Shown here one piece after another: positions 1 through 62,563 of a stretch of 62,563 nt of DNA. How positions within the stretch are numbered: the stretch's first letter is position 1; each line of letters opens with the position of its first letter. The notes beneath the pieces are model-generated. The model did no database searches and was not told where the DNA came from. It saw only the letters and a program-made list of their open reading frames with translations. The stretch lies in IMG/VR virus record IMGVR_UViG_3300021445_000002. One strand, written 5' to 3'. This DNA comes from a virus (lineage: Duplodnaviria > Caudoviricetes). Both the position numbers and the translations under genes were made by a program.

Positions 1-127
1 GCCGGCCGTACCCAGCACGGCCTGAGGCGTCACCAGCCGGCCGTACCCAGCACGGCCTGAGGCGTCACCAGCCGGCCGTACCCAGCACGGCCTGAGGCGT
101 CACCAGCCGGCCGTACCCAGCACGGCC
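1..127. repeat. 35-bp perfect tandem repeat, about 3.6 copies, running off the window start
   Basis: GCCGGCCGTACCCAGCACGGCCTGAGGCGTCACCA at 1, 36 and 71, partial at 106. Confidence 0.95.
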
Positions 128-283
128 CGACCGCCAGGTTGAATCGGACATCTGTCACAGGGATCACTACTGCCACGCCAGTCACACACGACCCACGTCG
201 ATGTCTGCCGCCCACCGGGCCAGCTCGCCCGCGGGCCGCCGGGGGCTTGGCCGGCGAAAACGGCCGAGCCGAACAGGTCGGTC

Positions 284-395
284 AGATGCAATGCGCGGTT
301 AGATGCAATGCGCGCGTCGCGCGTAAATGCAAAAGGTCGACCAGATGCAACGCGCGTGCCGCGCAGATGCGACGCGGGTACCCGAACGCGATGCA
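284..395. repeat. cluster of (A)GATGCA-like motifs in the putative packaging-site region
   Basis: AGATGCA/AAATGCA/AGATGCG/CGATGCA at about 284, 301, 325, 343, 365, 389. Confidence 0.55.
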
Positions 396-408
396 CGTGT
401 ACGCGTAC

Positions 409-663
409 CTAGTCGTCCTCGTCGGCGGCCTGGTTCATCTCATGTTCGAAGTAGATCTGGGCGGTGCGCAGCATGCCGATGGTCTGCCAGCGGGGCTGCC
501 GGTCGTCGGACAGTCGGGTCAGCCAGTAGTCGCCGTCGCTGTCCATCCAGGACGCGACCAGGACCCAGCCCGAGCAGTAGGCGCCCTTGTTGTCGACCGT
601 GGCGGCGGTGGAGGCGATGGCCTCGGCGATCACGTCGGCCGGGGTGCGCTCAGCGTGGCTCAC
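409..663 (-). CDS. hypothetical phage protein
   Basis: GTG start overlaps the HNH stop (GTGA); MSHAERTPADVI...GWVLVASWMDSDG. Confidence 0.7.
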   Translation of the reverse strand: MSHAERTPADVIAEAIASTAATVDNKGAYCSGWVLVASWMDSDGDYWLTRLSDDRQPRWQTIGMLRTAQIYFEHEMNQAADEDD

Positions 664-1004
664 CGGGCGTTCCATCCTCCGGGCTGGTGGCGGTTGGTCT
701 CCACCCGGTGGCAGGGCAGGCACAGTGGACGTAGCCGGTGCTCGGCATCGGGATCGGGTACACCGGCCGCGACCAGGTCGCGGCGGCTGGTCGGGTAGTG
801 GTCGGCGACCACGGCCATCGCGCCGCAGAGACAGCAGATCGGGTGCCGGCTGAGGTAGCGACGGCGGACCCGCTCCCAGACGGCGTCGTAGCCGCGGGCC
901 TGCCGGCTGCCGCGACGTTCCTCGACGGCCTTGGCGTGGCGGTCGCACGCGCCGCCGAGGCCGGGGCAGCCGGGTACCCGGCAGGGTTTGCCGTAGCTTG
1001 GCAC
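660..1004 (-). CDS. HNH endonuclease, terminase-associated type
   Basis: RGYDAVW..R..YL..HPICCLC...DH...LRPLCLPCH; lies upstream of terS if the ends are joined. Confidence 0.9.
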   Translation of the reverse strand: MPSYGKPCRVPGCPGLGGACDRHAKAVEERRGSRQARGYDAVWERVRRRYLSRHPICCLCGAMAVVADHYPTSRRDLVAAGVPDPDAEHRLRPLCLPCHRVETNRHQPGGWNAR

Positions 1005-1044
1005 CGGCTAGATTTTCGGGTTCGCCTGGCGCGGGCGCATTTTC

Positions 1045-1117
1045 AAAGGCCCCCACCCCTGCCCGCGTGCGCAAAGGCCCCCACCCCTGCGGGCAGATGC
1101 GAAGGCCCCCACCCCCG
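1045..1117. repeat. three direct repeats AAGGCCCCCACCCC with a 28-bp period
   Basis: copies at about 1046, 1074, 1102, upstream of the HNH gene. Confidence 0.85.
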
Positions 1118-1261
1118 TCAGGCGGCGTCCTTGTCCTTGTCGCCGTGACCCAGGGCGGCCTTGAGTCCGCGCGTCGCCGCGTACAGACCGAGCCCGGCGG
1201 CGGCAACCCGGAGTAGATGCAGGGCCACGTCCGCTTTGATGAACTTGCCGAGTGCGCTCAC
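1118..1261 (-). CDS. small hydrophobic protein (47 aa)
   Basis: GGAG RBS plus GTG; MSALGKFIKADVALHLLRVAAAGLGLYAA...; below the ORF-track cutoff. Confidence 0.55.
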   Translation of the reverse strand: MSALGKFIKADVALHLLRVAAAGLGLYAATRGLKAALGHGDKDKDAA

Positions 1262-1270
1262 ATCGGTCTC

Positions 1271-1492
1271 CTACGCGTTGTCGTTGGGGTCGGCCTTGCG
1301 CGCCGAGAGTGCGGCGACCGCACCGACCACATGCGAGAGCACGATGGCGTACAGGCTGATGAAGACCACGAACGGCACGCTGTTGCGCCAGGTGGTCAGG
1401 CCGGGCCAGCACAGCCCGGTCCAGATCAGTGCGCCGATGCCGTGTACCCAGACCCAGACCCGCCCGCTGGTGAGGGTGTGGCGGGCGGGCAC
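1271..1492 (-). CDS. small membrane protein with two predicted TM segments
   Basis: two hydrophobic stretches. Confidence 0.7.
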   Translation of the reverse strand: MPARHTLTSGRVWVWVHGIGALIWTGLCWPGLTTWRNSVPFVVFISLYAIVLSHVVGAVAALSARKADPNDNA

Positions 1493-1498
1493 CGCCGG

Positions 1499-1750
1499 CT
1501 ACTGGGTGTCGGTGTCGGCGGACAGCGTCGCGGTGCCGCTGCGCTGTTCGGGTGCGACCGGCTGGTTGGCCTCGTCGGCGGTGGTGTCGGCCTCGGTGAG
1601 CAGGTTCACCTGGCCGTGGTACTGGGTGTAGATGGTGGCCGAACCGGCGCCCGCGACGGGGTCGGCGAGCGTGGCGTGCAGCTCGTCGAGGAACGTGCGC
1701 TCGGCGTCCTGGTCCGGGCAGTGCCCGGAGGCCGACAGCGACCAGCTCAC
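1499..1750 (-). CDS. hypothetical protein
   Basis: GTG start, MSWSLSASGH...; coding-like composition. Confidence 0.6.
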   Translation of the reverse strand: MSWSLSASGHCPDQDAERTFLDELHATLADPVAGAGSATIYTQYHGQVNLLTEADTTADEANQPVAPEQRSGTATLSADTDTQ

Positions 1751-1864
1751 AGCAGGCCGCCCAGCAGGTTGCCGAGGCTGACGGCGAGGTGGACGGCGAC
1801 CTGGACGGCGGCGTCGAGCGAGAGCATGAATCCTCCGGTGGATAGGTGTTGTGCGTGTCACGAA

Positions 1865-1918
1865 TGGACGATGCCGCGCCTAGCTGTAGGGGGCCACCCC
1901 GAGGCGCGGCATCGTCCA
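1865..1918. terminator. 17-bp perfect hairpin downstream of the tRNA
   Basis: TGGACGATGCCGCGCCT / AGGCGCGGCATCGTCCA. Confidence 0.6.
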
Positions 1919-1939
1919 CCCGCAGGTCGACTTGCAGCG

Positions 1940-2015
1940 TTGCGCGGGCCGGATTTGAACCAGCGATCTTCGGCTTATGAGGCCGACGAGGACGACCGAA
2001 CTCCTCTACCACGCA
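1940..2015 (-). tRNA. tRNA with CAT anticodon (Met/fMet-like), CCA not encoded
   Basis: acceptor stem TGCGTGG/CCGCGCA, anticodon arm TCGGC-CTCATAA-GCCGA, T-loop GGTTCAAATCC. Confidence 0.9.
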
Positions 2016-2161
2016 GCGGCGGGGGATGTGATCGTGGGCCGCTCGAAGATGCCCCAGCGAGCGGCCCACGTCCCGGCAGCGACCGGCAGAGCCTCGGGGG
2101 CGGTCTGGGGGCCGCGCGACATTCTTCTGAGCTGGTCCGACACGTCGGCTCAGCCTCACGT

Positions 2162-3169
2162 TCAGGGTGTTTCAGGTGCGTCCACTGTGTCAAGTCGACG
2201 CCGTTCGCGTGTCCGGTTCGGGCGGTACGGTGGCCCCCAGACCTTCTCGGCGTGCGCGGTGGCCTCGGCGATGACGTACTGGGTGCGGCCCTTGTCGTCA
2301 CGGACCACGGTGACCCGGTCCGGGTCGGCCGGCGTGGGGGCGGCGACGGTGACCGGGTTGATGTGGCCGCGGTGCGCCCAGGTGCGGATGGTGGCAGGGT
2401 CGACCGGACGCATCCAGCACAGCGCCAGGTGGGCGGCGACGGCGTAGGCGTCGCAGATGCCGCGCACGGTGCCAACGATCTGGCGCTGCCACCACTCGAT
2501 GGTCTCGTCGGTGCCGCAGCCGGGGCATTGCAGCAGCGGCCGGTCGGGCAACTGGTACAGCCGGGCGCCGCAGACCGACTCGTTGCCGTCGAGGTCGACC
2601 AGCATGAGCGGGCAGTCGCCGATGTAGAGACGGTCCGAGCCGGACGGGTAGGCAAGTCCGTACGGTCTGCCGTGGGTGACCGCCTTGAGGTCGTCGGCGA
2701 ACGTGCCGGCGTCGGGATGGGCGGCGAGCCACTCGGCGTGGCCGGCGACGAACTCGCCCAGCGCGTCGGGGCGACTGTCCAGGTAGGGCCGGTCGTCGAC
2801 AAACCGCACGGGCGGCGTCACGCCGCGCTCGGTGCAGATCAGCTTCGCGAGGTTTATGAGGGTGACGCGGATGGCGAGCCGGGCGTCCATCACGTCGTCG
2901 TCGGGTACCGGCGCGCCGGTCGGCGAGCCGGACATCCGCTCGCCGTCGCGGCCGCGGCGCACCAGCACCAGGCCGAGGTCGGCGTACAGGTCGGGTGCCC
3001 CGCGGGCGTCGTCGGCGAGCCAGGCGGCGTGCACGGGGCACAGCCGCAGCCCGTCGGCGGCCTTGCGGCGCAGGCAGCCGGGGCACTGCTCGTCCACACA
3101 GCCGGACTGGTGGCGGCCCCGCGCGGCGCAAGTGGCCTCGCAGAGTACGGCGGCGGGCAGTCGGGTCAT
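2162..3169 (-). CDS. Zn-ribbon plus C-terminal HTH protein, putative late-gene regulator
   Basis: several CxxC motifs; VDPATIRTWAHRG HTH; position at the end of the early operon. Confidence 0.7.
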   Translation of the reverse strand: MTRLPAAVLCEATCAARGRHQSGCVDEQCPGCLRRKAADGLRLCPVHAAWLADDARGAPDLYADLGLVLVRRGRDGERMSGSPTGAPVPDDDVMDARLAIRVTLINLAKLICTERGVTPPVRFVDDRPYLDSRPDALGEFVAGHAEWLAAHPDAGTFADDLKAVTHGRPYGLAYPSGSDRLYIGDCPLMLVDLDGNESVCGARLYQLPDRPLLQCPGCGTDETIEWWQRQIVGTVRGICDAYAVAAHLALCWMRPVDPATIRTWAHRGHINPVTVAAPTPADPDRVTVVRDDKGRTQYVIAEATAHAEKVWGPPYRPNRTRERRRLDTVDAPETP

Positions 3170-3414
3170 GCGGACTCCTGCCGGCCGACCGGCGGGCGCC
3201 GTGGCCAGCGGGTGTCGACCGGCGGCGGCGCGTTGAGGATGGCGCGGATCTGGGAGCGGCGGAAGCGGCGGTGCCCGCCGATGGTGCGGATCGCGTCCAG
3301 GCGACCCTCCTTGGCCCAGCGGCCCACGGTCTTCGGGTCGACCCGGAACACGTCGGCGACCTCGCCGGGGGTCATCAGGTCTTCGGCGTTGGGGAACTCG
3401 TCGGGCGCGTTCAT
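3166..3414 (-). CDS. bldC: BldC-family (MerR-like) transcriptional regulator
   Basis: LMTPGEVADVFRVDPKTVGRWAKEGRLDAIRTIGGHRRF matches the BldC signature LLTPAEVA.MFRVDPKTVTRWAKAGKL..IRTLGGHRRY. Confidence 0.85.
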   Translation of the reverse strand: MNAPDEFPNAEDLMTPGEVADVFRVDPKTVGRWAKEGRLDAIRTIGGHRRFRRSQIRAILNAPPPVDTRWPRRPPVGRQESA

Positions 3415-3767
3415 GCGGCTGCCGCCAGTCGCTCGATGCGGCTGTCCACGGTGGAGGCGACCTTGGCGATGCGGACCGCGCCGGCCAGCGCGTCCACGCT
3501 GGGCTTAAGCGCGACCAGGGTGGCCAGGCCGCGCAGCACGTCGACCACGGCGCCGTAGTCGGTGTCGTCGAGCGGCAGCAGCACCGGGCGTACGCCGAGC
3601 TGGTGAGCCCACCGGGTCAGCTCGGCGTACGAGACGTGTCGCTCGTCGCGCTCCCAGGACCCGAGGGTCGCCTTGGAGATCTTGAGCAGGGTGGCCAGGT
3701 CCTCGATGGACATGCCCCGGTCAAGGCGCAAGTTGCGCAGGTGGACGAGAAGCGGGTCTCTGGTCAT
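3411..3767 (-). CDS. XRE-family HTH protein
   Basis: LRLDRGMSIEDLATLLKISKATLGSWE. Confidence 0.85.
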   Translation of the reverse strand: MTRDPLLVHLRNLRLDRGMSIEDLATLLKISKATLGSWERDERHVSYAELTRWAHQLGVRPVLLPLDDTDYGAVVDVLRGLATLVALKPSVDALAGAVRIAKVASTVDSRIERLAAAA

Positions 3768-4036
3768 CGGCGCTCCACCGCGGCGGCATCACGGAGCCGG
3801 GCGACCGCGTCGTCGTCGCGGGGGTAGCCCCACACGTGGTAACCGATGCGGTCGACGCGTACGAGGCCGACGGTGGCGGGGTCAGCGCAAGTGCCTTCGC
3901 CCGCGCCTCTACGGATGCGGTGCTCGTCGAAGGCGGTGGGCGAGGAGAACGAGTGGTGACAGCCGCTACCGCAGTGGCAGGTGCTGTCACCGGCCCATCG
4001 GGTGCCGCATCGGCCGCAGGCGTGGGGGAGGGTCAC
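3764..4036 (-). CDS. phage FDxHR zinc-binding protein
   Basis: CGRC...CHC..CH..F.S..AFDEHR. Confidence 0.8.
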   Translation of the reverse strand: MTLPHACGRCGTRWAGDSTCHCGSGCHHSFSSPTAFDEHRIRRGAGEGTCADPATVGLVRVDRIGYHVWGYPRDDDAVARLRDAAAVERR

Positions 4037-4096
4037 GGACGAGTCCTTTCAGGAATCGGTCGGGTCGACACTGGATTGCAATAGCCCATCCGACCG

Positions 4097-4573
4097 TCAG
4101 GCAGAGAAATCTGAGACGTTTCCAGGGCGCTGTGGTGGTAGGGGTTGGGTCCCGACCTGATCGGGGCTCCACGCAGCGGCCGGGGCCAGTCGGGTGCGGC
4201 GCAACTTCGGCCCGGTCATCCGCAGGTACGCCACGCCGCTGCGGCCGGGCCGGTACGCCACGATGGGCAGCGCACCGACCCGGACCGCGACCTCGTACAG
4301 CGCGTTCCACTCGCCCGGCGGCACGCCGCCGGGGCCGGGCAGCTTGCACTGCACCAGCAGCACCTCGCCGGCCTTGAGCGCGACCAGGTCCGCCTTGCCG
4401 TGGCTACCGGCCGCCCGGTACACCACGTACCCGTCGCCGGTCAGTGCGGCGGCCACGGTGCGCTCGAAGTACGCGCCGCGGGCGTAGTTGGTGCGGTTGC
4501 GCCCCCACCGGCCCGAGCCGGACCCGCCGGGGTCCGGCTCGGGCGTGGCGAGGGCTACAGGTGCAGCAGCCAC
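4097..4573 (-). CDS. Hjc-type Holliday junction resolvase (PD-(D/E)XK)
   Basis: RGAYFER..A..L...GY.VYRAAGSHGKADLVA...LLVQCK; GTG start after GGAGG. Confidence 0.85.
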   Translation of the reverse strand: MAAAPVALATPEPDPGGSGSGRWGRNRTNYARGAYFERTVAAALTGDGYVVYRAAGSHGKADLVALKAGEVLLVQCKLPGPGGVPPGEWNALYEVAVRVGALPIVAYRPGRSGVAYLRMTGPKLRRTRLAPAAAWSPDQVGTQPLPPQRPGNVSDFSA

Positions 4574-4728
4574 AGCAGCCCCTCCGCGAGGCCGATGCCG
4601 ATGGTCACCGCGCCGACGAACACGCAGGCGAACAGGAACACGACCGAGAGCCCGGCCCGCCAGCCCTCGGCGCGGAAGCGGAAGCAGTACTCGCGGCGGC
4701 GACCGTCCGGGTCGCGGTGCTCGCTCAC
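4555..4728 (-). CDS. small membrane protein
   Basis: MSEHRDP...LSVVFLFACVFVGAVTIGIGL; overlapping start/stop codons. Confidence 0.55.
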   Translation of the reverse strand: MSEHRDPDGRRREYCFRFRAEGWRAGLSVVFLFACVFVGAVTIGIGLAEGLLWLLHL

Positions 4729-5105
4729 GCCGCGCCCCGAACCTCAACGCCGGTCAGCGGCGCCCGCCACGGGTCCGCGGTCAGGTCGGCGAGGTTGACC
4801 GCGGCGCGCACCTGCGCCTCGGTCGGCTCGCTCACCGAGCGGAAGGTGACGCTGCCGCGCGGGCTGAACGCGGTCCACTGCACGACGTGGGTGTAGCGGT
4901 CGCGGATGACGCCCGTGTCGCCGTTGTTCCACAGCCAGGTCTGCTTGCGGCGCCGACCGTCGGCCTTGTCCTCGTACTCGGCCGGGCCGAGATGCGCGCT
5001 GGTCTCGCGCAGCCAGCGCGGCATCCGTCCGGTCGGGACGGTCGGGGTGGCGGTCGGCTCGACCGGGGCGGTCGACGCGTCGAAGGTGAACGGGTCGGCG
5101 ATCAT
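4725..5105 (-). CDS. hypothetical protein
   Basis: coupled ORF in the early operon. Confidence 0.65.
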   Translation of the reverse strand: MIADPFTFDASTAPVEPTATPTVPTGRMPRWLRETSAHLGPAEYEDKADGRRRKQTWLWNNGDTGVIRDRYTHVVQWTAFSPRGSVTFRSVSEPTEAQVRAAVNLADLTADPWRAPLTGVEVRGAA

Positions 5106-5569
5106 GCAGTGCCTCCTGGGGCGATCGTAGCGAATTCATCCATACGGGCTACATCGGACACGTCCGACACGGCCACGGGTTCGGTGTCGGGTTCGACCTC
5201 GGGCCAACCGAGGAAGGCCCGGATGTGGACCACCGCGTCGGCGATCTCCGTCACGCCGGTACGGGTCAGCGTCTGCTCGGGCGTGTACGCGCTGACCACG
5301 CCGGTGCAGACCGCGCTGGGCGGCTCGTACCCGGCGCTGGCGACCTGGTCCGGGCAGGCCACCGACCAGGCGCCGGTCGCCAGGTCGAGGGTCAGCGCCC
5401 AGTCGCGGGCGTTGGCCTGCCGCCACAGTGGAACCGCAGCGGCAAACCGCACGTCGATCGGTGGCAACGGTGGCGCGGGCGGGTCGGGCAGCACCTCGAC
5501 GGTGTAGAACGCGTGGTCGACACCGTCCTCGGCGCGGCGGGGTATCTCGGGTACGGGTTGGTCGGTCAT
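5102..5569 (-). CDS. hypothetical protein
   Basis: coupled ORF with RBS. Confidence 0.65.
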   Translation of the reverse strand: MTDQPVPEIPRRAEDGVDHAFYTVEVLPDPPAPPLPPIDVRFAAAVPLWRQANARDWALTLDLATGAWSVACPDQVASAGYEPPSAVCTGVVSAYTPEQTLTRTGVTEIADAVVHIRAFLGWPEVEPDTEPVAVSDVSDVARMDEFATIAPGGTA

Positions 5570-5859
5570 CGGAACTCCTCTCCTCGGGCGTGCGCCGAAC
5601 CGCAGACGTGCGGCGCGACGAGATGGCGGCGAGGGGTGGTCAGGTCGTGGTCAGGGGTCCAGGGCTGCGCCCACAGGCCGGTGTGGCGGTGGTCGACGAC
5701 GAGCACGGGTACGCCGTAGCGGCGCAGAACCGTGGCGGCGCGGGGCGGCACGGTGTACCGGTCGACCCGCCAGAACAAGCCGTCGGCCCAGCCGGTCAGA
5801 GTCGGGCCGCCGCAGCGGGGGCACTCGGACAGGGTCAGCCGGGTGTCGGGGGCGGTCAT
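5566..5859 (-). CDS. hypothetical Zn-finger protein
   Basis: CPRC...HVC. Confidence 0.65.
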   Translation of the reverse strand: MTAPDTRLTLSECPRCGGPTLTGWADGLFWRVDRYTVPPRAATVLRRYGVPVLVVDHRHTGLWAQPWTPDHDLTTPRRHLVAPHVCGSAHARGEEFR

Positions 5860-5914
5860 GATGTCGTGTCCCTAACCTCTCGGCGCGATATAGACGAGTA
5901 TTGGTTTGTGTCTG

Positions 5915-6017
5915 TGTGTGTCGTCCCGTCCCAATCCCCCCCCGTAGGGGGATTGGGACGGGACGACACACAGACCTGTCCCAGTGGTCCCGGGGACGGT
6001 TGGGACAGGTTGGGACG
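5915..6017. other. candidate replication origin: 26-bp perfect inverted repeat plus GGGAC repeats
   Basis: 5915-5940 pairs with 5947-5972; TTGGGAC repeats; immediately 3' of the primase-helicase gene. Confidence 0.6.
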
Positions 6018-6019
6018 AC

Positions 6020-8638
6020 TCATGTCGTGGGTGTGTCGTTGGGTACCGCAATTGCGAAGATTCGGGCGCGGTGTGGCCCCTGCGTCTCGACCAACCTGCC
6101 GGACTCCCGCAGCGCCTCCAGGCCGTCGCGGAACTCGTCCTTGTTGCCGCCGATGACCGCCCAGAGGTCGCTGTACTTGATGCTCGGCGGTCGGCTGGCC
6201 ACCACTCGTTCGATGCGGTCCAGCAGCGCCCGCCGTCGGTTGGATGCCGCCCCGGCCTTCTGCGTCGCGGACCGCGGCCCGTCGCCGATGCGGGGGATGC
6301 TCAGCAGCTTGGTGTCGTCGTCGTATTCGACCCGGCTGCGGGGCAACTGCACGTCACGGCCGAAGGCGCGCAGGTACCGCGCCGGCTGGGCCAGCGCGAT
6401 GTTGGCGAGCAGGCCACTGTCGTCCTCGTCGTCTTCGACGGGCGTCTCGTCGTCGGCGGTGTAGAACCAGATCGCATCGGGAGTGTCCATCAACTTGGAC
6501 GAACCCCGGGTGCGCTCATTGCTGTGCCCGAAGTGGTGGGTTAGGAACTGGTCGCTGACCTCGGCTGCGGCGACCACGTCGTTGAGTCCGCCGAACCAGC
6601 GGCCCACGTCGTTGGCCGAGTTCTCGTCCACGTCGGCCGCCGCGAACAGCGGTCCAAGCGGATCGAGCAGCAGCGCAGTGACCCCGTGATCTTTCAGGTA
6701 CGCCACCAACTCCCGCCGCGCGACCGGGTTGAGCAGGTTGAAGTCGGACAGCCGCGCCTCGCGCAGGTGCAGTGCCAGGATCTTGTCGCGGTTGTCGATC
6801 GGCGCCTTCCGTAGCCAGTCGCGGTACTGCCGGCCGGTCATTTCCGCGTTGACCACGAGCAGGTTGCCGGTGATGGCCGTGGTCTCGAACTGTCCGCAGA
6901 ACGGCTTGCCGTCCACCAGCGAGCGTTCCAGGTTGATGTTCACGGTCGTCTTGCCGACCTTCATCTTCGCGGCGAGCATCACGCGCTGGCCCTGCATCCA
7001 CAGCCCGTCGACACGCCACCGGACCTCCTGCTCGTCGTCGGGGAGTTCGCTGGCCCGGTCGGTGGCGGCGTCGAGCCGGGCACGCAAGCCGCGGGCATCG
7101 GCGTGGCCCTGCATCTCCTCGAAGATGGTCTTTGCCCGGTCGCGGATGTAGAGCTGACTGACCTCGAAGCGCAGCCGCCGGTTGCGGGCCAACTCGTCGC
7201 GGTACGCCTCGATGCCCGGCAACTCTGTGCTCGCCGCCGGACCGTCATCGGTGGCGGTCGAGTCCGTCCCCGCCGAGTTCGTGGCGGTCGAGTCCGCAGC
7301 CGCCGAATCCGTGGCGGTCGAGTCCGGCGCGGACCCGCCCAGGTCGTCGGCGTACGTGCCGGCAGGCTCTGCTTGCGAGTGTGTTTCCGCGATCGGCACC
7401 GTTGTTTCCGGTTGCGGAACCACCGGTGACGGTTCGTCCCCGGCTGCCAGCGCGTCGAGCATGGCCAGCAGCTCGTCGCGAATCTCGCCGTCCTCGCCGT
7501 AGATCGCGCTGATTTCCAGATCGGACATGGCGGCACGCACATCGCCGTCGTGGTGGCGCGCTGCGTGGTACTGCAACTTGCTCAGCGACTTCTTACCGGA
7601 GCGCGCCACCCAGTCGGCAAGGAACTGTGGCGGGCTGTCTGTCCACAGCCGCATGAAGCCGCCACGGTCTTCGCTGATCTCGAAGTTGGTGCAGCCCGGC
7701 TCGTGTGTGGTGGCGCTCTTCCAGTGCGCCGCGTCGCCTGGTCGGGTCCAGATCGGGCAACTACAGCGGTCCACCTTGCCGGTGTTCGTCCAGCCATCCG
7801 CCTCCAGCAGGTCCGCCCACGGCGTGGCTGCGCTCCAAATGTCGATCGGGTCGCCGTCATAACGGACCTTGGCGGCTTGCTGCGCCCGCCGTAGCGCCCA
7901 CGACTCGGCGGCCATCCAGATCCGGTCCAGCAGCCATTTCGGGGCTTTGCCGACCTGCCCGCGCAGGATGTAGGGACCTTCGGGCCGCAGCGACGGCGGC
8001 ACCAGGCCCTGGTGGTCGCGCCAGTACACCTGAAAGCCGGTGTCGTCGCGCAAGGTTCCGTGGCCGGGCAAACCGTCCAGGTTGCAGTCGTCGGGCAGCT
8101 CGTACCAGAAGTGCCCGCCGTCCTTGTGTCGCCACTGCTCCACGCCGTTCTCGTCGGTCTGCATCACGCCCGGCGTGGACACGGTCGGCATCATGACGGC
8201 GAGATTCATATCGGGCTGCTCGGCCTGCCAGGTGGCGATGTACGCCTTGACCTGCTCGTCGGTGTCCGCGTCGACCAGGACCATGCGCGAGCGGCCGACC
8301 TCGACACCGATGTTGATCGGGCCGCCGCGCTCCTTGGTGAGCCGCTTGAACACCCGGTCGGCCACCGCCGGGTCGGTGATGGCGTGCGCGATGCCGCAGG
8401 CGTGCCGGGCGTCCTCCCAGTTGCCGCGCCCGGCCTCGCGTGCCGCCTCCTGCGCGGCCTTGTCGGCGGCCTTGGCCTGTCGCGCGGTCAGCGTGCACAG
8501 TGGCGTCTTGCCGTTGGGCGCGATCGGCACCACGGCGTACCCGTTGCGCGCCGCGGTGCGCGCGATGGTCGGCATGATCGACCGGTCGCCCGGCGGCATC
8601 AGCGCGAACGTGGCGGCGAACTTGTCGGTGGCGATCAC
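6020..8638 (-). CDS. bifunctional primase/polymerase fused to a RecA-like (AAA_25) helicase
   Basis: N-terminal VVPIAPNGKTP, NIGV, LVDAD, GGHFWY; C-terminal Walker A AKMKVGKT, LLLDP, HH.GH..RGSS. Confidence 0.9.
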   Translation of the reverse strand: MIATDKFAATFALMPPGDRSIMPTIARTAARNGYAVVPIAPNGKTPLCTLTARQAKAADKAAQEAAREAGRGNWEDARHACGIAHAITDPAVADRVFKRLTKERGGPINIGVEVGRSRMVLVDADTDEQVKAYIATWQAEQPDMNLAVMMPTVSTPGVMQTDENGVEQWRHKDGGHFWYELPDDCNLDGLPGHGTLRDDTGFQVYWRDHQGLVPPSLRPEGPYILRGQVGKAPKWLLDRIWMAAESWALRRAQQAAKVRYDGDPIDIWSAATPWADLLEADGWTNTGKVDRCSCPIWTRPGDAAHWKSATTHEPGCTNFEISEDRGGFMRLWTDSPPQFLADWVARSGKKSLSKLQYHAARHHDGDVRAAMSDLEISAIYGEDGEIRDELLAMLDALAAGDEPSPVVPQPETTVPIAETHSQAEPAGTYADDLGGSAPDSTATDSAAADSTATNSAGTDSTATDDGPAASTELPGIEAYRDELARNRRLRFEVSQLYIRDRAKTIFEEMQGHADARGLRARLDAATDRASELPDDEQEVRWRVDGLWMQGQRVMLAAKMKVGKTTVNINLERSLVDGKPFCGQFETTAITGNLLVVNAEMTGRQYRDWLRKAPIDNRDKILALHLREARLSDFNLLNPVARRELVAYLKDHGVTALLLDPLGPLFAAADVDENSANDVGRWFGGLNDVVAAAEVSDQFLTHHFGHSNERTRGSSKLMDTPDAIWFYTADDETPVEDDEDDSGLLANIALAQPARYLRAFGRDVQLPRSRVEYDDDTKLLSIPRIGDGPRSATQKAGAASNRRRALLDRIERVVASRPPSIKYSDLWAVIGGNKDEFRDGLEALRESGRLVETQGPHRARIFAIAVPNDTPTT

Positions 8639-9204
8639 AAGGCGCCGTCCAAGGTGATGATTCGGCCCCACCCACCACAGGGCGCCTCAGTGTGGATCTT
8701 CTTCACGTGCAGCAACTGGCCGTAGCCGATGTCGAGCAGTACCGGACGCTGACACCACGCCAAGCTCTTGCGAGGCTGCTTCCAGCGGAAGCTGACGTAC
8801 CCATCTCGCGGCCGGATGAGTAGCCGGTCATTGGCATACGGTTCGATGGCGTTGAAGATCCACAGCATGTTGCCGTAGTGGTGTTCGCGTACCCGGATCT
8901 CCGTCGGCGGCAGGTACGAGTCCTGCAACTCGATGACCCGCCCGCTGCGGGTCAGCATGTCAGCGCGGTGCTTACCGATGCGTACTTCTCGCCGGTCGGG
9001 TGGCACGAGCATCTGCCACCCTCGGTGCCACTCGTTATTGGGCTCTGCCCACGGGTCGCAGTCCTCAATGGACATGTGCGCCCAGTGCCATGTCAAAATG
9101 TCACCGCACTTAGCAATCACCGGGGCCTCGCAGCAGGGGCAGATGGCCCGCAGACCAGGTGCTGACTCAACTCGGTCGCCGTGTTGGTCGAGTGCGTACC
9201 TCAC
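8635..9204 (-). CDS. CoiA-like nuclease
   Basis: CPCC..VIAKCG...WHWAH...CDPW.E...WH..WQ...HRAD...IELQ.S. Confidence 0.85.
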   Translation of the reverse strand: MRYALDQHGDRVESAPGLRAICPCCEAPVIAKCGDILTWHWAHMSIEDCDPWAEPNNEWHRGWQMLVPPDRREVRIGKHRADMLTRSGRVIELQDSYLPPTEIRVREHHYGNMLWIFNAIEPYANDRLLIRPRDGYVSFRWKQPRKSLAWCQRPVLLDIGYGQLLHVKKIHTEAPCGGWGRIITLDGAL

Positions 9205-11027
9205 GCCGCCGCCCACCGCTCGCCGAGGTCGGCCCGGTCGGTACGCAGCACCGGGTGCCGCCCGGCCATCTGACACAACCGCTCGGGCGGGGTCCGCATG
9301 ATCCGTTCGACCTCGTCGGCCGCGTCGGTGGACACCACCAGTTCGTCGTGCATCGCCAGGTACACCGCATCCGACAACCCGGCCGCGTCGATGCGCACCA
9401 GCGCCTCCGCGAGCACGTCGTAGGCCGAGCCCTGCACGAAGTAGTTGACCGCCTTGTGGACGGCGACACCGAACTGGCCGATCGGGATCGGCAGGATGCG
9501 GCCGGACAGCGTGATCACCAACCGGTGCTGGTCGCCGATGTTGCGCAACTTGGTGATCAGCTTGGCCACGCCGGGCATGGCGTTGAACACCGTGTCCCGC
9601 AGCCGGTATGCGGCGTTCTGGCTGATGCCCAGGTCGGCGGCGAGCTTCTTCATCCCTTCTCCGTACATTTGTGCGAGAACGACGACCTTGGCGTGCTTAC
9701 GGGTAATGCCGGCCACCGCCGCGACAGTGGAGTACAGGTCGCTGCTGCCGTCCTCGTAGCCGGCCAGCACCTTGTGGTCCTTGGCCAGGTTCGCCGCCAC
9801 CACTGGCTCGATCTGTGACCAGTCGATGGAGGTCAACTGGTCGCCCTCGTCGGCGAGCACGATGCCGCGGGCCTCGGCCGGGAACTGCTGCAACGGCGGA
9901 CCGGACATCGACATCCGACCGGTCGCCGCACCGAGGATCGTGGTCGTCGGGTGTACCCGGTAGCAGCCGGTCGCGTCGTCGGCCAGGTCGACGACTTTCT
10001 GTAGATAGTCCTTCTCCACCTTCTCGGTCATCTTCAGCCGCACGAACGCCTGCGCGATCGGGTGGTCGAGCACCTTCAGGTGATCGGCCTGGCTTGACGC
10101 CGCCCCGGTCTTGGCGGTGCGCGGATGGTCGGCCGGCAGCGCGCCGCGCTCCTCCAGCCACCGGGTCAACGACCCGCCGTTGCCCGGCTTGACCCCGACC
10201 GTCTCCAGCGCGGCCCGGTCCTTGTCCTGCTGGGCGAGCACCGACGCCCGGTACGCGTCGAGGCGGTCCAGGTCGACGCGCAGCCCCTTGGCCGCGCGGG
10301 CGATGAACATCCGGTTGATCACCTGCTCGCGGTCGACCAACTCCCAGGCGTCCGCACCGGACACCCCGCTGCCCTTGAACGGATGCCCCTCGGTGAGCCG
10401 CCGGTACGCGGCCTCCCGCACCAGCGGGTACAGCCGAGCGGTCACGATCACATCCAGCGCCGCACCGCGCTGGTAGATGCCGCGGTCCAGGTCGAACGTC
10501 TTGAACCCGACCGTCTTGGTCAGGCCAAGATCCTTGAACGCCTTGGTCAGTACGTCGTTAACCTCGCCGCCGAGGTAGCGGCCACCTGCGGCGAGCAGCG
10601 ATTTACTGGTCAACTCGTCCGGTTCGGCGAGTCGGCAGTACACCAGCGTGTCCCGTACCTTGCGAATGTCCACCGACCGCATCAGCCCGAGGCGGACCAG
10701 GACCGGAATGTCGAACGGCGCGTTGTGCAACACGATTGTCGGTACGGTCTGCAAGACCGAGCGAACCGTGTCCGCCTGGACCGGGTCACGTGGGTCGAGT
10801 ATGACCGCATGGTTGGCGGTGCCGACGGTGACCGCCTTGACGCGCATCGCGGCGGCCCCGACCCCTTCGGTCTCGATGTCGACGGCCAGCCACGGCTCGC
10901 TGCGGGCCAGCAGCGTCGCCCAGCGGGTGGCCGGCTCGCGACCGATGACGTAGTGGGCGTTGAGAAGGTGCAGCGGTATCAGGCCGGATTCGGCCAGTTG
11001 AACAGGCGCGCCGAGATCAAGCTCCAT
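9201..11027 (-). CDS. family A DNA polymerase with 3'-5' exonuclease domain
   Basis: ExoI DIET, ExoII HNAPFD, motif A DWSQIE, motif B RKHAK...YG, motif C HDE. Confidence 0.93.
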   Translation of the reverse strand: MELDLGAPVQLAESGLIPLHLLNAHYVIGREPATRWATLLARSEPWLAVDIETEGVGAAAMRVKAVTVGTANHAVILDPRDPVQADTVRSVLQTVPTIVLHNAPFDIPVLVRLGLMRSVDIRKVRDTLVYCRLAEPDELTSKSLLAAGGRYLGGEVNDVLTKAFKDLGLTKTVGFKTFDLDRGIYQRGAALDVIVTARLYPLVREAAYRRLTEGHPFKGSGVSGADAWELVDREQVINRMFIARAAKGLRVDLDRLDAYRASVLAQQDKDRAALETVGVKPGNGGSLTRWLEERGALPADHPRTAKTGAASSQADHLKVLDHPIAQAFVRLKMTEKVEKDYLQKVVDLADDATGCYRVHPTTTILGAATGRMSMSGPPLQQFPAEARGIVLADEGDQLTSIDWSQIEPVVAANLAKDHKVLAGYEDGSSDLYSTVAAVAGITRKHAKVVVLAQMYGEGMKKLAADLGISQNAAYRLRDTVFNAMPGVAKLITKLRNIGDQHRLVITLSGRILPIPIGQFGVAVHKAVNYFVQGSAYDVLAEALVRIDAAGLSDAVYLAMHDELVVSTDAADEVERIMRTPPERLCQMAGRHPVLRTDRADLGERWAAA

Positions 11028-11139
11028 GCGACACTCCCCGGTGGATTGAATGCGGATGATCAGAACCCCAGAACCGCCCACCGACCCGCTTCCTCGGGCC
11101 ACGAAGACCCCGCGCCGGTGGGCGGCGCTCAGGCGCCGG

Positions 11140-11559
11140 TCAGAACGGCGGCTTGTTGCCGGTGCTGGCGGCCCGCGTGCCGGCCCCGCGGCGCACCGCT
11201 GCCTTGTACGCGTGGAACTCCCGCTTGCCGTCCTTGGTGGACTTGCGACCCAGGTACTTGCAGGCGAACAGGTCGCCCCGCTGCGGGTCGACCTCCTCGA
11301 TCTCCCGGCGCAGTACCGACTGGTAACCGGTGACCCGCACCTTCTCACCGGTCGCGGTCTCCAGCGTGATCACCGGGATTGGGTCGGACACGTACTCGGA
11401 CGTGGTCTTGCTGACCGCGACCACCGTGCCCTGTACGCCCTGACCAGCCTCAGTCGGCATCCACGCGGACGCGTCCGCGCCCTCGCCGAGTCCGTCGAGC
11501 AAGTCGACGACACCGTCGGGCGCGTCGTTGCCGAGGCTGTCGAGCAGGTCGTTTGCCAT
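11140..11559 (-). CDS. putative ssDNA-binding protein
   Basis: OB-like beta pattern, C-terminal PPF tail, between exonuclease and polymerase. Confidence 0.6.
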   Translation of the reverse strand: MANDLLDSLGNDAPDGVVDLLDGLGEGADASAWMPTEAGQGVQGTVVAVSKTTSEYVSDPIPVITLETATGEKVRVTGYQSVLRREIEEVDPQRGDLFACKYLGRKSTKDGKREFHAYKAAVRRGAGTRAASTGNKPPF

Positions 11560-11584
11560 GTGCGTTCTCTCCTTCGTGTGGTTC

Positions 11585-12580
11585 CTAATTGGTGTGCGAG
11601 AGGTCGTACTTGCGCGCCTTGGCGGCGCTGGTGTGCTCGCCGGTCCACGCACCCCGCGAGACTGCGCGCTGCCAGATCAGTTCCAGTTCGGTTACCGACT
11701 CGGCCGCGCGGATCTCGGCAATGACCGATTCCTCGTCGCCGGCCCGCCAGTCCGCCCAGGGCATGGCGAGGTTCTTGCGGGTACGCCAGCGGCGCACGTC
11801 GGCGCACAACTGCGCGGCCTCCCAGCCGGCCTTGATGTCGACCGCGTACAGGTCGCAGGTGCCCGAGCCGACCGGCATGTGCATCACCACGGCCACGTCC
11901 TGGTCGATCGGCGGCAGTGGCCGGTACGTCTGGGTACGGGTGTCCCACAGCGCGGCGCCGTGGGCGTAGCAGGCCAACTGCACGCTGATCTCCAACATGC
12001 CGAACGAGATCACGTCCCTACCCGACTTAAGGTCACCGACCAGGTGGCCGGTCGGCCGCCACAGCGGTCGCAGCAGCCGGTCGAAGCTGCCAGCGAGGTT
12101 GAACTCCGGGATGACCACCAGGCCCTCGATCCAGTTCGGATCGACCGCGAGCTTGCCGGCCGCCAGCGCCCGCGAGTACGCCGAGATATCAGCGGCGAAC
12201 TCGGGCGGCACCACCACGTCCTCGCCGCGGTCGACCCGCTCGGTGATCGTGTGCTTCGCGGTACCCTGCCGGGCCGCGACCGACGAGCCGGCGGCCTCCT
12301 TGGCGTCGACCGCGACCTGATCGAGGGTCTTTTTGTCGGTGGTCGGTGTAACACTGACCAGGCTGAACAGGTCCGGCCGCAGGGTCAGCCCCTTGAGGGC
12401 CATCCTCAACTCCCATTTCGTCAGCGCGAACGTGTCGCTGATCGACTTTGCGAACGTAGTGACGCGGGTGAATGCCATCTCCCTGCCGGTCTGCGGATGC
12501 GGGATCAACGGGCGACCCCACCGATCTCGCTTCGGCTCGGGCGCGGCGTGCAGGCTGTCGAGTAGCGTCGGGCCGGTCAC
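11585..12580 (-). CDS. Cas4/RecB-like PD-(D/E)XK exonuclease
   Basis: RDRWGRP...TRVTT...L..W; GT.KH; AGSFDR...GDLKSG...QLACYA. Confidence 0.85.
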   Translation of the reverse strand: MTGPTLLDSLHAAPEPKRDRWGRPLIPHPQTGREMAFTRVTTFAKSISDTFALTKWELRMALKGLTLRPDLFSLVSVTPTTDKKTLDQVAVDAKEAAGSSVAARQGTAKHTITERVDRGEDVVVPPEFAADISAYSRALAAGKLAVDPNWIEGLVVIPEFNLAGSFDRLLRPLWRPTGHLVGDLKSGRDVISFGMLEISVQLACYAHGAALWDTRTQTYRPLPPIDQDVAVVMHMPVGSGTCDLYAVDIKAGWEAAQLCADVRRWRTRKNLAMPWADWRAGDEESVIAEIRAAESVTELELIWQRAVSRGAWTGEHTSAAKARKYDLSHTN

Positions 12581-12777
12581 CTGTCGGCCACCTCACGCAG
12601 CGGTGCCGTCAGGCAGCCGCCGTCGGTGCACCAGCAGTCCGACAGGCAGTGCAGGTGCGTGCCGGCCGCCGCCGGGCGGGTCGAGCTGGCCGAGAACATG
12701 CACCGCGAACCACGACCGCACAGCACCGCCGGGTACGTCTGGTGTCCGCAGATGTCGCAGATCTGGTGCTCGCTCAC
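12577..12777 (-). CDS. small Cys-rich protein
   Basis: GTG overlap; CDIC, C..CWC..C. Confidence 0.55.
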   Translation of the reverse strand: MSEHQICDICGHQTYPAVLCGRGSRCMFSASSTRPAAAGTHLHCLSDCWCTDGGCLTAPLREVADR

Positions 12778-13049
12778 GCCGGCACCTCGTCGGTCTCGCT
12801 GTAGACCGCGGGCTTGAGCGCGACGTACACCCGCCCGCCGCCCTCGGTGGTACCGATGAATGTCCACTCCGTGATGGCGACCAGGCCGGTGGCGGACAGC
12901 TCTTTGACCGCGTACCCGGCCAGACACCGCGCGCAGACGGTGACCCTCTCGTCGGGCGCATCGCAGCCGTCGGCCTTGCGCATGGCGGATTCCATGACGT
13001 TGTACCAATCGACCCATGAGCCGCACGGTGGATCGTTGTGGTCGCTCAC
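12774..13049 (-). CDS. hypothetical protein
   Basis: coupled ORF. Confidence 0.6.
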   Translation of the reverse strand: MSDHNDPPCGSWVDWYNVMESAMRKADGCDAPDERVTVCARCLAGYAVKELSATGLVAITEWTFIGTTEGGGRVYVALKPAVYSETDEVPA

Positions 13050-13363
13050 GCCGCCACCTCGCCGTCGTCGCCGGCTGCCGCGTAGACCCTTGCCATCCGC
13101 CCGGACCAGGTCGGCCGGCGCCGCTCGGTGGCCACGACCTGCTTGGCGCGCTTCAGCTCGGTCAGGCGGGCGCTCGCCGTCTGGTGTCGCATCCGCAGTG
13201 CGTGCTCCACCTCGTCGCAGGTCGCGCCGACCAGGCCGCGGCTCTCGATGTAGCGCAGCACCGCCTGGCGCATCCGCGCCTTGTCCGGCTCGATGGACTC
13301 GTTGGCCTCGGCGCTCTCGGCGTTGCCGCCGTGCAACCGGCTCGTGATGTCGTATGTGGTCAT
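13046..13363 (-). CDS. winged-helix DNA-binding protein
   Basis: GATCDEVEHAL...HQTASARLTEL...RRPT.SGR.A.VY. Confidence 0.8.
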   Translation of the reverse strand: MTTYDITSRLHGGNAESAEANESIEPDKARMRQAVLRYIESRGLVGATCDEVEHALRMRHQTASARLTELKRAKQVVATERRRPTWSGRMARVYAAAGDDGEVAA

Positions 13364-13614
13364 AGGTCTTCTCCCCCGTGTAGTTGGCGCACCAGCTCGT
13401 CGGCGGCCCGTTCGCAGGTCCGTAGCCGGTCGGCGTAGTCCTGGCAGATCCGGTCGTGTTCGTCGGGGTGCATGACGTAGCCGAGGTCGTAGAGCACGCT
13501 CAGCCCGTAGGCGACCTGCTCGCGGACCAGCCCGCGCGACGGCAGGTGCCGCAGGAACGCCGATGCGGCGTCCAGCCACACCTGCGGCAGGGTCGGGTCG
13601 TTGCGGGGCATCAC
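13360..13614 (-). CDS. hypothetical protein
   Basis: coupled ORF. Confidence 0.55.
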   Translation of the reverse strand: MMPRNDPTLPQVWLDAASAFLRHLPSRGLVREQVAYGLSVLYDLGYVMHPDEHDRICQDYADRLRTCERAADELVRQLHGGEDL

Positions 13615-14048
13615 CACGGCGACACCGCCTCGTCGTCGTCTTGCAGTTCGCCGACCAGATCGGCCCAGGCCCGCCGCTGCCGCGCCGGCATGTCGGGCAC
13701 CCGGTCGCGTTCGCGCGCCTGCGCCCCGATCCAATGCACCGCCGGGTTGCGGTCGAGCGCCCGCATCCGCCCGGCCATCGCGTCCGCGTCAAGCTGGTCG
13801 ACCAGGTACTCGTCCAGCGGGGCGCGGTGCAGGTCGGTGTGGTACACGTCGCCGTCGCCGTACTCGTCGGGTTCGGCGTCGTACTCGTCGGCGTCGAGCG
13901 ACCGGCGCAGCCGCAGGTTCAGGTACGCCAATCCGCCGACGACGTAGGTCAGCAGCGAGGCCGCCATCCAGTGCCCGTCGTCGGTGACCAGGTACGCGGC
14001 GGACTCCGCGCCGGCCGCGACGAACGCGCCGATGGTGAAGATCCTCAG
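13611..14048 (-). CDS. membrane protein
   Basis: two N-terminal hydrophobic segments and an acidic tail. Confidence 0.55.
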   Translation of the reverse strand: MRIFTIGAFVAAGAESAAYLVTDDGHWMAASLLTYVVGGLAYLNLRLRRSLDADEYDAEPDEYGDGDVYHTDLHRAPLDEYLVDQLDADAMAGRMRALDRNPAVHWIGAQARERDRVPDMPARQRRAWADLVGELQDDDEAVSPW

Positions 14049-14407
14049 CACGCCGCACCGGCCCGCTGCTCGTGGCCAGCGGCGTGGAGGATGGCGTCTA
14101 CGCCGTCCCTCCAGCCGGCAGCGCGACCGAACCGGTAGATAGAGGAGAAGGTCGCCGGTAGCAGGCCCAGCGCGGCGAGCACGTCGGCGGCCTGCTGTAC
14201 CGAGGTCACGTCGACCTGCGACCGGCGCGCCGTGTTCCACGCGTGCCGGTCGAGCAGCGTTACCGACATGTGTCCGTCGGGCGTCCAGGACACTTCCGCG
14301 GTCCAGTCGGTTCGCCGCCAGCAGCGCGGCGCGGCGGCGCGCTCCCACCCGTTGGCGCGCGCCCAGCGGGGCATCGCGGCGAGCAGGTGGCGGTTGGTGC
14401 GGTTCAT
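14045..14407 (-). CDS. hypothetical protein
   Basis: AGGAGG RBS plus ATG. Confidence 0.65.
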   Translation of the reverse strand: MNRTNRHLLAAMPRWARANGWERAAAPRCWRRTDWTAEVSWTPDGHMSVTLLDRHAWNTARRSQVDVTSVQQAADVLAALGLLPATFSSIYRFGRAAGWRDGVDAILHAAGHEQRAGAAC

Positions 14408-14493
14408 TTCAGGCGTCCTCCTTTCTTGTTTGCGGGGTCGCCAAAGACAGCCCTCATAGGGGCTGGTTCATGGGCGTTGGTGAGTGGTGGGTG

Positions 14494-14718
14494 CTAGGCG
14501 GCGGGCCGACGGTGCCTGACCGGTGCGGGTCGTGGCTCGGCACAGGCGGCCAGCCACAGGTCAAAGTCGGCGCGACGGAATCGCACGTGCTTGCCGACCT
14601 TGGTGACGCGCGGCCCCTTGCCCCGCACCCGCCAGGCCCGGACCGTCGCCGGGGACACCTTCAGCACGGCGGCGATGTCGTCGATGGTGAGTAGGTCGTC
14701 CGCGCTGGTCGTCTTCAT
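14494..14718 (-). CDS. excisionase/AlpA-like HTH protein
   Basis: LLTIDDIAAVLKVSPATVRAWR..GKGP...KVGKHVRF. Confidence 0.85.
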   Translation of the reverse strand: MKTTSADDLLTIDDIAAVLKVSPATVRAWRVRGKGPRVTKVGKHVRFRRADFDLWLAACAEPRPAPVRHRRPAA

Positions 14719-15035
14719 CGGTCGGTCCCGTACACGTCGTCGCCTTCGTCGTCGCCGTCCAGGTCGGCCGGGGTCACGACGGTGTCGTTCAGGTACGCGC
14801 CGACGCTCTCGGTCACCACGGCGAACTTGCGCCCGTCCGCCCCGACCTTGTGCGCGGCGAGCTTGTCCTTCTTGATCAACCTCTTGACGGTCTTCGGTGA
14901 GACGGTGAGCAGGTACGCCGCCGCCGCGAGCGAGATCAGCGGAGGCAGCCAGACCCCGAAGCCGCCGGCCAGCGACAGCCTCACCTTCGGTGCGTCGACC
15001 GGCTCCGGACTGTCCGTATTGATGGGTATGTTCAT
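14715..15035 (-). CDS. excisionase-like HTH protein
   Basis: LISLAAAAYLLTVSPKTVKRLIKKDKLAAHKVG. Confidence 0.75.
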   Translation of the reverse strand: MNIPINTDSPEPVDAPKVRLSLAGGFGVWLPPLISLAAAAYLLTVSPKTVKRLIKKDKLAAHKVGADGRKFAVVTESVGAYLNDTVVTPADLDGDDEGDDVYGTDR

Positions 15036-15368
15036 GTATCCGCCCGTTGGTTCAAAAAACTTCGTACGTTTGCCTTGTTGCCCCTTCCGGACTGTTGTGC
15101 TCCGGTTGGCGGTGTTCGTCACGTTACTCAGGGCGGAAACGCGGCGCAAGCTGGGGTTATGACTCAGGGTGACGTCGAGTCCACCCCTGTCCACTCCTGT
15201 CCACTCGGGACCGTTACGGGTTCACCCGTTCGGGCGTCGGCGCGGGGGCAGGGTGAAGATCGACACGCCGGGCGGACATGGAAAAACCCCGGGCCCCGCT
15301 CTCCCGATCGGGTGACCTGGCGGCGCGCCATAAGTAAGCGGGCGCCCAGTGGGCAGTTCGATCGGAAC

Positions 15369-15839
15369 ATGACAGATGAACGAAGGTGTGGCCGCCCGAC
15401 GAAATCGGGCCAGCCTTGCCGCTCCATTTTGAATGGCCCAGGTATTCGCGCCTGCAGTGTTCATGCGACCGCGGAGGACCGCGCCTATGAAGAGGGTTGG
15501 AGTGCAGGACGGCGGCATTCCGACGAAAGCGACCGAGCGGAGATCACCAGGCTCCACAGGCGGGTGCTGGAATTGGAGCAGGAGCGACGCCCGAAACCAA
15601 TCGAGCCACCACTTCGCGAAAAGACGGCTGACGGAGATCAAATCATTCGGTGCAGTAAGGGATACGCGTACGCCTGGCGCGGTAGCCCGCTCCAGGTCGG
15701 TGACCGGGTTGTGCTTCCGGGGAACTGGTTGTTCCCGAACGCTCGCGAGGACGTGGTCTCCGGGCTCGGTACCACCTACACCGGGAGTCTGTCGTACGTC
15801 GTGCGGTTGATCGCGCGGGCGGAGGCTCCGGACCAATAA
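15369..15839 (+). CDS. hypothetical protein with N-terminal C-x9-C...C-x2-H motif
   Basis: RCGRPTKSGQPC...ACSVH. Confidence 0.6.
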   Translation: MTDERRCGRPTKSGQPCRSILNGPGIRACSVHATAEDRAYEEGWSAGRRHSDESDRAEITRLHRRVLELEQERRPKPIEPPLREKTADGDQIIRCSKGYAYAWRGSPLQVGDRVVLPGNWLFPNAREDVVSGLGTTYTGSLSYVVRLIARAEAPDQ

Positions 15840-15899
15840 GGCTGCGCGACTGGCGCGCAAGTAGCCGTTTAGTCGACCCGAGCCTCCACCAAAAGTTCT

Positions 15900-16082
15900 G
15901 TCCACTTTGGATTTTATTACGGAAAAATAACTATTTCTTGACGTCTATATCCGCAGGTCAGAGGCTGAAAGAAGAGAAGTTCAATTTCCGTATTTTAGAG
16001 CGATTCGATACCCTATCGGCAATGAAGTCCTATGAGGCACTGTAGGGCATTGTGTGTTGTTATTCAATACTGATCAGGAGGT
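15900..16082. promoter_or_regulatory. AT-rich region upstream of the integrase (promoter and possible attP)
   Basis: strongly AT-rich tract, TTATT...AATAA inverted repeat, AGGAGG at about 16076. Confidence 0.45.
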
Positions 16083-17144
16083 TTGTCTGAATTGAGCGTT
16101 AACATGCGAACCGCCGCCGACGAGTTCCTACAGAAGGGACTGACGCACCGGTCGGCCGGCACGCGGCGCGCCTACGCCCGGCCGCTCGATGTGTTGGTCA
16201 ACGTCACCGGCGAGCGGATGCCGATCACCCGGCTCGACCGCACGCACATCGATGAGGCCCTACGACTCAGCAAGGGGGGCATCGCGCTCAAGGTGCCGGC
16301 GTCGCGCCGGCAGGAATTGCACGGCCGCTCCGAGGAGTCGCTGAACGTGGACCGGACCGCATACAGCCGGTTCGTTCATTACTGGCAGACGCGGGGGTAC
16401 TTCCACGGCAAGATCAGCCCGACAGCTCATATCGAATACGCGAAGCGGAAGCGCAAGAGCGGCGAGCGCAAGCGCCCGCTAACGATCGAGGTGGGCATGG
16501 AGGTCATGCGACTAGCTGGTGAGACTCACCCACGGGACCGCATGGCCGTCGCGCTTGCGCTTTTCACTGGCATGCGCGTCTCCGAAATCGCCGCCCTTCG
16601 GTGGGGTCACGTGAAGTGGGCCGATAAGGAGATCCACTTCCCGCGCGACAAGGCGGACGATGAACACGTGGCCATGTTCAACCCGCCGCTGGAGCGGGAG
16701 CTGCAAACATGGCACGGCATCTATGGCGAACGGCACGGCACTATCAGCGATGACTGGTACGTCGTGCCCGGCCGACTGCAAGGCAAGTACCGCGATCGGT
16801 TTGATCGCATGAACCCCGACTGGCCGATGATCCCGAACCGGCCAGCCACCAACTTGTACGTCTGCCTCAAGCCGTTGTTGGTCGCGGCTGGCGTGCAACA
16901 CCTGGACGGCAAAGCGTGGCATACCCTGCGCCGGACGTTCGCCAACGAGTTCTACGAGGAGAAGCGCGACATCCGGTCCGTGCAGGAAGCGCTGGGCCAC
17001 AAGAGTGAGAAGACCACGGAGATCTACCTTGACATGGATGAGCAGCGCAACAAGAACAAGATCGCGATGAGGAACTGGGACCCAACCCGCAAGATTGCCC
17101 AGGCCACCGGCAACGTGGTGCCGTTCCAGCGCAAGGCTCAGTAG
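16083..17144 (+). CDS. tyrosine recombinase/integrase, XerC/D-like size
   Basis: TGMRVSE, WHTLRR, LGHKS, TTEIY catalytic motifs; start may be 16092 or 16104. Confidence 0.93.
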   Translation: MSELSVNMRTAADEFLQKGLTHRSAGTRRAYARPLDVLVNVTGERMPITRLDRTHIDEALRLSKGGIALKVPASRRQELHGRSEESLNVDRTAYSRFVHYWQTRGYFHGKISPTAHIEYAKRKRKSGERKRPLTIEVGMEVMRLAGETHPRDRMAVALALFTGMRVSEIAALRWGHVKWADKEIHFPRDKADDEHVAMFNPPLERELQTWHGIYGERHGTISDDWYVVPGRLQGKYRDRFDRMNPDWPMIPNRPATNLYVCLKPLLVAAGVQHLDGKAWHTLRRTFANEFYEEKRDIRSVQEALGHKSEKTTEIYLDMDEQRNKNKIAMRNWDPTRKIAQATGNVVPFQRKAQ

Positions 17145-17159
17145 TCCGCCTCCTGAACC

Positions 17160-17198
17160 GATCGACCCTCGCCATCCCGAACGTGGCGAGGGTCGATC
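17160..17198. terminator. 15-bp hairpin between convergent genes
   Basis: GATCGACCCTCGCCA / TGGCGAGGGTCGATC. Confidence 0.75.
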
Positions 17199-17208
17199 CA
17201 TGCGCAGC

Positions 17209-17532
17209 CTACGATGTCGCCTGCTCCGATGATCTGGCCGCGCGGATGCCCGCCAGAGCTGCGAGCAGTGTCTCGCGGTTCCGCCCCTCCACGTCTGGCG
17301 GCAAGGGTTCATTGATCACCGTGTAGACCAAGACGGTCCCGTCAGAGCGCTCGTGCGTGCTCACGAATGTCTCAACGGTGTAGCCCATCTCTCGCACGGC
17401 CCGCCGCCCCGCCTTCCGGATGTAGGCGATCAAGTCCGTGTCCGCCCGCTGTACCGGGATCGCGCAACTCCATTCCTTCTTTAGTTCGGCCTTGATCGCG
17501 GCCACCAACTCATCGAAATGATCGTCAACCAC
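17209..17532 (-). CDS. hypothetical protein; may extend to ATG 17694 with a TM segment
   Basis: GGGAG RBS plus GTG; open upstream frame. Confidence 0.55.
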   Translation of the reverse strand: MVDDHFDELVAAIKAELKKEWSCAIPVQRADTDLIAYIRKAGRRAVREMGYTVETFVSTHERSDGTVLVYTVINEPLPPDVEGRNRETLLAALAGIRAARSSEQATS

Positions 17533-17805
17533 TCTTGACCGTCTCCCTCTTGTTGATGCCCTATGCCGCGCCCGCGGCGCCGGCCGTCGCTTCGGCGTAC
17601 CGACCCGCACGATCACCATCGCCAGGCCGCTACCGGCCAGCACGCCGGCCGGGATCGACACGATGCCCAGTACGGCCAGCTCGGTCAGCGACATGCTCTG
17701 CTCAACGAGCCTGAGTCCGGTATGCCCCGGAATGTGGCAACGGTCCACCCGATCGGACGACAGGCGTCTACTGGATCTCGTATCCCAGCGGGGTACACTG
17801 CGACC

Positions 17806-18153
17806 ATGGACCTCACCGAGCAGGACATCCGCGCCGCGATGGACAGCGGCGACTTTTCCGCCGTGTTCGACCTACCCGCGCCGCGTACCGGCTACCTCGC
17901 GCCATTCGAGGTCACGCCGCTGTCGCCGCATGCCGAGACCACCCAGATCAGCCTGCGGCTGCCGGTGGCGCTGCTAGCGGTCTACGACTCGATCGCCGAC
18001 CGCGACCGCGTCTCGCGCTCAGATCTGATCCGGGCCGCGATGTACCGCGAGCTGGCCCGCCACAGCCGCCCGGTGGCCACCGACGAGGACGAGGTACGCC
18101 ACGCCCTCGACGTGCTGCGCGCCGCGCTGCTGCCGCTGCGAGACGCCGCATGA
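17806..18153 (+). CDS. ribbon-helix-helix (CopG-like) protein
   Basis: TTQISLRLPVALL...D..A....VSRSDLIRAA. Confidence 0.8.
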   Translation: MDLTEQDIRAAMDSGDFSAVFDLPAPRTGYLAPFEVTPLSPHAETTQISLRLPVALLAVYDSIADRDRVSRSDLIRAAMYRELARHSRPVATDEDEVRHALDVLRAALLPLRDAA

Positions 18154-18773
18154 GGGAGGAGTGCGTCGCGGCATTCTGGGATGCAGTTGCCCGCGCCCAT
18201 GCCGACAACCTGCGGCGTCGGTCTGTCAGCCAGGTTTCGCCGCTCCGTCCCATTTTCGGGGCGGCGAACGAGGGGCACAAGTACACCGTCGGCCCCGACG
18301 TCAACCTCGACAAGGAAGAGATCTACGTGGACGGCGAGCGACTGACCGAGCAACGCGCCGAGGAGATCGCGGAAGAGGTACGGGCGAGAGCGCGTCCCGC
18401 CATCAGCCGGGAGCGCCTAGAGGAACTGATCGCGATGGCGAAGGCCGATATCGACATCTCTGGCGAGCCCGAGGTCGGGACGCCGGTGGCCGTCTATGGG
18501 CCGGTGGCTCCAGCCCCGCGGACCGGCAAGAACCCGAGCGATATGACCGAAGCCGAGCTGGCCGAGTATTACTACGAGCACCGCGACGACCCGGATATGT
18601 GGGGCGAGCCAGTGTCCAGTCGTGAACCCGAGCGACTGGACACGGTCATCTCGTTGCGCTTCACCAGTGACGAGGCGGCCAGTCTGCGCGAGGCCGCCAA
18701 GTCGGCCGGGATCAACGTGTCGGCACTGCTGCGCGCTGCGGCGCTCAAGGCGATCACAAAGGAAGGCCCCTAA
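18150..18773 (+). CDS. CopG/BrnA antitoxin-like protein
   Basis: GPDVNLD.EE...GERLTEQRAEEIAE; LDTVISLRF...LREAA...G.NVSALLR. Confidence 0.65.
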   Translation: MREECVAAFWDAVARAHADNLRRRSVSQVSPLRPIFGAANEGHKYTVGPDVNLDKEEIYVDGERLTEQRAEEIAEEVRARARPAISRERLEELIAMAKADIDISGEPEVGTPVAVYGPVAPAPRTGKNPSDMTEAELAEYYYEHRDDPDMWGEPVSSREPERLDTVISLRFTSDEAASLREAAKSAGINVSALLRAAALKAITKEGP

Positions 18774-18997
18774 TGGACGACCGCATTGACCTGATCTGCG
18801 CCGCGCTTGATGCGCAGAATCCGAACACCCCGCCGATGCGCGAGAGCACCAAGCAGGCGATACGGGCACTTGTCGACAGCGCACCACCGATGACCAACGA
18901 GCAGGTGCTGCGTGTAGGCCGCATCCTGCGCGGCTCGCGGTATTGGCCGACCTGCGACCAGGGGCGCCGCGCCGGAGACAGCGAGGAGACCGCATGA
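18773..18997 (+). CDS. hypothetical protein
   Basis: coupled ORF. Confidence 0.55.
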   Translation: MDDRIDLICAALDAQNPNTPPMRESTKQAIRALVDSAPPMTNEQVLRVGRILRGSRYWPTCDQGRRAGDSEETA

Positions 18998-19338
18998 GCG
19001 ACGACAACGACTTCGAGCGCCACCTCGCCGAGCAGTTCCCGTTCCGGCCGAGCCACCCCGACTTCCAGCGCCTGCAAGAGGTCGTCAAGCAGGTCGAGGC
19101 ATGGAAGGCTGACAGGGTTGACCCCGAGGCGGCGTACGCGTCGATCGCCGACCTGATCAGCGTGACGTACATGGGCGTGCAGCGCGCGGGCATGAACCTG
19201 CCCCCGGCCAGCGCGAGCCGCAAGCAGGTGACCAACTACATGGCCAACGCGTGGGTCGAGGGCTTCCTGTACGGGGTGCTGTTCCAGCAGCTCGGCGGGC
19301 GGCAGGTCACCGACGACGACATCACCGGCGGCGGCTGA
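18994..19338 (+). CDS. hypothetical protein
   Basis: GAGGAG RBS; MSDDNDF...RPSHPDF. Confidence 0.65.
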   Translation: MSDDNDFERHLAEQFPFRPSHPDFQRLQEVVKQVEAWKADRVDPEAAYASIADLISVTYMGVQRAGMNLPPASASRKQVTNYMANAWVEGFLYGVLFQQLGGRQVTDDDITGGG

Positions 19339-19637
19339 TGGGTACGCGGGTGCGCTACGGCGTGATGGGTGACCGGATGGCCCGCGGCGACGAGATCACC
19401 TGCGCGCCGTCGTGCCGGAGCGTCGCGACGTGGACGATCAAGTTCTTCTACATGGACGGCAAGGAGGCCCGCCGGCCGGTGGTCTGCTGCAACCGGCACC
19501 TGTCCGACCGGCAGTCGTACTGGAAGGAGCGCGACAGGAACTCGCACGGCGTCACGCAGGTGGTCGAGCCGTTCCAGGACCAGACCCAACCGCCACCCGG
19601 CAAGACCAACGCCGGCCGCAGGAAGGCGGGCCGATGA
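19338..19637 (+). CDS. hypothetical Cys/His protein
   Basis: TGATG overlap; CAPSC...CCNRH. Confidence 0.6.
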   Translation: MGTRVRYGVMGDRMARGDEITCAPSCRSVATWTIKFFYMDGKEARRPVVCCNRHLSDRQSYWKERDRNSHGVTQVVEPFQDQTQPPPGKTNAGRRKAGR

Positions 19638-19942
19638 CCTCCGCCCGACCCTGGCAGGGCGAGACCCGCACCCTACCGGAGCGCCTCGACGGGCAGCGGG
19701 TCGTCGCGCACATCAAGCTGCCGACCCGCCCGATCCACCTCACGCACCAGTGGATCGCGGTGACCGAGGTCAGCAACTCGACCGTGTTCTTCGACCTGGT
19801 CGCCGTGGCGTACCAGGAGCAGGCCCGCCCGCCGCTGGTGCTCAACGGACAGGGCCGCAACCTGTCCTACCGCGAGGCGGTCGAGAAGATGTACGGGTAC
19901 GCGATGCGCGCCTTCGTGCGCGCGGGCATCGGGCCGGGGTAG
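19634..19942 (+). CDS. hypothetical protein
   Basis: ATGA overlap. Confidence 0.6.
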   Translation: MTSARPWQGETRTLPERLDGQRVVAHIKLPTRPIHLTHQWIAVTEVSNSTVFFDLVAVAYQEQARPPLVLNGQGRNLSYREAVEKMYGYAMRAFVRAGIGPG

Positions 19943-19964
19943 CCCGCGCCCCGAACGACGAAAC

Positions 19965-19997
19965 GGCCCGGCCACCCCTCTGCGGGATGGCCGGGCC
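19965..19997. terminator. hairpin between convergent genes
   Basis: GGCCCGGCCA / TGGCCGGGCC. Confidence 0.6.
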
Positions 19998-20044
19998 TCT
20001 GTGCGTCTCGACCCGACGGGGAAGCGGGCCGAGAGGTTCGTGTG

Positions 20045-20272
20045 CTAGTGGGACAGCCGCGCCCACACCCAGCGCCGCCCGCCGCAGGCGGTGCAGTACG
20101 TACCGGTCTGGGTGCCCGCGGCGGCGGCCTTGGCCGCGCCGGACGGCTTGAGGTAACCCAGCGAACAGTCCGGGCAGGCGATAGCGTGGAAGCCTGGAGG
20201 CGGCTGTCCGGGGTCGGTGTAGCGGCTCAGCTCGCCGCTATCGGCGTTGTCGTCGCCGGGGTCGTTGCTCAT
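20045..20272 (-). CDS. small Zn-finger protein
   Basis: CPDC...CTACGG. Confidence 0.6.
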   Translation of the reverse strand: MSNDPGDDNADSGELSRYTDPGQPPPGFHAIACPDCSLGYLKPSGAAKAAAAGTQTGTYCTACGGRRWVWARLSH

Positions 20273-20763
20273 CGGTATCCCCTTCCGCCGCAGGATCGGC
20301 AGGCGACCTGTACCCGGCTGGTGCGGTGCACAGCGCCGCGCCCGCCGCAGCCGCCGCAGGTCACGTCGACCTTGCCGCTGCGCCGCGAGCCGCGCCCGCC
20401 GCACGATCCGCAGGTGTCGCGGCGCTGCACCTCTTCGGTCTTGCTACCACGTCCGCCGCAGCCGCCGCAGACCTGCCGCTGGCCGCCGGCCCACGTCGGC
20501 AGCCGGGGCGTGAACATCGGCGCGGTGATCGGCACGCCGAGGATCAGCGCCAGCTCGGGCCGGCTGCCCGTGGTGCGGCGCGCGGGCAGGTCGGCGTAGC
20601 GGCTGTAGAACACCCGCACCGCGTCCTCGCGCAGCGGGCACTGCGGGGTGTTGCAGGCCAGGCAGCGCCCGTCGTGGCCGTATTCGTGGATGGACAGGAT
20701 CTCCTGCGCGCGGGCCATCACGTCGCGGCCACTGTGGAACGCGGGGTCGTCGAGCATGCTCAC
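20269..20763 (-). CDS. protein with DnaJ-type CxxCxGxG zinc finger
   Basis: four CxxCGGRG repeats. Confidence 0.75.
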   Translation of the reverse strand: MSMLDDPAFHSGRDVMARAQEILSIHEYGHDGRCLACNTPQCPLREDAVRVFYSRYADLPARRTTGSRPELALILGVPITAPMFTPRLPTWAGGQRQVCGGCGGRGSKTEEVQRRDTCGSCGGRGSRRSGKVDVTCGGCGGRGAVHRTSRVQVACRSCGGRGYR

Positions 20764-20959
20764 CGCCCCACCAGCACGTAGCCGCGCACCAGGTCGGCGG
20801 TGTCGGTGCCAAGCACGGGAAGCTCCATGGTCGGGTGCGTCCAGGACGGCGGGACGGCGGCTCGGGTACGCAACGGTGTGCCGGGATGCCGGCGGCGGGC
20901 AGCCTTACGGCGTCGGAAGATAGCCATAGGCGCACGCTAATGCGTTGCCCGTGGCCGGA

Positions 20960-21466
20960 TCATGACTCGTGGTCATGTTCCTCGGACGGGTGCGAGGCCG
21001 CCGCTGCCGCCTGCACGGCCAGCCCGGCGACCTCGCCCCGTACGTAGTCGAAGGTGCGGTAGGTCTGGTGCGCCTCGATCTGTTCGCGCAGGTCGGATGG
21101 CAGGCTGTCCAGCATGCCGGGGCTGAGGTCCATGTAGTGGCCGCAGTCGAACCCGAGCCACCACACGTCGGCGGGCCGGCCCGGCTCGGGCACGTGGCAG
21201 ATGCCGGGGCCGTCTTCGGCGCCTTCCTGGCAGGCGCCGGCGAAGGTCAGCCCGCCGTGCGCGAAGGCGTCCACGTCGTCGTAGTCCTTGCCGTGCCAGG
21301 GATGCGATGGCGGCACGCCGACGTACCCGCACAGCGCGCCGAAGTGGTTGCGCACGATCAGGCAGTCCAACCCGGTCGCCTCATCGATCCACTGTGCCTT
21401 GTCCGGCTCGTCGTCCCACGGGCCACCGGCCGGCGGGCGGCGCTCGGGGAAGGTGTAGGTACGCAT
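20960..21466 (-). CDS. conserved-type phage hypothetical protein
   Basis: G.LCGYVGVP..HP.HG...HGGLTF...WWLGFDCGH. Confidence 0.75.
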   Translation of the reverse strand: MRTYTFPERRPPAGGPWDDEPDKAQWIDEATGLDCLIVRNHFGALCGYVGVPPSHPWHGKDYDDVDAFAHGGLTFAGACQEGAEDGPGICHVPEPGRPADVWWLGFDCGHYMDLSPGMLDSLPSDLREQIEAHQTYRTFDYVRGEVAGLAVQAAAAASHPSEEHDHES

Positions 21467-21467
21467 C

Positions 21468-21686
21468 TCAGTCCTCCTGGTTGTCGTCGCGCGGACGCGA
21501 CGGTTCCATCAGTCGCCAGAACACCAAGCTGGCGCCGAGGCCGACCACGAGCATCAGTCCGCACGCCAACCACAGCCCGATGGCGGTTGGCGTATCGCTG
21601 TGCAACGCCTGCTGGCTGAACGTGCCGACCGCCAGCCCGAGCAGTCCGAAGAAGGCCATCGCGACGACGTGGTGGTGCTCGCTCAC
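21468..21686 (-). CDS. small membrane protein
   Basis: two hydrophobic helices. Confidence 0.6.
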   Translation of the reverse strand: MSEHHHVVAMAFFGLLGLAVGTFSQQALHSDTPTAIGLWLACGLMLVVGLGASLVFWRLMEPSRPRDDNQED

Positions 21687-22855
21687 GCCGCCACCCCCAT
21701 CGCCTGCACCAGCCGGCGCAGTTCGGCCGACCCGCCGCCCCTGGCGTCGCGCTGCATCTGGCCGACGATCTCGCGCACCGAGGAGCGGGTGCGGGTCTCC
21801 TGCGGGGCGACCTCGTGGGCGCGCAGGAAGAACGCGACGGCCCGCTCCGGTTTGCCGGCGAGATACCAGGCCCGGCCGGCGTCCATGTCGAAGCGGCTGG
21901 CCCGCTGGCGGGTGACCAGGTGCGTCCGGTTGACCTGCAGGGACAGGTTGACCGCCCGGTCGGGGTCGGTGCCGTTCGCCTCCAGCGCGCCCGCGATCCG
22001 CCAGGTGCGCACGTTGTCGCGGGTGAACTCCATCAGCCACGGGTCGACCTCGTCGCCGGGGGTGGCGGCCAGCGTCTCGGCCTGCTCGAAGTGTGAGGCC
22101 GCGCCGCCCTGCTCGCCCGCGCTGGACGCGCACAGGCCGGCGTGCAGGTGCAGCATGCCGGCCCAGACCCGCTCGGTCGGCGGCAGCGCGTCGGCGGCCT
22201 GTACGGCGACCGACCTAGCGCGGCGGCGGCTGCCCGAGGCGAGCAGGGCCTGCGCGTAGGCGAACTCGGCGGCGGCGTAGTCGTCGGCGTGGCCGGTGTC
22301 GGTGGCCACCCGCCGAGCGGCCTCGGCCAGCCGCATGGCGAGATCCTGCCAGCCGATCGGGCGCAGGGTCAGCGAGCCGGCGACCAGGCCGCGCACCAGC
22401 AGCGGACCGGCCCAGCGGTGTCCGGCGTCGTGCGCGGCGCGGGTCTCGGCGAGCAGCGCGGGCAGACCGGCGCTGATCAGGCCGTAGTCGCACGCCATCC
22501 GCGCGGCCATGATGGTGCGGGCCAGCACGACCAGCTCGCGGCGGGGCCGCCAGATCACCGGCTCGTCGGGGTAGTCCAGCGCGGCGCGGATGCCGGCGAC
22601 CGCGGACAGGCTGACCAGATCCTCGCGCGTGGACGCGGGCAGCGGGATGCCGAGCAGTTCCTGGCTGGGCACGTGCAGCGCCTCGGCCAGCGCGAGCAGC
22701 GTGTGCCGGCTGGTCACCGGTTTCTTGAGGCTTTCAATTTTGCTGATGAACGGCTGGCTTAACCCGGCCGCGTCGGCGAGCTGCTGCTGGCTCATGCCGC
22801 CGGCCAGCCGGAATCTGCGTACCTGCCGGCCGATCCCGGCATCGTCGGTCGTCAT
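21683..22855 (-). CDS. XRE-family HTH regulator with helical (TPR-like) C-terminus
   Basis: IGRQVRRFR...GMSQQQLADAAGLSQPFISKIE; typical actinobacterial architecture. Confidence 0.85.
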   Translation of the reverse strand: MTTDDAGIGRQVRRFRLAGGMSQQQLADAAGLSQPFISKIESLKKPVTSRHTLLALAEALHVPSQELLGIPLPASTREDLVSLSAVAGIRAALDYPDEPVIWRPRRELVVLARTIMAARMACDYGLISAGLPALLAETRAAHDAGHRWAGPLLVRGLVAGSLTLRPIGWQDLAMRLAEAARRVATDTGHADDYAAAEFAYAQALLASGSRRRARSVAVQAADALPPTERVWAGMLHLHAGLCASSAGEQGGAASHFEQAETLAATPGDEVDPWLMEFTRDNVRTWRIAGALEANGTDPDRAVNLSLQVNRTHLVTRQRASRFDMDAGRAWYLAGKPERAVAFFLRAHEVAPQETRTRSSVREIVGQMQRDARGGGSAELRRLVQAMGVAA

Positions 22856-23068
22856 GGCGGTTACTGTAGCGCTCACTGCGGGCCACTCTCCGTCGGTTCT
22901 ACTAGGGGGTGGCGCGGGGCGGGAGTCAGGCCGCGTTCCCCGCGGTCTGCATGCCCGCCCCGCGCCGGACGCGCCGCCGGGGCGTGCGGCTCCCAGTGGT
23001 TGGCGGCGCGCTGGTGCGGTACGCCCCGGCTGACCTCCCACAGCCAACTGCAACCGGGGCGCACGTCT

Positions 23069-23491
23069 CTATTCGTGCCGGTCGTGGCTGGTGAACCGCC
23101 GCCTGGACCAGCGCCAGCTCATGTGTCGCACGTACGGGTAGGCCATCCCGAAGAAGACCGCGATGGTGCGGGTCGGCTGGTCGGCGACCGAGAAGCACAG
23201 TGCCGCCACCGCGACGAAGGCCAGGAACAGCGCGTTCCAGCCCCACCAGGTGCGTTGGTCGATCGCGCCGGTGACCACGCCGGACACCTTGGCGGGCCTG
23301 GGCAGCCGACCGCTGGTGGTGCCGGCGATGATGTGCCGCGCGTTGATCCAGACGGCGCCGATGTTGCCGTCGGCCTTGTGGTCGTGGATCGAGGTCAGCA
23401 GCGCCTCGGCCCGCTCCGGCGGCATCGACAGGAACAGCGTAACCAGGTCGTTGTCCTGGTCACGTCGCTCGTCGGCCTCGACTTCGGTCAC
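23069..23491 (-). CDS. membrane protein
   Basis: two C-terminal TM segments. Confidence 0.6.
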   Translation of the reverse strand: MTEVEADERRDQDNDLVTLFLSMPPERAEALLTSIHDHKADGNIGAVWINARHIIAGTTSGRLPRPAKVSGVVTGAIDQRTWWGWNALFLAFVAVAALCFSVADQPTRTIAVFFGMAYPYVRHMSWRWSRRRFTSHDRHE

Positions 23492-23655
23492 GCCCGCGCC
23501 CCTTCCCTCGTTGTCCCCGCCAACGGGTGACCTTGCGCTCGGTTACGCCTGCCGGGTGATGTTCATCCGATGGCGTTACTTACGTTGCGTGCCCTCGTTG
23601 CCCTACCTTAGTAGTCACCCCTGGTGGCCCGGCTCGGGCTGAGAGGTAGGGAAAG

Positions 23656-24960
23656 TTGTCGAATTACAACGGCGACGTGCTCGACATGATCGCGCGGTGT
23701 CGCCGCATCGGGTGGGTCGTAGAGAGCGCGCCGCGTGATCGTGGCGTGCGGTGGTGGTACCGGGTCTGTCCACCGGGGACGGCCAAGAAGATCGAGATCC
23801 ACGGCAGCCCGCGCAACGGCGTCACCGAGATCCGCAAGCGGTGGAAGGATCTCAACGACCTTGGGTTCGCCGCGGCCGAGGCCGAGTGGGAGCGCCGGTA
23901 CCGGGCCACCAAGAACAAGCGGCTCACCGAGGAACGCGAGAAGGCCGAGGCCGAGGCGAAGCGCCTGTCCGATGAGGCCACCAAGAAGGCCAAGCAGGCG
24001 GCGCTGACCGAGCGCGCGGCCGGACCGTACGCGGAGAAGGAACTGGAACTGGACTGGTTCCTGACGCCCACCCAGTTTCCGGAAACCCGGTGGCGCTGGG
24101 TCACTCCCGAAGCGGCCGAAAAGGTGCTGGAATCCATCAACACGCATAACCGCGACGAGTCCGAGGGTCGGATTCAGTACTTCGTCGACGAAATCGAAAA
24201 CGAAGGCGAACTCGCCTCCACGCACCAGGGCGTCGCGGTGGACTGGAATGGCGTCTTCCAGGATGGACAATCGCGGTTCGCGGCCATCAGGCGCACCGGC
24301 AAGAAGCAGTTCATGGCCTGCACGGTGGGCATGGCCCCGAAGAACTTCGATTGCATCGATACCGGCCAGCCACGTACCGCCGCGCAGAACGCGAAAGTGG
24401 AGGGCGAGGCCGATCCGAGCATTCTCACCGGGGCCGCCGCGATGCTGTTGCGCATCGAGCGCGACAACACCCGCGCGCATGCCTCGACGCGGCGGATCAG
24501 CAACTCTGCGGTGCGCCGCTTCATCCGCGAGGCCGGCGATCCGCTGCGCGCCGCCGTGGTCGAGGCCAAGCACATTCGCAAGTCGCTGCGCCGGGCGAAC
24601 GCGAACGCGCTGGTGGCAACCATCTATCTGATCCGCCAGGCGCTTCCCGGCGACACGCGGGTGGATGAATTCTTTGAGGCGCTGCGCACCGGCAACGCCC
24701 CCGAGACGGACTACGCCTGGGAATTGCGCCAGAAATTCATCAACGGCCGGACCGTCAACGGCGGTAACCGGGCGTATCCGCAGTGGATCGCCGCCGCGCT
24801 CATCCTCAAGGCGTGGCGGCACAAGCACAGCGGTTCCGACAAGAGGTTGCAGTTCCGGCCCGCCGACGAGCCATTCCCCTACGTCTACCTGCCGCCCAAG
24901 GATGACGAGACTGCCGCTGCGGTCGTCGCGGCCTCCGTCGAATTGAGCGAGGCGGCCTAG
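23656..24960 (+). CDS. ParB/Srx-like domain protein with HicA-like N-terminus and coiled coil
   Basis: VTPE.A..VL...NTHNR...QG.A.D.NG.FQDGQSR..AI; N-terminal GWVVE...YRV.PP....IHGSP. Confidence 0.65.
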   Translation: MSNYNGDVLDMIARCRRIGWVVESAPRDRGVRWWYRVCPPGTAKKIEIHGSPRNGVTEIRKRWKDLNDLGFAAAEAEWERRYRATKNKRLTEEREKAEAEAKRLSDEATKKAKQAALTERAAGPYAEKELELDWFLTPTQFPETRWRWVTPEAAEKVLESINTHNRDESEGRIQYFVDEIENEGELASTHQGVAVDWNGVFQDGQSRFAAIRRTGKKQFMACTVGMAPKNFDCIDTGQPRTAAQNAKVEGEADPSILTGAAAMLLRIERDNTRAHASTRRISNSAVRRFIREAGDPLRAAVVEAKHIRKSLRRANANALVATIYLIRQALPGDTRVDEFFEALRTGNAPETDYAWELRQKFINGRTVNGGNRAYPQWIAAALILKAWRHKHSGSDKRLQFRPADEPFPYVYLPPKDDETAAAVVAASVELSEAA

Positions 24961-24962
24961 GC

Positions 24963-25262
24963 ATGTACGACGTGTACGGGGGCGTGACCGAATCCGGCGC
25001 GGAGATGCGCCGGCTGCTGGAGCGGGTGCGCGAGGACGCCGAGCGCACCGGCTGGCACTGGCGCTACCTGGAAACCGGCATGATTGCGCACGCGTTGGCC
25101 GCCGGTGCCCATGGTGGATTGAACCGGGTGGCCGCCTGCGGCATGTTCCCGCGCGGCTATTGGAGTGAATGGCTGGGCGGCGGCAGTCAGCGCGAGTACG
25201 AGCGGGCGGCGACGATGCCCAAGTGCCGGCGCTGCATGCGGAGGGCGGTGGAGCAGGCGTGA
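24963..25262 (+). CDS. hypothetical protein
   Basis: HAL...AACG...W.G.GSQ.EYE.A..PKCRRC. Confidence 0.65.
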   Translation: MYDVYGGVTESGAEMRRLLERVREDAERTGWHWRYLETGMIAHALAAGAHGGLNRVAACGMFPRGYWSEWLGGGSQREYERAATMPKCRRCMRRAVEQA

Positions 25263-25900
25263 GTCTGGCGGCGGTCGGGCCGGCCGGTGGCGGGCACCTG
25301 GACGGGCTGTGCGTGACGGTGCGCCGGGAGAGGCGCAAGAAGCACAAGCGGGCACGCCCGCAGGTGGGGTTCACGCTGCACGAGGCGACCTGTGGCTACG
25401 TGGCGCGGGCCGGGGACGGCAATGTCATGCCGGCCCCGGCCACGCCGTACCCGAACACGGTGGACTGCACGTACTGCAAGCCGACCGGCAAGCACAAGCT
25501 GACCTACGTGGACCTACCCGACGGGACGGTCGAGGCGGCCTGCTCGTGCGGGTCGGCCTCGGCCGTCGCGGGCACCCGCGGCGCCGCCTACCTGCGGCTG
25601 CTGCGCAGCCACGAGGAGATCCGCACCAGGCCGCCGCGACCGGCACAGAAGGCGACCCGCAAGTCGACAACGACCACGGTGACAACGACCACGGTGACAA
25701 CGACGGACGGCAGACGACGTGGTCGCCACAACGGCGACCACGTCGTCAGGCTTGACTTCTCCACCCTGCCGAGCGGGCAGGTGCTCGTCACCTGCACGGG
25801 CTGCGGTGAATCCGCGGACGGCCCGACCAGGAACGCGGCGAAGCTGCGGATGTGGCGGATGCACAGGAGGGCGAAAGATGTCTCGATCTCCGACTCATGA
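25259..25900 (+). CDS. hypothetical protein with duplicated Zn-ribbon-like units and Thr-rich linker
   Basis: H.L...LP.G.V...C..CG twice; 15-bp repeat at 25666-25704. Confidence 0.6.
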   Translation: MSLAAVGPAGGGHLDGLCVTVRRERRKKHKRARPQVGFTLHEATCGYVARAGDGNVMPAPATPYPNTVDCTYCKPTGKHKLTYVDLPDGTVEAACSCGSASAVAGTRGAAYLRLLRSHEEIRTRPPRPAQKATRKSTTTTVTTTTVTTTDGRRRGRHNGDHVVRLDFSTLPSGQVLVTCTGCGESADGPTRNAAKLRMWRMHRRAKDVSISDS

Positions 25901-26093
25901 CCTGCCCCGGTTCACCGAGAACGAGGAAGTGGCGGTGAACCTGCCCGGCCTGCGCCAGTCGCTGTACGGGCGGGTCGTCCGTCAGGACGGCCTCACAATC
26001 ACGGTCACCGTCTTCCGCGGCGAGGAACGCGCGAGGATGACCGTGGACGCCGACCTGGTCCGGCCGTGGTTCACCCGTGGGAGTGGACGGTGA
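25878..26093 (+). CDS. hypothetical protein
   Basis: AGGAGG RBS plus ATG. Confidence 0.6.
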   Translation: MSRSPTHDLPRFTENEEVAVNLPGLRQSLYGRVVRQDGLTITVTVFRGEERARMTVDADLVRPWFTRGSGR

Positions 26094-26614
26094 GCGGACT
26101 GGTCCTGCGCTCGCCGCGCTGCCCCGGCTGCGACACCCCGCCCGTGTTCGCGTTCGACGCGCAGGGCTTCTGCGGCACCTCGGACTGCCAGGTGGTCACC
26201 TGGGACCGCACCGACCGGCCCGAGACGTTCAAGGCCAAGGCGGTGAAAGTCGACCTGTCGCCGTTGCTGGGCGACAACGTCGTCGTTGCAGTACCCGTGA
26301 GCAAGCCCGCAGAGGACTGGCAGGAGTTCAGCAAACCGATCCCCGAGATGGACCCGCGACACGTCGCCGCGCTCGACCACGCGCACGCCATGTCCCGGGA
26401 CATGGCGTCCTGGGCGTACGGCTACGCGCGGCACCTGATCGGGGAGGGTGTCGGCGACATGGAGGCGTTCACCCGCGTCGCGGGGGGCGTCGCGCAGCAG
26501 TTGGCCCAGTGCGCCGGCAACCCGAGTGACGCGTTCGGGCTGGCCATGACCACGATCGCCTTCTTCGCCACCAACACCGAGGCGGAACCCGAGGACCAGG
26601 ACGGGTCGGCGTGA
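26090..26614 (+). CDS. hypothetical protein with N-terminal Zn finger
   Basis: CPGC...FC...C. Confidence 0.6.
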   Translation: MSGLVLRSPRCPGCDTPPVFAFDAQGFCGTSDCQVVTWDRTDRPETFKAKAVKVDLSPLLGDNVVVAVPVSKPAEDWQEFSKPIPEMDPRHVAALDHAHAMSRDMASWAYGYARHLIGEGVGDMEAFTRVAGGVAQQLAQCAGNPSDAFGLAMTTIAFFATNTEAEPEDQDGSA

Positions 26615-26729
26615 GCCCAGTCGCGGTGTCCGTGCTGGCCGGACTCGCCGGGGGCACCGGCGCGCTCCTCGGGGTCGTCGTCGGCGGCGCCGTGCTGATC
26701 ACGCGCCGGGACCGGCGGGAGGGCCGACG

Positions 26730-27032
26730 ATGAGCGACAGGATCCACGTCCCGGACGGCGCGAAGCTCGACGTGCTGTTCGCGGGCGGCGCGCACCACTA
26801 CTGGTCCACGCACTGCCGCCACGACGACCACGACGCCTGTAGTGCAACCGAGCTGGCGCCCGGCGTGCCGCGCAAGCCGGCCCAGTGCAAGAGGTGCGGC
26901 GCGGCGTGCATCTGCCCGTGCCACGACACACGCCGGGCAATGCTCGACCTGCTCGACGCCCTGCAAGGCGTGGAGCTACCCGAGCACGTCAAGTCCGCGC
27001 ACCGGATCGCACTGGCGGCGGTGGACCGGTGA
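26730..27032 (+). CDS. Cys/His-rich hypothetical protein
   Basis: STHC.H..H..C...CKRC...CICPCH. Confidence 0.7.
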   Translation: MSDRIHVPDGAKLDVLFAGGAHHYWSTHCRHDDHDACSATELAPGVPRKPAQCKRCGAACICPCHDTRRAMLDLLDALQGVELPEHVKSAHRIALAAVDR

Positions 27033-27250
27033 CCAGCCGCGTCCCGGCGACGCGCCGCCTGCGCTACCTCAGCGCCGCGTTCGTGACGTGCATGTTCACC
27101 GTCGCCGCCCTGGCCCGCTTCATCCGGCCGGGCGGCAACTGGGCAACCTGGACCGCGCTGACCCTGTGCGGGGTGTCGTTCGTGCTGCTGTCCATCGCGT
27201 TCCGCGACGCGAAGCGCGTATACGGCGACCACACCGACGAGGTCGAGTAA
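27029..27250 (+). CDS. small membrane protein
   Basis: two TM segments. Confidence 0.6.
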   Translation: MTSRVPATRRLRYLSAAFVTCMFTVAALARFIRPGGNWATWTALTLCGVSFVLLSIAFRDAKRVYGDHTDEVE

Positions 27251-27282
27251 GAGGCCGGGCGCGATGGGGTTGGATCAGAGTC

Positions 27283-27594
27283 ATGAGCCCGCTCGCCCGT
27301 TTCCTGCACAAGTGGTCCGCCGCGCTCGCCGCCTACGAGGAGGCGAGCGCCCGGTTCAACCGGGTGACCGGCGAGTACCTGGCGCTGATCGGCACGCCCA
27401 AGCACGGCGAGCCGGGTGCGATGGCCAAGCTGCGCGGCGAGCGGGCCCAGCTCTACACCGAGACCGAGGTGCGCATCCTGGCCAAGAAAGACTTCTACCG
27501 GCAGAAGGCCATCTCCGACCAGCAGTTCTGGTCGGCCGAGGCGACCATGTACGGCATCGCGGCACTGGTCGAGATGCTGCGTGAGGAGGGGTGA
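27283..27594 (+). CDS. hypothetical protein
   Basis: coding-like ORF MSPLARFL... Confidence 0.6.
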   Translation: MSPLARFLHKWSAALAAYEEASARFNRVTGEYLALIGTPKHGEPGAMAKLRGERAQLYTETEVRILAKKDFYRQKAISDQQFWSAEATMYGIAALVEMLREEG

Positions 27595-27595
27595 C

Positions 27596-27886
27596 GTGAA
27601 CGGTGAGCCGATGATCGACGCTGGGGCCAATCCCGCGCGGCGCAGCCTGGGGTTCGACCTCGCCCGCCTGCTGGGTGACGCGTCGTTTCGTGCGCGCCTG
27701 CGCGCGATCGGCCACGAGGGCGAGGTCCTTGTCCCGATCTTGCCTGGCGACAGCTTCGCCGCCTTCTTGGAACGCCTGGACGACCACACCGACCGCTGCC
27801 TGCTCGCCTTCCGCGACGCCCGCGCGCCGCATGGCTGGCGGCTGGCGTGGTGGCACGAGCCGCGCGCCACCGACGCGGCGTACTGA
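27596..27886 (+). CDS. hypothetical protein
   Basis: GGAGG RBS plus GTG. Confidence 0.55.
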   Translation: MNGEPMIDAGANPARRSLGFDLARLLGDASFRARLRAIGHEGEVLVPILPGDSFAAFLERLDDHTDRCLLAFRDARAPHGWRLAWWHEPRATDAAY

Positions 27887-27975
27887 GAGGACTGCCGAAA
27901 ACTGCCCGCGCTGTGGCCAACCACCGGTCCGTCGCCGACCTGGTACCGGCGGCTGTGGCGGTGACGAGTAGACGG

Positions 27976-28152
27976 ATGTGGAAGGTGATCGATACCCTGG
28001 CGCACTTCCTGTACTGCCCGACCATGTTCTTCCGGCGGTGCGCCCGCGAACGGTGGCACCACCGCATCCACCTGATGCCCGGCCGGTGGTTGGCACCGAT
28101 CTGTGACCGGTACGAGCGGTGGCTGGGCGTGACGCCGGACGAGTTGACGTAG
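27976..28152 (+). CDS. small hypothetical protein
   Basis: MWKVIDTL...; start uncertain. Confidence 0.45.
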   Translation: MWKVIDTLAHFLYCPTMFFRRCARERWHHRIHLMPGRWLAPICDRYERWLGVTPDELT

Positions 28153-28181
28153 GGACCGCACTAGTGGGAGGGGCATGCCCC

Positions 28182-28502
28182 GTGATCCGAGACGACCTCA
28201 TCAACGCCCTGCGGAGCGTCGAGCTGCCGGCCGAGGTGCGCGCCCGCGTGCCGTACGGTGAGCTGGCCGATGCCGTGGAGCCGGTGCTGCTCGGGGCGGC
28301 CGAGCGCATGGCGGCCAAGTGCTATCTCGACGCCGAGATGCGAGCCGCCCGCAAGCGCGGCCAGGAGTTGGGCAGCGTCGCCGCCGAGCAGCCGTCGATC
28401 ACCTGCCCGAAGTGCGGTGGAACCTCGTACAACGCCAACGACATCCGCAAGGGCTACTGCGTCAAGTGTCACGAGCGGACCGGCACGCCGACGCGGCTCT
28501 AG
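28182..28502 (+). CDS. hypothetical protein with C-terminal Zn finger
   Basis: SITCPKCG.TSYN.ND...GYCVKCH. Confidence 0.7.
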   Translation: MIRDDLINALRSVELPAEVRARVPYGELADAVEPVLLGAAERMAAKCYLDAEMRAARKRGQELGSVAAEQPSITCPKCGGTSYNANDIRKGYCVKCHERTGTPTRL

Positions 28503-28537
28503 TTGACGAAATCCGTTATCGACCAAGGGAGGTGTTC

Positions 28538-28744
28538 ATGCAGGTTGCGTCGTGGCAGCCGGACGAGCCGGTTGCCGAGGTGCGTTCGGGCGAGACGGTC
28601 GCCGAGTTGTACGCGGCCCTGCCCGAGAGCGAGTGGGTGATCGTGCACGGGATGCTCGTCAAGCGGATGGGCGACCCGCCGACCCCGGAGGACATCCAAG
28701 ACTTTCGGCGCATCGCAGAGACGCGGGGCAAGGGGCCAATCTGA
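28538..28744 (+). CDS. cassette-borne hypothetical protein
   Basis: GGAGG RBS right after site 1. Confidence 0.7.
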   Translation: MQVASWQPDEPVAEVRSGETVAELYAALPESEWVIVHGMLVKRMGDPPTPEDIQDFRRIAETRGKGPI

Positions 28745-28944
28745 TGGACCTGTACTTAGCGAACGGCCGAAAGCTGGGCCGCGTGGAATCCCATGCCCTG
28801 CAAGCGATGGAGGCCAACGGCCAGCCACCCGAGGTGGTCGTGTGGGGTGAGCGGATGTTCGCACTCAACGCACACGGTCGCTACGTCGAGGGGCTGGCGT
28901 GGGTCATCACCGATACCGAGGACAACCGGCTCGTGCTGAGTTGA
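28744..28944 (+). CDS. cassette-borne hypothetical protein
   Basis: TGATG overlap; stop inside site 2. Confidence 0.65.
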   Translation: MDLYLANGRKLGRVESHALQAMEANGQPPEVVVWGERMFALNAHGRYVEGLAWVITDTEDNRLVLS

Positions 28945-28977
28945 CGAATTCAGGTTATCGACCATTGAGGAGTGTTC

Positions 28978-29211
28978 ATGCAGGTCAGAGGGCCGTGCGC
29001 CAACCATCCGAACCGGCCCGGTGCGTGGCTGATGGAAGACGGCTCGATGCGGTGCGACCCGTGCTACTACCGCCGGCAGGGCCGGATCGAGGCCGCCGAG
29101 ACGATCTGGGCCAAGGCCAAGCAGTTGCGCGCCGAGTTCCGCACCGGCCAGTACGGCATCGAGTACGTCAACGGCTTCGAGGACGCCTTCGCGCTGATCG
29201 ACCCCGAGTAG
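28978..29211 (+). CDS. cassette-borne Zn-finger-like protein
   Basis: C..H...W...DG..CDPCYYRRQ. Confidence 0.7.
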   Translation: MQVRGPCANHPNRPGAWLMEDGSMRCDPCYYRRQGRIEAAETIWAKAKQLRAEFRTGQYGIEYVNGFEDAFALIDPE

Positions 29212-29248
29212 TTGACATACTTCGATGTTATCGACCAACGGAGGCTCG

Positions 29249-29734
29249 ATGAGCACCAAGAAGGGCCGGTACGGCGACCCGCGTAAGCGCAGGCCGATGG
29301 GCGATCTGTACGCGGCGGCGCAGCCCAGTGGAGCCAGCGATCCGCGCAAGCTCGGCGGCTCGATGTCCGGGCCGGGCGGACCGCACGACCGGGGCGCGAC
29401 GGTCATCGACGCGACCGACGCCATCCTGCTCGACTACACCGAGGTCTGCACGATCGACACCGTGCGCGGCGGCGTGCTGGGCGGGCAGGCGATCTTCATG
29501 ACGCTCGACGGGCGGATCAACAAGACCACCGACCGGGTGCGGGTCGGCTACATCTTCGACACCGACGGGGCCGCCGCCATCATCACCGAGCTACTGGCGC
29601 TGGCCGACCGATTCGGCCCGGAGATGCTCGACGATGTGACCCGCCGGCTGACCTCGCTGTACCGCGACAAGCACGTCGACCTCGCCTGGCTGCGCGCGGC
29701 CATCGACAACGCGATCGAGAACGCATCAGGTTGA
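29249..29734 (+). CDS. cassette-borne hypothetical protein
   Basis: GGAGG RBS; stop inside site 4. Confidence 0.75.
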   Translation: MSTKKGRYGDPRKRRPMGDLYAAAQPSGASDPRKLGGSMSGPGGPHDRGATVIDATDAILLDYTEVCTIDTVRGGVLGGQAIFMTLDGRINKTTDRVRVGYIFDTDGAAAIITELLALADRFGPEMLDDVTRRLTSLYRDKHVDLAWLRAAIDNAIENASG

Positions 29735-29767
29735 CATACCTCCTGATTATCGACCAACGGAGGGCTA

Positions 29768-30043
29768 ATGCTGCGACTGCACCTGTACTGGAAACGCGAC
29801 AGCGGCGACATTGACCTGGGCGACTGCTACCACGATGTGCTGCCGCCGGTTGGGTCGTTGATCTCGCACACGTCGCCGGAGCACGAGGGCGGGGTGTGGC
29901 GGGTCGCTCTGGTCTACTTGCACCCGGCGTATGAGGGGTCGATGGCGGTGCGAGCCGTTGAGATGGGCCGGACGCCGCCGGACGGGCAGGTCGGGATGGT
30001 GGAGCTGTTCGTGGAGCCCGCCGCGGGGCCGCACGCACCTTGA
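29768..30043 (+). CDS. cassette-borne hypothetical protein
   Basis: GGAGG RBS; stop inside site 5. Confidence 0.7.
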   Translation: MLRLHLYWKRDSGDIDLGDCYHDVLPPVGSLISHTSPEHEGGVWRVALVYLHPAYEGSMAVRAVEMGRTPPDGQVGMVELFVEPAAGPHAP

Positions 30044-30079
30044 CGTAAGTCGCGGTTATCGACCAACAGGGAGGGCGAT

Positions 30080-30292
30080 ATGGCACGTGACCAGGGCGTC
30101 TACGGCCTGATCTTCAATGGACTGACGACGGCACTGACCAAAGAGCAGTGGATGCCGCTGTCCGAGCGGGAACGCGTCGCCGCCGCGATCTACGACACGC
30201 TCGAGGGTGCGGGGGTGGAGTTCCATCGCGGCGGCCTGGACCGCCTGTGGCGGGTGGCGGCCGAGCACGCCAACAAGCTGCGGCAGAACTGA
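30080..30292 (+). CDS. cassette-borne hypothetical protein
   Basis: GGAGG RBS after site 5. Confidence 0.7.
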   Translation: MARDQGVYGLIFNGLTTALTKEQWMPLSERERVAAAIYDTLEGAGVEFHRGGLDRLWRVAAEHANKLRQN

Positions 30293-30341
30293 CGGCAGCC
30301 GGGTTAACAGAATCACCGTTACCGACCAAAGAGGAGACGTC

Positions 30342-30608
30342 ATGGCCGGTCAGGGCGGTCCGGCGCGCATGCCGGTTCACGGGGACTGCCGCTGGCACCG
30401 AGGCAGGGCCGCCGCGTGGTGGCTGCCGGACGGCACATTCCTGTGCGACCCGTGCATGTACCGACGGCAAGCGATCAACGAGGTCATCGACTACGTCACC
30501 AACGATCTACCTGGGATGGACCCGGCGACGCGGGCCGGGGTGCTCATGTCGATGCGCAGCTTCCTTGCCAACCGCCCCGAGGCCAATATTGACGTACGCA
30601 CGGCTTGA
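30342..30608 (+). CDS. cassette-borne Zn-finger-like protein, paralogue of 28978-29211
   Basis: C..H...W...DG..CDPCMYRRQ. Confidence 0.7.
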   Translation: MAGQGGPARMPVHGDCRWHRGRAAAWWLPDGTFLCDPCMYRRQAINEVIDYVTNDLPGMDPATRAGVLMSMRSFLANRPEANIDVRTA

Positions 30609-30631
30609 CGTAATCACGATCGAGGAGCGTC

Positions 30632-30979
30632 GTGACCCAGATGATCCCGGACCCGACCGACGACACGGTGTGGTTCATCGGCTCCGCTGCCGAAGCCGAA
30701 CTGGGCGTGCAGGTCGGCGACGCCACCCTGTTCAACGTCCATACCCCCGACCTGTGCGCGGGACAGCACTGTGTGGTCCACCGCCCGTCGGCGCACCACA
30801 TGCGCGGCTGGCGGCTGAACTGGCGCGGCGACCGGGGCCTGATGGAGCGGCTGTGCCCGCACGGCACCGGCCACCCGGACCCCGACGACCTCGCCTACCA
30901 CTACCGTGTCGGTCGGGGCTGGATGGGCGTGCACGGCTGCGACGGCTGCTGCGCGGCCCGCGACCTGCCCGTCCGTTGA
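30632..30979 (+). CDS. Cys/His-rich actinophage-type hypothetical protein
   Basis: C.G..CVVH.PS.HHM..W...WR.DR..MER.CPHG.GHPDPD...HGCDGCC. Confidence 0.75.
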   Translation: MTQMIPDPTDDTVWFIGSAAEAELGVQVGDATLFNVHTPDLCAGQHCVVHRPSAHHMRGWRLNWRGDRGLMERLCPHGTGHPDPDDLAYHYRVGRGWMGVHGCDGCCAARDLPVR

Positions 30980-31245
30980 TCGTTGAACCCGGCGTGGATG
31001 ACGGGGACGGGACGCATCCGCTCGCGGATCTGGTCATCACCTGCACCCGCCGGGACGGCTCGACCTACATCCGGCGCATCCCGCGCCCGCGCTGGTACGC
31101 CGAGGTGTACCGGCTGTGGCGGCTCGGGCTCAACGACGGGGAGATCGCCCGCTCGCTGGAGCGGCCGGTCGACACGATCTACACCGCGCGGGCGCGGCAG
31201 ATGAAGCTACCCCGCAACACCTACCCCGGCGGGCAGGACCGGTGA
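30976..31245 (+). CDS. small HTH protein
   Basis: LWRLGLNDGEIARSL. Confidence 0.6.
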   Translation: MIVEPGVDDGDGTHPLADLVITCTRRDGSTYIRRIPRPRWYAEVYRLWRLGLNDGEIARSLERPVDTIYTARARQMKLPRNTYPGGQDR

Positions 31246-31493
31246 GCGACGCATAGTTGCGGCCCGGCCGGGTGCGACCGACCGGGCCTGGTGGGCGAGG
31301 AGGCAGTGGGTCGACGCGCCCGCTCCTGCCCAGGCCACGTCGCGTCGACCTTTTCAGTTGTGTCTCCCTGCGGTGCGCCTCGCGGGTTTGGGGCCTCGCG
31401 GGGATTGCCCATCAGGATGCGGTACGCGCCGGTTTGATCGGAAGACTCCGGCGGGTGAATGAATACACCCATGCATCCTGCAAGGTGCGGAAT

Positions 31494-31536
31494 GCAAAAA
31501 GCCGCCCCGCTCCCGACCGGAGTCGGGAGCGGGGCG
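31494..31536 (-). terminator. intrinsic terminator at the end of the late operon
   Basis: CGCCCCGCTCCCGAC..GTCGGGAGCGGGGCG followed by GCTTTTT on the minus strand. Confidence 0.85.
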
Positions 31537-31571
31537 TACCCCCTGGTGCATCGAGCGTCTCGGAGCAGATC

Positions 31572-31841
31572 CTACTTGCTGCGGGCGGCGGCGAGTAGCC
31601 GCGCCACGGTCTGTGGCGAGTAGACCCGGCCGCGGGTCCACAGTGCGGTGACGATCGGCGCGGCGGTGGCGATGACGGCGAGCAGGGCGGCCTGGACGTG
31701 GTCGTTGATCGGCAGGCCGAGCGCGACGATCAGCGTCAGCAGCGCGGCGACGGCGGTCGAGATCATGCCGATGGTGACTGCGGGTTCCGCGTCGGTGTTG
31801 TCCGGGGCGGGCTCGGGCGGCAGGCTGTTGTAGACGGTCAC
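31572..31841 (-). CDS. holin-like membrane protein
   Basis: EPAV...AALL.L.VA.GLPI...Q.A.L...R.RV.SP; two TM segments. Confidence 0.75.
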   Translation of the reverse strand: MTVYNSLPPEPAPDNTDAEPAVTIGMISTAVAALLTLIVALGLPINDHVQAALLAVIATAAPIVTALWTRGRVYSPQTVARLLAAARSK

Positions 31842-32635
31842 GCGCTCTCCTGTTCGGTGAAGCAGCCGCAGCCGCCCCAGTCATCGCGGTCGACGTCCTG
31901 CGTAACCTCGACGCGCTCGCGCAGCGCGGTCAGCGTGAGCGGCTTAAGCGTGCCGCCGCGCCGGTTCCGCAGGATTGATACGTCCTTGCCGAGGTAGTCG
32001 CGCATCTCAGCCTCGGCCCGCTCCTCGGCGGCGTAGCGCTCCGGGTTGACCTCCAGCAGTCGCGCCCATTGCGCCTGCCCGCCCCGCACGCAGGCGCCGC
32101 CGCAGTTGTTGTGGGCGAACCCTTGGGCGTACATCCGGGGTGGCTCGATGCCGCGCGCCCTGGCCTGCTCGATCAGGTGGCGCTTCTCGACGTAGGGCGG
32201 CGAGCACAGCGGTGCGGCGACCGACCACTGCCCGTACCCGCGCCGGATGGCCGGCAGGCGGTGGGTCTCGGTCCAGTCGATGCCGACATACACGGTAGTG
32301 GCGGCCGGGTCGGTGTTGGCCTCCAGCCATTCCCGGCACGGCACCTGCTTGAGCTTGTGCGAGCACGGCGCGATCCGGGTGTTGCCGATGTGCCGCACGT
32401 CGCGGAAGAGCTGCCACGGTGTGCGCCCGTCGGCCACCACGGTGATCGGCACGCCGATGTCGCGGGCCACGTCCTCGTTGAATCGGTACAGGTCCGGGTC
32501 TTCGACCTTGGTGTCCGCGAACAGCAGCACGAGATCATCGGTGCCGTGTTCGTCGGCGACCCGGCGCGCGGCGGCCCAGCTCGTGATGCCGCCGGAGTAC
32601 ATGACGACGTGGCGCACGGTGGGCACAACGATCAA
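31838..32635 (-). CDS. PAPS-reductase-like (PP-loop) protein
   Basis: VVMYSGGITS, LFADT..ED.DLYRF, CS..LK, HNNCGGAC, GGCGC. Confidence 0.85.
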   Translation of the reverse strand: MIVVPTVRHVVMYSGGITSWAAARRVADEHGTDDLVLLFADTKVEDPDLYRFNEDVARDIGVPITVVADGRTPWQLFRDVRHIGNTRIAPCSHKLKQVPCREWLEANTDPAATTVYVGIDWTETHRLPAIRRGYGQWSVAAPLCSPPYVEKRHLIEQARARGIEPPRMYAQGFAHNNCGGACVRGGQAQWARLLEVNPERYAAEERAEAEMRDYLGKDVSILRNRRGGTLKPLTLTALRERVEVTQDVDRDDWGGCGCFTEQESA

Positions 32636-32636
32636 C

Positions 32637-33110
32637 TCACCGGCTCGGCGACGGGCTGACCGACGGGGTCACGGTCGGCGGGCCGGGATCGGTGGCGATG
32701 CGCTGGTAGACGCAATCGCGCAGCTTGTTGTCGAAGTCGGGGCCGGATTCACCGGGGTACAGGCGCGAGCACTCCCCCAGCGCGATCTGGGCACGCAGGA
32801 TCGCGGCGATCGCGCTGCCGGTGCGGGCCGCGCCCTGCCGGTAGCAGGTGCCGGTCGCGGTGGTGCAGTCGGCGATGCGGGCGTTGGTTTCGCGGGTCTG
32901 GCTGGCGATGGTGTTGTTCTGCCCGGCGACGATCAGCACGGCGATCATGCAGACGGTCAGCACGCAGAGCAGGCCGAACATGACCATGGTGGCCTTGCGG
33001 CGGGCCAGCTCGGCGGCCGACACGTCGCCGCGTAGCCGCTGCGCGTCGCGGTGGATCTCTGCCAGGAACTCGCCGAGGGTCGGCGGCACCGGCACGTTGG
33101 GGTCGGTCAT
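32637..33110 (-). CDS. membrane protein in the lysis region
   Basis: single TM segment plus Cys-containing C-terminal part. Confidence 0.7.
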   Translation of the reverse strand: MTDPNVPVPPTLGEFLAEIHRDAQRLRGDVSAAELARRKATMVMFGLLCVLTVCMIAVLIVAGQNNTIASQTRETNARIADCTTATGTCYRQGAARTGSAIAAILRAQIALGECSRLYPGESGPDFDNKLRDCVYQRIATDPGPPTVTPSVSPSPSR

Positions 33111-33265
33111 GGGTTGGGCTCCCGTGGCGGCGGAAAGGTTTGCTCGTGCTTGTCGTCGTCGGTCTTGATGTCGGCCGACAGCCGCCGGACCTCGGCCACC
33201 GCGCGTTCCAGCATCTCGACGATGACCATCACGCGGGTTTCGATGTCGGCTCCCGAAGCGGGCAC
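33107..33265 (-). CDS. small hypothetical protein
   Basis: fills the gap with coupled start/stop codons. Confidence 0.5.
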   Translation of the reverse strand: MPASGADIETRVMVIVEMLERAVAEVRRLSADIKTDDDKHEQTFPPPREPNP

Positions 33266-33604
33266 TTACAGCACCTCCGGGTCGATGGGCGCGGCACGGC
33301 GACGGGCGACCTCGGCACGCACCTCGCGCTCGCGCTGCATGGCGTTGAGCAGCCGGCCGGATTCCTCGGCGGCGTTGGTGGCACTGTTCAGCGCCGGGAT
33401 GACCCGGTCGACGATGAGCGCGTTGAGCCGCTTGTTGTCGTCTTCGAGCCGGTCGGCGCGCTCGCGCTCGCGCTGCACGGTGCCTTTGGCGAACCAGATG
33501 CCGCCGGCGGCGATGAGCCCGACCGCGCCGTACTGGGCGAGCGCGCCGAGGTCGACCCCTTCGCTGGCTACCGCGTACGCAGGCCACAGCGCGGCTACGA
33601 CCAC
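33266..33604 (-). CDS. membrane/coiled-coil protein, holin-associated type
   Basis: LAQYGAVGLIA...W...RERERADRLE. Confidence 0.7.
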   Translation of the reverse strand: MVVAALWPAYAVASEGVDLGALAQYGAVGLIAAGGIWFAKGTVQRERERADRLEDDNKRLNALIVDRVIPALNSATNAAEESGRLLNAMQREREVRAEVARRRAAPIDPEVL

Positions 33605-34605
33605 GGGCGGTCCGCGAAGGTGTCGATGGCGAGCAGGCCGGGGCCGTGGTTTTCCACGGTGACCTTGTCGCCGGCCGCGCCGTCCAGCGGAAACGACCAG
33701 TGGGCGCCGGTGTCGCTGACCTGCACCTGCGCGTCGGTCCAGGACTTGCCGCCCACGAACCGGGCCACCCGCACGTCGCAGTCGCCGAACGCGGCGGACA
33801 GGCACAGCCAGCCCTTGCCGCCGACCACGGCGTGCGAGGTGAACAGGGCGCGCTCGCCGGGTGGAAGTTCTACGTGCACGTCGTCGTCCTCTCCGGGCGC
33901 GCTGGTGGATGCCGGCGTCGTTGCGTTTATGGCGGTTACGGCGCCGGGGTGGATCAGCGCCTTGAACTCGTCGAGCGAGCCGCGGAAGGCGTTGGCGTCG
34001 ACCGTGGGCTGGCGTCCGACCGTGGTCTTGGAGCCGAATTGCAGGACGTGCGGCGTGATGCCGCCGTAACCGGCCCAGCGCCCACTGGTGTCGCCGGGAT
34101 AGGCGCTGCGGTAGTGCGCGCTCGGGTTGGTGCCGTAGTTGGAGGCGACCACCGGGCAGGTGATGCCGCGCAGGCTGGCGTAGACCCACTTCGGGCAGTA
34201 GGCCAGCGGCTGGTGGTGGGGCAGCCGCGTGACGAAGTGCGCGGTGGCGGCGTTGATGGTGGCGAGGCTGGGCGCGCCGCCGTTGTAGGCGAACGGCTCG
34301 CAGTCCCACATCCACTCGAACGGCTCGGTCGCCGCCCATGGTGCGGCGGCGAGCACGGTGTCGATGAACCAGTCGACCTGCTCGACCACGTTGGTGTTCC
34401 ACAGCACGTGGTACGCGCCGAGGATCGGGATGCCGGCGGTCCGGCCGCGCCGCATCGCCTGGGCGAAGTACGGGTCGCGGTAATGCTTCGGCCCGTCCGT
34501 GGCCTTGTGGATGAACACGTCCACGCCGTCGCGGCGCATCGCCGCGAGGTCCATGCCGCCGCGCTGCCAATCGTGGTTTGAGCAATCAACCTTGTAGATG
34601 GTCAC
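33595..34605 (-). CDS. endolysin, GH25 muramidase
   Basis: D.S.H; IHKATDG; GAYH; WDCE; LQF; VDANAFRG. Confidence 0.88.
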   Translation of the reverse strand: MTIYKVDCSNHDWQRGGMDLAAMRRDGVDVFIHKATDGPKHYRDPYFAQAMRRGRTAGIPILGAYHVLWNTNVVEQVDWFIDTVLAAAPWAATEPFEWMWDCEPFAYNGGAPSLATINAATAHFVTRLPHHQPLAYCPKWVYASLRGITCPVVASNYGTNPSAHYRSAYPGDTSGRWAGYGGITPHVLQFGSKTTVGRQPTVDANAFRGSLDEFKALIHPGAVTAINATTPASTSAPGEDDDVHVELPPGERALFTSHAVVGGKGWLCLSAAFGDCDVRVARFVGGKSWTDAQVQVSDTGAHWSFPLDGAAGDKVTVENHGPGLLAIDTFADRPWS

Positions 34606-34621
34606 GCGGGCTGGCCTCCGT

Positions 34622-37096
34622 TCAGCGTCGGTTCAGGTCGCGGACGGAGTTGGACAGGAACTTGAGCATGTTGGGGCGCAGCCGGCCGACGGTCAGCGTG
34701 ACGGTTTCCCGGTCGGACGAGTCGAGTTCGATGGCGATCGAGGTGACCCGCAGCTTGTCGTTGACTTGCAGCCGGCCGGACGTGATGGACACGTGCACGA
34801 TGTCGCCGAGCCCGATCAGCGCCGGGTCCCACACGCCGGGCGCGAGGGTGATGTCGTAGACGGGCTGGAGCCGGGCGTACTGGTCGTAGACGGTCGCGCC
34901 GAACTGGAGCAGGGTGTCCGGGGTGAGCACGTTGGGGTTGCCCTCGCTCTTTTCCCAGCGGCCTTCCGGGCGGCGGAGCAGGTCGGCTTCCTCGGGGCTG
35001 CCGGCGGCCGGGATGATGATCGGGTTCTTGGTCAACTCGTTGCCGCCGGATACCCGCACCAGGTTGGCGTAGTCCTGTACCAGGTCGAGGGTGCGGTTGA
35101 CCTGTTGGATCGCCCCGCCGTAACCGGCGGCGAAGTCCAGGCGCACCCCGTTGTCCGCGCCGCGCATCGAGTAGTACAGGTTGACCCGCTTGGCCGGGTC
35201 GATGTCGATGTCGAAGCCGGGCAGGTTGACCATGAGCACGTCGAGTTGGGTGTCGTTGTCGTGCTGGCTGGCCACGATCGACACCGGGCCGGGCGCGCCG
35301 ATCCGCTTGATCGCTGCCCAGACGGTGTCGCCGTCGGGCACCTGGTAGCCGGGTGAGTAGATCGGCGTGCTGACCGGCCAGATCCCCTTGGTCAGGCCGA
35401 GCGCCCCGCCGGGCAGGCCCTGGGTGTCGCTGATCAGCGTCCAGACGATGTCGGAGAGCATCGTGCCGTCGGGGAACGACTTGTAGCCCGAGCTGGCCAG
35501 TGGTCCGGACGTGTCCTGGTAGACCAGGCGCCGGTCGAGCAGTCCGCGGTAGTCGACGCACCGGCAGGAGACGGTGTGCGTGTTGGCGTCGATGCGGTCG
35601 TCGGCGGCGGCGAGCCGGCAGAGCACCATGTCGACGCCGTTGCGGCGCCAGAGCACGTCGGTGACGCCCTCACCGATCTGGGTGGCGTCGAACCGGCCGG
35701 TGAGCGGGTCGGGGTAGCCGGTCAGTTGGAACTCGATGGTGGACGGCTCGGTGAGGTTGAGGGTGATTTTCCGGCCGGACGCCTGGGCCAGCTCGTAGTT
35801 CACGCCGGTGCGCCACGGCCCGACGACGAGTGCCTGGGTGGGTGCGGCCGGCAGGTCGGCCACCGCCGGGCCGGACCAGATCGGCGGCGGAGGTGGTGGT
35901 GGCGGCGCGGGCACGTTGACGCTGTCGATCGACATCGCGCCGTACATGCCGAACCCGGCGTTGGATAGATCGATCGGCAGGGTCGACGTGACGGCGGTCG
36001 TCCACACGCGACCGTCTGGTGAGTTGTCGAAGTAGAAGATGCCGGCCGCGTCCTGCCGGAAGCGCACCCACGGCTGGTACGGGACCTCGTTGTACACGAG
36101 GACGCCGTCCACTTGGGATCGCCACCAGACCTGCTGGAAGGCGGATCGGTCACCGCTGCCGGTGCCGAACAGCCAGCCGACGTACGGCCCGGTGTTTTCG
36201 TTGGGGCGGATGTAAATCTCGTGATCGCCGCCGGCCGACTCGTAGTCGACGGCGCCCACGTGCAGCGTGAGCGCCGAGTCGGTCAGGTCGTAGGTGGTCT
36301 GCGAGTAGACCGCGCCGAAGACCGGAATGTCGAGCGTGCCGGTGCCCTGGGTGCCGCCGTCGGTCCAGAGCGTCGAGTCGATGGACGTGCCGCTGAAGTC
36401 GTCGACCAGGGTCGCGAACTTGGCCGGGGCGCGCAGCCCGAGCACCTGGGCGATCGACGTGACCGGCGCGGCGAAAGTCCACTGTGGCGCGGTGACCGTT
36501 CCGGCGTTCACGTTGCGCCAGACGACGGCGGTCGTGCCGCCGTTGGCCGCGCCGGTGTAGAGGGTCGTCCACTGGGCCGGGTCCGGGCTGGTGACCGGCG
36601 TGGCCGACGAGTTCCACCACATCGCGACGATAGCGGCCGACCCGTCTTCGGTCGGTTCGATCGAGCCAGCCGACGGCGGGGTGGCCGTCGTGTCGCTCTG
36701 CCCGGAGTTGGCGAGCCACGCGTGCAGCGGGTCGCGGGCGCCGGTCCAGACCGTGACGTCGACCCGCGCGTTGGCGCTGTATCCGAAGGAGACGGTCAGC
36801 GTCGCGTTGCTCAGCCCGAGCTGCCCGATCCAGGTCGTCCACACCATCATGCCGGCGGGGCTGGGCGCGTTCGTGTTGAGGAGGTAGTTCGGGGCGAGCG
36901 GGTACGTGGTGTACCACGGTCCGCCGTCAACCAGTTGGATGTTGGTGACGCCGTTGTTGTACGCGCCGCCGAGCGCGGTCGAGGTCGTGATGACCCAGAG
37001 CGTCGCACCGGGTGGCGCGTAGATGCCGTGCACGACGGCCGACGTGGCGTTGCTCGCGGTCGCCGTATAGATCGGCGGGTGGGACGCGACGGTCAC
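34622..37096 (-). CDS. minor tail protein (C-terminal baseplate hub-like, N-terminal beta-rich domains)
   Basis: follows the distal tail genes; poly-Pro linker; LGDIV.V.I..GRL.V...LRV..I. Confidence 0.8.
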   Translation of the reverse strand: MTVASHPPIYTATASNATSAVVHGIYAPPGATLWVITTSTALGGAYNNGVTNIQLVDGGPWYTTYPLAPNYLLNTNAPSPAGMMVWTTWIGQLGLSNATLTVSFGYSANARVDVTVWTGARDPLHAWLANSGQSDTTATPPSAGSIEPTEDGSAAIVAMWWNSSATPVTSPDPAQWTTLYTGAANGGTTAVVWRNVNAGTVTAPQWTFAAPVTSIAQVLGLRAPAKFATLVDDFSGTSIDSTLWTDGGTQGTGTLDIPVFGAVYSQTTYDLTDSALTLHVGAVDYESAGGDHEIYIRPNENTGPYVGWLFGTGSGDRSAFQQVWWRSQVDGVLVYNEVPYQPWVRFRQDAAGIFYFDNSPDGRVWTTAVTSTLPIDLSNAGFGMYGAMSIDSVNVPAPPPPPPPPIWSGPAVADLPAAPTQALVVGPWRTGVNYELAQASGRKITLNLTEPSTIEFQLTGYPDPLTGRFDATQIGEGVTDVLWRRNGVDMVLCRLAAADDRIDANTHTVSCRCVDYRGLLDRRLVYQDTSGPLASSGYKSFPDGTMLSDIVWTLISDTQGLPGGALGLTKGIWPVSTPIYSPGYQVPDGDTVWAAIKRIGAPGPVSIVASQHDNDTQLDVLMVNLPGFDIDIDPAKRVNLYYSMRGADNGVRLDFAAGYGGAIQQVNRTLDLVQDYANLVRVSGGNELTKNPIIIPAAGSPEEADLLRRPEGRWEKSEGNPNVLTPDTLLQFGATVYDQYARLQPVYDITLAPGVWDPALIGLGDIVHVSITSGRLQVNDKLRVTSIAIELDSSDRETVTLTVGRLRPNMLKFLSNSVRDLNRR

Positions 37097-38067
37097 TAGC
37101 TCGCCCGGTACATCCGCCGGTACGCGGAGAACCGCAACCCGGTCATGGTGACGCCGGTGTTGCCGGCCAGCGAGTACGGCTCCACGTAGTACCCGGCGCC
37201 GGGGATGATCTTCACGCCGAGCGCGGTGGCGGTCAGGATGTTGCCGTTGGGGATCGCGTCGCCCTTGTTCTGTGCGAGCAGCGTGCCGGTGATGCCGTTG
37301 ACGCCGATGCCGATCTCGCCCCAGGTGGTGACGCCGCTGAACACGGCGCTGACTTGCAGGTCCCAGATGCCGGGGTGGCGTAGGAAGATCTGCGTGCCGC
37401 CCGAGTTGAGCGTGGTCAGGTGCCACGGGTCGTCGTCTTCGGCGATGAAGTGGATGCCGTCGCGGTCGGCCTCGCCCGATCCGTTGGGCACGGCCAGGCT
37501 GGTCGAGCGGGACAGGGTGACCCCGCACTGGTGTCCGCACGGGTCGCGCAGGTCGGTGATGGTGTAGCCGGACGACTGACCGGGGTTGACCTTGACCTGG
37601 GCGAGCGAGATGGCGTTCATGTTGGCCGCACTGGGCATGCCGGACCCGGTGTCGAGCATGAGCCGGTAGCACCAGGCGCTGTCGGACACGCCCATCGCGA
37701 GCTGCTGGTCGTCGACCTGGGCGATCAGCCGGTGAAACAGCGACGTGCCGCCGCCGTTGGCCGGGATCGGCACGTCGACCGGCCCGGACGCGGCGAACAC
37801 GTACCGCTCCTGGGCGGACGCCCCGGCAATGCCGGTGGGGGCAGTGACGCCGACGCCGGCCGAGACGGTGACCGTGTTGGCCGACGTGGTGGTGACGTTG
37901 AAGTCGTCCGGGTTGGCCACACCCGCCGACGGGCAGGCCGGCGCGATCAGCGTGCGCAGGTCACCGACCGACCAGTTGTAGGCCGTGGTGCCGGCCGGCG
38001 CCTGCATCCACACGGCGTAGTCGCGCATGTTGGCCTGGTCGTTCGAGTACACAAAGGTGTCGGCCAC
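37096..38067 (-). CDS. minor tail protein
   Basis: VTVSAG.G motif; position. Confidence 0.75.
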   Translation of the reverse strand: MADTFVYSNDQANMRDYAVWMQAPAGTTAYNWSVGDLRTLIAPACPSAGVANPDDFNVTTTSANTVTVSAGVGVTAPTGIAGASAQERYVFAASGPVDVPIPANGGGTSLFHRLIAQVDDQQLAMGVSDSAWCYRLMLDTGSGMPSAANMNAISLAQVKVNPGQSSGYTITDLRDPCGHQCGVTLSRSTSLAVPNGSGEADRDGIHFIAEDDDPWHLTTLNSGGTQIFLRHPGIWDLQVSAVFSGVTTWGEIGIGVNGITGTLLAQNKGDAIPNGNILTATALGVKIIPGAGYYVEPYSLAGNTGVTMTGLRFSAYRRMYRAS

Positions 38068-38109
38068 GGCGACCCTTTCGGACGGTGGAGGCGGTGGTGG
38101 GCAGCGGGG

Positions 38110-39027
38110 CTAGAAGAAGCGCGGGCTGTGCTGGACGACCAACTGCCCGCTGGCCCCGTCGTCGCCGCTGGCGAACGCGAGGGTGGTCGTGCCGGGCTCG
38201 AGCAGGAACCACCGCGACACCGACCAGTCGACGCGGTTGTAGAGGCTCTGCGCCGGGTCGCCGTCGAGCAGGACGGTGCGGCGGGCCACGTCGATGACCA
38301 CGGAGTGCCCGTCCGGCACGGTGTAGTTGCCGAAGGCGATCCGCACGCCGGTGGTGTAGTTGATGATCTGCGGCGACGCGCACGGCCCGGTGATGGTGAA
38401 CACCGGCGCGGCCGGCGCGCTGCCCACGTTGGTGATGGTGAGCAGGTTGCCGCCGTCGCCCGCGGCGAGGCTGAGCGCCGGGCTGCCCGCGTCGCCGGGG
38501 GCCAGGTACAGCGCCGCGCTGCCGGCGTCGCCGGGGTCGAGCGAGAACCCGGCCCCGGTCTGCGGGTACGCCGGCCCGGTGACGACCGGCTCCAGCGCCT
38601 CGAACAGCCCGGTCGGCGCGGCGAACGCCAGCGACACCTCCAGATAGGACGTGTTCTTGCTGCCCACCGTGCAGGTCATCGGCGTGGCCCGCAGTTGGAT
38701 GCGGCGCTGCTGCTCCCAGCCGTCGCACTGCGCGTACAGCCAGGGCCGCCGCGCCGGCTGGCAGATCGCGCGCAGCGTGTCCAGGTGCTGGTGGCGGGTG
38801 CCGGCGTCGTCGTTCCACACGGTCAGCGCGAGCTGTACCTGCCGCGAGCCGGTCAGGCTGGACAGGTCGACGGTGCCGGACACCCCGGTCGCGTCGGTGA
38901 CCACCTCGCGGATCGTCGGCGAGCCGAAGTCGTAGCTCTTGCACTTGTACGGGCTGTCGTAGTTCATCCCGGCGGCGGCGAACCGGACCTCGGCGGCCCC
39001 GTCCACGAGGGAGAGCGTGGTACCCAC
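38110..39027 (-). CDS. distal tail (Dit)-like protein
   Basis: after the tape measure; N.G..PA.P.FTITGP, WF.L.PG. Confidence 0.8.
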   Translation of the reverse strand: MGTTLSLVDGAAEVRFAAAGMNYDSPYKCKSYDFGSPTIREVVTDATGVSGTVDLSSLTGSRQVQLALTVWNDDAGTRHQHLDTLRAICQPARRPWLYAQCDGWEQQRRIQLRATPMTCTVGSKNTSYLEVSLAFAAPTGLFEALEPVVTGPAYPQTGAGFSLDPGDAGSAALYLAPGDAGSPALSLAAGDGGNLLTITNVGSAPAAPVFTITGPCASPQIINYTTGVRIAFGNYTVPDGHSVVIDVARRTVLLDGDPAQSLYNRVDWSVSRWFLLEPGTTTLAFASGDDGASGQLVVQHSPRFF

Positions 39028-42000
39028 TCAGAACCTCCGGGTCAGGTGCGGGATGACCGCGTCGGCGACCCTGCGGCCATCCAGGTTGAGGTGGGCCGGG
39101 CGGGTGGACAGCGCCTGCGCGAGCCGGTTGATCGTCCAGTCGTCGAGGCGCATCTCGCCGCCGTTGCTGCTGACCGCCTCGGCGTGCTTGACGTAGGCGC
39201 GGGACTCGGTCGGGGTCAGCACCGCCTCGGGCGAGCCGGTCGCGTTGTACCCGAAGTCTTTGAGCCAGCCGCCCGCGTCGTAGCCGTGCCCGTGGCCGAG
39301 TACCCCGAGCACGTCACCGTGGTAGCGGTGCTTGACGTAGTTGAGCGCGGCGAGCAGGTTGTCGTAGCCGTTGTAGATGTTGCCGTGGCCGGGGAAGGCG
39401 TACTGCAAGAACGTCGGCGGCGTGGTCTGCATCAGGCCACGGGCCAGGTTGTTGGGCCAGTTGACGTCGTGCACCTTCTGGATCGCCAGCTCGTTGCCGC
39501 TGGACTCGGTGACGATCTGGCGCAGCACCGCGTTGACGTAGTCGTTGCTGGCCGGGAATCCGTTGTCCCGCAGCGCCTGCTCGACGGTGGCCCGCCACCG
39601 GTTCACGCCGGTGCCGGCCGCCTTGCCGGGGTCGCCACCCCCGGCGATGCCCGAGTTGACCCGGGCCGCGCTGGTCAGGATCTGCTTGATGATCCCGCCC
39701 CACAGCCCGCCGACGGTGACGTTGGCCGCCTTGGGTGCCGCCGTGCCGCCGCCGGGGACGCTGACGAACTTGTCGCCGAGCTGCGGCAGGTACATGACGT
39801 TGGGGAAGCTGAGCACGTTCGACGTGTGCGGGCCGATGAGGATGCCGTCGCGGGAGTTGGCCGCCTCGAAGTTCAGCCCGCCGAGGTTACCCATCGTGTG
39901 CCCGGCGTTGAACCCGACGGTGAACGTGCCGGTGCCCGGCTTGAACCCGTGCGCGGTCAGGAACGCCCGCTCGTTGCCGGTGACGAAGTACCGCTTGTAG
40001 TCGGCGTTGCCGGTCAGCCGCGCCCACACCTCGCCGACCAGCGACGAGCAGTCGTAGGCGGTCGGCCCGTTGGCGCCCATCACGTAGGGCAGCGGGTCGA
40101 CGGTGCCCTTGAGCCAGTTCTGCACCGCCGCGACGGACGAGCCGCCGGCCGCCGAGGACAACACGCCGGCCGAGCCCATCAGGGCGTTGATGTTCTGCTG
40201 GATCGGCTCCCACCAGGTGTCGATCGGCTTGTTCAGCGGCAGCACGAACCCGCCGCCCGAGTAGAACCGGTCGGCGTTGATGGCCTCCAGTGCCATGCGG
40301 TGCTTGCGGGTGGACTTCGCGTTGACCACGAACTCTTCGGCGTTGAGCATCGCCGGGATGTTGTCGGCCGCGTCGTGCGGCGACCAGCCGCCGACCAGGC
40401 CGCCGGCCGCCTTGAACTGGACGGGACCCTTGTGCTGCGGCACTGGGCCGAACGGCACTGTCTCACCAGTCGACGGTGGCGTCCACTGCACAACGTCGAT
40501 GCCGTACAGCTTCGCGAGCTGCGCCAGCCCTTGGTACTGCTGGTAGATGTGATCGAGGCTGATCTTCGCAGAGCCGTTGTCGGTGATCTGCAAGTTAAAT
40601 TGGTGGTCGAGCAGCTTCGAGTTTTCGTAGAGAGCCTTGGCCGCATCCTTGGTCAGGTTCAGGTGACCCAGAAGATCACCGAGGGCCTTCCCCTGCTTGT
40701 CAAACGCGGTGTTCGCGTCGTCAACCGCCCGCCGGGCCAGCTCGTTCTGGTGCCGGCTGCTTTCCAGCGTGTTGGCGTAGTTTTCGTGGGCCAGCTTGAG
40801 GTTGCGCTGCTGTTCCAGTTCGTTGCGGCGCGACTCGGCAAGGCTGTGCTTAGCGTCGACCACGTCGGGCGTGCCCTCGACGCCCTGCTTCTGCGCGAGT
40901 GCGAGCTTGTCGCGCAGGGCCGGCGCGTCGGCCTGAAAGTCGGCGAGCGCGTTGCGGGCCTCGTCGAGGCTGACCACCGCCTGGCGACGGGCCAGCGCCT
41001 CGGCGGGCAGGCCGCGGGTCTGTACCTCGGCCAGTTGCGCCTCGACGAGCCGGATCTTCAGCTCTTCCTCGTTGTCGCCGATGTCGCGAACCTGCCGCTG
41101 CAAATCCTTGAGGTTCTGGATCGCGTCTTTGCGGGCCTGGGTCAGCGACTTCTGCGCCTGCTCGGTGGCGTAGTGCGCCTCGGCCAGACCGTGCTCGGCC
41201 TCGGTGACACCGTGCAGCGCGTTCTCGTTGGCCTGTGCGGTGGACTGCGCGGTCTGCGCCGCGCTGTACCGGGCGTCGTCCGCGCTGCGCTGCGCGCTGA
41301 GGTAACTGGCGTACGCGTCGGCGACCGTGTTGACGGTCTTGACCTCGGGGCTGAACTCGTCGCCGAGCTGGCTCTGGAAGTTGGAGAAGACCGTGTTGTT
41401 GGCGGTGATCGCGTCGGTGACCTTCTTCCACGACACCGCGTTCTGGTCAAGCGCCGGGGTCAACGCGTCCATCGCGGCCTTGACAGCCTCGGCGGCGGCC
41501 TTGTCGTCGGTCAGCGCGTCGGCGGCGGCGTCGAAGTCCTTTTCGTTGAAGTACTTCTTGACGGCGAGAATCGGCGACAGGGCCGCCAGTCCGGTGGGAG
41601 TCTTGTCGGCTGCACCCTGCTTCGTGCGGATCGCGTCGATCTGCGCCTGGATCGCCTCGGGGCTGCCGCTGGCGATGGCCTGCACGACGCTGGGCAGTTC
41701 CACCCCGTACTTATGGGAGTGCAGGGCCAGGTCACGCAGCGCCGAGTCGCCGGCCGCCAACTGGCTCACAAACTCCTGCGAGATCTGGCCGGTGGACTTG
41801 TAGCTGTCGGCAAGTTGCTTGAGCGACGACGCGAGGGTGTCCGAGGTCTGCTTCTGTGCGGACATGGCACCGGTGACGCTGCCGACGGCCGCGCCAACCG
41901 CGGCGCCACCAGCCGCTGCAACCGGGCTGCCAAACATGCCGACACCGGCACCGACACCGGCGCCGGACAGCGCGCCGCCGAGGATCGGGTGACCCGCATT

Positions 42001-43791
42001 GGCCAGCGCGCTACCACCAGCGGTGGCCGCCAGCGAAGCGCCGAGAATGACGCCGGTACCCAGTCGACTATTCGCCAGCGCGCCCATGCGGCCGAAGAAA
42101 CCAGGCTGAGCTTGCGGGCCAGCCGGCCCGGTGTACATGCCGAAGCCGACACTGCTGGCGGAGGTAGTGGCGTTGTAGCCTTTCGCGGCGGCGGTGGCCT
42201 CGGCCCACATGGTCTTGACGCCAATAGCCGCCGCCCGAACCCGCGCCCCGAACACGGTGTACGCGGCGGCGATGGTGAGGATGCCGGCCGCGAAGCCGGG
42301 ATTGCCCATCTGTGACAGCCCACCCACCAGGGAGGTGACGCCGTCCACAACATCGCCGACGACCGACAGCACCGGGTGAAGCACCGCGTACAGGTCGGTG
42401 AACGCCTTGACCAACTTGCCGATGTCGACCACCGCGGCGTCGATGAAGTCGAGGAGTCCCTTGAGGAACCCGACACCCTTCGGGTCGGTCAGGTCGGCGA
42501 CCAGCGTGCCGAACGCCTTGCCGATCGCCGGCCCCTTCTTGGCGATGGCGTCGATGTACTGTGCCGCGTTGCGCGCCGCGGTGGCCATGCCGGGCAGGGC
42601 CGCCTGGGCGAACCCGGCCAGCCCCTGCTCGATCTTGGGAAGTGTCTTGCCGAGCGGCGTGAGTACGTCGGCGATCTTCGGCTTGAGCGCCGCGAAGTCG
42701 ATGCCGATCTGCGGGATGACCAGCGCCAGCTCGTCGGCAAACGGCCGGGCCGCGCCTTGCAGGGTCTGGCCCATGTCGGCGGCGAGGCTGGTCGCGGCAG
42801 CCTTGACCCGGTAGTCCTTGGCCGCGATGACGATGCCGGTGGCGATGCCACCGACGCCGAAGCCGAGCGCGACCGCAGAACTGATCGCGGCGCCAATGAG
42901 CGGCGCCCCGGCGGTGATGCCGATGGCGATGGTGCGGGCCGCGTGCGGGCCGACGCCGCCGATGCCGGGCAGCACGTTCAGGTACTCGGCGAACTTCCGG
43001 AAGCCCTGGGTGCGCTCGTTCTGCTCGCGCTTAGCGTTTTCCCGGTACGCCTGCGCCTCGGCCTTGCCGAGGACCTCGCGCTGCTTGCGGGCCTTCTCTG
43101 CGGCGGCATCCGCGTCGTCGGCGGCCTTCTTGTTGCGACGGTCGTTCTCGGCGTGCGCGGCGCGCTCGGCCTTTTCGATGTCCTGTTGCAGCTTCTGGGC
43201 GTCGGCGACCTTCTTAGCCGTGCGCTGCCGATCTTCGTTGTACGCCTGCTCTTCTAGGCGGCCCATCTTGGCGCGCTGCGCCTGCGCGCGGCGGTAGTCC
43301 TCGGCGTACGCGGCCACCTCGGCGTCGGCACGCTTCTTGGTCGCCGCGACCGACGCCGCCGTCGCGGCGGCCTCCCGGCGCGCCTTTTCCCGGTATGCCT
43401 CAGCCTCGGCCGACCCCATCTGCTTCTGGGCGGCCCGCTGCGCTGCGAGCAGATCGGTGACCTGTTGCCGCAACATGCGTTGCTGCACCGGCGATATGAA
43501 ATCGCCTTCGGCCTCGACCTTAGCCTTGACGGTGACCTTCTCGGAGGACAGCGCCTTGAGCTTGGCCTTGGCCGGCGCGGTGTCCACATCGGCCTTGACC
43601 TTGGCGGTGGTCTTGCCGGCCTCGTCCGCCGCGGCCCTGACCTTGGCGACCACGGCTGCGGTGTCCGCCTCGACGGTGACCTTGACCTTGGTGCCGGCGG
43701 TGGCTTCCTTGAGTCCGGCGGTCAGCTCCTCCTTGAACCTGGAGAAGTCCGGCTTGATGGCGATGAGTGCTTCTTCGATGACAGTCGCCAT
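39028..43791 (-). CDS. tape measure protein with NlpC/P60-like and SLT lytic transglycosylase domains
   Basis: 1587 aa, Ala-rich; PYVMG..GP.AYDCSS...HT; QI.TESSGN...GLMQ...TF. Confidence 0.93.
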   Translation of the reverse strand: MATVIEEALIAIKPDFSRFKEELTAGLKEATAGTKVKVTVEADTAAVVAKVRAAADEAGKTTAKVKADVDTAPAKAKLKALSSEKVTVKAKVEAEGDFISPVQQRMLRQQVTDLLAAQRAAQKQMGSAEAEAYREKARREAAATAASVAATKKRADAEVAAYAEDYRRAQAQRAKMGRLEEQAYNEDRQRTAKKVADAQKLQQDIEKAERAAHAENDRRNKKAADDADAAAEKARKQREVLGKAEAQAYRENAKREQNERTQGFRKFAEYLNVLPGIGGVGPHAARTIAIGITAGAPLIGAAISSAVALGFGVGGIATGIVIAAKDYRVKAAATSLAADMGQTLQGAARPFADELALVIPQIGIDFAALKPKIADVLTPLGKTLPKIEQGLAGFAQAALPGMATAARNAAQYIDAIAKKGPAIGKAFGTLVADLTDPKGVGFLKGLLDFIDAAVVDIGKLVKAFTDLYAVLHPVLSVVGDVVDGVTSLVGGLSQMGNPGFAAGILTIAAAYTVFGARVRAAAIGVKTMWAEATAAAKGYNATTSASSVGFGMYTGPAGPQAQPGFFGRMGALANSRLGTGVILGASLAATAGGSALANAGHPILGGALSGAGVGAGVGMFGSPVAAAGGAAVGAAVGSVTGAMSAQKQTSDTLASSLKQLADSYKSTGQISQEFVSQLAAGDSALRDLALHSHKYGVELPSVVQAIASGSPEAIQAQIDAIRTKQGAADKTPTGLAALSPILAVKKYFNEKDFDAAADALTDDKAAAEAVKAAMDALTPALDQNAVSWKKVTDAITANNTVFSNFQSQLGDEFSPEVKTVNTVADAYASYLSAQRSADDARYSAAQTAQSTAQANENALHGVTEAEHGLAEAHYATEQAQKSLTQARKDAIQNLKDLQRQVRDIGDNEEELKIRLVEAQLAEVQTRGLPAEALARRQAVVSLDEARNALADFQADAPALRDKLALAQKQGVEGTPDVVDAKHSLAESRRNELEQQRNLKLAHENYANTLESSRHQNELARRAVDDANTAFDKQGKALGDLLGHLNLTKDAAKALYENSKLLDHQFNLQITDNGSAKISLDHIYQQYQGLAQLAKLYGIDVVQWTPPSTGETVPFGPVPQHKGPVQFKAAGGLVGGWSPHDAADNIPAMLNAEEFVVNAKSTRKHRMALEAINADRFYSGGGFVLPLNKPIDTWWEPIQQNINALMGSAGVLSSAAGGSSVAAVQNWLKGTVDPLPYVMGANGPTAYDCSSLVGEVWARLTGNADYKRYFVTGNERAFLTAHGFKPGTGTFTVGFNAGHTMGNLGGLNFEAANSRDGILIGPHTSNVLSFPNVMYLPQLGDKFVSVPGGGTAAPKAANVTVGGLWGGIIKQILTSAARVNSGIAGGGDPGKAAGTGVNRWRATVEQALRDNGFPASNDYVNAVLRQIVTESSGNELAIQKVHDVNWPNNLARGLMQTTPPTFLQYAFPGHGNIYNGYDNLLAALNYVKHRYHGDVLGVLGHGHGYDAGGWLKDFGYNATGSPEAVLTPTESRAYVKHAEAVSSNGGEMRLDDWTINRLAQALSTRPAHLNLDGRRVADAVIPHLTRRF

Positions 43792-44120
43792 CAGCTCACC
43801 TCCACGAGGCCATCGCCCATTGCGGCGCCGAGATTGCGGATGCTCAGGTCCTGTTCGTAGTCCTCATCGAGCAGCAGACGCGTCTCGGTGATTTGCTCGC
43901 CTTCGGGCGTGAAGTCGACGCGGGCAGCGAGGTCGAGGCGCTGCTTGCGCATCTCGTCGACCACGGCTTCCTCCATGACGAGGAATGCCTGGCGGGCGCT
44001 GAGTTTGGAGAACTGCATGAGCGCGCGTTCAACCGCGCCCCAGTACGCGGCGGCGCGGGACAGGATCAGCCGGCGCCGCTCGGCGGTTTTGCCGGTGTAG
44101 CGTTCCAGCAGCCAGCGCAC
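43791..44120 (-). CDS. tail assembly chaperone, frameshifted (GT-like) portion
   Basis: -1 frame is open back to the slippery site at 44264-44270. Confidence 0.7.
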   Translation of the reverse strand: MRWLLERYTGKTAERRRLILSRAAAYWGAVERALMQFSKLSARQAFLVMEEAVVDEMRKQRLDLAARVDFTPEGEQITETRLLLDEDYEQDLSIRNLGAAMGDGLVEVS

Positions 44121-44152
44121 CAGTTCGCTGATCTGCCGGGTGTCGATACCGG

Positions 44153-44539
44153 CTAGCTGGCCTTCGGGTTCAGCGACACCACATTGGACGGCTGACTGTC
44201 GGTGCTGACCGGCTTGTCCTTCTCGCCCTTGCCGGTGTAGATGCCCAGCAGCCAGTCCAGGATTTTTCCCACCTGCTCCGAGGCCAGGATCTGCTCATCG
44301 TCGTCGCCGTCGTAGTCGATGGCCGCGACGAACCGCTCCCGGTCGGCCGGAACCAGTACCATCCGGAAGAAGTCCTTGGTGGACTCGATGCCGTCGGTGT
44401 CTTCGCCGAGCGACATCAGGTACTTGTTCATCTTCTGCCACGGCACGCGCTTGCGGCCGGTGTAGGTCTGGCCGCCGACGGTGAACGTGACCTCGCCACG
44501 CTGCTCGGCCAGCCAGCTATCAAAATCTTTATAGCTCAA
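44153..44539 (-). CDS. tail assembly chaperone (G-like)
   Basis: between major tail and tape measure; contains G GGA AAA. Confidence 0.8.
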   Translation of the reverse strand: MSYKDFDSWLAEQRGEVTFTVGGQTYTGRKRVPWQKMNKYLMSLGEDTDGIESTKDFFRMVLVPADRERFVAAIDYDGDDDEQILASEQVGKILDWLLGIYTGKGEKDKPVSTDSQPSNVVSLNPKAS

Positions 44540-44644
44540 CGAACATGCCCCTTTTGCTATGTGCCTGATAAGCCTCACGGCGGCGGTTCAGGCGGGGCTA
44601 TTTGTTACGCGCGGCCCCGCCAGGCGCGCGGTGGATTCACCGGA

Positions 44645-45238
44645 TCAGGTCTCGTCCGGGTTGAGCGTGTCCGAGCCCATGATCTTGAGGATCTTGGAGC
44701 CGTCGGTCGGCTTCTCCAGCGAGAACGAGCACACGATGAGCTGCTTCTGCGTGCCCTTCTTGTTGTCGATGTTGAGCGACCCGCCATTGAGGACGCGCCG
44801 GAAGATGAAGCGCAGGTCGTTGTTGGTCGGGTCGGGGCTCGCGTCCCAGCCGAGCATCACCCGCTGCTCGGTGCCCAGGTCCGGCGGCTCGAATGTCCAA
44901 GAGGTGCCGTCCCCGAGAATCACGCCGCCGTTGAAGGCGATCTGAAGATTGCGGTAGGTCATTTCCGCCAGCGACACGTCCACCTTGGCCTCGCGGGAGG
45001 TGGGCGTGTAGGCGATCGGCTCCAGCTCCTCGGCGACCTCGACCTTGTCGATGGTGGTCGAGTAAGTGAAGGTGCTACCTGCGTCGGTGTAGCCGAGCGG
45101 CACCCAGCCGACCGTGGCCGGGGCGACCGGCGCGGGCCAAGCGTCGGTCTCCGTGGTCGGCTCGGGCGTGCCGAGCGGCGCGATGTAGAGCAGGCCGGGC
45201 TTACCGAAGCGCACCGCAGCCGAGTGGAAGTTCGCCAT
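44645..45238 (-). CDS. major tail protein
   Basis: G.PG.LYIAP.GT.EP...W..LGYT..G. Confidence 0.88.
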   Translation of the reverse strand: MANFHSAAVRFGKPGLLYIAPLGTPEPTTETDAWPAPVAPATVGWVPLGYTDAGSTFTYSTTIDKVEVAEELEPIAYTPTSREAKVDVSLAEMTYRNLQIAFNGGVILGDGTSWTFEPPDLGTEQRVMLGWDASPDPTNNDLRFIFRRVLNGGSLNIDNKKGTQKQLIVCSFSLEKPTDGSKILKIMGSDTLNPDET

Positions 45239-45264
45239 GGTCTTTTCCTCCGGACCTTGGGCAT

Positions 45265-45295
45265 GGAAAAGCCCCCGGAACCTGCTTCCGGGGGC
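45265..45295 (-). terminator. terminator-like hairpin upstream of the major tail gene
   Basis: GCCCCCGGAA-GCAGG-TTCCGGGGGC-TTTT on the minus strand. Confidence 0.65.
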
Positions 45296-45312
45296 GAGGG
45301 GTTCAGCCGCGG

Positions 45313-45726
45313 TTAGACGGCGCGTACAACCATTCGTGCATCCACGATGTATCGCGGAGTGTCGCTGACGGGATCAGGAAGCCACAGCACATTGATGACT
45401 TCGGCCGCGTCGAGACGCCCGACCGGTGTGACCACCGCGTCGAGGTAGGCAAGAGATTCGATTTCACTGACCAGCGCGGCGGTGATGGCTTTCGCCTGCG
45501 GGCGCTGGCTGGCGTAAATGTCGAAGCTGATCCGGGCTTCGTCGGCCGGCACATCGCTGCCGGCCTGCGGCGAGCCGCCGACCCGCGAGAGGATCACGCT
45601 GGGCAGCGGCGTGCCCTTCGGCATCGCCATGTAGATCTTGTTGCTGACCAGGGGCGCGACGGACGTGGTGAGCAGCCAGCTCTTGACCACATCCTCGGCG
45701 TCCACATAGACCCGTGGCAGCGTCAT
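45313..45726 (-). CDS. tail terminator/completion protein
   Basis: D.E..V..WL; V.LSRVGG; WLPDP...PRY. Confidence 0.8.
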   Translation of the reverse strand: MTLPRVYVDAEDVVKSWLLTTSVAPLVSNKIYMAMPKGTPLPSVILSRVGGSPQAGSDVPADEARISFDIYASQRPQAKAITAALVSEIESLAYLDAVVTPVGRLDAAEVINVLWLPDPVSDTPRYIVDARMVVRAV

Positions 45727-46040
45727 GACCGCAGCTTTCTGACGGCTTCGATGGCGGGCCGGACGTGGGCGCGCTGGCCGACCCGTTCGCCCTCGACCTC
45801 GCCGTACTGGTTGGCGATGGCGTGGCCGAATTCGACGTAGGACCAGAACGGCGACGACGGGTTGCCGATGGCCGCGCCGTTCTCGAACTCCTGCGCCTGG
45901 TAGCCGGCGGCAAGCCGGCCCGAGCTGCCAGCGAACTTCTTGGCGGCGATCTTCCTGGTCTCGTCGACCACGTGCTCGGCGACGACCAGGCAGTGCCGCT
46001 TCGCGGCCTCGCCGAAGTGCTCTTCGGGTTCGCCGATCAC
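45723..46040 (-). CDS. neck protein (HK97 gp10-like)
   Basis: SGRL..G; YVEFG; H.RPA. Confidence 0.7.
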   Translation of the reverse strand: MIGEPEEHFGEAAKRHCLVVAEHVVDETRKIAAKKFAGSSGRLAAGYQAQEFENGAAIGNPSSPFWSYVEFGHAIANQYGEVEGERVGQRAHVRPAIEAVRKLRS

Positions 46041-46384
46041 GGCAGACCCTCCACCAGACGCAATTGGCCGGTCACGTACTTCATGCCGAGTACGGTGCGG
46101 TGATCGACCCACACCACCCGGTAGACGGTGCCGTCCGCGGTGTCGCGTACCCACGAGGTGTGGGTCAGCGGCACCTCGTCGCATTTGAACCGGCGGTACA
46201 CGCTGGACTGTTCACCGCCCTGCATGATCTCCGCGCCGCTGACTGCCCGGCTGAGCACGGCGCGCACGTTCGACGAGCTGACGGTGCGGGTGGCCTCGGT
46301 GTCGTCGCCGTAGGGTTCGTCGTCGCTCTGCGCGACATCAAGGTCGAGGACGTCGATCAGGTGGGTGTGAAACGGGATCGGCAT
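46037..46384 (-). CDS. head-closure/stopper protein
   Basis: position and size; G.VYRV. Confidence 0.65.
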   Translation of the reverse strand: MPIPFHTHLIDVLDLDVAQSDDEPYGDDTEATRTVSSSNVRAVLSRAVSGAEIMQGGEQSSVYRRFKCDEVPLTHTSWVRDTADGTVYRVVWVDHRTVLGMKYVTGQLRLVEGLP

Positions 46385-46402
46385 CGACGTCGGCCCCTCT
46401 CG

Positions 46403-48343
46403 CTAGAGCGGCCGAACCACCAGGCCGGCGTTGGGACGGATGACGTAGCGGCTGGACGGGGCTGCATGCGGGCGGATCACGTAGCCGGTACGGGGACGAA
46501 CCACGTGGCGGGTCAGCACCCGCAGCGGCGGGGCGATGTCGGATTCGATGGCCGTACCGAGGTTGACCGCGCGCACGCGGCTAACCGGGAAAGCGGTGTC
46601 GGTCTCGACCGCGACGCCGGGGACAATCAGGCTCAGCCGTACCGGGTGGGCGGTGTCCGTCTCGACCGCGGTGCCGAGGCGCACCGTACGGGTACGGGTG
46701 ACCGGCTGCGCGGCGTCGGTCTCGGTCGCAGCCAGTGGGCTGACGGTCTTGACCGGCCGTACCGGGTTGGCGTGCCCGGTCTCGACCGCGGCACCGACGG
46801 TCAAAGCGCTGAGCGCGCCGTGCGAGGCCAGAGCCGTCGAAGCCGCCGCGGTGGCCGTGCCGATGGCGCGCCGCCTACCGGCCGCGGTCGAGGTGATAGT
46901 GATCGACGAGCTGGCGCCGGCTCCAAAGGAGTGGCGACGACCGGCCGCCGCCACCATCAGCGTGACCGTGATGCCGTCCGCGGGACCGGGCTCGGATGCC
47001 CCGCCGTGGCTGGCGATCCGGCTGGCGGCCGTGGTGGCGGCGGTGCCGGCGGCCACCTTCTGGAACGTGGCGTGCCCGGACGCGGCCAGGTAAACGGTCA
47101 CCGGGATGGTGTCGAACAAGGCGCCGCCGGCAGCGGCGCCAGTCGAATCGATCGCCACCGAAGTCGGCACGTCGGCCGTACCCGTCCGGTCAGTGGCGCC
47201 CGGCGCGTCGATCGAACCGGCACCGGGCAGGTCCGCAGCGGTGCCGATGCGGCCGGTGAAGCCAGGCAGGCCGATCAGTGCGAACGCCGACACCGCGTAC
47301 GGCGCGCCGGTGGCCTTGGCGCCGGTCCCACTGCCGGTACCGGCGCCGCCCGCGTCGGCGCTGCCGGCGTCGGACTTGGCGCCCTGCGCGGCGGCCAGGG
47401 CGAGGTCGGCCACGTCGGCGCTGCCGGTGCGGCCCTGGGTGCCCTGCGCATCCAGGGTGGCGGTTGCCGGCGCGTCAGCGCTGCCATCAACCGTCTTGCC
47501 GCCGGCAGCCTGGGCACTCGATGTGCTCGCCGCGGCGGCGGGGCCGGTGTGCTCGCCACCACCCTCGGCGGCGAGGTCGGCGGCGCCAAGCAGGTCGACG
47601 CCGCCGCCGGTCGGCGCGGTCTGATTGTCGACGCTGCCGGTCGCCGGCAGGTCGGCGGTGCCGTTTCCGGTGTGCGCGCCGGCACCGTCGGCGCTGGCGG
47701 TGGTGACCGTGGCGGCGGTGCCGGCGACGGTCTTGGTCCCCGTCGAGGCCGTGCTGGCGCTGGCCGGCTCGTCGACCCCACCGGTCCGACCCACCGTCGA
47801 GGTGGAACCGATGCTCGCCGCGGCCGTGGCGGCACCAGCGCCGCTGTGCCCACCCGCGCCGGCCTGCCCGGCGATGACGTCGGCGCCGCTGACCTGCCCG
47901 CTGCCCACCCCACGGTGCACGCCGGGGTTGACGATGGTCGCGGTGGCCGCGACGTTGACCGCGCCGCCGCGCGGGCCGTGCACGCCGGTGTCGTCGACCG
48001 CGCTGGTGGCCGGGAAGTCGAATGCACCCTCGCCGGCCTTGCCGCCCGTGTCGCCAAGCGTGTTGGACGTGGTGGCGACGGCGGCGGTGCCGGTGGCGTA
48101 CCGACCGGCGACCAGCGCGAGGCTGCTCGTGTTGGTGGTGCCAGCCTGGCCGGCGGCGGTCTTGCTGCCCGTGTCGGCGAGCGTCGTGCTGGCCGGCAGG
48201 TCGGCGGTGCCGCTGTAGGCGGCGGCCGACGGCGCGCCGAACAGGTCCGGGTCGACCAGCGCGTCCTGCGGCGCGTAGACCGACAGGTCGTTGAGGGCGC
48301 GGACCTCGGCGACGGTGAGCAGGCTCGGTGCCGGAGCGGCCAT
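46403..48343 (-). CDS. Ala/Gly/Thr-rich repetitive virion protein
   Basis: G.ADLPA and G.AVETDTA.PV repeats. Confidence 0.7.
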   Translation of the reverse strand: MAAPAPSLLTVAEVRALNDLSVYAPQDALVDPDLFGAPSAAAYSGTADLPASTTLADTGSKTAAGQAGTTNTSSLALVAGRYATGTAAVATTSNTLGDTGGKAGEGAFDFPATSAVDDTGVHGPRGGAVNVAATATIVNPGVHRGVGSGQVSGADVIAGQAGAGGHSGAGAATAAASIGSTSTVGRTGGVDEPASASTASTGTKTVAGTAATVTTASADGAGAHTGNGTADLPATGSVDNQTAPTGGGVDLLGAADLAAEGGGEHTGPAAAASTSSAQAAGGKTVDGSADAPATATLDAQGTQGRTGSADVADLALAAAQGAKSDAGSADAGGAGTGSGTGAKATGAPYAVSAFALIGLPGFTGRIGTAADLPGAGSIDAPGATDRTGTADVPTSVAIDSTGAAAGGALFDTIPVTVYLAASGHATFQKVAAGTAATTAASRIASHGGASEPGPADGITVTLMVAAAGRRHSFGAGASSSITITSTAAGRRRAIGTATAAASTALASHGALSALTVGAAVETGHANPVRPVKTVSPLAATETDAAQPVTRTRTVRLGTAVETDTAHPVRLSLIVPGVAVETDTAFPVSRVRAVNLGTAIESDIAPPLRVLTRHVVRPRTGYVIRPHAAPSSRYVIRPNAGLVVRPL

Positions 48344-48401
48344 GCGGTAGACGCCCCTCCCCGGTAGCGGTGGTCCGGCCGGTCAGCCTGGAACGCGCGG
48401 A

Positions 48402-49187
48402 TCAGGCTTGGAACGCGCGGATCAGGCCGTGCACCTGACGGTTTGCGCCGACGCCGCTGGCGTTATGGACGACATACAGGCACGGGTCGGGGCCGGCGTT
48501 GACGATGCTCGACCAGCCCTGCATGGTGGCCGCCTCGGCGATCGGCGCAAGGCCCGGCACCAGGCAGCGGGCCAAGATGAGGTTGATCGTGCCGGTGCTG
48601 CCGGCGTGGGTGAAGCTGGCGACGGCCTGAATGCCCGTGTCACCGGACGCCAGCGGCAATTGCAGGGTGGGCACGCCGCCGGCAGTCATGTAGCTGGCAC
48701 CGGTGCTCGTCGCACCGACCCGGCCGGTGGTGCCGGCCTGGTTCGTGTAGGACGCCAGTTGCACCGACGTGAAGCTCATGCCGCCCGTGGTGGTGACGAA
48801 CGCGCACACCGTCGAGTAGTCAGTGACCCGCGCGGGCAGGAGCATCCCGAGGCTGCTCGTCGTGGTGTTGCCGGCGACGGTGCGGTGGCAGAGCCGGTCC
48901 CACAGCGAGATCTCGCCGCCGCTGTCGCCGTTGGCGGCGGTCCACGTGGCGATGTACCAGTTCTTGCCGGCAGCGGCGGTGGCCAGCGGGATCGCGCCCG
49001 TGGTGACGTTGGTGCAAATGGTCGCGGTGGATGGCACCGTGCCGGGTGGCGGGCTGCCGTGGTAGCCCCAGGCGTCCTGGCGGGCCGGCTCGACGAGCGC
49101 CGCGTTGGAGCCCGAGCGTTTCACGACGGCGTACGTAACGCCGCCAGCCAGGCCGGCGATCAGTGCGTCACGGTTGGCTATCGACAT
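48402..49187 (-). CDS. putative virion protein, paralogue 3
   Basis: DRL.H, YTNQAG..GR, L..GD.G. Confidence 0.75.
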   Translation of the reverse strand: MSIANRDALIAGLAGGVTYAVVKRSGSNAALVEPARQDAWGYHGSPPPGTVPSTATICTNVTTGAIPLATAAAGKNWYIATWTAANGDSGGEISLWDRLCHRTVAGNTTTSSLGMLLPARVTDYSTVCAFVTTTGGMSFTSVQLASYTNQAGTTGRVGATSTGASYMTAGGVPTLQLPLASGDTGIQAVASFTHAGSTGTINLILARCLVPGLAPIAEAATMQGWSSIVNAGPDPCLYVVHNASGVGANRQVHGLIRAFQA

Positions 49188-49193
49188 GCGCCG

Positions 49194-50015
49194 TCACCCC
49201 TGACAGACCGCGACCTGGCCGACCTCACCGAAACCGCCGTCAAGCATGCCGGCAAGCATCAGGCAGGGGTCTGCGCCGAGGTCGTAGAGGCCACCGGTGG
49301 CCAGGGTGATCTGGTCGCCGGAACTGACGCCGCTGCTGATGACCGCACTAAGCGCGGCCACCGGGCGCATCAGTACCACCGAGAAGTCCCCGGCGGTGCC
49401 GGTCGACCCGGACAGGGTCAGGGTCTCCACGCTGGTCACGCCGAGATCACCGGCTTGCAGGTCGCACGGCCCGTACAGGCTGCCGGCCATTTGGTTGTTG
49501 ATGGTGGTGTTGTTCCACAACTTGGCCGTGCGCCCGGACACGCCGGCCTCGTTGGTGTACGAGATGGACACCGTACGGGAGGTCGACCCGACCGGAGTGT
49601 TGATCTCCAGGAATATCTGCACCTGCGTCTTGTCGCTCACGCGCGACGGCAGGCTCAGCCCGACCGTCTGGGCGGTGCTGACCGTGCCGGACAGGCCGCC
49701 CCGATGGGAGAGCCGATCGAACAGGTACAGCGGGCCGCGCGTCTGGGCGGATGTGCGGAAGTTCGTGAAGTTGGCCAGGTAGTTGCTCTGCCCGGTCCCT
49801 GGCGCGGGCACCGCGAACGCCCCCGGCGTCGCGGCACTGCACAGCGTCGGCGTGGTCGGCGTCGCGCCGGCCGCGCCGGGCTGGCCGGGCATCTTCCACC
49901 ACGAGGCCAGCAACCCGTTGACCAACGCGCCGCTGAACGACCCGTACTTGGCGTACGCGTAGACCCGCTGCCCGGACAGGGCATTGAGCAGATCGTCGCG
50001 GCTGGCGATGCTCAC
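49194..50015 (-). CDS. putative virion protein, paralogue 2
   Basis: DRLSH, YTNEAGVSGR, LQAGDLGV. Confidence 0.75.
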   Translation of the reverse strand: MSIASRDDLLNALSGQRVYAYAKYGSFSGALVNGLLASWWKMPGQPGAAGATPTTPTLCSAATPGAFAVPAPGTGQSNYLANFTNFRTSAQTRGPLYLFDRLSHRGGLSGTVSTAQTVGLSLPSRVSDKTQVQIFLEINTPVGSTSRTVSISYTNEAGVSGRTAKLWNNTTINNQMAGSLYGPCDLQAGDLGVTSVETLTLSGSTGTAGDFSVVLMRPVAALSAVISSGVSSGDQITLATGGLYDLGADPCLMLAGMLDGGFGEVGQVAVCQG

Positions 50016-50878
50016 CCCTGCACCACCTCCAGATAACCGCCGACCGGGCCGGCGAGCTGGCCGGGCACCATGAAGAACAGGCACGGGTCCGCGCCCAGAT
50101 CGGGCAGCCCGGTCTCCGCCCAGCCCAAGCGCACGGGGCCGGTCTGGTTGGACCCGGGCAGCGGGCACACGCCGACCAGTCGGGCCAGGGTGACACCGAA
50201 GTTGCCGGCGGTGCCGGTGCTCGTGGTGAACGTCAGGGTTTCCACGCTGGTGACTCCGTAGTCGCCGGCTTGCAGGTTGAACGGCCCCCAGATCGTGCCG
50301 ACCGGCGAAGAACCACTGCCCGGCAGCGCCGCCCCGGTGGCGAGTGTGGCGGTGCGCCCGGCGACACCCGCCTCGTTGGTGTAGCTCGCGGAAACCGCCG
50401 TGCTCGTGGACCCACCGGCGACGTAGATCTCCAGGAAGATCTGCACCTGCCGCTTGTCGGACACCCGCGACGGCAGGCCGGCGGTAACGGTCTGCGCGTT
50501 GCCGGCACTGGTGGAGCTGAGGCCGCCCATCTGCGCGAGCCGGTCATACACCAGCAACTGCGAGCCCATCGCCTGGGCCGTGCCCGACGAAAACTCGTAG
50601 GACTGCACGTTGATCCCGGACAGATACCAGGTCGCGCCGGCGGCTGCGGTCGGCACCGGCGCGGCGCTGACCGACTGGCTGCTCATCGTGACGCCGGGTG
50701 CGACACCGGCACCGCCTGCTTGGGGCGGTATCCCGGCCGCCGTCGAGTTCGCCCACGACGAATGGTTGCGCATGTACTGCGCGGTCTGGCTCGGGACGGC
50801 GGTCAGGTTCTTGTAGAACGGCAGGATCTTCCGGTTGGCCAGCGCCGCCACAAGCTGCGACCGGGTCGTGATTGCCAC
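50012..50878 (-). CDS. putative virion protein, paralogue 1
   Basis: DRLAQ, YTNEAGVAGR, LQAGDYGV. Confidence 0.75.
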   Translation of the reverse strand: MAITTRSQLVAALANRKILPFYKNLTAVPSQTAQYMRNHSSWANSTAAGIPPQAGGAGVAPGVTMSSQSVSAAPVPTAAAGATWYLSGINVQSYEFSSGTAQAMGSQLLVYDRLAQMGGLSSTSAGNAQTVTAGLPSRVSDKRQVQIFLEIYVAGGSTSTAVSASYTNEAGVAGRTATLATGAALPGSGSSPVGTIWGPFNLQAGDYGVTSVETLTFTTSTGTAGNFGVTLARLVGVCPLPGSNQTGPVRLGWAETGLPDLGADPCLFFMVPGQLAGPVGGYLEVVQG

Positions 50879-50891
50879 CGCGCGTCCCCGA

Positions 50892-51245
50892 TCAGGTGAT
50901 GGTGATGGTCAGCGCTGTCAGGTTGTAGGTACCCTGCCCGCCGTAGGTTTCCGTGGCGGAGAGTGCCGCGCCGCCGTAGAACGTGCCGCCGGTGGCCGTC
51001 GACCACAGTCCGATGTAGCTGATCGAGGTGGAAGCGGGCACGTCAAAGGTGACGCCGCCGGAGATGGCGGCGACGCCGCCCGAGGCCGTCGACCAGGCAA
51101 CCGCCTTGCGGGCGTATGCAGGCGTACCGCCGGTGACCTCGTTAGTGCCGGTGGTACCCGGATCGGCGGTGTGCAAGCTGACGTAGCCGACGTTGGAAGC
51201 GACGCCGTTTGCCGCCGCATTGCGACCACTGTTGTTCAATGCCAT
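50892..51245 (-). CDS. small fibre/collar-type structural protein
   Basis: SLHTADPG.TG.NE.TGG.PAYAR. Confidence 0.75.
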   Translation of the reverse strand: MALNNSGRNAAANGVASNVGYVSLHTADPGTTGTNEVTGGTPAYARKAVAWSTASGGVAAISGGVTFDVPASTSISYIGLWSTATGGTFYGGAALSATETYGGQGTYNLTALTITIT

Positions 51246-51317
51246 GACGGCTTACCCCTCGCGGCTCGGTGTGTCGTGTGGTTGCGTGTTGTTTTCACGG
51301 CCCGCATCCCCTCCGGG

Positions 51318-51674
51318 TCACGGTGAAGTCACAGTGACGGTCAGGCTGGTCAACGTGTACGTGCCCTGCCCGGTGAAGGTTTCCGGCGCGGACAGTTGCG
51401 CCGCGCCCTCGTAGGTGCCCGCATTGGGCGCGTTCCACAGGCCGACGTAGGCGACCGTCGTACCGGGCGGCACATTGAACGTGACCGGGCCGTTCAGCGA
51501 GGCAACACCGTTGGTTTCCGTCCAGGTGATCGGCTGCCGGGCATAAGCCGGCGTACCGCCGGTGATCTCGTTCGCCCCCGTCATCGCGGGATCGGCGGTA
51601 TGCAGGGACGCGAAGGTGATGGCGCCGCCGACACCGGTCGCGGCGGCGTTGCGGCCGGCAACGGTTAGTGCCAT
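51318..51674 (-). CDS. small fibre/collar-type structural protein, paralogue
   Basis: SLHTADP..TG.NE.TGG.PAYAR. Confidence 0.75.
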   Translation of the reverse strand: MALTVAGRNAAATGVGGAITFASLHTADPAMTGANEITGGTPAYARQPITWTETNGVASLNGPVTFNVPPGTTVAYVGLWNAPNAGTYEGAAQLSAPETFTGQGTYTLTSLTVTVTSP

Positions 51675-51697
51675 GGGGCTCAACCCTTCCGGTGCTT

Positions 51698-52150
51698 TTA
51701 CTGGGCGCGGGCGAAGCCAGCGGCGGCGAGCTGCACGGTCACGTTGGTGCCGTCAGTGGTGAACACACAGTCGTGGTAGGTCAGTGGCACGGTGGCGGCA
51801 TCGCTGGGCGCGGTGGTGTCGGGCACGTAGCAGAGCAGCAGCTTGGCCACGTCGTTGTTGCTCGCACCGCCGGCCGCCACATACGTGAAGTCATTGGCGT
51901 CGAAGGCGACGGCGTCGGCCGCGTCGTCCTCATTGGTCACCACGCCGGTCAACGTCATGCGGGCGTAATTGGTGAAGTCGCATTCGGCGTTGGCGGCAAG
52001 CGCGCTGGCCAGGCTGAGGTGATCGGTCAGGATGGCGTCGGACTCGACGCCCGCCTTGAGCAGCACGGCCACGAGCGCGTCGTTGGCCGCGGGCAACCCG
52101 GCGTAGAACCGGAGCGCGCCCTTGGCCACGTTGAATACGCCGTCAGACAT
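51698..52150 (-). CDS. putative structural protein
   Basis: VFN.AKG...E..FTNYAR..L. Confidence 0.7.
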   Translation of the reverse strand: MSDGVFNVAKGALRFYAGLPAANDALVAVLLKAGVESDAILTDHLSLASALAANAECDFTNYARMTLTGVVTNEDDAADAVAFDANDFTYVAAGGASNNDVAKLLLCYVPDTTAPSDAATVPLTYHDCVFTTDGTNVTVQLAAAGFARAQ

Positions 52151-52180
52151 GACGGTTCCCTCCGGTGGTTATTGCTGGGG

Positions 52181-52807
52181 CTATCCGCGCCAGTGCGCGT
52201 CGACTGGCCCGTATCCGGTGCTGAGCGCTGCCGAGCCAGTCGGACGGCCGTACCGGCGGCGCAGCGCGGTTTGCAGGAACGGGCTGGCGTCCATCTGCGC
52301 GGACATCGCGCCGTAGTTGGCGATGAAGTCGTCGAGCTGCAACTGGCTGGCGCCGATCGAGTTGCCGTACGCGCCTTTGATCAGCGCGAGGACGGCCTGC
52401 CGGGCGAGCTGGAGGCGCTGGTCGGTCGGGGCGTACCCGTGGCTGTAGGTCACGGTCACGCCGTAGGGCTGGTTGACCCAGCCGGTGGTCGCCGAGCGCC
52501 ACCCGTACCGTCGCCACAGCCGGGCGCGTCGCGCCTGGAGGGTGTAGTCGGTGACCGGCAGGGCGCCGATGCGCACGGCGCTGACGTTGATGATTGGCCG
52601 CTCGGGCAGCATCAGGTACGGGCCGTGGTCGACCTCGTCGAGGTCGAAGGTGACGGTCTCGTTGTTGACCAGCACGATCCGCTGGCCGGTGACCGCCTGC
52701 ACCACAGCGGTGGCGCATTCGATGAGCAGTTCGGCTTTGGCGCGCTCAATGTCATCGCGCTCCAGCAGGCAGGCGAGGTCTTCCGGCGTCGCGAGCTGAT
52801 CGGCCAT
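52181..52807 (-). CDS. head-to-tail adaptor
   Basis: LAT.EDL...A..L.E.AT..V...GQ; LPERP; VTVTYSHGY. Confidence 0.8.
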   Translation of the reverse strand: MADQLATPEDLACLLERDDIERAKAELLIECATAVVQAVTGQRIVLVNNETVTFDLDEVDHGPYLMLPERPIINVSAVRIGALPVTDYTLQARRARLWRRYGWRSATTGWVNQPYGVTVTYSHGYAPTDQRLQLARQAVLALIKGAYGNSIGASQLQLDDFIANYGAMSAQMDASPFLQTALRRRYGRPTGSAALSTGYGPVDAHWRG

Positions 52808-52840
52808 CGTGACCCCGCCTCCCGCGTGGAGTTGTGGTGG

Positions 52841-53041
52841 TTACTTGCTGGCGTTCTTGGTGACGCCTTCGACGGTGTATTCGGCGTCGTCGGTCTCATC
52901 GACCTTCGTGCCGAAGTAGCCCTGCTCGGTTGCGGTGTCGAACGCCTTCTGCACCTCGGCGTTGCCCGGGGCGTCCGCGTCGGCGGGCAGTTCGTTGGTC
53001 GCAGGTTCGGAATCAGCGGCGGTCTTGTCTTCGTCAGTCAT
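52841..53041 (-). CDS. small acidic capsid-associated hypothetical protein
   Basis: GYFGTKVD...YTV.GV. Confidence 0.65.
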   Translation of the reverse strand: MTDEDKTAADSEPATNELPADADAPGNAEVQKAFDTATEQGYFGTKVDETDDAEYTVEGVTKNASK

Positions 53042-53069
53042 TGGCTCGGTCCTTCCGTGTGATTTCCGG

Positions 53070-53627
53070 TCAGGCCGCAGTGGCGCTGAGGGTGCCGTCG
53101 TTGGCGACGGCGAGCCGGTAGGCGGTGCCGTTGGGCGAGAGCAGCACGACCGAGGCGCCCTGGCCCAGCACGACATCGCCGCTCGGCTTCACGACGAACG
53201 GCCTGGTGTCGCCCTGACCGATGAACTCGATGACGTTGTCGGTCTGCGTGCCGGGCACGACGATCGAGACGCTCTGTCCAACGGTGTCGTTCGCGTTGAG
53301 TGCGACGTAACCGGTCGCGCTGGTGATCGAGCAGGCAGCGTTGCCGGGCCAGGCGCCGAGATCGACGTTCGTCGTTTCGGCAAACATCAGCAGATCGACG
53401 CCGTTGATCGGGTCGCCGGGCGCGTTCTGGCCGGTCTGGACCTGGAGCAGCGCGCGGTCCGGGTCGCCGCCGTAGACGCCCAGCGGATTCGGCGCGTCGA
53501 CGGTGGCGGTAAGGGCGGAGACCTGACCGCCACCGCCATGCGGGGCCTCGTACGTGCTGGCGGCTGCCTGGTCGGTGGCGGTGCCGATGTAGCCCTTGGT
53601 GGTCGCGTCCTCAAGTGGGGATGTCAC
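53070..53627 (-). CDS. putative head decoration/fibre protein
   Basis: C-terminal LLSPNGT.Y.L.V.NDG.L. Confidence 0.6.
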   Translation of the reverse strand: MTSPLEDATTKGYIGTATDQAAASTYEAPHGGGGQVSALTATVDAPNPLGVYGGDPDRALLQVQTGQNAPGDPINGVDLLMFAETTNVDLGAWPGNAACSITSATGYVALNANDTVGQSVSIVVPGTQTDNVIEFIGQGDTRPFVVKPSGDVVLGQGASVVLLSPNGTAYRLAVANDGTLSATAA

Positions 53628-53699
53628 GCGCGACCTCGCTTGTCGTATCTATGCATCGCTGACTTCCGATTAGTTCGGCAAGTACCATTTGGATAGCAT

Positions 53700-54338
53700 T
53701 TGGCCATGGGTCGAAGCGCCGCCAATCCGATCGACAGATACTTGAGCAAAGTGGATCGTGGCGGTGCCGATGAGTGCTGGCCGTGGACCGCTGCGTGCTT
53801 TACGAACGGATACGGTGCGTTCCGGGTCGGAAACAAGCAACTCAAAGCCCACCGATTCGGCTACGCGGAACTGATCGCCCCGATCCCGGTCGGGCTGTAC
53901 GTCTGCCACACCTGCGACAACCGACCATGTCAAAATCCCGCCCACTGGTTTCTCGGCACCACGGGCGACAATGCCCGCGACCGCGAAGCCAAAGGTCGCG
54001 GAGCCCGGAACGGCAAGGTTCGATTTCAACCCGAACAGGTGCGAGAGATGCGACTGCTCGGCCTGAACGGAGTCACCCAGGCCGAGATCGCCAACCGCTT
54101 CGAAACTCAACAGTCATCGGTCTCACAGATACTGCGTCGCAAGACCTTCGCCCACCTCGACACCGACCTACCGGCATGGAAGACGAGCCGCAGATACAAA
54201 GTCACACCAGCCATTGCGGACGCCGTACTCGCCGAACGCGGTCACGGGTTAACCATGAATGAGATCGGCGAGAGGCACGGCGTCAGCCGTGCCACCGTGA
54301 GGCACATCATCCGAGGCTGGCGACCGCTAGCCCACTAA
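53700..54338 (+). CDS. free-standing HNH homing-type endonuclease with two HTH domains
   Basis: CW.WT...GYG.F...AHR..Y...VCHTCDN..C.NP.H...GT..DN..D. Confidence 0.9.
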   Translation: MAMGRSAANPIDRYLSKVDRGGADECWPWTAACFTNGYGAFRVGNKQLKAHRFGYAELIAPIPVGLYVCHTCDNRPCQNPAHWFLGTTGDNARDREAKGRGARNGKVRFQPEQVREMRLLGLNGVTQAEIANRFETQQSSVSQILRRKTFAHLDTDLPAWKTSRRYKVTPAIADAVLAERGHGLTMNEIGERHGVSRATVRHIIRGWRPLAH

Positions 54339-55279
54339 CTCAAAAGCAGCGAACCTACGGGGTACCGGTCCGCCTCCACCGGCTGGTCGTTGTTGATCGT
54401 GTTGGACACCTGCCAGCCGACCCGGAAGGTCAGGCGGATCGCGGTCATGTCCTGCTGCGGCAGGTTGTAGACGATCGCGCCGGTGTTGTCCTGGATGACG
54501 GCCTGGTCGAGCACCTTCATGGTGATGTCCTGCCGGACGCCGACCACGAACTGGTCCCAGTCACCGCCGAACAGCCGCGGGCTGCCCGAGGCGGTCGGCC
54601 ACAGGCCACGCATCGGGTACGCGATAGGCATGCCGTCGAGCGTGTCGACCGCGCCGCTGACCCGGCCAGTGTCCAGCTTGCGGCCCTGCGAGTCACGGGC
54701 GGTGCGCAGCTTGGACTTGGCGCTGGTCGCGGCGACCCAGCCCTTCACGTCGAAGCCGTCCGCCTCGACCGCGCCGTAGACCTGGTCGACGTCGCCGAAG
54801 TAGCCGCCGGCCGTGGCCGCCGAGCCCTCGGTGGTGTCGTTGCCGGCCGCGGTGACCGCGGCGTTGATGTTCGTCGGGAACGAGGCCGGGGCGTTGGTGC
54901 CGAAGAACACCGCCGAGTCGAGGGTGCGTGCCATCGCCTCGGTGAGCAGCGGCATCGCCTCGTCCCAGATGTTCGCGTCCACGTCGGCCAGCACGTTGTC
55001 CGGCACCGGCATGATGGTCGCGATCTCTTCGATGTTCAGGTACTTGTTTGTCCAGTTGACCTCGGTGGTCTGCTTGAGGCCGGTGTCCCCGGTGACCCAG
55101 TACGCGACCGGCAGCGCGGACAGCACGGGGAAGCGCACCTGCGCGCGGCCGACCGGCACCCGGCGGAACATCTGGAGCACGGCGGACTGCTCGGTCGCCT
55201 TGCCCAGCATCTCCTTGGAGACTTCCTCGGGGATAAGGGCGGCAGCGTCGCTGCGGGAGGTCAAGTTGGTGAAAGCCAC
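54335..55279 (-). CDS. major capsid protein (HK97 fold)
   Basis: LIPEE...; A..LD.AVFFG; GDW; G.RQDI; N..QQDM.A.R. Confidence 0.92.
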   Translation of the reverse strand: MAFTNLTSRSDAAALIPEEVSKEMLGKATEQSAVLQMFRRVPVGRAQVRFPVLSALPVAYWVTGDTGLKQTTEVNWTNKYLNIEEIATIMPVPDNVLADVDANIWDEAMPLLTEAMARTLDSAVFFGTNAPASFPTNINAAVTAAGNDTTEGSAATAGGYFGDVDQVYGAVEADGFDVKGWVAATSAKSKLRTARDSQGRKLDTGRVSGAVDTLDGMPIAYPMRGLWPTASGSPRLFGGDWDQFVVGVRQDITMKVLDQAVIQDNTGAIVYNLPQQDMTAIRLTFRVGWQVSNTINNDQPVEADRYPVGSLLLS

Positions 55280-55348
55280 GAGAGAACCCCTTTCGGTTCA
55301 AGGTGATTCGGGCAGCGGTCCCCGCGTGGCGTTACGGGTGCTGCGTGG

Positions 55349-55891
55349 TTAGCGGATGCCGGCGCGTTCGCGTATGTACGCGTTCATGTCCTTGGCCGCG
55401 CCAGCGGTGCGACGGGCGCCACCGTCGAAGTTGGGCGCCTTCTGCGAGCCGCCGAGCTTCTTGATGGCGGCAGTGATGGCCTTGTCGTCGGGTTCGCCGT
55501 CCTCGCCGATGAACTTGCTCAGGTCGGCGTATTCGAGGAAGCCGTCGAGGGCGTCCTTGTCGACCGTGCCGGCCGCGGCGGCGCGCAGTTCGGCGCGGGC
55601 CAGGCGGACCGCGGCGGCCGACATGGCGGCCTTCTTGCCGCGTTCCTCGGCCTCGGCGACCGCCTTCTCCTGTTCGGACATGGACGCCTTGCGCAGGCGC
55701 TCCAGCTCAGCCTTGGCGGTGGCGTTTTCCTTGGAGCGGGTTTCATGCTTGCGGGCCTGGGCCTTCCACTTGGCGGCCTCGGCCTTCCAGTCGGTGCTGT
55801 CGCCCTCGTCGTCGCCGTCCGTGTCGGAGTCGATGGCGTCGTCGAGAAGCTGCTGAGCGTTGGCGTCGTCGTCTTGCTGGTCTTCGGGCAT
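55349..55891 (-). CDS. scaffolding protein
   Basis: W..EA.KWK..ARKHE; MSEQEKAV. Confidence 0.85.
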   Translation of the reverse strand: MPEDQQDDDANAQQLLDDAIDSDTDGDDEGDSTDWKAEAAKWKAQARKHETRSKENATAKAELERLRKASMSEQEKAVAEAEERGKKAAMSAAAVRLARAELRAAAAGTVDKDALDGFLEYADLSKFIGEDGEPDDKAITAAIKKLGGSQKAPNFDGGARRTAGAAKDMNAYIRERAGIR

Positions 55892-55944
55892 GGTTGTTTC
55901 TCTCCCGTGTCGGGTGTGGACACCGCCGTGTCGGCGGTGCGGTG

Positions 55945-56199
55945 TTACTTGAGCGAGCCGTCGCTGGCCCAGTTCTCCGGTAGGAGGTTGGTCAGTCCGA
56001 GCGCCTTGGCGCGGCGGATGATGTAGCGGCGTACCGCGGCGCGGCCGGCGTCGCCGCCCTTGGCGCGGCCCACGGCCTTGATGGCGCGCTGCAAGCTGGC
56101 CTTGTCGGTGATCGGGTATCGACCGCCGCGCTCGCTGTCGGGCATGGCCTGGCCCTTGTCGGCGAGACCCTTGCGCTGCTCCTTGCTGTAGTCAGGCAC
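55945..56199 (-). CDS. small basic capsid-region protein
   Basis: G.AMPD...YPI....L..AI.AVGR...II.RA..LG...LP..W. Confidence 0.7.
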   Translation of the reverse strand: MPDYSKEQRKGLADKGQAMPDSERGGRYPITDKASLQRAIKAVGRAKGGDAGRAAVRRYIIRRAKALGLTNLLPENWASDGSLK

Positions 56200-56569
56200 C
56201 GGTGGCTCCCCGGACAATGAGGTGGACGTGCAGGTGGGCGATGGTGGCGCCGGTGCGCTGCATGTCGCCGCACCGCACACGTAGTTGGAAGTCGTCGATG
56301 CCGTAGAAGCCGCGCGCCAAATCGAGCCCGCACCAGAAGTCGGACCGTTCGGCCGTGGACAGGTCCCGCAGGTCGGTCAGGTGACGCCGCGGCACCAGCA
56401 ACAGGTGCGTGACCGCGTCCGGGTAGGGGTAGCGGTTGGGTGCCACCACCCAGTGCGTGGTGAACAGCCCGGTCCGGATGTCGCACAGCACGCACGCGCC
56501 GGCCGCGTCCAGGCGACGCATCTCGTCGACCTGCTCGGGGTGGCGGGCGTTGGCGAGGCAATACAACAC
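56192..56569 (-). CDS. HIT-family nucleotide hydrolase
   Basis: CVLC, NRYPY, HLLLVPRRH, HLHVHL histidine triad. Confidence 0.88.
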   Translation of the reverse strand: MLYCLANARHPEQVDEMRRLDAAGACVLCDIRTGLFTTHWVVAPNRYPYPDAVTHLLLVPRRHLTDLRDLSTAERSDFWCGLDLARGFYGIDDFQLRVRCGDMQRTGATIAHLHVHLIVRGATGA

Positions 56570-56580
56570 GCCGGCCGCCT

Positions 56581-57546
56581 CTAGGTGATGTACCCGTGCA
56601 GACGTAGCAAGCGCAGCAACTCGGTCCGGTTGTCCCCCGCGATCTGGTAAATGCTCTCAGGGGTCAGTCGGATCACCTTGCGCTTCTTGCCGGCACCGAG
56701 GCGCTGCCCGGCGAGGCTGCGCTTGGTCACGCCTATCTGGGTGGCACGTAGCTGGCGCCCGGCCATCTGTACCCAGCGCATCTGCCGGCGGGCGTTGACC
56801 ACTTGGAAGATGTCGGCGCCGTGCTCGCGGATCGCTGTCGCGCCAGCCTTGGTGAACACGCGGTTCTGTTCGTCCTCGATGAGCGAGTCGAAGTACGCGT
56901 GCGGGTCGGTGGTGTAGTGCCGGCCGTAGTCCTCGGACGCGGGCACGTGGATGCAGTCGCAATTGGGGTGGCGCTTGAACCCGGCGTTGGACTTGTACCA
57001 CTTGCCGGCCAGGATGACGCACCGCGCGCACGAGGGCGGGGTGAGCATCCTGATGTAGCCCTCGGCATGCCGGGCAGCGTTGATGGCGACCCCGACCGGC
57101 ACGCGGGCCGCGTCGGAGATCTGGGTGTCCACGATGCGCTTGAGCCGGGTGCCGGCCTCGGCGAGCGCCACATCGGCCGCCGCGCCCTGGTCGATCGCGT
57201 TCTGCGCCCCGACGGCGGGTACGCGCAGCAGACCATCGAGGTCGTTGCCGTCGGAAGCCGTACCGACGAACGCGGTGGGCGACACCGTGCCGTCGGAGTC
57301 CGGGTCGACACCCTGTACGTCCAGCGCCGCGGTGACGTACTGCTGGGCACCGGATGCGGCGGCGTATTGGGCGGCCCGCATGAGCTTGCCGATCGTGGGC
57401 GCGACGGTCCGGTCCCAGCTCCCGGCCGGGTCGTTGCGGTTGACCCGTCGCCACAGACCGTCGACCAGTCGCCAGGTGTTAGTGGCGGTGACCTGGGTGA
57501 CGTAGCGGCGCTGGGCGGCGAGTGCGGCCAGCTCAGCCGGCAGCAC
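56581..57546 (-). CDS. capsid maturation / MuF-like protein
   Basis: PSC.RC.ILAG; F.RHP.CDC..VP. Confidence 0.8.
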   Translation of the reverse strand: MLPAELAALAAQRRYVTQVTATNTWRLVDGLWRRVNRNDPAGSWDRTVAPTIGKLMRAAQYAAASGAQQYVTAALDVQGVDPDSDGTVSPTAFVGTASDGNDLDGLLRVPAVGAQNAIDQGAAADVALAEAGTRLKRIVDTQISDAARVPVGVAINAARHAEGYIRMLTPPSCARCVILAGKWYKSNAGFKRHPNCDCIHVPASEDYGRHYTTDPHAYFDSLIEDEQNRVFTKAGATAIREHGADIFQVVNARRQMRWVQMAGRQLRATQIGVTKRSLAGQRLGAGKKRKVIRLTPESIYQIAGDNRTELLRLLRLHGYIT

Positions 57547-59026
57547 TGGTCGGGTTCCGGTCCGGGTGGCCCGGTACCGGTGGCAGCGCCGGGCCCGATC
57601 CCGGCGGCGCGCCCGGTGCCGGTTGCAAGCTCGGCCCACCCGGCTGGCCCGGTGGCGTACCGGGCTGAGGCTGCTTGAGGATGGCCGCCAGGTTGGCGGC
57701 GTCCGCCTCGGCCTTCATGTCTTTCCAGCGGGCGATCTCGACCTGGCTGGCGCCCCAGCGCTCCCACAGCGCCTCCTCGGGCACGCCGAGGGTGGACATC
57801 TTGAGCAGCGCGTCGACCAGCTCGCCCTCGGTACGGTGCTCCGGGTTGCGCCAGATCGTCTCGGTGCGCTCGTCCGCGTTGGACAGTCCCGCGGCGGTGC
57901 GCATCAGCCGCACGGCCTCCTCGAAGCCCTCGCCGTAGGTACGCATCCGCTGCCGGACCTTGCTGACCAGACCGGACTCGGCGGCTTGGAGCGTGGCTCC
58001 GTTCACATTATTTAGCTCGCCTAACAAATACTGGGCCGGGGTGCGGGTGCGCGAGGCGATGTCTTTGACATCCTCGCGCTTGGCCGCCGAGTACGGGTCG
58101 AGCGGGGCGGCGTCGAACTGGCCGAACTCAGTCTCGGCCGCATCCGAGGTGACCAGCCGGTTGCGGCCGATGTTGACCCGGTTCGGATTCCCGTCCGCGT
58201 CCGTGTCCGGGAAGCCGATGGCCCACTTCTGCGGGAACGCGCCGAAGTCCTGAGTCATCAGCCGGTCGGCCAGCGTCTTGGCGATCCGGTCCTGGATGGA
58301 GATCACGTCGGCGATCTCGGACACGCCGCCGGTGAGTACCCGCGGGTTATTGGCCAGCTCGACCAGCGGCACCACGCCCAGTGGGTTGGGCGCGGGCCAC
58401 CGTTCGGCGGTCACCTCGCGCGGCACCCAGTTCATGGTGGTCAGACCCTGCACCTGCGGCTTGTCGGTGACGAACTTGTAGAGCCCGTCCGGCAGGTACA
58501 GCGTGGCGTTGACCTTGCCGGTCCAGTCGTCCAGCCACACCTTGAGCCCGGCGGACCGCTCGCGCCGGCCCATGCCGGGCTGGTACTCCACAATGGCCTG
58601 GGCGGGGTGTTCGACGTAGACCAGTGGCGTTTTCGGGTCATCCGGGTTGGGCGCGACCAGCAGGTACGACTGGCCGGCGATCAGCCCCTCCAGGATGGCC
58701 TGATCCGACTCGCTGTCGAGATTGTTGGCCTGCCAGATCCGCCAGGTCTCCTCGTCGGCGTCCCGCTCGTCACCGATGCGGAAGCCCTCGATCTGCATCC
58801 GCTCGGCCGTGGCGTCGACCACCAGACCCATGTAGTTGGAGCGGGTCAGATCCAGCAGCCGGCGGAACTCCTCGCGGGCCTGCTCGGGCAGCCACGGGTA
58901 GCGGGGCGGCACGCCGCGGTAGTACGCGTCGTAGCGCTCCACGTCGTCCAGGCGGGCGGTGAGCTGCTTGTACAGCCGCTTGACCCACCACATCGGGGTG
59001 AGCGGTTCGTCGGTCGGCACGCTCAC
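57533..59026 (-). CDS. portal protein (SPP1 gp6-like)
   Basis: YY.G; N...VVD..ER; WQAN.LD; GAFPQ.W. Confidence 0.92.
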   Translation of the reverse strand: MSVPTDEPLTPMWWVKRLYKQLTARLDDVERYDAYYRGVPPRYPWLPEQAREEFRRLLDLTRSNYMGLVVDATAERMQIEGFRIGDERDADEETWRIWQANNLDSESDQAILEGLIAGQSYLLVAPNPDDPKTPLVYVEHPAQAIVEYQPGMGRRERSAGLKVWLDDWTGKVNATLYLPDGLYKFVTDKPQVQGLTTMNWVPREVTAERWPAPNPLGVVPLVELANNPRVLTGGVSEIADVISIQDRIAKTLADRLMTQDFGAFPQKWAIGFPDTDADGNPNRVNIGRNRLVTSDAAETEFGQFDAAPLDPYSAAKREDVKDIASRTRTPAQYLLGELNNVNGATLQAAESGLVSKVRQRMRTYGEGFEEAVRLMRTAAGLSNADERTETIWRNPEHRTEGELVDALLKMSTLGVPEEALWERWGASQVEIARWKDMKAEADAANLAAILKQPQPGTPPGQPGGPSLQPAPGAPPGSGPALPPVPGHPDRNPTSAAG

Positions 59027-59047
59027 TCCCGTTTCTATCTAGTTGGG

Positions 59048-59076
59048 TTGACTTTCACTGTCTAGTGACCTAGACT
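59048..59076 (+). promoter_or_regulatory. sigma70-type promoter with overlapping palindromic operator for hicAB
   Basis: TTGACT-N17-TAGACT; GTCTAG-TGAC-CTAGAC overlaps the -10 box. Confidence 0.75.
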
Positions 59077-59082
59077 GGAGAT

Positions 59083-59295
59083 ATGAAGCGAAGCGCACTG
59101 CTCCGAAAGATCCGCAAAGCCGCCAACACGGCGGGCGTTGCGTTCGGGGAGGTCCGCGAAGGCGGCGACCACTCGATCTTCCGGTGCGGATCGACTTCGA
59201 TCTCGGTCCCCCGTCACCGGGAGATCAACGAATTCACCGCGCGGGGCATCCTGCGCGACCTAGAAGACGAACTCGGAAAGGGGTGGTGGCGGTGA
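59083..59295 (+). CDS. hicA: HicA-family toxin
   Basis: MKR..L...REGG.H...VPRH.EINE.TA..I. Confidence 0.9.
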   Translation: MKRSALLRKIRKAANTAGVAFGEVREGGDHSIFRCGSTSISVPRHREINEFTARGILRDLEDELGKGWWR

Positions 59296-59663
59296 CCCGC
59301 TACACCGTGACCTGCCAGCGTTCGGGCGGCTGGTGGGCGATCAGTGCACCGAAGATCAAGGGACTCCACTCACAGGCACGCAGGCTCGATCAGGTCGAGG
59401 CGATGGCCCGCGACGCGATCTCGCTCCTGCTCGACGTGCCGGCCGACTCGTTCACCCTCGACGTGCGGCCCGAACTGCCCGACGAGGCCGTCGAAGCGTT
59501 ACGGGCGCGCGAAGAAGCCGAGCAGGCGGAACGGCGGGCCGCAGCCGCCACCAGGTGGGCGATCGAGCAGTTGCGCGCAGCCGGGTTCAGCGTGCGCGAC
59601 ACGGGCTCGTTGTTGCACCTGTCACCGCAGCGGGTGTCGCAGATCGAACACGAGGCGGCGTGA
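59292..59663 (+). CDS. hicB: HicB-family antitoxin
   Basis: WWAI..P...G.HSQARRL..V..MARDAI plus C-terminal HTH LS.QRVSQ. Confidence 0.88.
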   Translation: MTRYTVTCQRSGGWWAISAPKIKGLHSQARRLDQVEAMARDAISLLLDVPADSFTLDVRPELPDEAVEALRAREEAEQAERRAAAATRWAIEQLRAAGFSVRDTGSLLHLSPQRVSQIEHEAA

Positions 59664-59941
59664 TGGCGCGCCGCTGGGAGGAGGTGCGCGCCGAAGCCGG
59701 TCTCGACGAGCAGGCGATCGCCGCGCACCGCACCCGGCTCGACCGGGTACCGACGGAGCACCCCGTGTTCGACGTACTCGCCAAGCCGTGGGCCGGCGGC
59801 TGGGAACTACACATCGACGGCATCGGCGTCACCCAGTCGCACAGCCTCACAGACGCCGAGGCGATGGCGCGCGACTACATCGCCACGGATCTCGACATCG
59901 ACGCCAACTCGTTCGACGTCGAGATCAGGCCGGTTCAGTAA
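59663..59941 (+). CDS. second HicB-like protein lacking an HTH
   Basis: W..GWELHIDG.GVTQS..L..AE.M.RDYI. Confidence 0.7.
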   Translation: MARRWEEVRAEAGLDEQAIAAHRTRLDRVPTEHPVFDVLAKPWAGGWELHIDGIGVTQSHSLTDAEAMARDYIATDLDIDANSFDVEIRPVQ

Positions 59942-61617
59942 CCGGACACCTTGCCGGTGACCCGCGTGTACTTGCTCTGACTGGACTTGCCGCGCACCGT
60001 CCACGCGCCGACCGCGAGCGCGGCGGCGGGTACGGCGTCGATGCGCTTGCCGGTCTCGCCGCGCGCCGGCTTCTCGGGCCGGATCAGTTCGGCGTTCTCG
60101 CGGGATCGGCGCACCTCGACGTTGTCGAAGCACCACTGCGCGACCGGGTTGGCGTGGTGGTGGAAGCGCTGTTCTTTGACCAGCCCCATCAGCGCGGTCA
60201 TGCCCGGCGTCATGTCGGCGAATGTGTTGGAGCGCGGTACGAGCTGCGTCTCCTCGCGCAACCGGGTGCGCTTGGCGATCTCCTGGATGACCGGGAACAT
60301 CGACCATTTGTCGCAGTCGCCGCCGACGATCTTGAACTGCTGGGCGTCGGCCTCGATGTCGTCGTAGACCCGGTCGTAGTCGAGCACTTCGCCGTCGGTC
60401 AGGGTGATGAACCCGGCCTGTACCCATCGCGAGATCTTGCCGTCGTTGTGCTTGTCGAGTTGCGGCACGGCGGCCTCGGGTAGCCAGAACCGCCACAGCA
60501 CGTCGACCGGGGCGTTGTCGTCGCCGGGGAAGATCAGACACCAGGCGGTGAGGTCCATCTTGGCCGCCAGGTCGAACCCGGCCCAGGCGACGCGGCCGGC
60601 GAGCTGCTCGCGGCCCCACTCGGGGCGCAGCCACATGTCGCCGCACGAGTCGAGGTACAGGTGCATCGGCATCCAGCGCGACGCCTGCTGTACCCACTGG
60701 TTGAGCCGGAACTGCCGGAAGCCGTTCTCGGCGGCCGGGTCGTTGCGGGCCTCCAGCGCCTCTTTGCGCATCGCCTCGCGGGACAGGAAGTCATCCAGCG
60801 CAGGGTTGGCGTGCGCCCAGTTCGCCTCGTCGAACGGATCGGCGTCGCGCGGCGTGTTGCGCATGTACGCAAACACGTGCGGCGCCCGCTCGGGGTCCTC
60901 GCTGACCCGCTGCATCTCGGTGTGCATCGCGGCGGCGAACCCAGCCGGGTCATTGCCGGCGGTGGTCGCGGCGACCATCAACGGCTGCCGGCGCGCACCA
61001 GAGCCCATGCCGGTGCGCAGCGCGTCCCACATGGACCGGTCGCGCCAGGCCAGGATCTCGTCGGCGGCGACCCCGGACGGGTTGGAGCCGAGCGCGCCGG
61101 CCGCGTCCGCGGCGATCACCTGGTAGAAGCTGTTGGTCTTCGGGTCGATGATGCGCTTGATGTGCGCGCGGATCTGGAGCCGCTTGGACAGGATCGGCGA
61201 GAGCTGCACCATGCGCATCGCCACGTCGAACGCGAGGCTGGCCTGGTCGCGGTCGCGAGCGCAGCCGTAGATCTCGGCCGACTCTTCTCGGTCGGCGACC
61301 AGCAGATACAGCATGATCCCGGCCAGGATCTCGCTCTTGCCGTTCTTGCGGGCCAGTTCGATCCAGACGATCAGGTACCGGCGCACGTACTCGCCGTGCT
61401 CGGTCGACCAGTACACGGTGCCGAACACCGGCGCGATGATCTCGTCGCGCTGCCAGTCGGCCAGCGTGAACCGCTTGCGGGCGTACTTGCCCTTGGTGTG
61501 AACCAGGATCTCCTGGAAGAACGCCACGGCGTGCGCGGCCCGTGGCCGGCAGAAGTGCTCGCCGGACTCGGCGCAGGTGTCGTCGTCGAGCGTGTAGCCG
61601 CAGACCGGGGGCGTCAT
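59935..61617 (-). CDS. terminase large subunit
   Basis: LADWQ, ARKNGKS, ADE, TTAG, GFDLA, KRID. Confidence 0.95.
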   Translation of the reverse strand: MTPPVCGYTLDDDTCAESGEHFCRPRAAHAVAFFQEILVHTKGKYARKRFTLADWQRDEIIAPVFGTVYWSTEHGEYVRRYLIVWIELARKNGKSEILAGIMLYLLVADREESAEIYGCARDRDQASLAFDVAMRMVQLSPILSKRLQIRAHIKRIIDPKTNSFYQVIAADAAGALGSNPSGVAADEILAWRDRSMWDALRTGMGSGARRQPLMVAATTAGNDPAGFAAAMHTEMQRVSEDPERAPHVFAYMRNTPRDADPFDEANWAHANPALDDFLSREAMRKEALEARNDPAAENGFRQFRLNQWVQQASRWMPMHLYLDSCGDMWLRPEWGREQLAGRVAWAGFDLAAKMDLTAWCLIFPGDDNAPVDVLWRFWLPEAAVPQLDKHNDGKISRWVQAGFITLTDGEVLDYDRVYDDIEADAQQFKIVGGDCDKWSMFPVIQEIAKRTRLREETQLVPRSNTFADMTPGMTALMGLVKEQRFHHHANPVAQWCFDNVEVRRSRENAELIRPEKPARGETGKRIDAVPAAALAVGAWTVRGKSSQSKYTRVTGKVSGY

Positions 61618-61633
61618 GTCGACCTCCGGGGCG

Positions 61634-61861
61634 TCACTCGGACAGCAGCTCGACCGGGCCGAACACGAACAGCCGCACGGTCACGAAGCAGCCGGCGTCC
61701 GGGTCGCCGTCGCGCGCCGGCTCGACCGACACCACGCCGTCCTTGGTGTAGTACGGGAACAGCTCGAAGTCGACCGCGCCGCGAGGCTTGACGTGTATCT
61801 GCCGGCCGCGCTCGCCCCGGACGACCTTCAGCGCCTCGATCCAGCGGTACTCGCTGAGCAC
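61634..61861 (-). CDS. hypothetical protein
   Basis: ORF between terS and terL. Confidence 0.55.
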   Translation of the reverse strand: MLSEYRWIEALKVVRGERGRQIHVKPRGAVDFELFPYYTKDGVVSVEPARDGDPDAGCFVTVRLFVFGPVELLSE

Positions 61862-61863
61862 GG

Positions 61864-62325
61864 TCAGCCCGTCAACAGCCGCGACGCACCCTGCTCGACA
61901 GGCTTGTTCGCCTCGCCGACGCGGATGCCCGAGCGGCCCGACGGGGTGAACCCGAACTCGTGGGCCAGGTGCCGGATGGTCGTGGCGGCGGCGAGCTGGA
62001 TGGACACCGCAGGGTGGCGGATCGTGCCGCCGCGCTCGCCGCGCGCCGTGATGCCCTCGCGGGCGATGATCCGGCTCGCCTCGCGATGGGTGGCCACGGC
62101 CTCGCAGTAGCAGAGCAGCGCGTCCCGATCCAGGGGCTTCTCGATGCCCATCGCCTTGGCGTGATGGACGGTGTACTCCCAGATCTCGCGAACCTCGTCG
62201 GCCACGTCGGGCGGACAGATCAGGTCACCGTCGCGGGCCTTCGGCTCATTGACGTTGATGCGATCCTTGCGATCCCCGTTGAGGATTCGCAGGTGGGTCG
62301 GCATGGGGATCGGGCCTTTTGCCAT
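61864..62325 (-). CDS. terminase small subunit (P27 family)
   Basis: GP.P.PT.L..L.G; YC; HPAV; EFG.TPS.R. Confidence 0.92.
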   Translation of the reverse strand: MAKGPIPMPTHLRILNGDRKDRINVNEPKARDGDLICPPDVADEVREIWEYTVHHAKAMGIEKPLDRDALLCYCEAVATHREASRIIAREGITARGERGGTIRHPAVSIQLAAATTIRHLAHEFGFTPSGRSGIRVGEANKPVEQGASRLLTG

Positions 62326-62563
62326 TTAGGTCAGCCCTCCCTTTTCTAATTGCAATTGATGACTTCCAATTCGTGTGCGCATTCATGCGTGCGGTCCCAG
62401 CGCGAGACATCGACGCACATCGCCGGCACGCTGCGCCGGGCGTGTTTGTCCGGTTTAGGACCCTATGGGCCATCTGGGGCTGCTGCCGGATTCGGAACCG
62501 GACAAACGGCGCAGACGGGCACAATGGGTTGGGCCCAGGTACTTGTCGGCACCCAAATTCACC

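Follow-up and report, generated by a model that had tools for sequence, protein, structure and literature searches.

The gain and loss of small accessory genes in the variable regions of phages are mostly ascribed to illegitimate or short-homology recombination, and the elements known to exploit Xer recombination are whole filamentous phages or islands at chromosomal dif as well as modules on Acinetobacter plasmids. Repeated junctions also flank small accessory genes in the variable region of T4-type phages, in the form of promoter/stem-loop cassettes thought to mediate shuffling, and in Cluster A (stoperators) and Cluster K (start-associated sequences) mycobacteriophages short asymmetric repeats, all pointing one way, occupy the gaps from one gene's stop codon to the start codon of the next. 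Sites of the dif type have a central region of 6-8 bp, according to the accessible part of PMC5357621. Recombination of pdif sites on Acinetobacter plasmids has been observed by PCR, with identical or nearly identical 6-bp spacers in every case presented in the accessible text of PMC13141974, and serial integration of IMEX elements is described as giving rise to tandem elements separated by dif-like sites (accessible parts of PMC5357621 and PMC3025954). Here we describe an array of dif-like sites inside a tailed phage, for which no earlier report was found in the open-access literature.

The window analysed, i.e. the whole 62,563-nt stretch of IMGVR_UViG_3300021445_000002, contains six two-armed sites at 28501-30329, all on the + strand, each composed of a left arm, a spacer and a right arm (consensus RGTTGACRWAA ... 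TTATCGACCAA). Re-reading the sequence confirmed all six at the positions and with the letters given in the original prediction. The array is preceded by s0 (AGTTGACGTAG, 28142-28152, + strand, as are all features below), a left-arm copy lacking a right arm that ends in the TAG stop of gene 27847-28152. ORF A (28176-28502; 108 aa), which gave weak zinc-ribbon-like matches below cut-off, overlaps with its TAG stop the left arm of s1 (AGTTGACGAAA-TCCG-TTATCGACCAA, 28501-28526; 4-bp spacer), which is followed by GGGAGG and an ATG at 28538. The sole two-gene unit between sites (28538-28944) comprises ORF B (68 aa) and ORF C (66 aa), which share an ATGA overlap, and the TGA stop of ORF C lies within the TTGAC of s2 (AGTTGACGAAT-TCAGG-TTATCGACCAT, 28939-28965; 5-bp spacer). 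ORF D (28978-29211; 77 aa) precedes s3 (AGTTGACATAC-TTCGATG-TTATCGACCAA, 29210-29238; 7-bp spacer), which is followed by CGGAGG and the ATG of ORF E at 29249. ORF E (29249-29734; 161 aa), the largest cassette gene, and ORF F (29768-30043; 91 aa) belong to no family, and their TGA stops fall within the TTGAC of s4 (GGTTGACATAC-CTCCTGA-TTATCGACCAA, 29729-29757) and s5 (CCTTGACGTAA-GTCGCGG-TTATCGACCAA, 30038-30066), respectively, both with 7-bp spacers. ORF G (30080-30292; 70 aa; no family) stops 10 nt ahead of s6 (GGTTAACAGAA-TCACCG-TTACCGACCAA, 30302-30329), which has the sole 6-bp spacer and degenerate left and right arms. A further left-arm copy (TATTGACGTAC, 30587-30597) sits within the end of ORF H (30342-30608; 88 aa), whose TGA stop lies within the left arm of s7 (GCTTGACGTAA-TCACG-ATCGA-GGAG, 30603-30627). 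Here the truncated right arm merges with the ribosome-binding site that serves ORF I (115 aa, from a GTG start at 30632). The copies at 28142, 30587 and 30603 had all been described as left-arm-only; the positions hold, but the last of them (30603-30613) is followed by a right-arm remnant, TCACG-ATCGA-GGAG, and is therefore a degenerate seventh site.

The right arm is identical in four of the six sites and carries one mismatch in the remaining two, and the left arm and spacer are variable; all six spacers differ in their letters and four (s3-s6) measure 6 or 7 bp. The base adjoining the right arm is G in 5/6 sites (CG in s1, s5 and s6). As had been predicted, the stop codon of the preceding gene runs into the left arm at five sites, the exception being s6, and every right arm is followed after 0-2 nt by GGAG or GAGG and then by ATG (6/6). 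We rule out the motif as a by-product of the stop codon, which occupies three different registers relative to TTGAC. Across 2.5 kb the sites fill every non-overlapping gene junction in a single orientation. The array lies at the end of the phage's early operon. The operon's earlier genes (23656-28152) overlap or directly adjoin one another with no spacers between them, whereas the array genes are separated by 35-45 bp, and the modules between sites measure 264-519 bp, each fused to a ribosome-binding site. No site separates ORF I from gene J, the last + strand gene (about 30979-31245; interval 30632-31245), and the operon ends ahead of a strong hairpin terminator at 31503-31536. Host flanks are absent from the contig, and the array lies within the phage genome. 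Searches of the nine array ORFs and one neighbour against Pfam and PHROGs returned nothing above cut-off, Pfam searches of further neighbour genes returned nothing useful, and the ESM Atlas gave no named family for ORF E, which has 289 homologues among public proteins, in unrelated neighbourhoods.

Several measures set the array apart from the rest of the sequence. Allowing up to two mismatches, the right arm matched 11 times in the window against 3.76 expected (0/100 shuffles reached 11), and its six matches with at most one mismatch are exactly the array. A composite site pattern matched five times in the window (0.00 expected) and, in the 3.35-Mb assembly G000, five times on the forward strand, all within the array, with no reverse or control match. 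Of the 12 copies of the 8-mer TTGAC[AG][AT]A in the window, eight are on the + strand between 28144 and 30605; apart from three copies within coding regions at 39188-39533, none lies outside 28142-30613. An independent repeat finder recovered the same families (D1 and D3). Neither the remainder of the window nor the rest of the 3.35-Mb assembly holds any further site of this kind.

The arms closely match dif sequences of actinobacteria, as had been predicted. The array-derived pattern TTGAC[AG][AT]A.{5,8}TTAT matched six times on both strands of the assembly, namely at five array sites and at one intergenic site on contig C50. This site was seen in 31 of the 41 genomes of the assembly's family, once in each save one (G035: two), with no control match, and the same contig encodes XerD (334.7 bits, cut-off 329.6) as well as an XerC-like gene below cut-off (239.8 bits); by its distribution and setting, it behaves as the assembly's single-copy dif. 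Among 401 evenly sampled Actinomycetes genomes, TTGACATAA-N6-TTATCGACCA with up to two mismatches was present in 37 (38 places; four control matches), and seven of these places are one mismatch away, e.g. TTGACATAA-TGTTCA-TTATCGAGCA. The reverse-complemented dif of Frankia alni, ACTTGACATAA-TGTGCA-TTATCGGCGTG, as given in the accessible part of PMC3025954, likewise fits the array sites, and the XerD binding sites of pdif listed in Table 1 of PMC13141974, TTATGTTAAAT, are similar to the left-arm consensus in reverse complement, TTATGTCAACT. Together with the relative described below, these comparisons bear out the likeness to dif as real at the sequence level, and the sites are, by their arms, predicted Xer sites of the dif type. 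TTGACA is a common -35 hexamer, so that the array could in principle be ordinary duplicated intergenic sequence in which TTGACA acts as a -35 box and resemblance to dif is fortuitous. We regard this as next to negligible, given that no -10 box is suitably spaced, that in 3.35 Mb the array-derived pattern matches only the array and dif, that the consensus is one mismatch away from an actinomycete dif, and that a relative carries a canonical 11-6-11 copy.

This distant relative, L192, is represented by a viral contig of 14.7 kb, and the TerL proteins of the two phages share 60.6% identity over 553 aa. Between convergent operons it bears one canonical 11-6-11 site, GGTTGACATAA-ACATTG-TTATCGACCAACGG, with neither a ribosome-binding site nor a gene after it; as in most array sites, G adjoins its right arm. 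On its right side, 14 letters equal those of s3 and s4 despite only 30-60% identity between the proteins, which argues that the DNA site itself is conserved and, since no gene or ribosome-binding site accompanies it in L192, that this conservation is independent of translation start. A role of the right arm solely as a translation signal was rejected on the same ground. When the L192 gene adjoining the site was searched in viral contigs, only itself was recovered.

How might such an array have arisen? We tentatively favour an origin as dif-derived Xer sites left by serial insertion of cassettes, a plausible account that falls short of a probable one. The sites, their placement, their likeness to dif and the canonical copy in a relative are observed; Xer binding, the insertions and their order are what we infer here. 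The left arm would be the XerD-side and the right arm the XerC-side half-site. As a resident feature, the phage lineage would carry a site of dif type at the distal end of its early operon, which a relative, L192, would still possess as a single canonical 11-6-11 copy. At this site, small promoterless cassettes would have been inserted one by one by host XerC/XerD, each cassette consisting of right arm, ribosome-binding site, ORF, stop codon inside the left arm and spacer, and with each insertion the site would be duplicated. If only the XerC side were exchanged, as happens in the IMEX elements VGJ-phi, TLC-phi and GGI, the XerC arm would stay constant, and each cassette would then supply its own XerD arm and spacer; copies s1, s2, s6 and s7 may be weak or dead today. 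Indeed, a like asymmetry, with the XerC side conserved and the XerD side or central region divergent, is described for IMEX sites in the accessible parts of PMC5357621 and PMC3025954. The presence of sites at all spaced junctions, their uniform direction and the fusion of the upstream operon genes speak for this origin. Against it, the spacers of s1 and s2 (4 and 5 bp) are shorter than the 6-8 bp of dif-type sites, and no two array spacers share their sequence. The phage has its own tyrosine integrase, so Xer is not needed for lysogeny. Moreover, the host is uncertain: the dif right arm of the assembly in which the contig was binned, TTATGCGACA, agrees with the phage right arm at only 6/10 positions.

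The original prediction had gone on to propose that XerCD or the phage integrase inserts and excises these genes as cassettes; its dif-like sites stand, and the relatives, loci and contigs searched lent no support to insertion or excision by either enzyme. In none of the relatives did gene content change at a site. Sites and other array genes were absent from all 24 loci that encode ORF E homologues (identities of 54-71% in the nearer cases), the remaining cassette genes being sought only among the loci retrieved. No array was present in the 40 other genomes of the assembly's family or in the 401 Actinomycetes genomes (three single matches, six in controls), and neither an array nor a further site was found in 80 TerL-related loci (1.02 Mb) or in 15 full records of TerL relatives. 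GenBank phages searched by megablast and blastn yielded no array and nothing relevant, and a TerL search of the assembly's class recovered only the window itself (1/206). Within viral contigs, ORF E and an exonuclease-like gene had no relatives, and a PAPS-reductase-like gene was found at three loci, none with sites (L230 by pattern scan). Pattern scans of viral contigs gave single, chance-level hits among the matches listed for the exact pattern, 61 loci mostly of one unrelated family of about 45% G+C in a further scan, and 22 loci in another, all but one at G+C 0.29-0.58; among all these matches, only L192 was relevant. In the one sequencing run found to contain this DNA, its likely source and stored as contigs, a single 62,466-base contig covers the whole stretch, including the array, and no joint connects one site with another.

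Separately, a low-depth joint in the same run connects 29412 to 30095, inside ORFs E and G and away from the sites. A further low-depth contig, to which we attach no weight, leads from 31233 by way of 21 other letters back to 29231, a position 3 nt into the s3 right arm.

The placement of the sites also invites a regulatory explanation, in which a phage or host DNA-binding protein reads one or both arms at gene boundaries and thereby controls read-through transcription or accessory-gene expression; possible variants are a stoperator-like block in lysogeny, for which phage L5 with its stoperators provides a precedent, or host XerC/XerD acting as roadblocks rather than as recombinases. We consider this unlikely, if a serious contender. 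The sites are asymmetric and uniformly directed relative to transcription, each placed after a stop codon and ahead of the following ribosome-binding site. Their conservation continues past the right arm as far as the ribosome-binding site (in s1/s2 as far as the start codon), and the distance separating the arms varies by 3 bp, which would suit two arms that are read separately. Intergenic repeated motifs supposed to regulate genes are also reported from other actinophages (accessible parts of PMC9302106 and PMC9671010). However, the L192 copy is followed by neither gene nor ribosome-binding site, and no copy lies elsewhere in the 62.5-kb window, including the divergent control region (23491-23656) adjoining an HTH repressor-like gene. 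The original prediction had allowed that the motif might be a promoter or an operator, and it may yet be one; none of the six sites contains a sigma-70-type promoter (-35/-10 hexamers 16-18 nt apart), the sole call within 23000-32000 falling at 29556-29583. RNA at the six junctions folds no better than shuffles (z from -0.60 to +1.08), and Rfam gave no match at the sites with E up to 1. Finally, a chance likeness to dif being very unlikely, only the version with Xer as the bound protein accounts for it.

Alternatively, the junctions could be recombination linkers that serve no site-specific function at present: an ancestral dif-like site, as in L192, would have been copied with its flanks whenever duplication, or recombination of the homologous or illegitimate kind, brought in a gene, leaving junction repeats of 35-50 bp as patches of homology for shuffling between co-infecting relatives. 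Such linkers would be akin to the promoter/stem-loop cassettes of T4-type phages. Adjacent junctions are indeed the most alike, and their likeness reaches past the arms. Sites s1 and s2 have AGTTGACGAA and GTGTTCATGCAGGT in common and resemble each other for a further 22 nt after the right arm, a likeness that takes in the ribosome-binding site and reaches ATGCAGGT of the following ORF and for which duplication or homologous exchange of whole junctions is a better fit than spacer crossover; s3 and s4 share GTTGACATAC and TTATCGACCAACGGAGG (85% over 34 nt). Insertions and deletions in the spacers look as though Xer geometry were not selected, and ORFs D and H, although they reside in separate units, are paralogous (37% identity over 57 aa, E 6e-12). 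Yet unselected arms should decay as the spacers have, whereas the right arm is identical in four of six copies, and 14 letters are shared with a phage as divergent in its proteins as L192. Exchange at the junctions was seen in no relative. On balance, we judge linkers of this kind improbable.

The phage's own tyrosine integrase (16083-17144) might instead act on the sites. It belongs to the Phage_integrase family (E 9.5e-21), and is weakly Xer-like (70 bits to the XerC model, cut-off 335). This generic enzyme, the only tyrosine recombinase, is encoded 11 kb from the array, the AT-rich stretch adjoining its gene (about 15900-16083) contains no dif-like sequence, and it is host-type dif that the sites match, not anything in the neighbourhood of the integrase gene, making such a role highly improbable.

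If serial insertion of dif-derived cassettes is correct, a site-specific cassette system driven by host enzymes inside a tailed phage would constitute a third route of Xer-based gene mobility and would extend such mobility to high-G+C Gram-positive hosts; if the sites are regulatory instead, even a phage copying host dif to control its genes would be out of the ordinary. In its strongest form, the proposal is of an integrase-bearing tailed actinophage with an integron-like platform run by host Xer, in which a dif mimic resident at the end of the early operon takes up cassettes of one gene each through exchange on the XerC side and has them expressed. The outcome would be a same-orientation array whose cassettes each contribute an XerD arm and spacer of their own, and related phages with one canonical site such as L192 would be empty platforms. 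This extension is doubtful, and we offer it as speculation. That cassettes may move at the array sites, as we propose, is directly testable, since sites, candidate enzymes and predicted junctions are all defined.

Among known systems, the array resembles the Cluster A and Cluster K repeats in its tight intergenic gaps and in the fixed direction of its sites relative to transcription. Those repeats are genome-wide, include the main operator and are not dif-like; the array, unlike them, is confined to 2.5 kb and missing from the control region. T4-type cassettes carry an early promoter and a hairpin, neither of which was found at the array sites. Like integron cassettes, the array consists of small promoterless genes in the same orientation, each ending at a tyrosine-recombinase site, but its sites are double-strand and dif-like, whereas those of integrons are folded single strands, and the intI-attI-Pc platform and an attC-type hairpin are absent, the only tyrosine recombinase lying 11 kb off. 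With IMEX (VGJ-phi, TLC-phi, CTX-phi and the gonococcal GGI), which are mobile DNA, it shares dif-like sites whose XerC side is kept. This likeness is one of mechanism only, no element flanked by dif-like sites at chromosomal dif having been seen here: IMEX are whole phages or islands integrating into chromosomal dif, whereas the proposed target is inside a phage, the inserts are single genes and, unlike IMEX, the phage has its own integrase. The pdif modules, as described in the accessible text on Acinetobacter, reside on plasmids of a Gram-negative genus, have an 11-6-11 layout with 6-bp spacers in alternating orientation (C and D modules) and recombine between pairs that share spacers; the array belongs to a tailed phage of high G+C, has one orientation and spacers of 4-7 bp, none of them shared, and, unlike pdif modules, its short units are each fused to a ribosome-binding site. 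Recurrence of one module in different site-bounded contexts, as expected of pdif modules, was seen at none of the 24 ORF E loci. What the two have in common, according to the same accessible text, is many dif-like XerC/XerD sites on one replicon, with small accessory genes arranged in modules.

The window holds a tailed-phage genome of about 62.5 kb, encoding a large terminase (TerL), a long tape-measure-like gene, a family A DNA polymerase, a primase-polymerase/helicase, a tyrosine integrase and an HTH repressor-like gene, as well as a tRNA-Met gene (anticodon CAT; 1939-2015, − strand). Its early operon (23656-31245, + strand), whose first gene is exonuclease VIII-like, stops short of a strong hairpin facing the − strand late genes, a likely terminator (31503-31536; 15-bp G+C-rich hairpin followed by a T run) between the two convergent operons. 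Between 23656 and 28152 the operon genes overlap or adjoin one another directly; between 28152 and 30632 a gap of 35-45 bp separates the genes at each junction, and every one of these gaps contains the motif. At the window start, a 35-bp tandem repeat is present in 3.6 copies (1-127), and in five in contig C108 of G000, the 3.35-Mb assembly into which the phage contig is binned; the 2.8 kb preceding the repeat in C108 (region 1-2930) carry further small phage-like genes, whose ribosome-binding-site context differs. The join at this repeat may represent a genome end or a chimera of the assembly; in the source run, the public contig measures 62,466 bases.

Inspection of the gaps confirmed the six full sites of the original prediction (s1-s6; 28501-30329), each comprising a left arm, a spacer and a right arm, in both letters and coordinates, and added a degenerate seventh at 30603 (s7), whose right arm is cut down to ATCGA and fused to GGAG. 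The expected placement relative to the genes held as well: the stop codon overlaps the left arm in five of the six full sites, in three registers (TAG before TTGAC, TGA inside TTGAC), and a ribosome-binding site lies 0-2 nt past the right arm in all six. The array exceeds chance expectation. Right-arm matches with up to two mismatches numbered 11 versus 3.76 expected, the best six being exactly the array, and a composite pattern gave five matches (0.00 expected), with none outside the array in the assembly and none in 40 other genomes of the assembly's family. A repeat finder run without prior knowledge recovered the same repeat families. Sorted by size, the spacers of the six full sites measure 4, 5, 6, 7, 7 and 7 bp, no two being alike. 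The likeness of s1 to s2 runs 22 nt beyond the right arm, into ATGCAGGT of the array genes ORFs B and D, and s3 likewise resembles s4 closely, which looks like the copying of whole junctions. Such copies might be linkers derived from an ancestral site and serving, today, homologous exchange only, a reading that we consider distinctly unlikely.

The assembly's own dif is located in an intergenic region of its contig C50 (46614-46641; AGTTGACATAA-TACCCC-TTATGCGACAT). Allowing up to three mismatches, it was found in 31 of 41 genomes of the family, in single copy save for one genome with two, with no control matches. The same contig encodes XerD, which scores above the curated cut-off, and a XerC-like gene that falls short of its cut-off, all three features lying within 20 kb (46614-46641, 55669-56181 and 65793-66284); the XerD ORF is listed as 526 aa, with ~240 extra N-terminal residues preceding the XerD match. 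Searched with a loose pattern built from the array only, the whole assembly returned five array sites and the C50 dif, and nothing more.

Since the contig's place in this assembly was doubtful, Actinomycetes genomes were sampled for dif. The sequence TTGACATAA-N6-TTATCGACCA matched 37 of 401 genomes at up to two mismatches, nearly always once (four control matches), and differed by one letter at seven places. The F. alni dif, as printed in PMC3025954, agrees with the array consensus once reverse-complemented. Together with the C50 and Actinomycetes matches, this bears out and strengthens the predicted likeness to dif. A chance likeness, against which both the narrow yield of the array-only pattern and the 37 matching genomes speak, is not credible. 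Of the right-arm letters, nine of ten match Actinomycetes dif versus six of ten for the assembly's dif. The window's TerL shares 57.6% identity with its counterparts in mycobacteriophages such as Phrux, Lilac and 244, and TerL relatives were absent from the 205 remaining genomes of the assembly's class, a class that constitutes an entire small phylum. The phage contig is thus probably mis-binned. From the XerD-site table for pdif modules (PMC13141974) and the layouts in PMC5357621, we infer that the left arm corresponds to the XerD side and the right arm to the XerC side.

Two exact patterns matched 61 and 22 viral contigs, the sole relevant one being L192 (IMGVR_UViG_3300028709_000006; 14.7 kb, 67% G+C), a distant relative whose TerL shares 60.6% identity with that of the window and in which five further structural genes match at 30-50%. 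It carries a single dif-like site of canonical 11-6-11 form between convergent operons (11993-12023; GGTTGACATAA-ACATTG-TTATCGACCAACGG), after the last gene of a + strand small-gene block and directly ahead of the end of a − strand glycine-rich tail-fibre-like gene. On the right side of this site, 14 letters are identical to those of s3 and s4; judged by these shared letters, the DNA site is conserved between phages with strongly diverged proteins. Neither a ribosome-binding site nor a gene was found downstream, and the L192 site is independent of any downstream gene. This conservation, the 11-6-11 form and the lack of a following gene speak for a Xer-type DNA site rather than a purely translational role. 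That the array sites are regulatory junction elements, perhaps bound by Xer proteins, appears somewhat unlikely: no sigma-70-type promoter was called at any site, and the divergent control region next to the repressor-like gene contains no copy. RNA folding of the six junctions was no better than that of shuffles, and Rfam gave no match; both results likewise speak against the rival readings. No integrase was seen in the 14.7 kb of L192; in this tailed phage the site might serve Xer-dependent attachment or resolution. Outside one abundant ~45% G+C family, matches of other viral contigs to GTTGACATA-N5-8-TTATCGAC (L175, L187, L188, L189, L197, L210, L214, L220, L224 and L227) most commonly have a spacing of exactly 6 bp, so these contigs may carry true dif-like sites; the central region of L175 is TACCCC, as in the assembly's dif.

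We tentatively propose that the array consists of dif-derived Xer sites made by serial insertion of small cassettes. The phage would carry a resident dif-like site as target, at which cassettes would be inserted one after another with strand exchange on the XerC side only; such exchange would account for the array's constant right arm, its variable left arm and spacer, and the G or CG kept beside the right arm. VGJ-phi, TLC-phi and GGI are described as having this asymmetry too (PMC5357621; background of PMC3025954). Decay would then account for the shortness of the s1 and s2 spacers and for the worn arms of s6 and s7. From binding onwards we infer these steps; capture by this mechanism is plausible, though unproven, and faces genuine objections. 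A central region of 6-8 bp is quoted for dif-type sites in a review (PMC5357621), versus 4 and 5 bp in s1 and s2, and on Acinetobacter plasmids every inversion and excision observed took place between pdif sites whose 6-bp spacers were identical or nearly so (PMC13141974). Action of the phage's own integrase on the sites is very improbable. The AT-rich stretch at 15900-16083, immediately upstream of the integrase gene, is a candidate attP and contains no dif-like sequence.

As to the array genes, ORF E (29249-29731) belongs to a large unnamed family of 289 homologues. Members occur in Streptomyces phage ZL12 (43% identity) and in phage-like contigs with a G+C content of 38-75%, and the genes around them differ each time. 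The closest homologues are P0002-P0005 (73-75% identity); in a flank comparison of 24 loci encoding other ORF E homologues, none had a flanking site and none another array gene. ORFs D (28978-29208) and H (30342-30605) are paralogues (37% over 57 aa) with a common motif, C..H...W..DG...CDPC.YRRQ, possibly a small zinc finger; neither matched in a family search. No array was found in the 401 Actinomycetes genomes (three single matches versus six control matches), in 80 TerL-related loci, in 15 full records of TerL relatives or in GenBank phages. The sole run with this DNA, its probable source, is kept as contigs, one of which spans the array; among these contigs no joint linking two sites was present. 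One low-depth contig joins 31233, at the end of the last gene in the operon, back to 29231, 3 nt inside the s3 right arm, with 21 other letters between; it could stem from a co-occurring relative whose genes are ordered differently, or from a spurious alignment. Of the original prediction of Xer-driven gene capture, the dif-like nature of the sites is upheld, with a canonical copy in L192; the unlike spacers, the lack of sites at the 24 loci and the absent site-to-site joint speak against an active cassette system.

No report of a dif-like array in a tailed phage was found in an open-access library. Stoperators, start-associated sequences and T4-type promoter/stem-loop cassettes are further systems for comparison. 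The array appears to work most like pdif modules and IMEX arrays, with a layout like that of an integron. It departs from pdif modules in orientation and spacer identity, from IMEX in integration at chromosomal dif, and from integrons in intI, attI and attC. Given these differences in the defining features of each, we place the array outside all three, as Xer-site-bounded gene modules of a new form.
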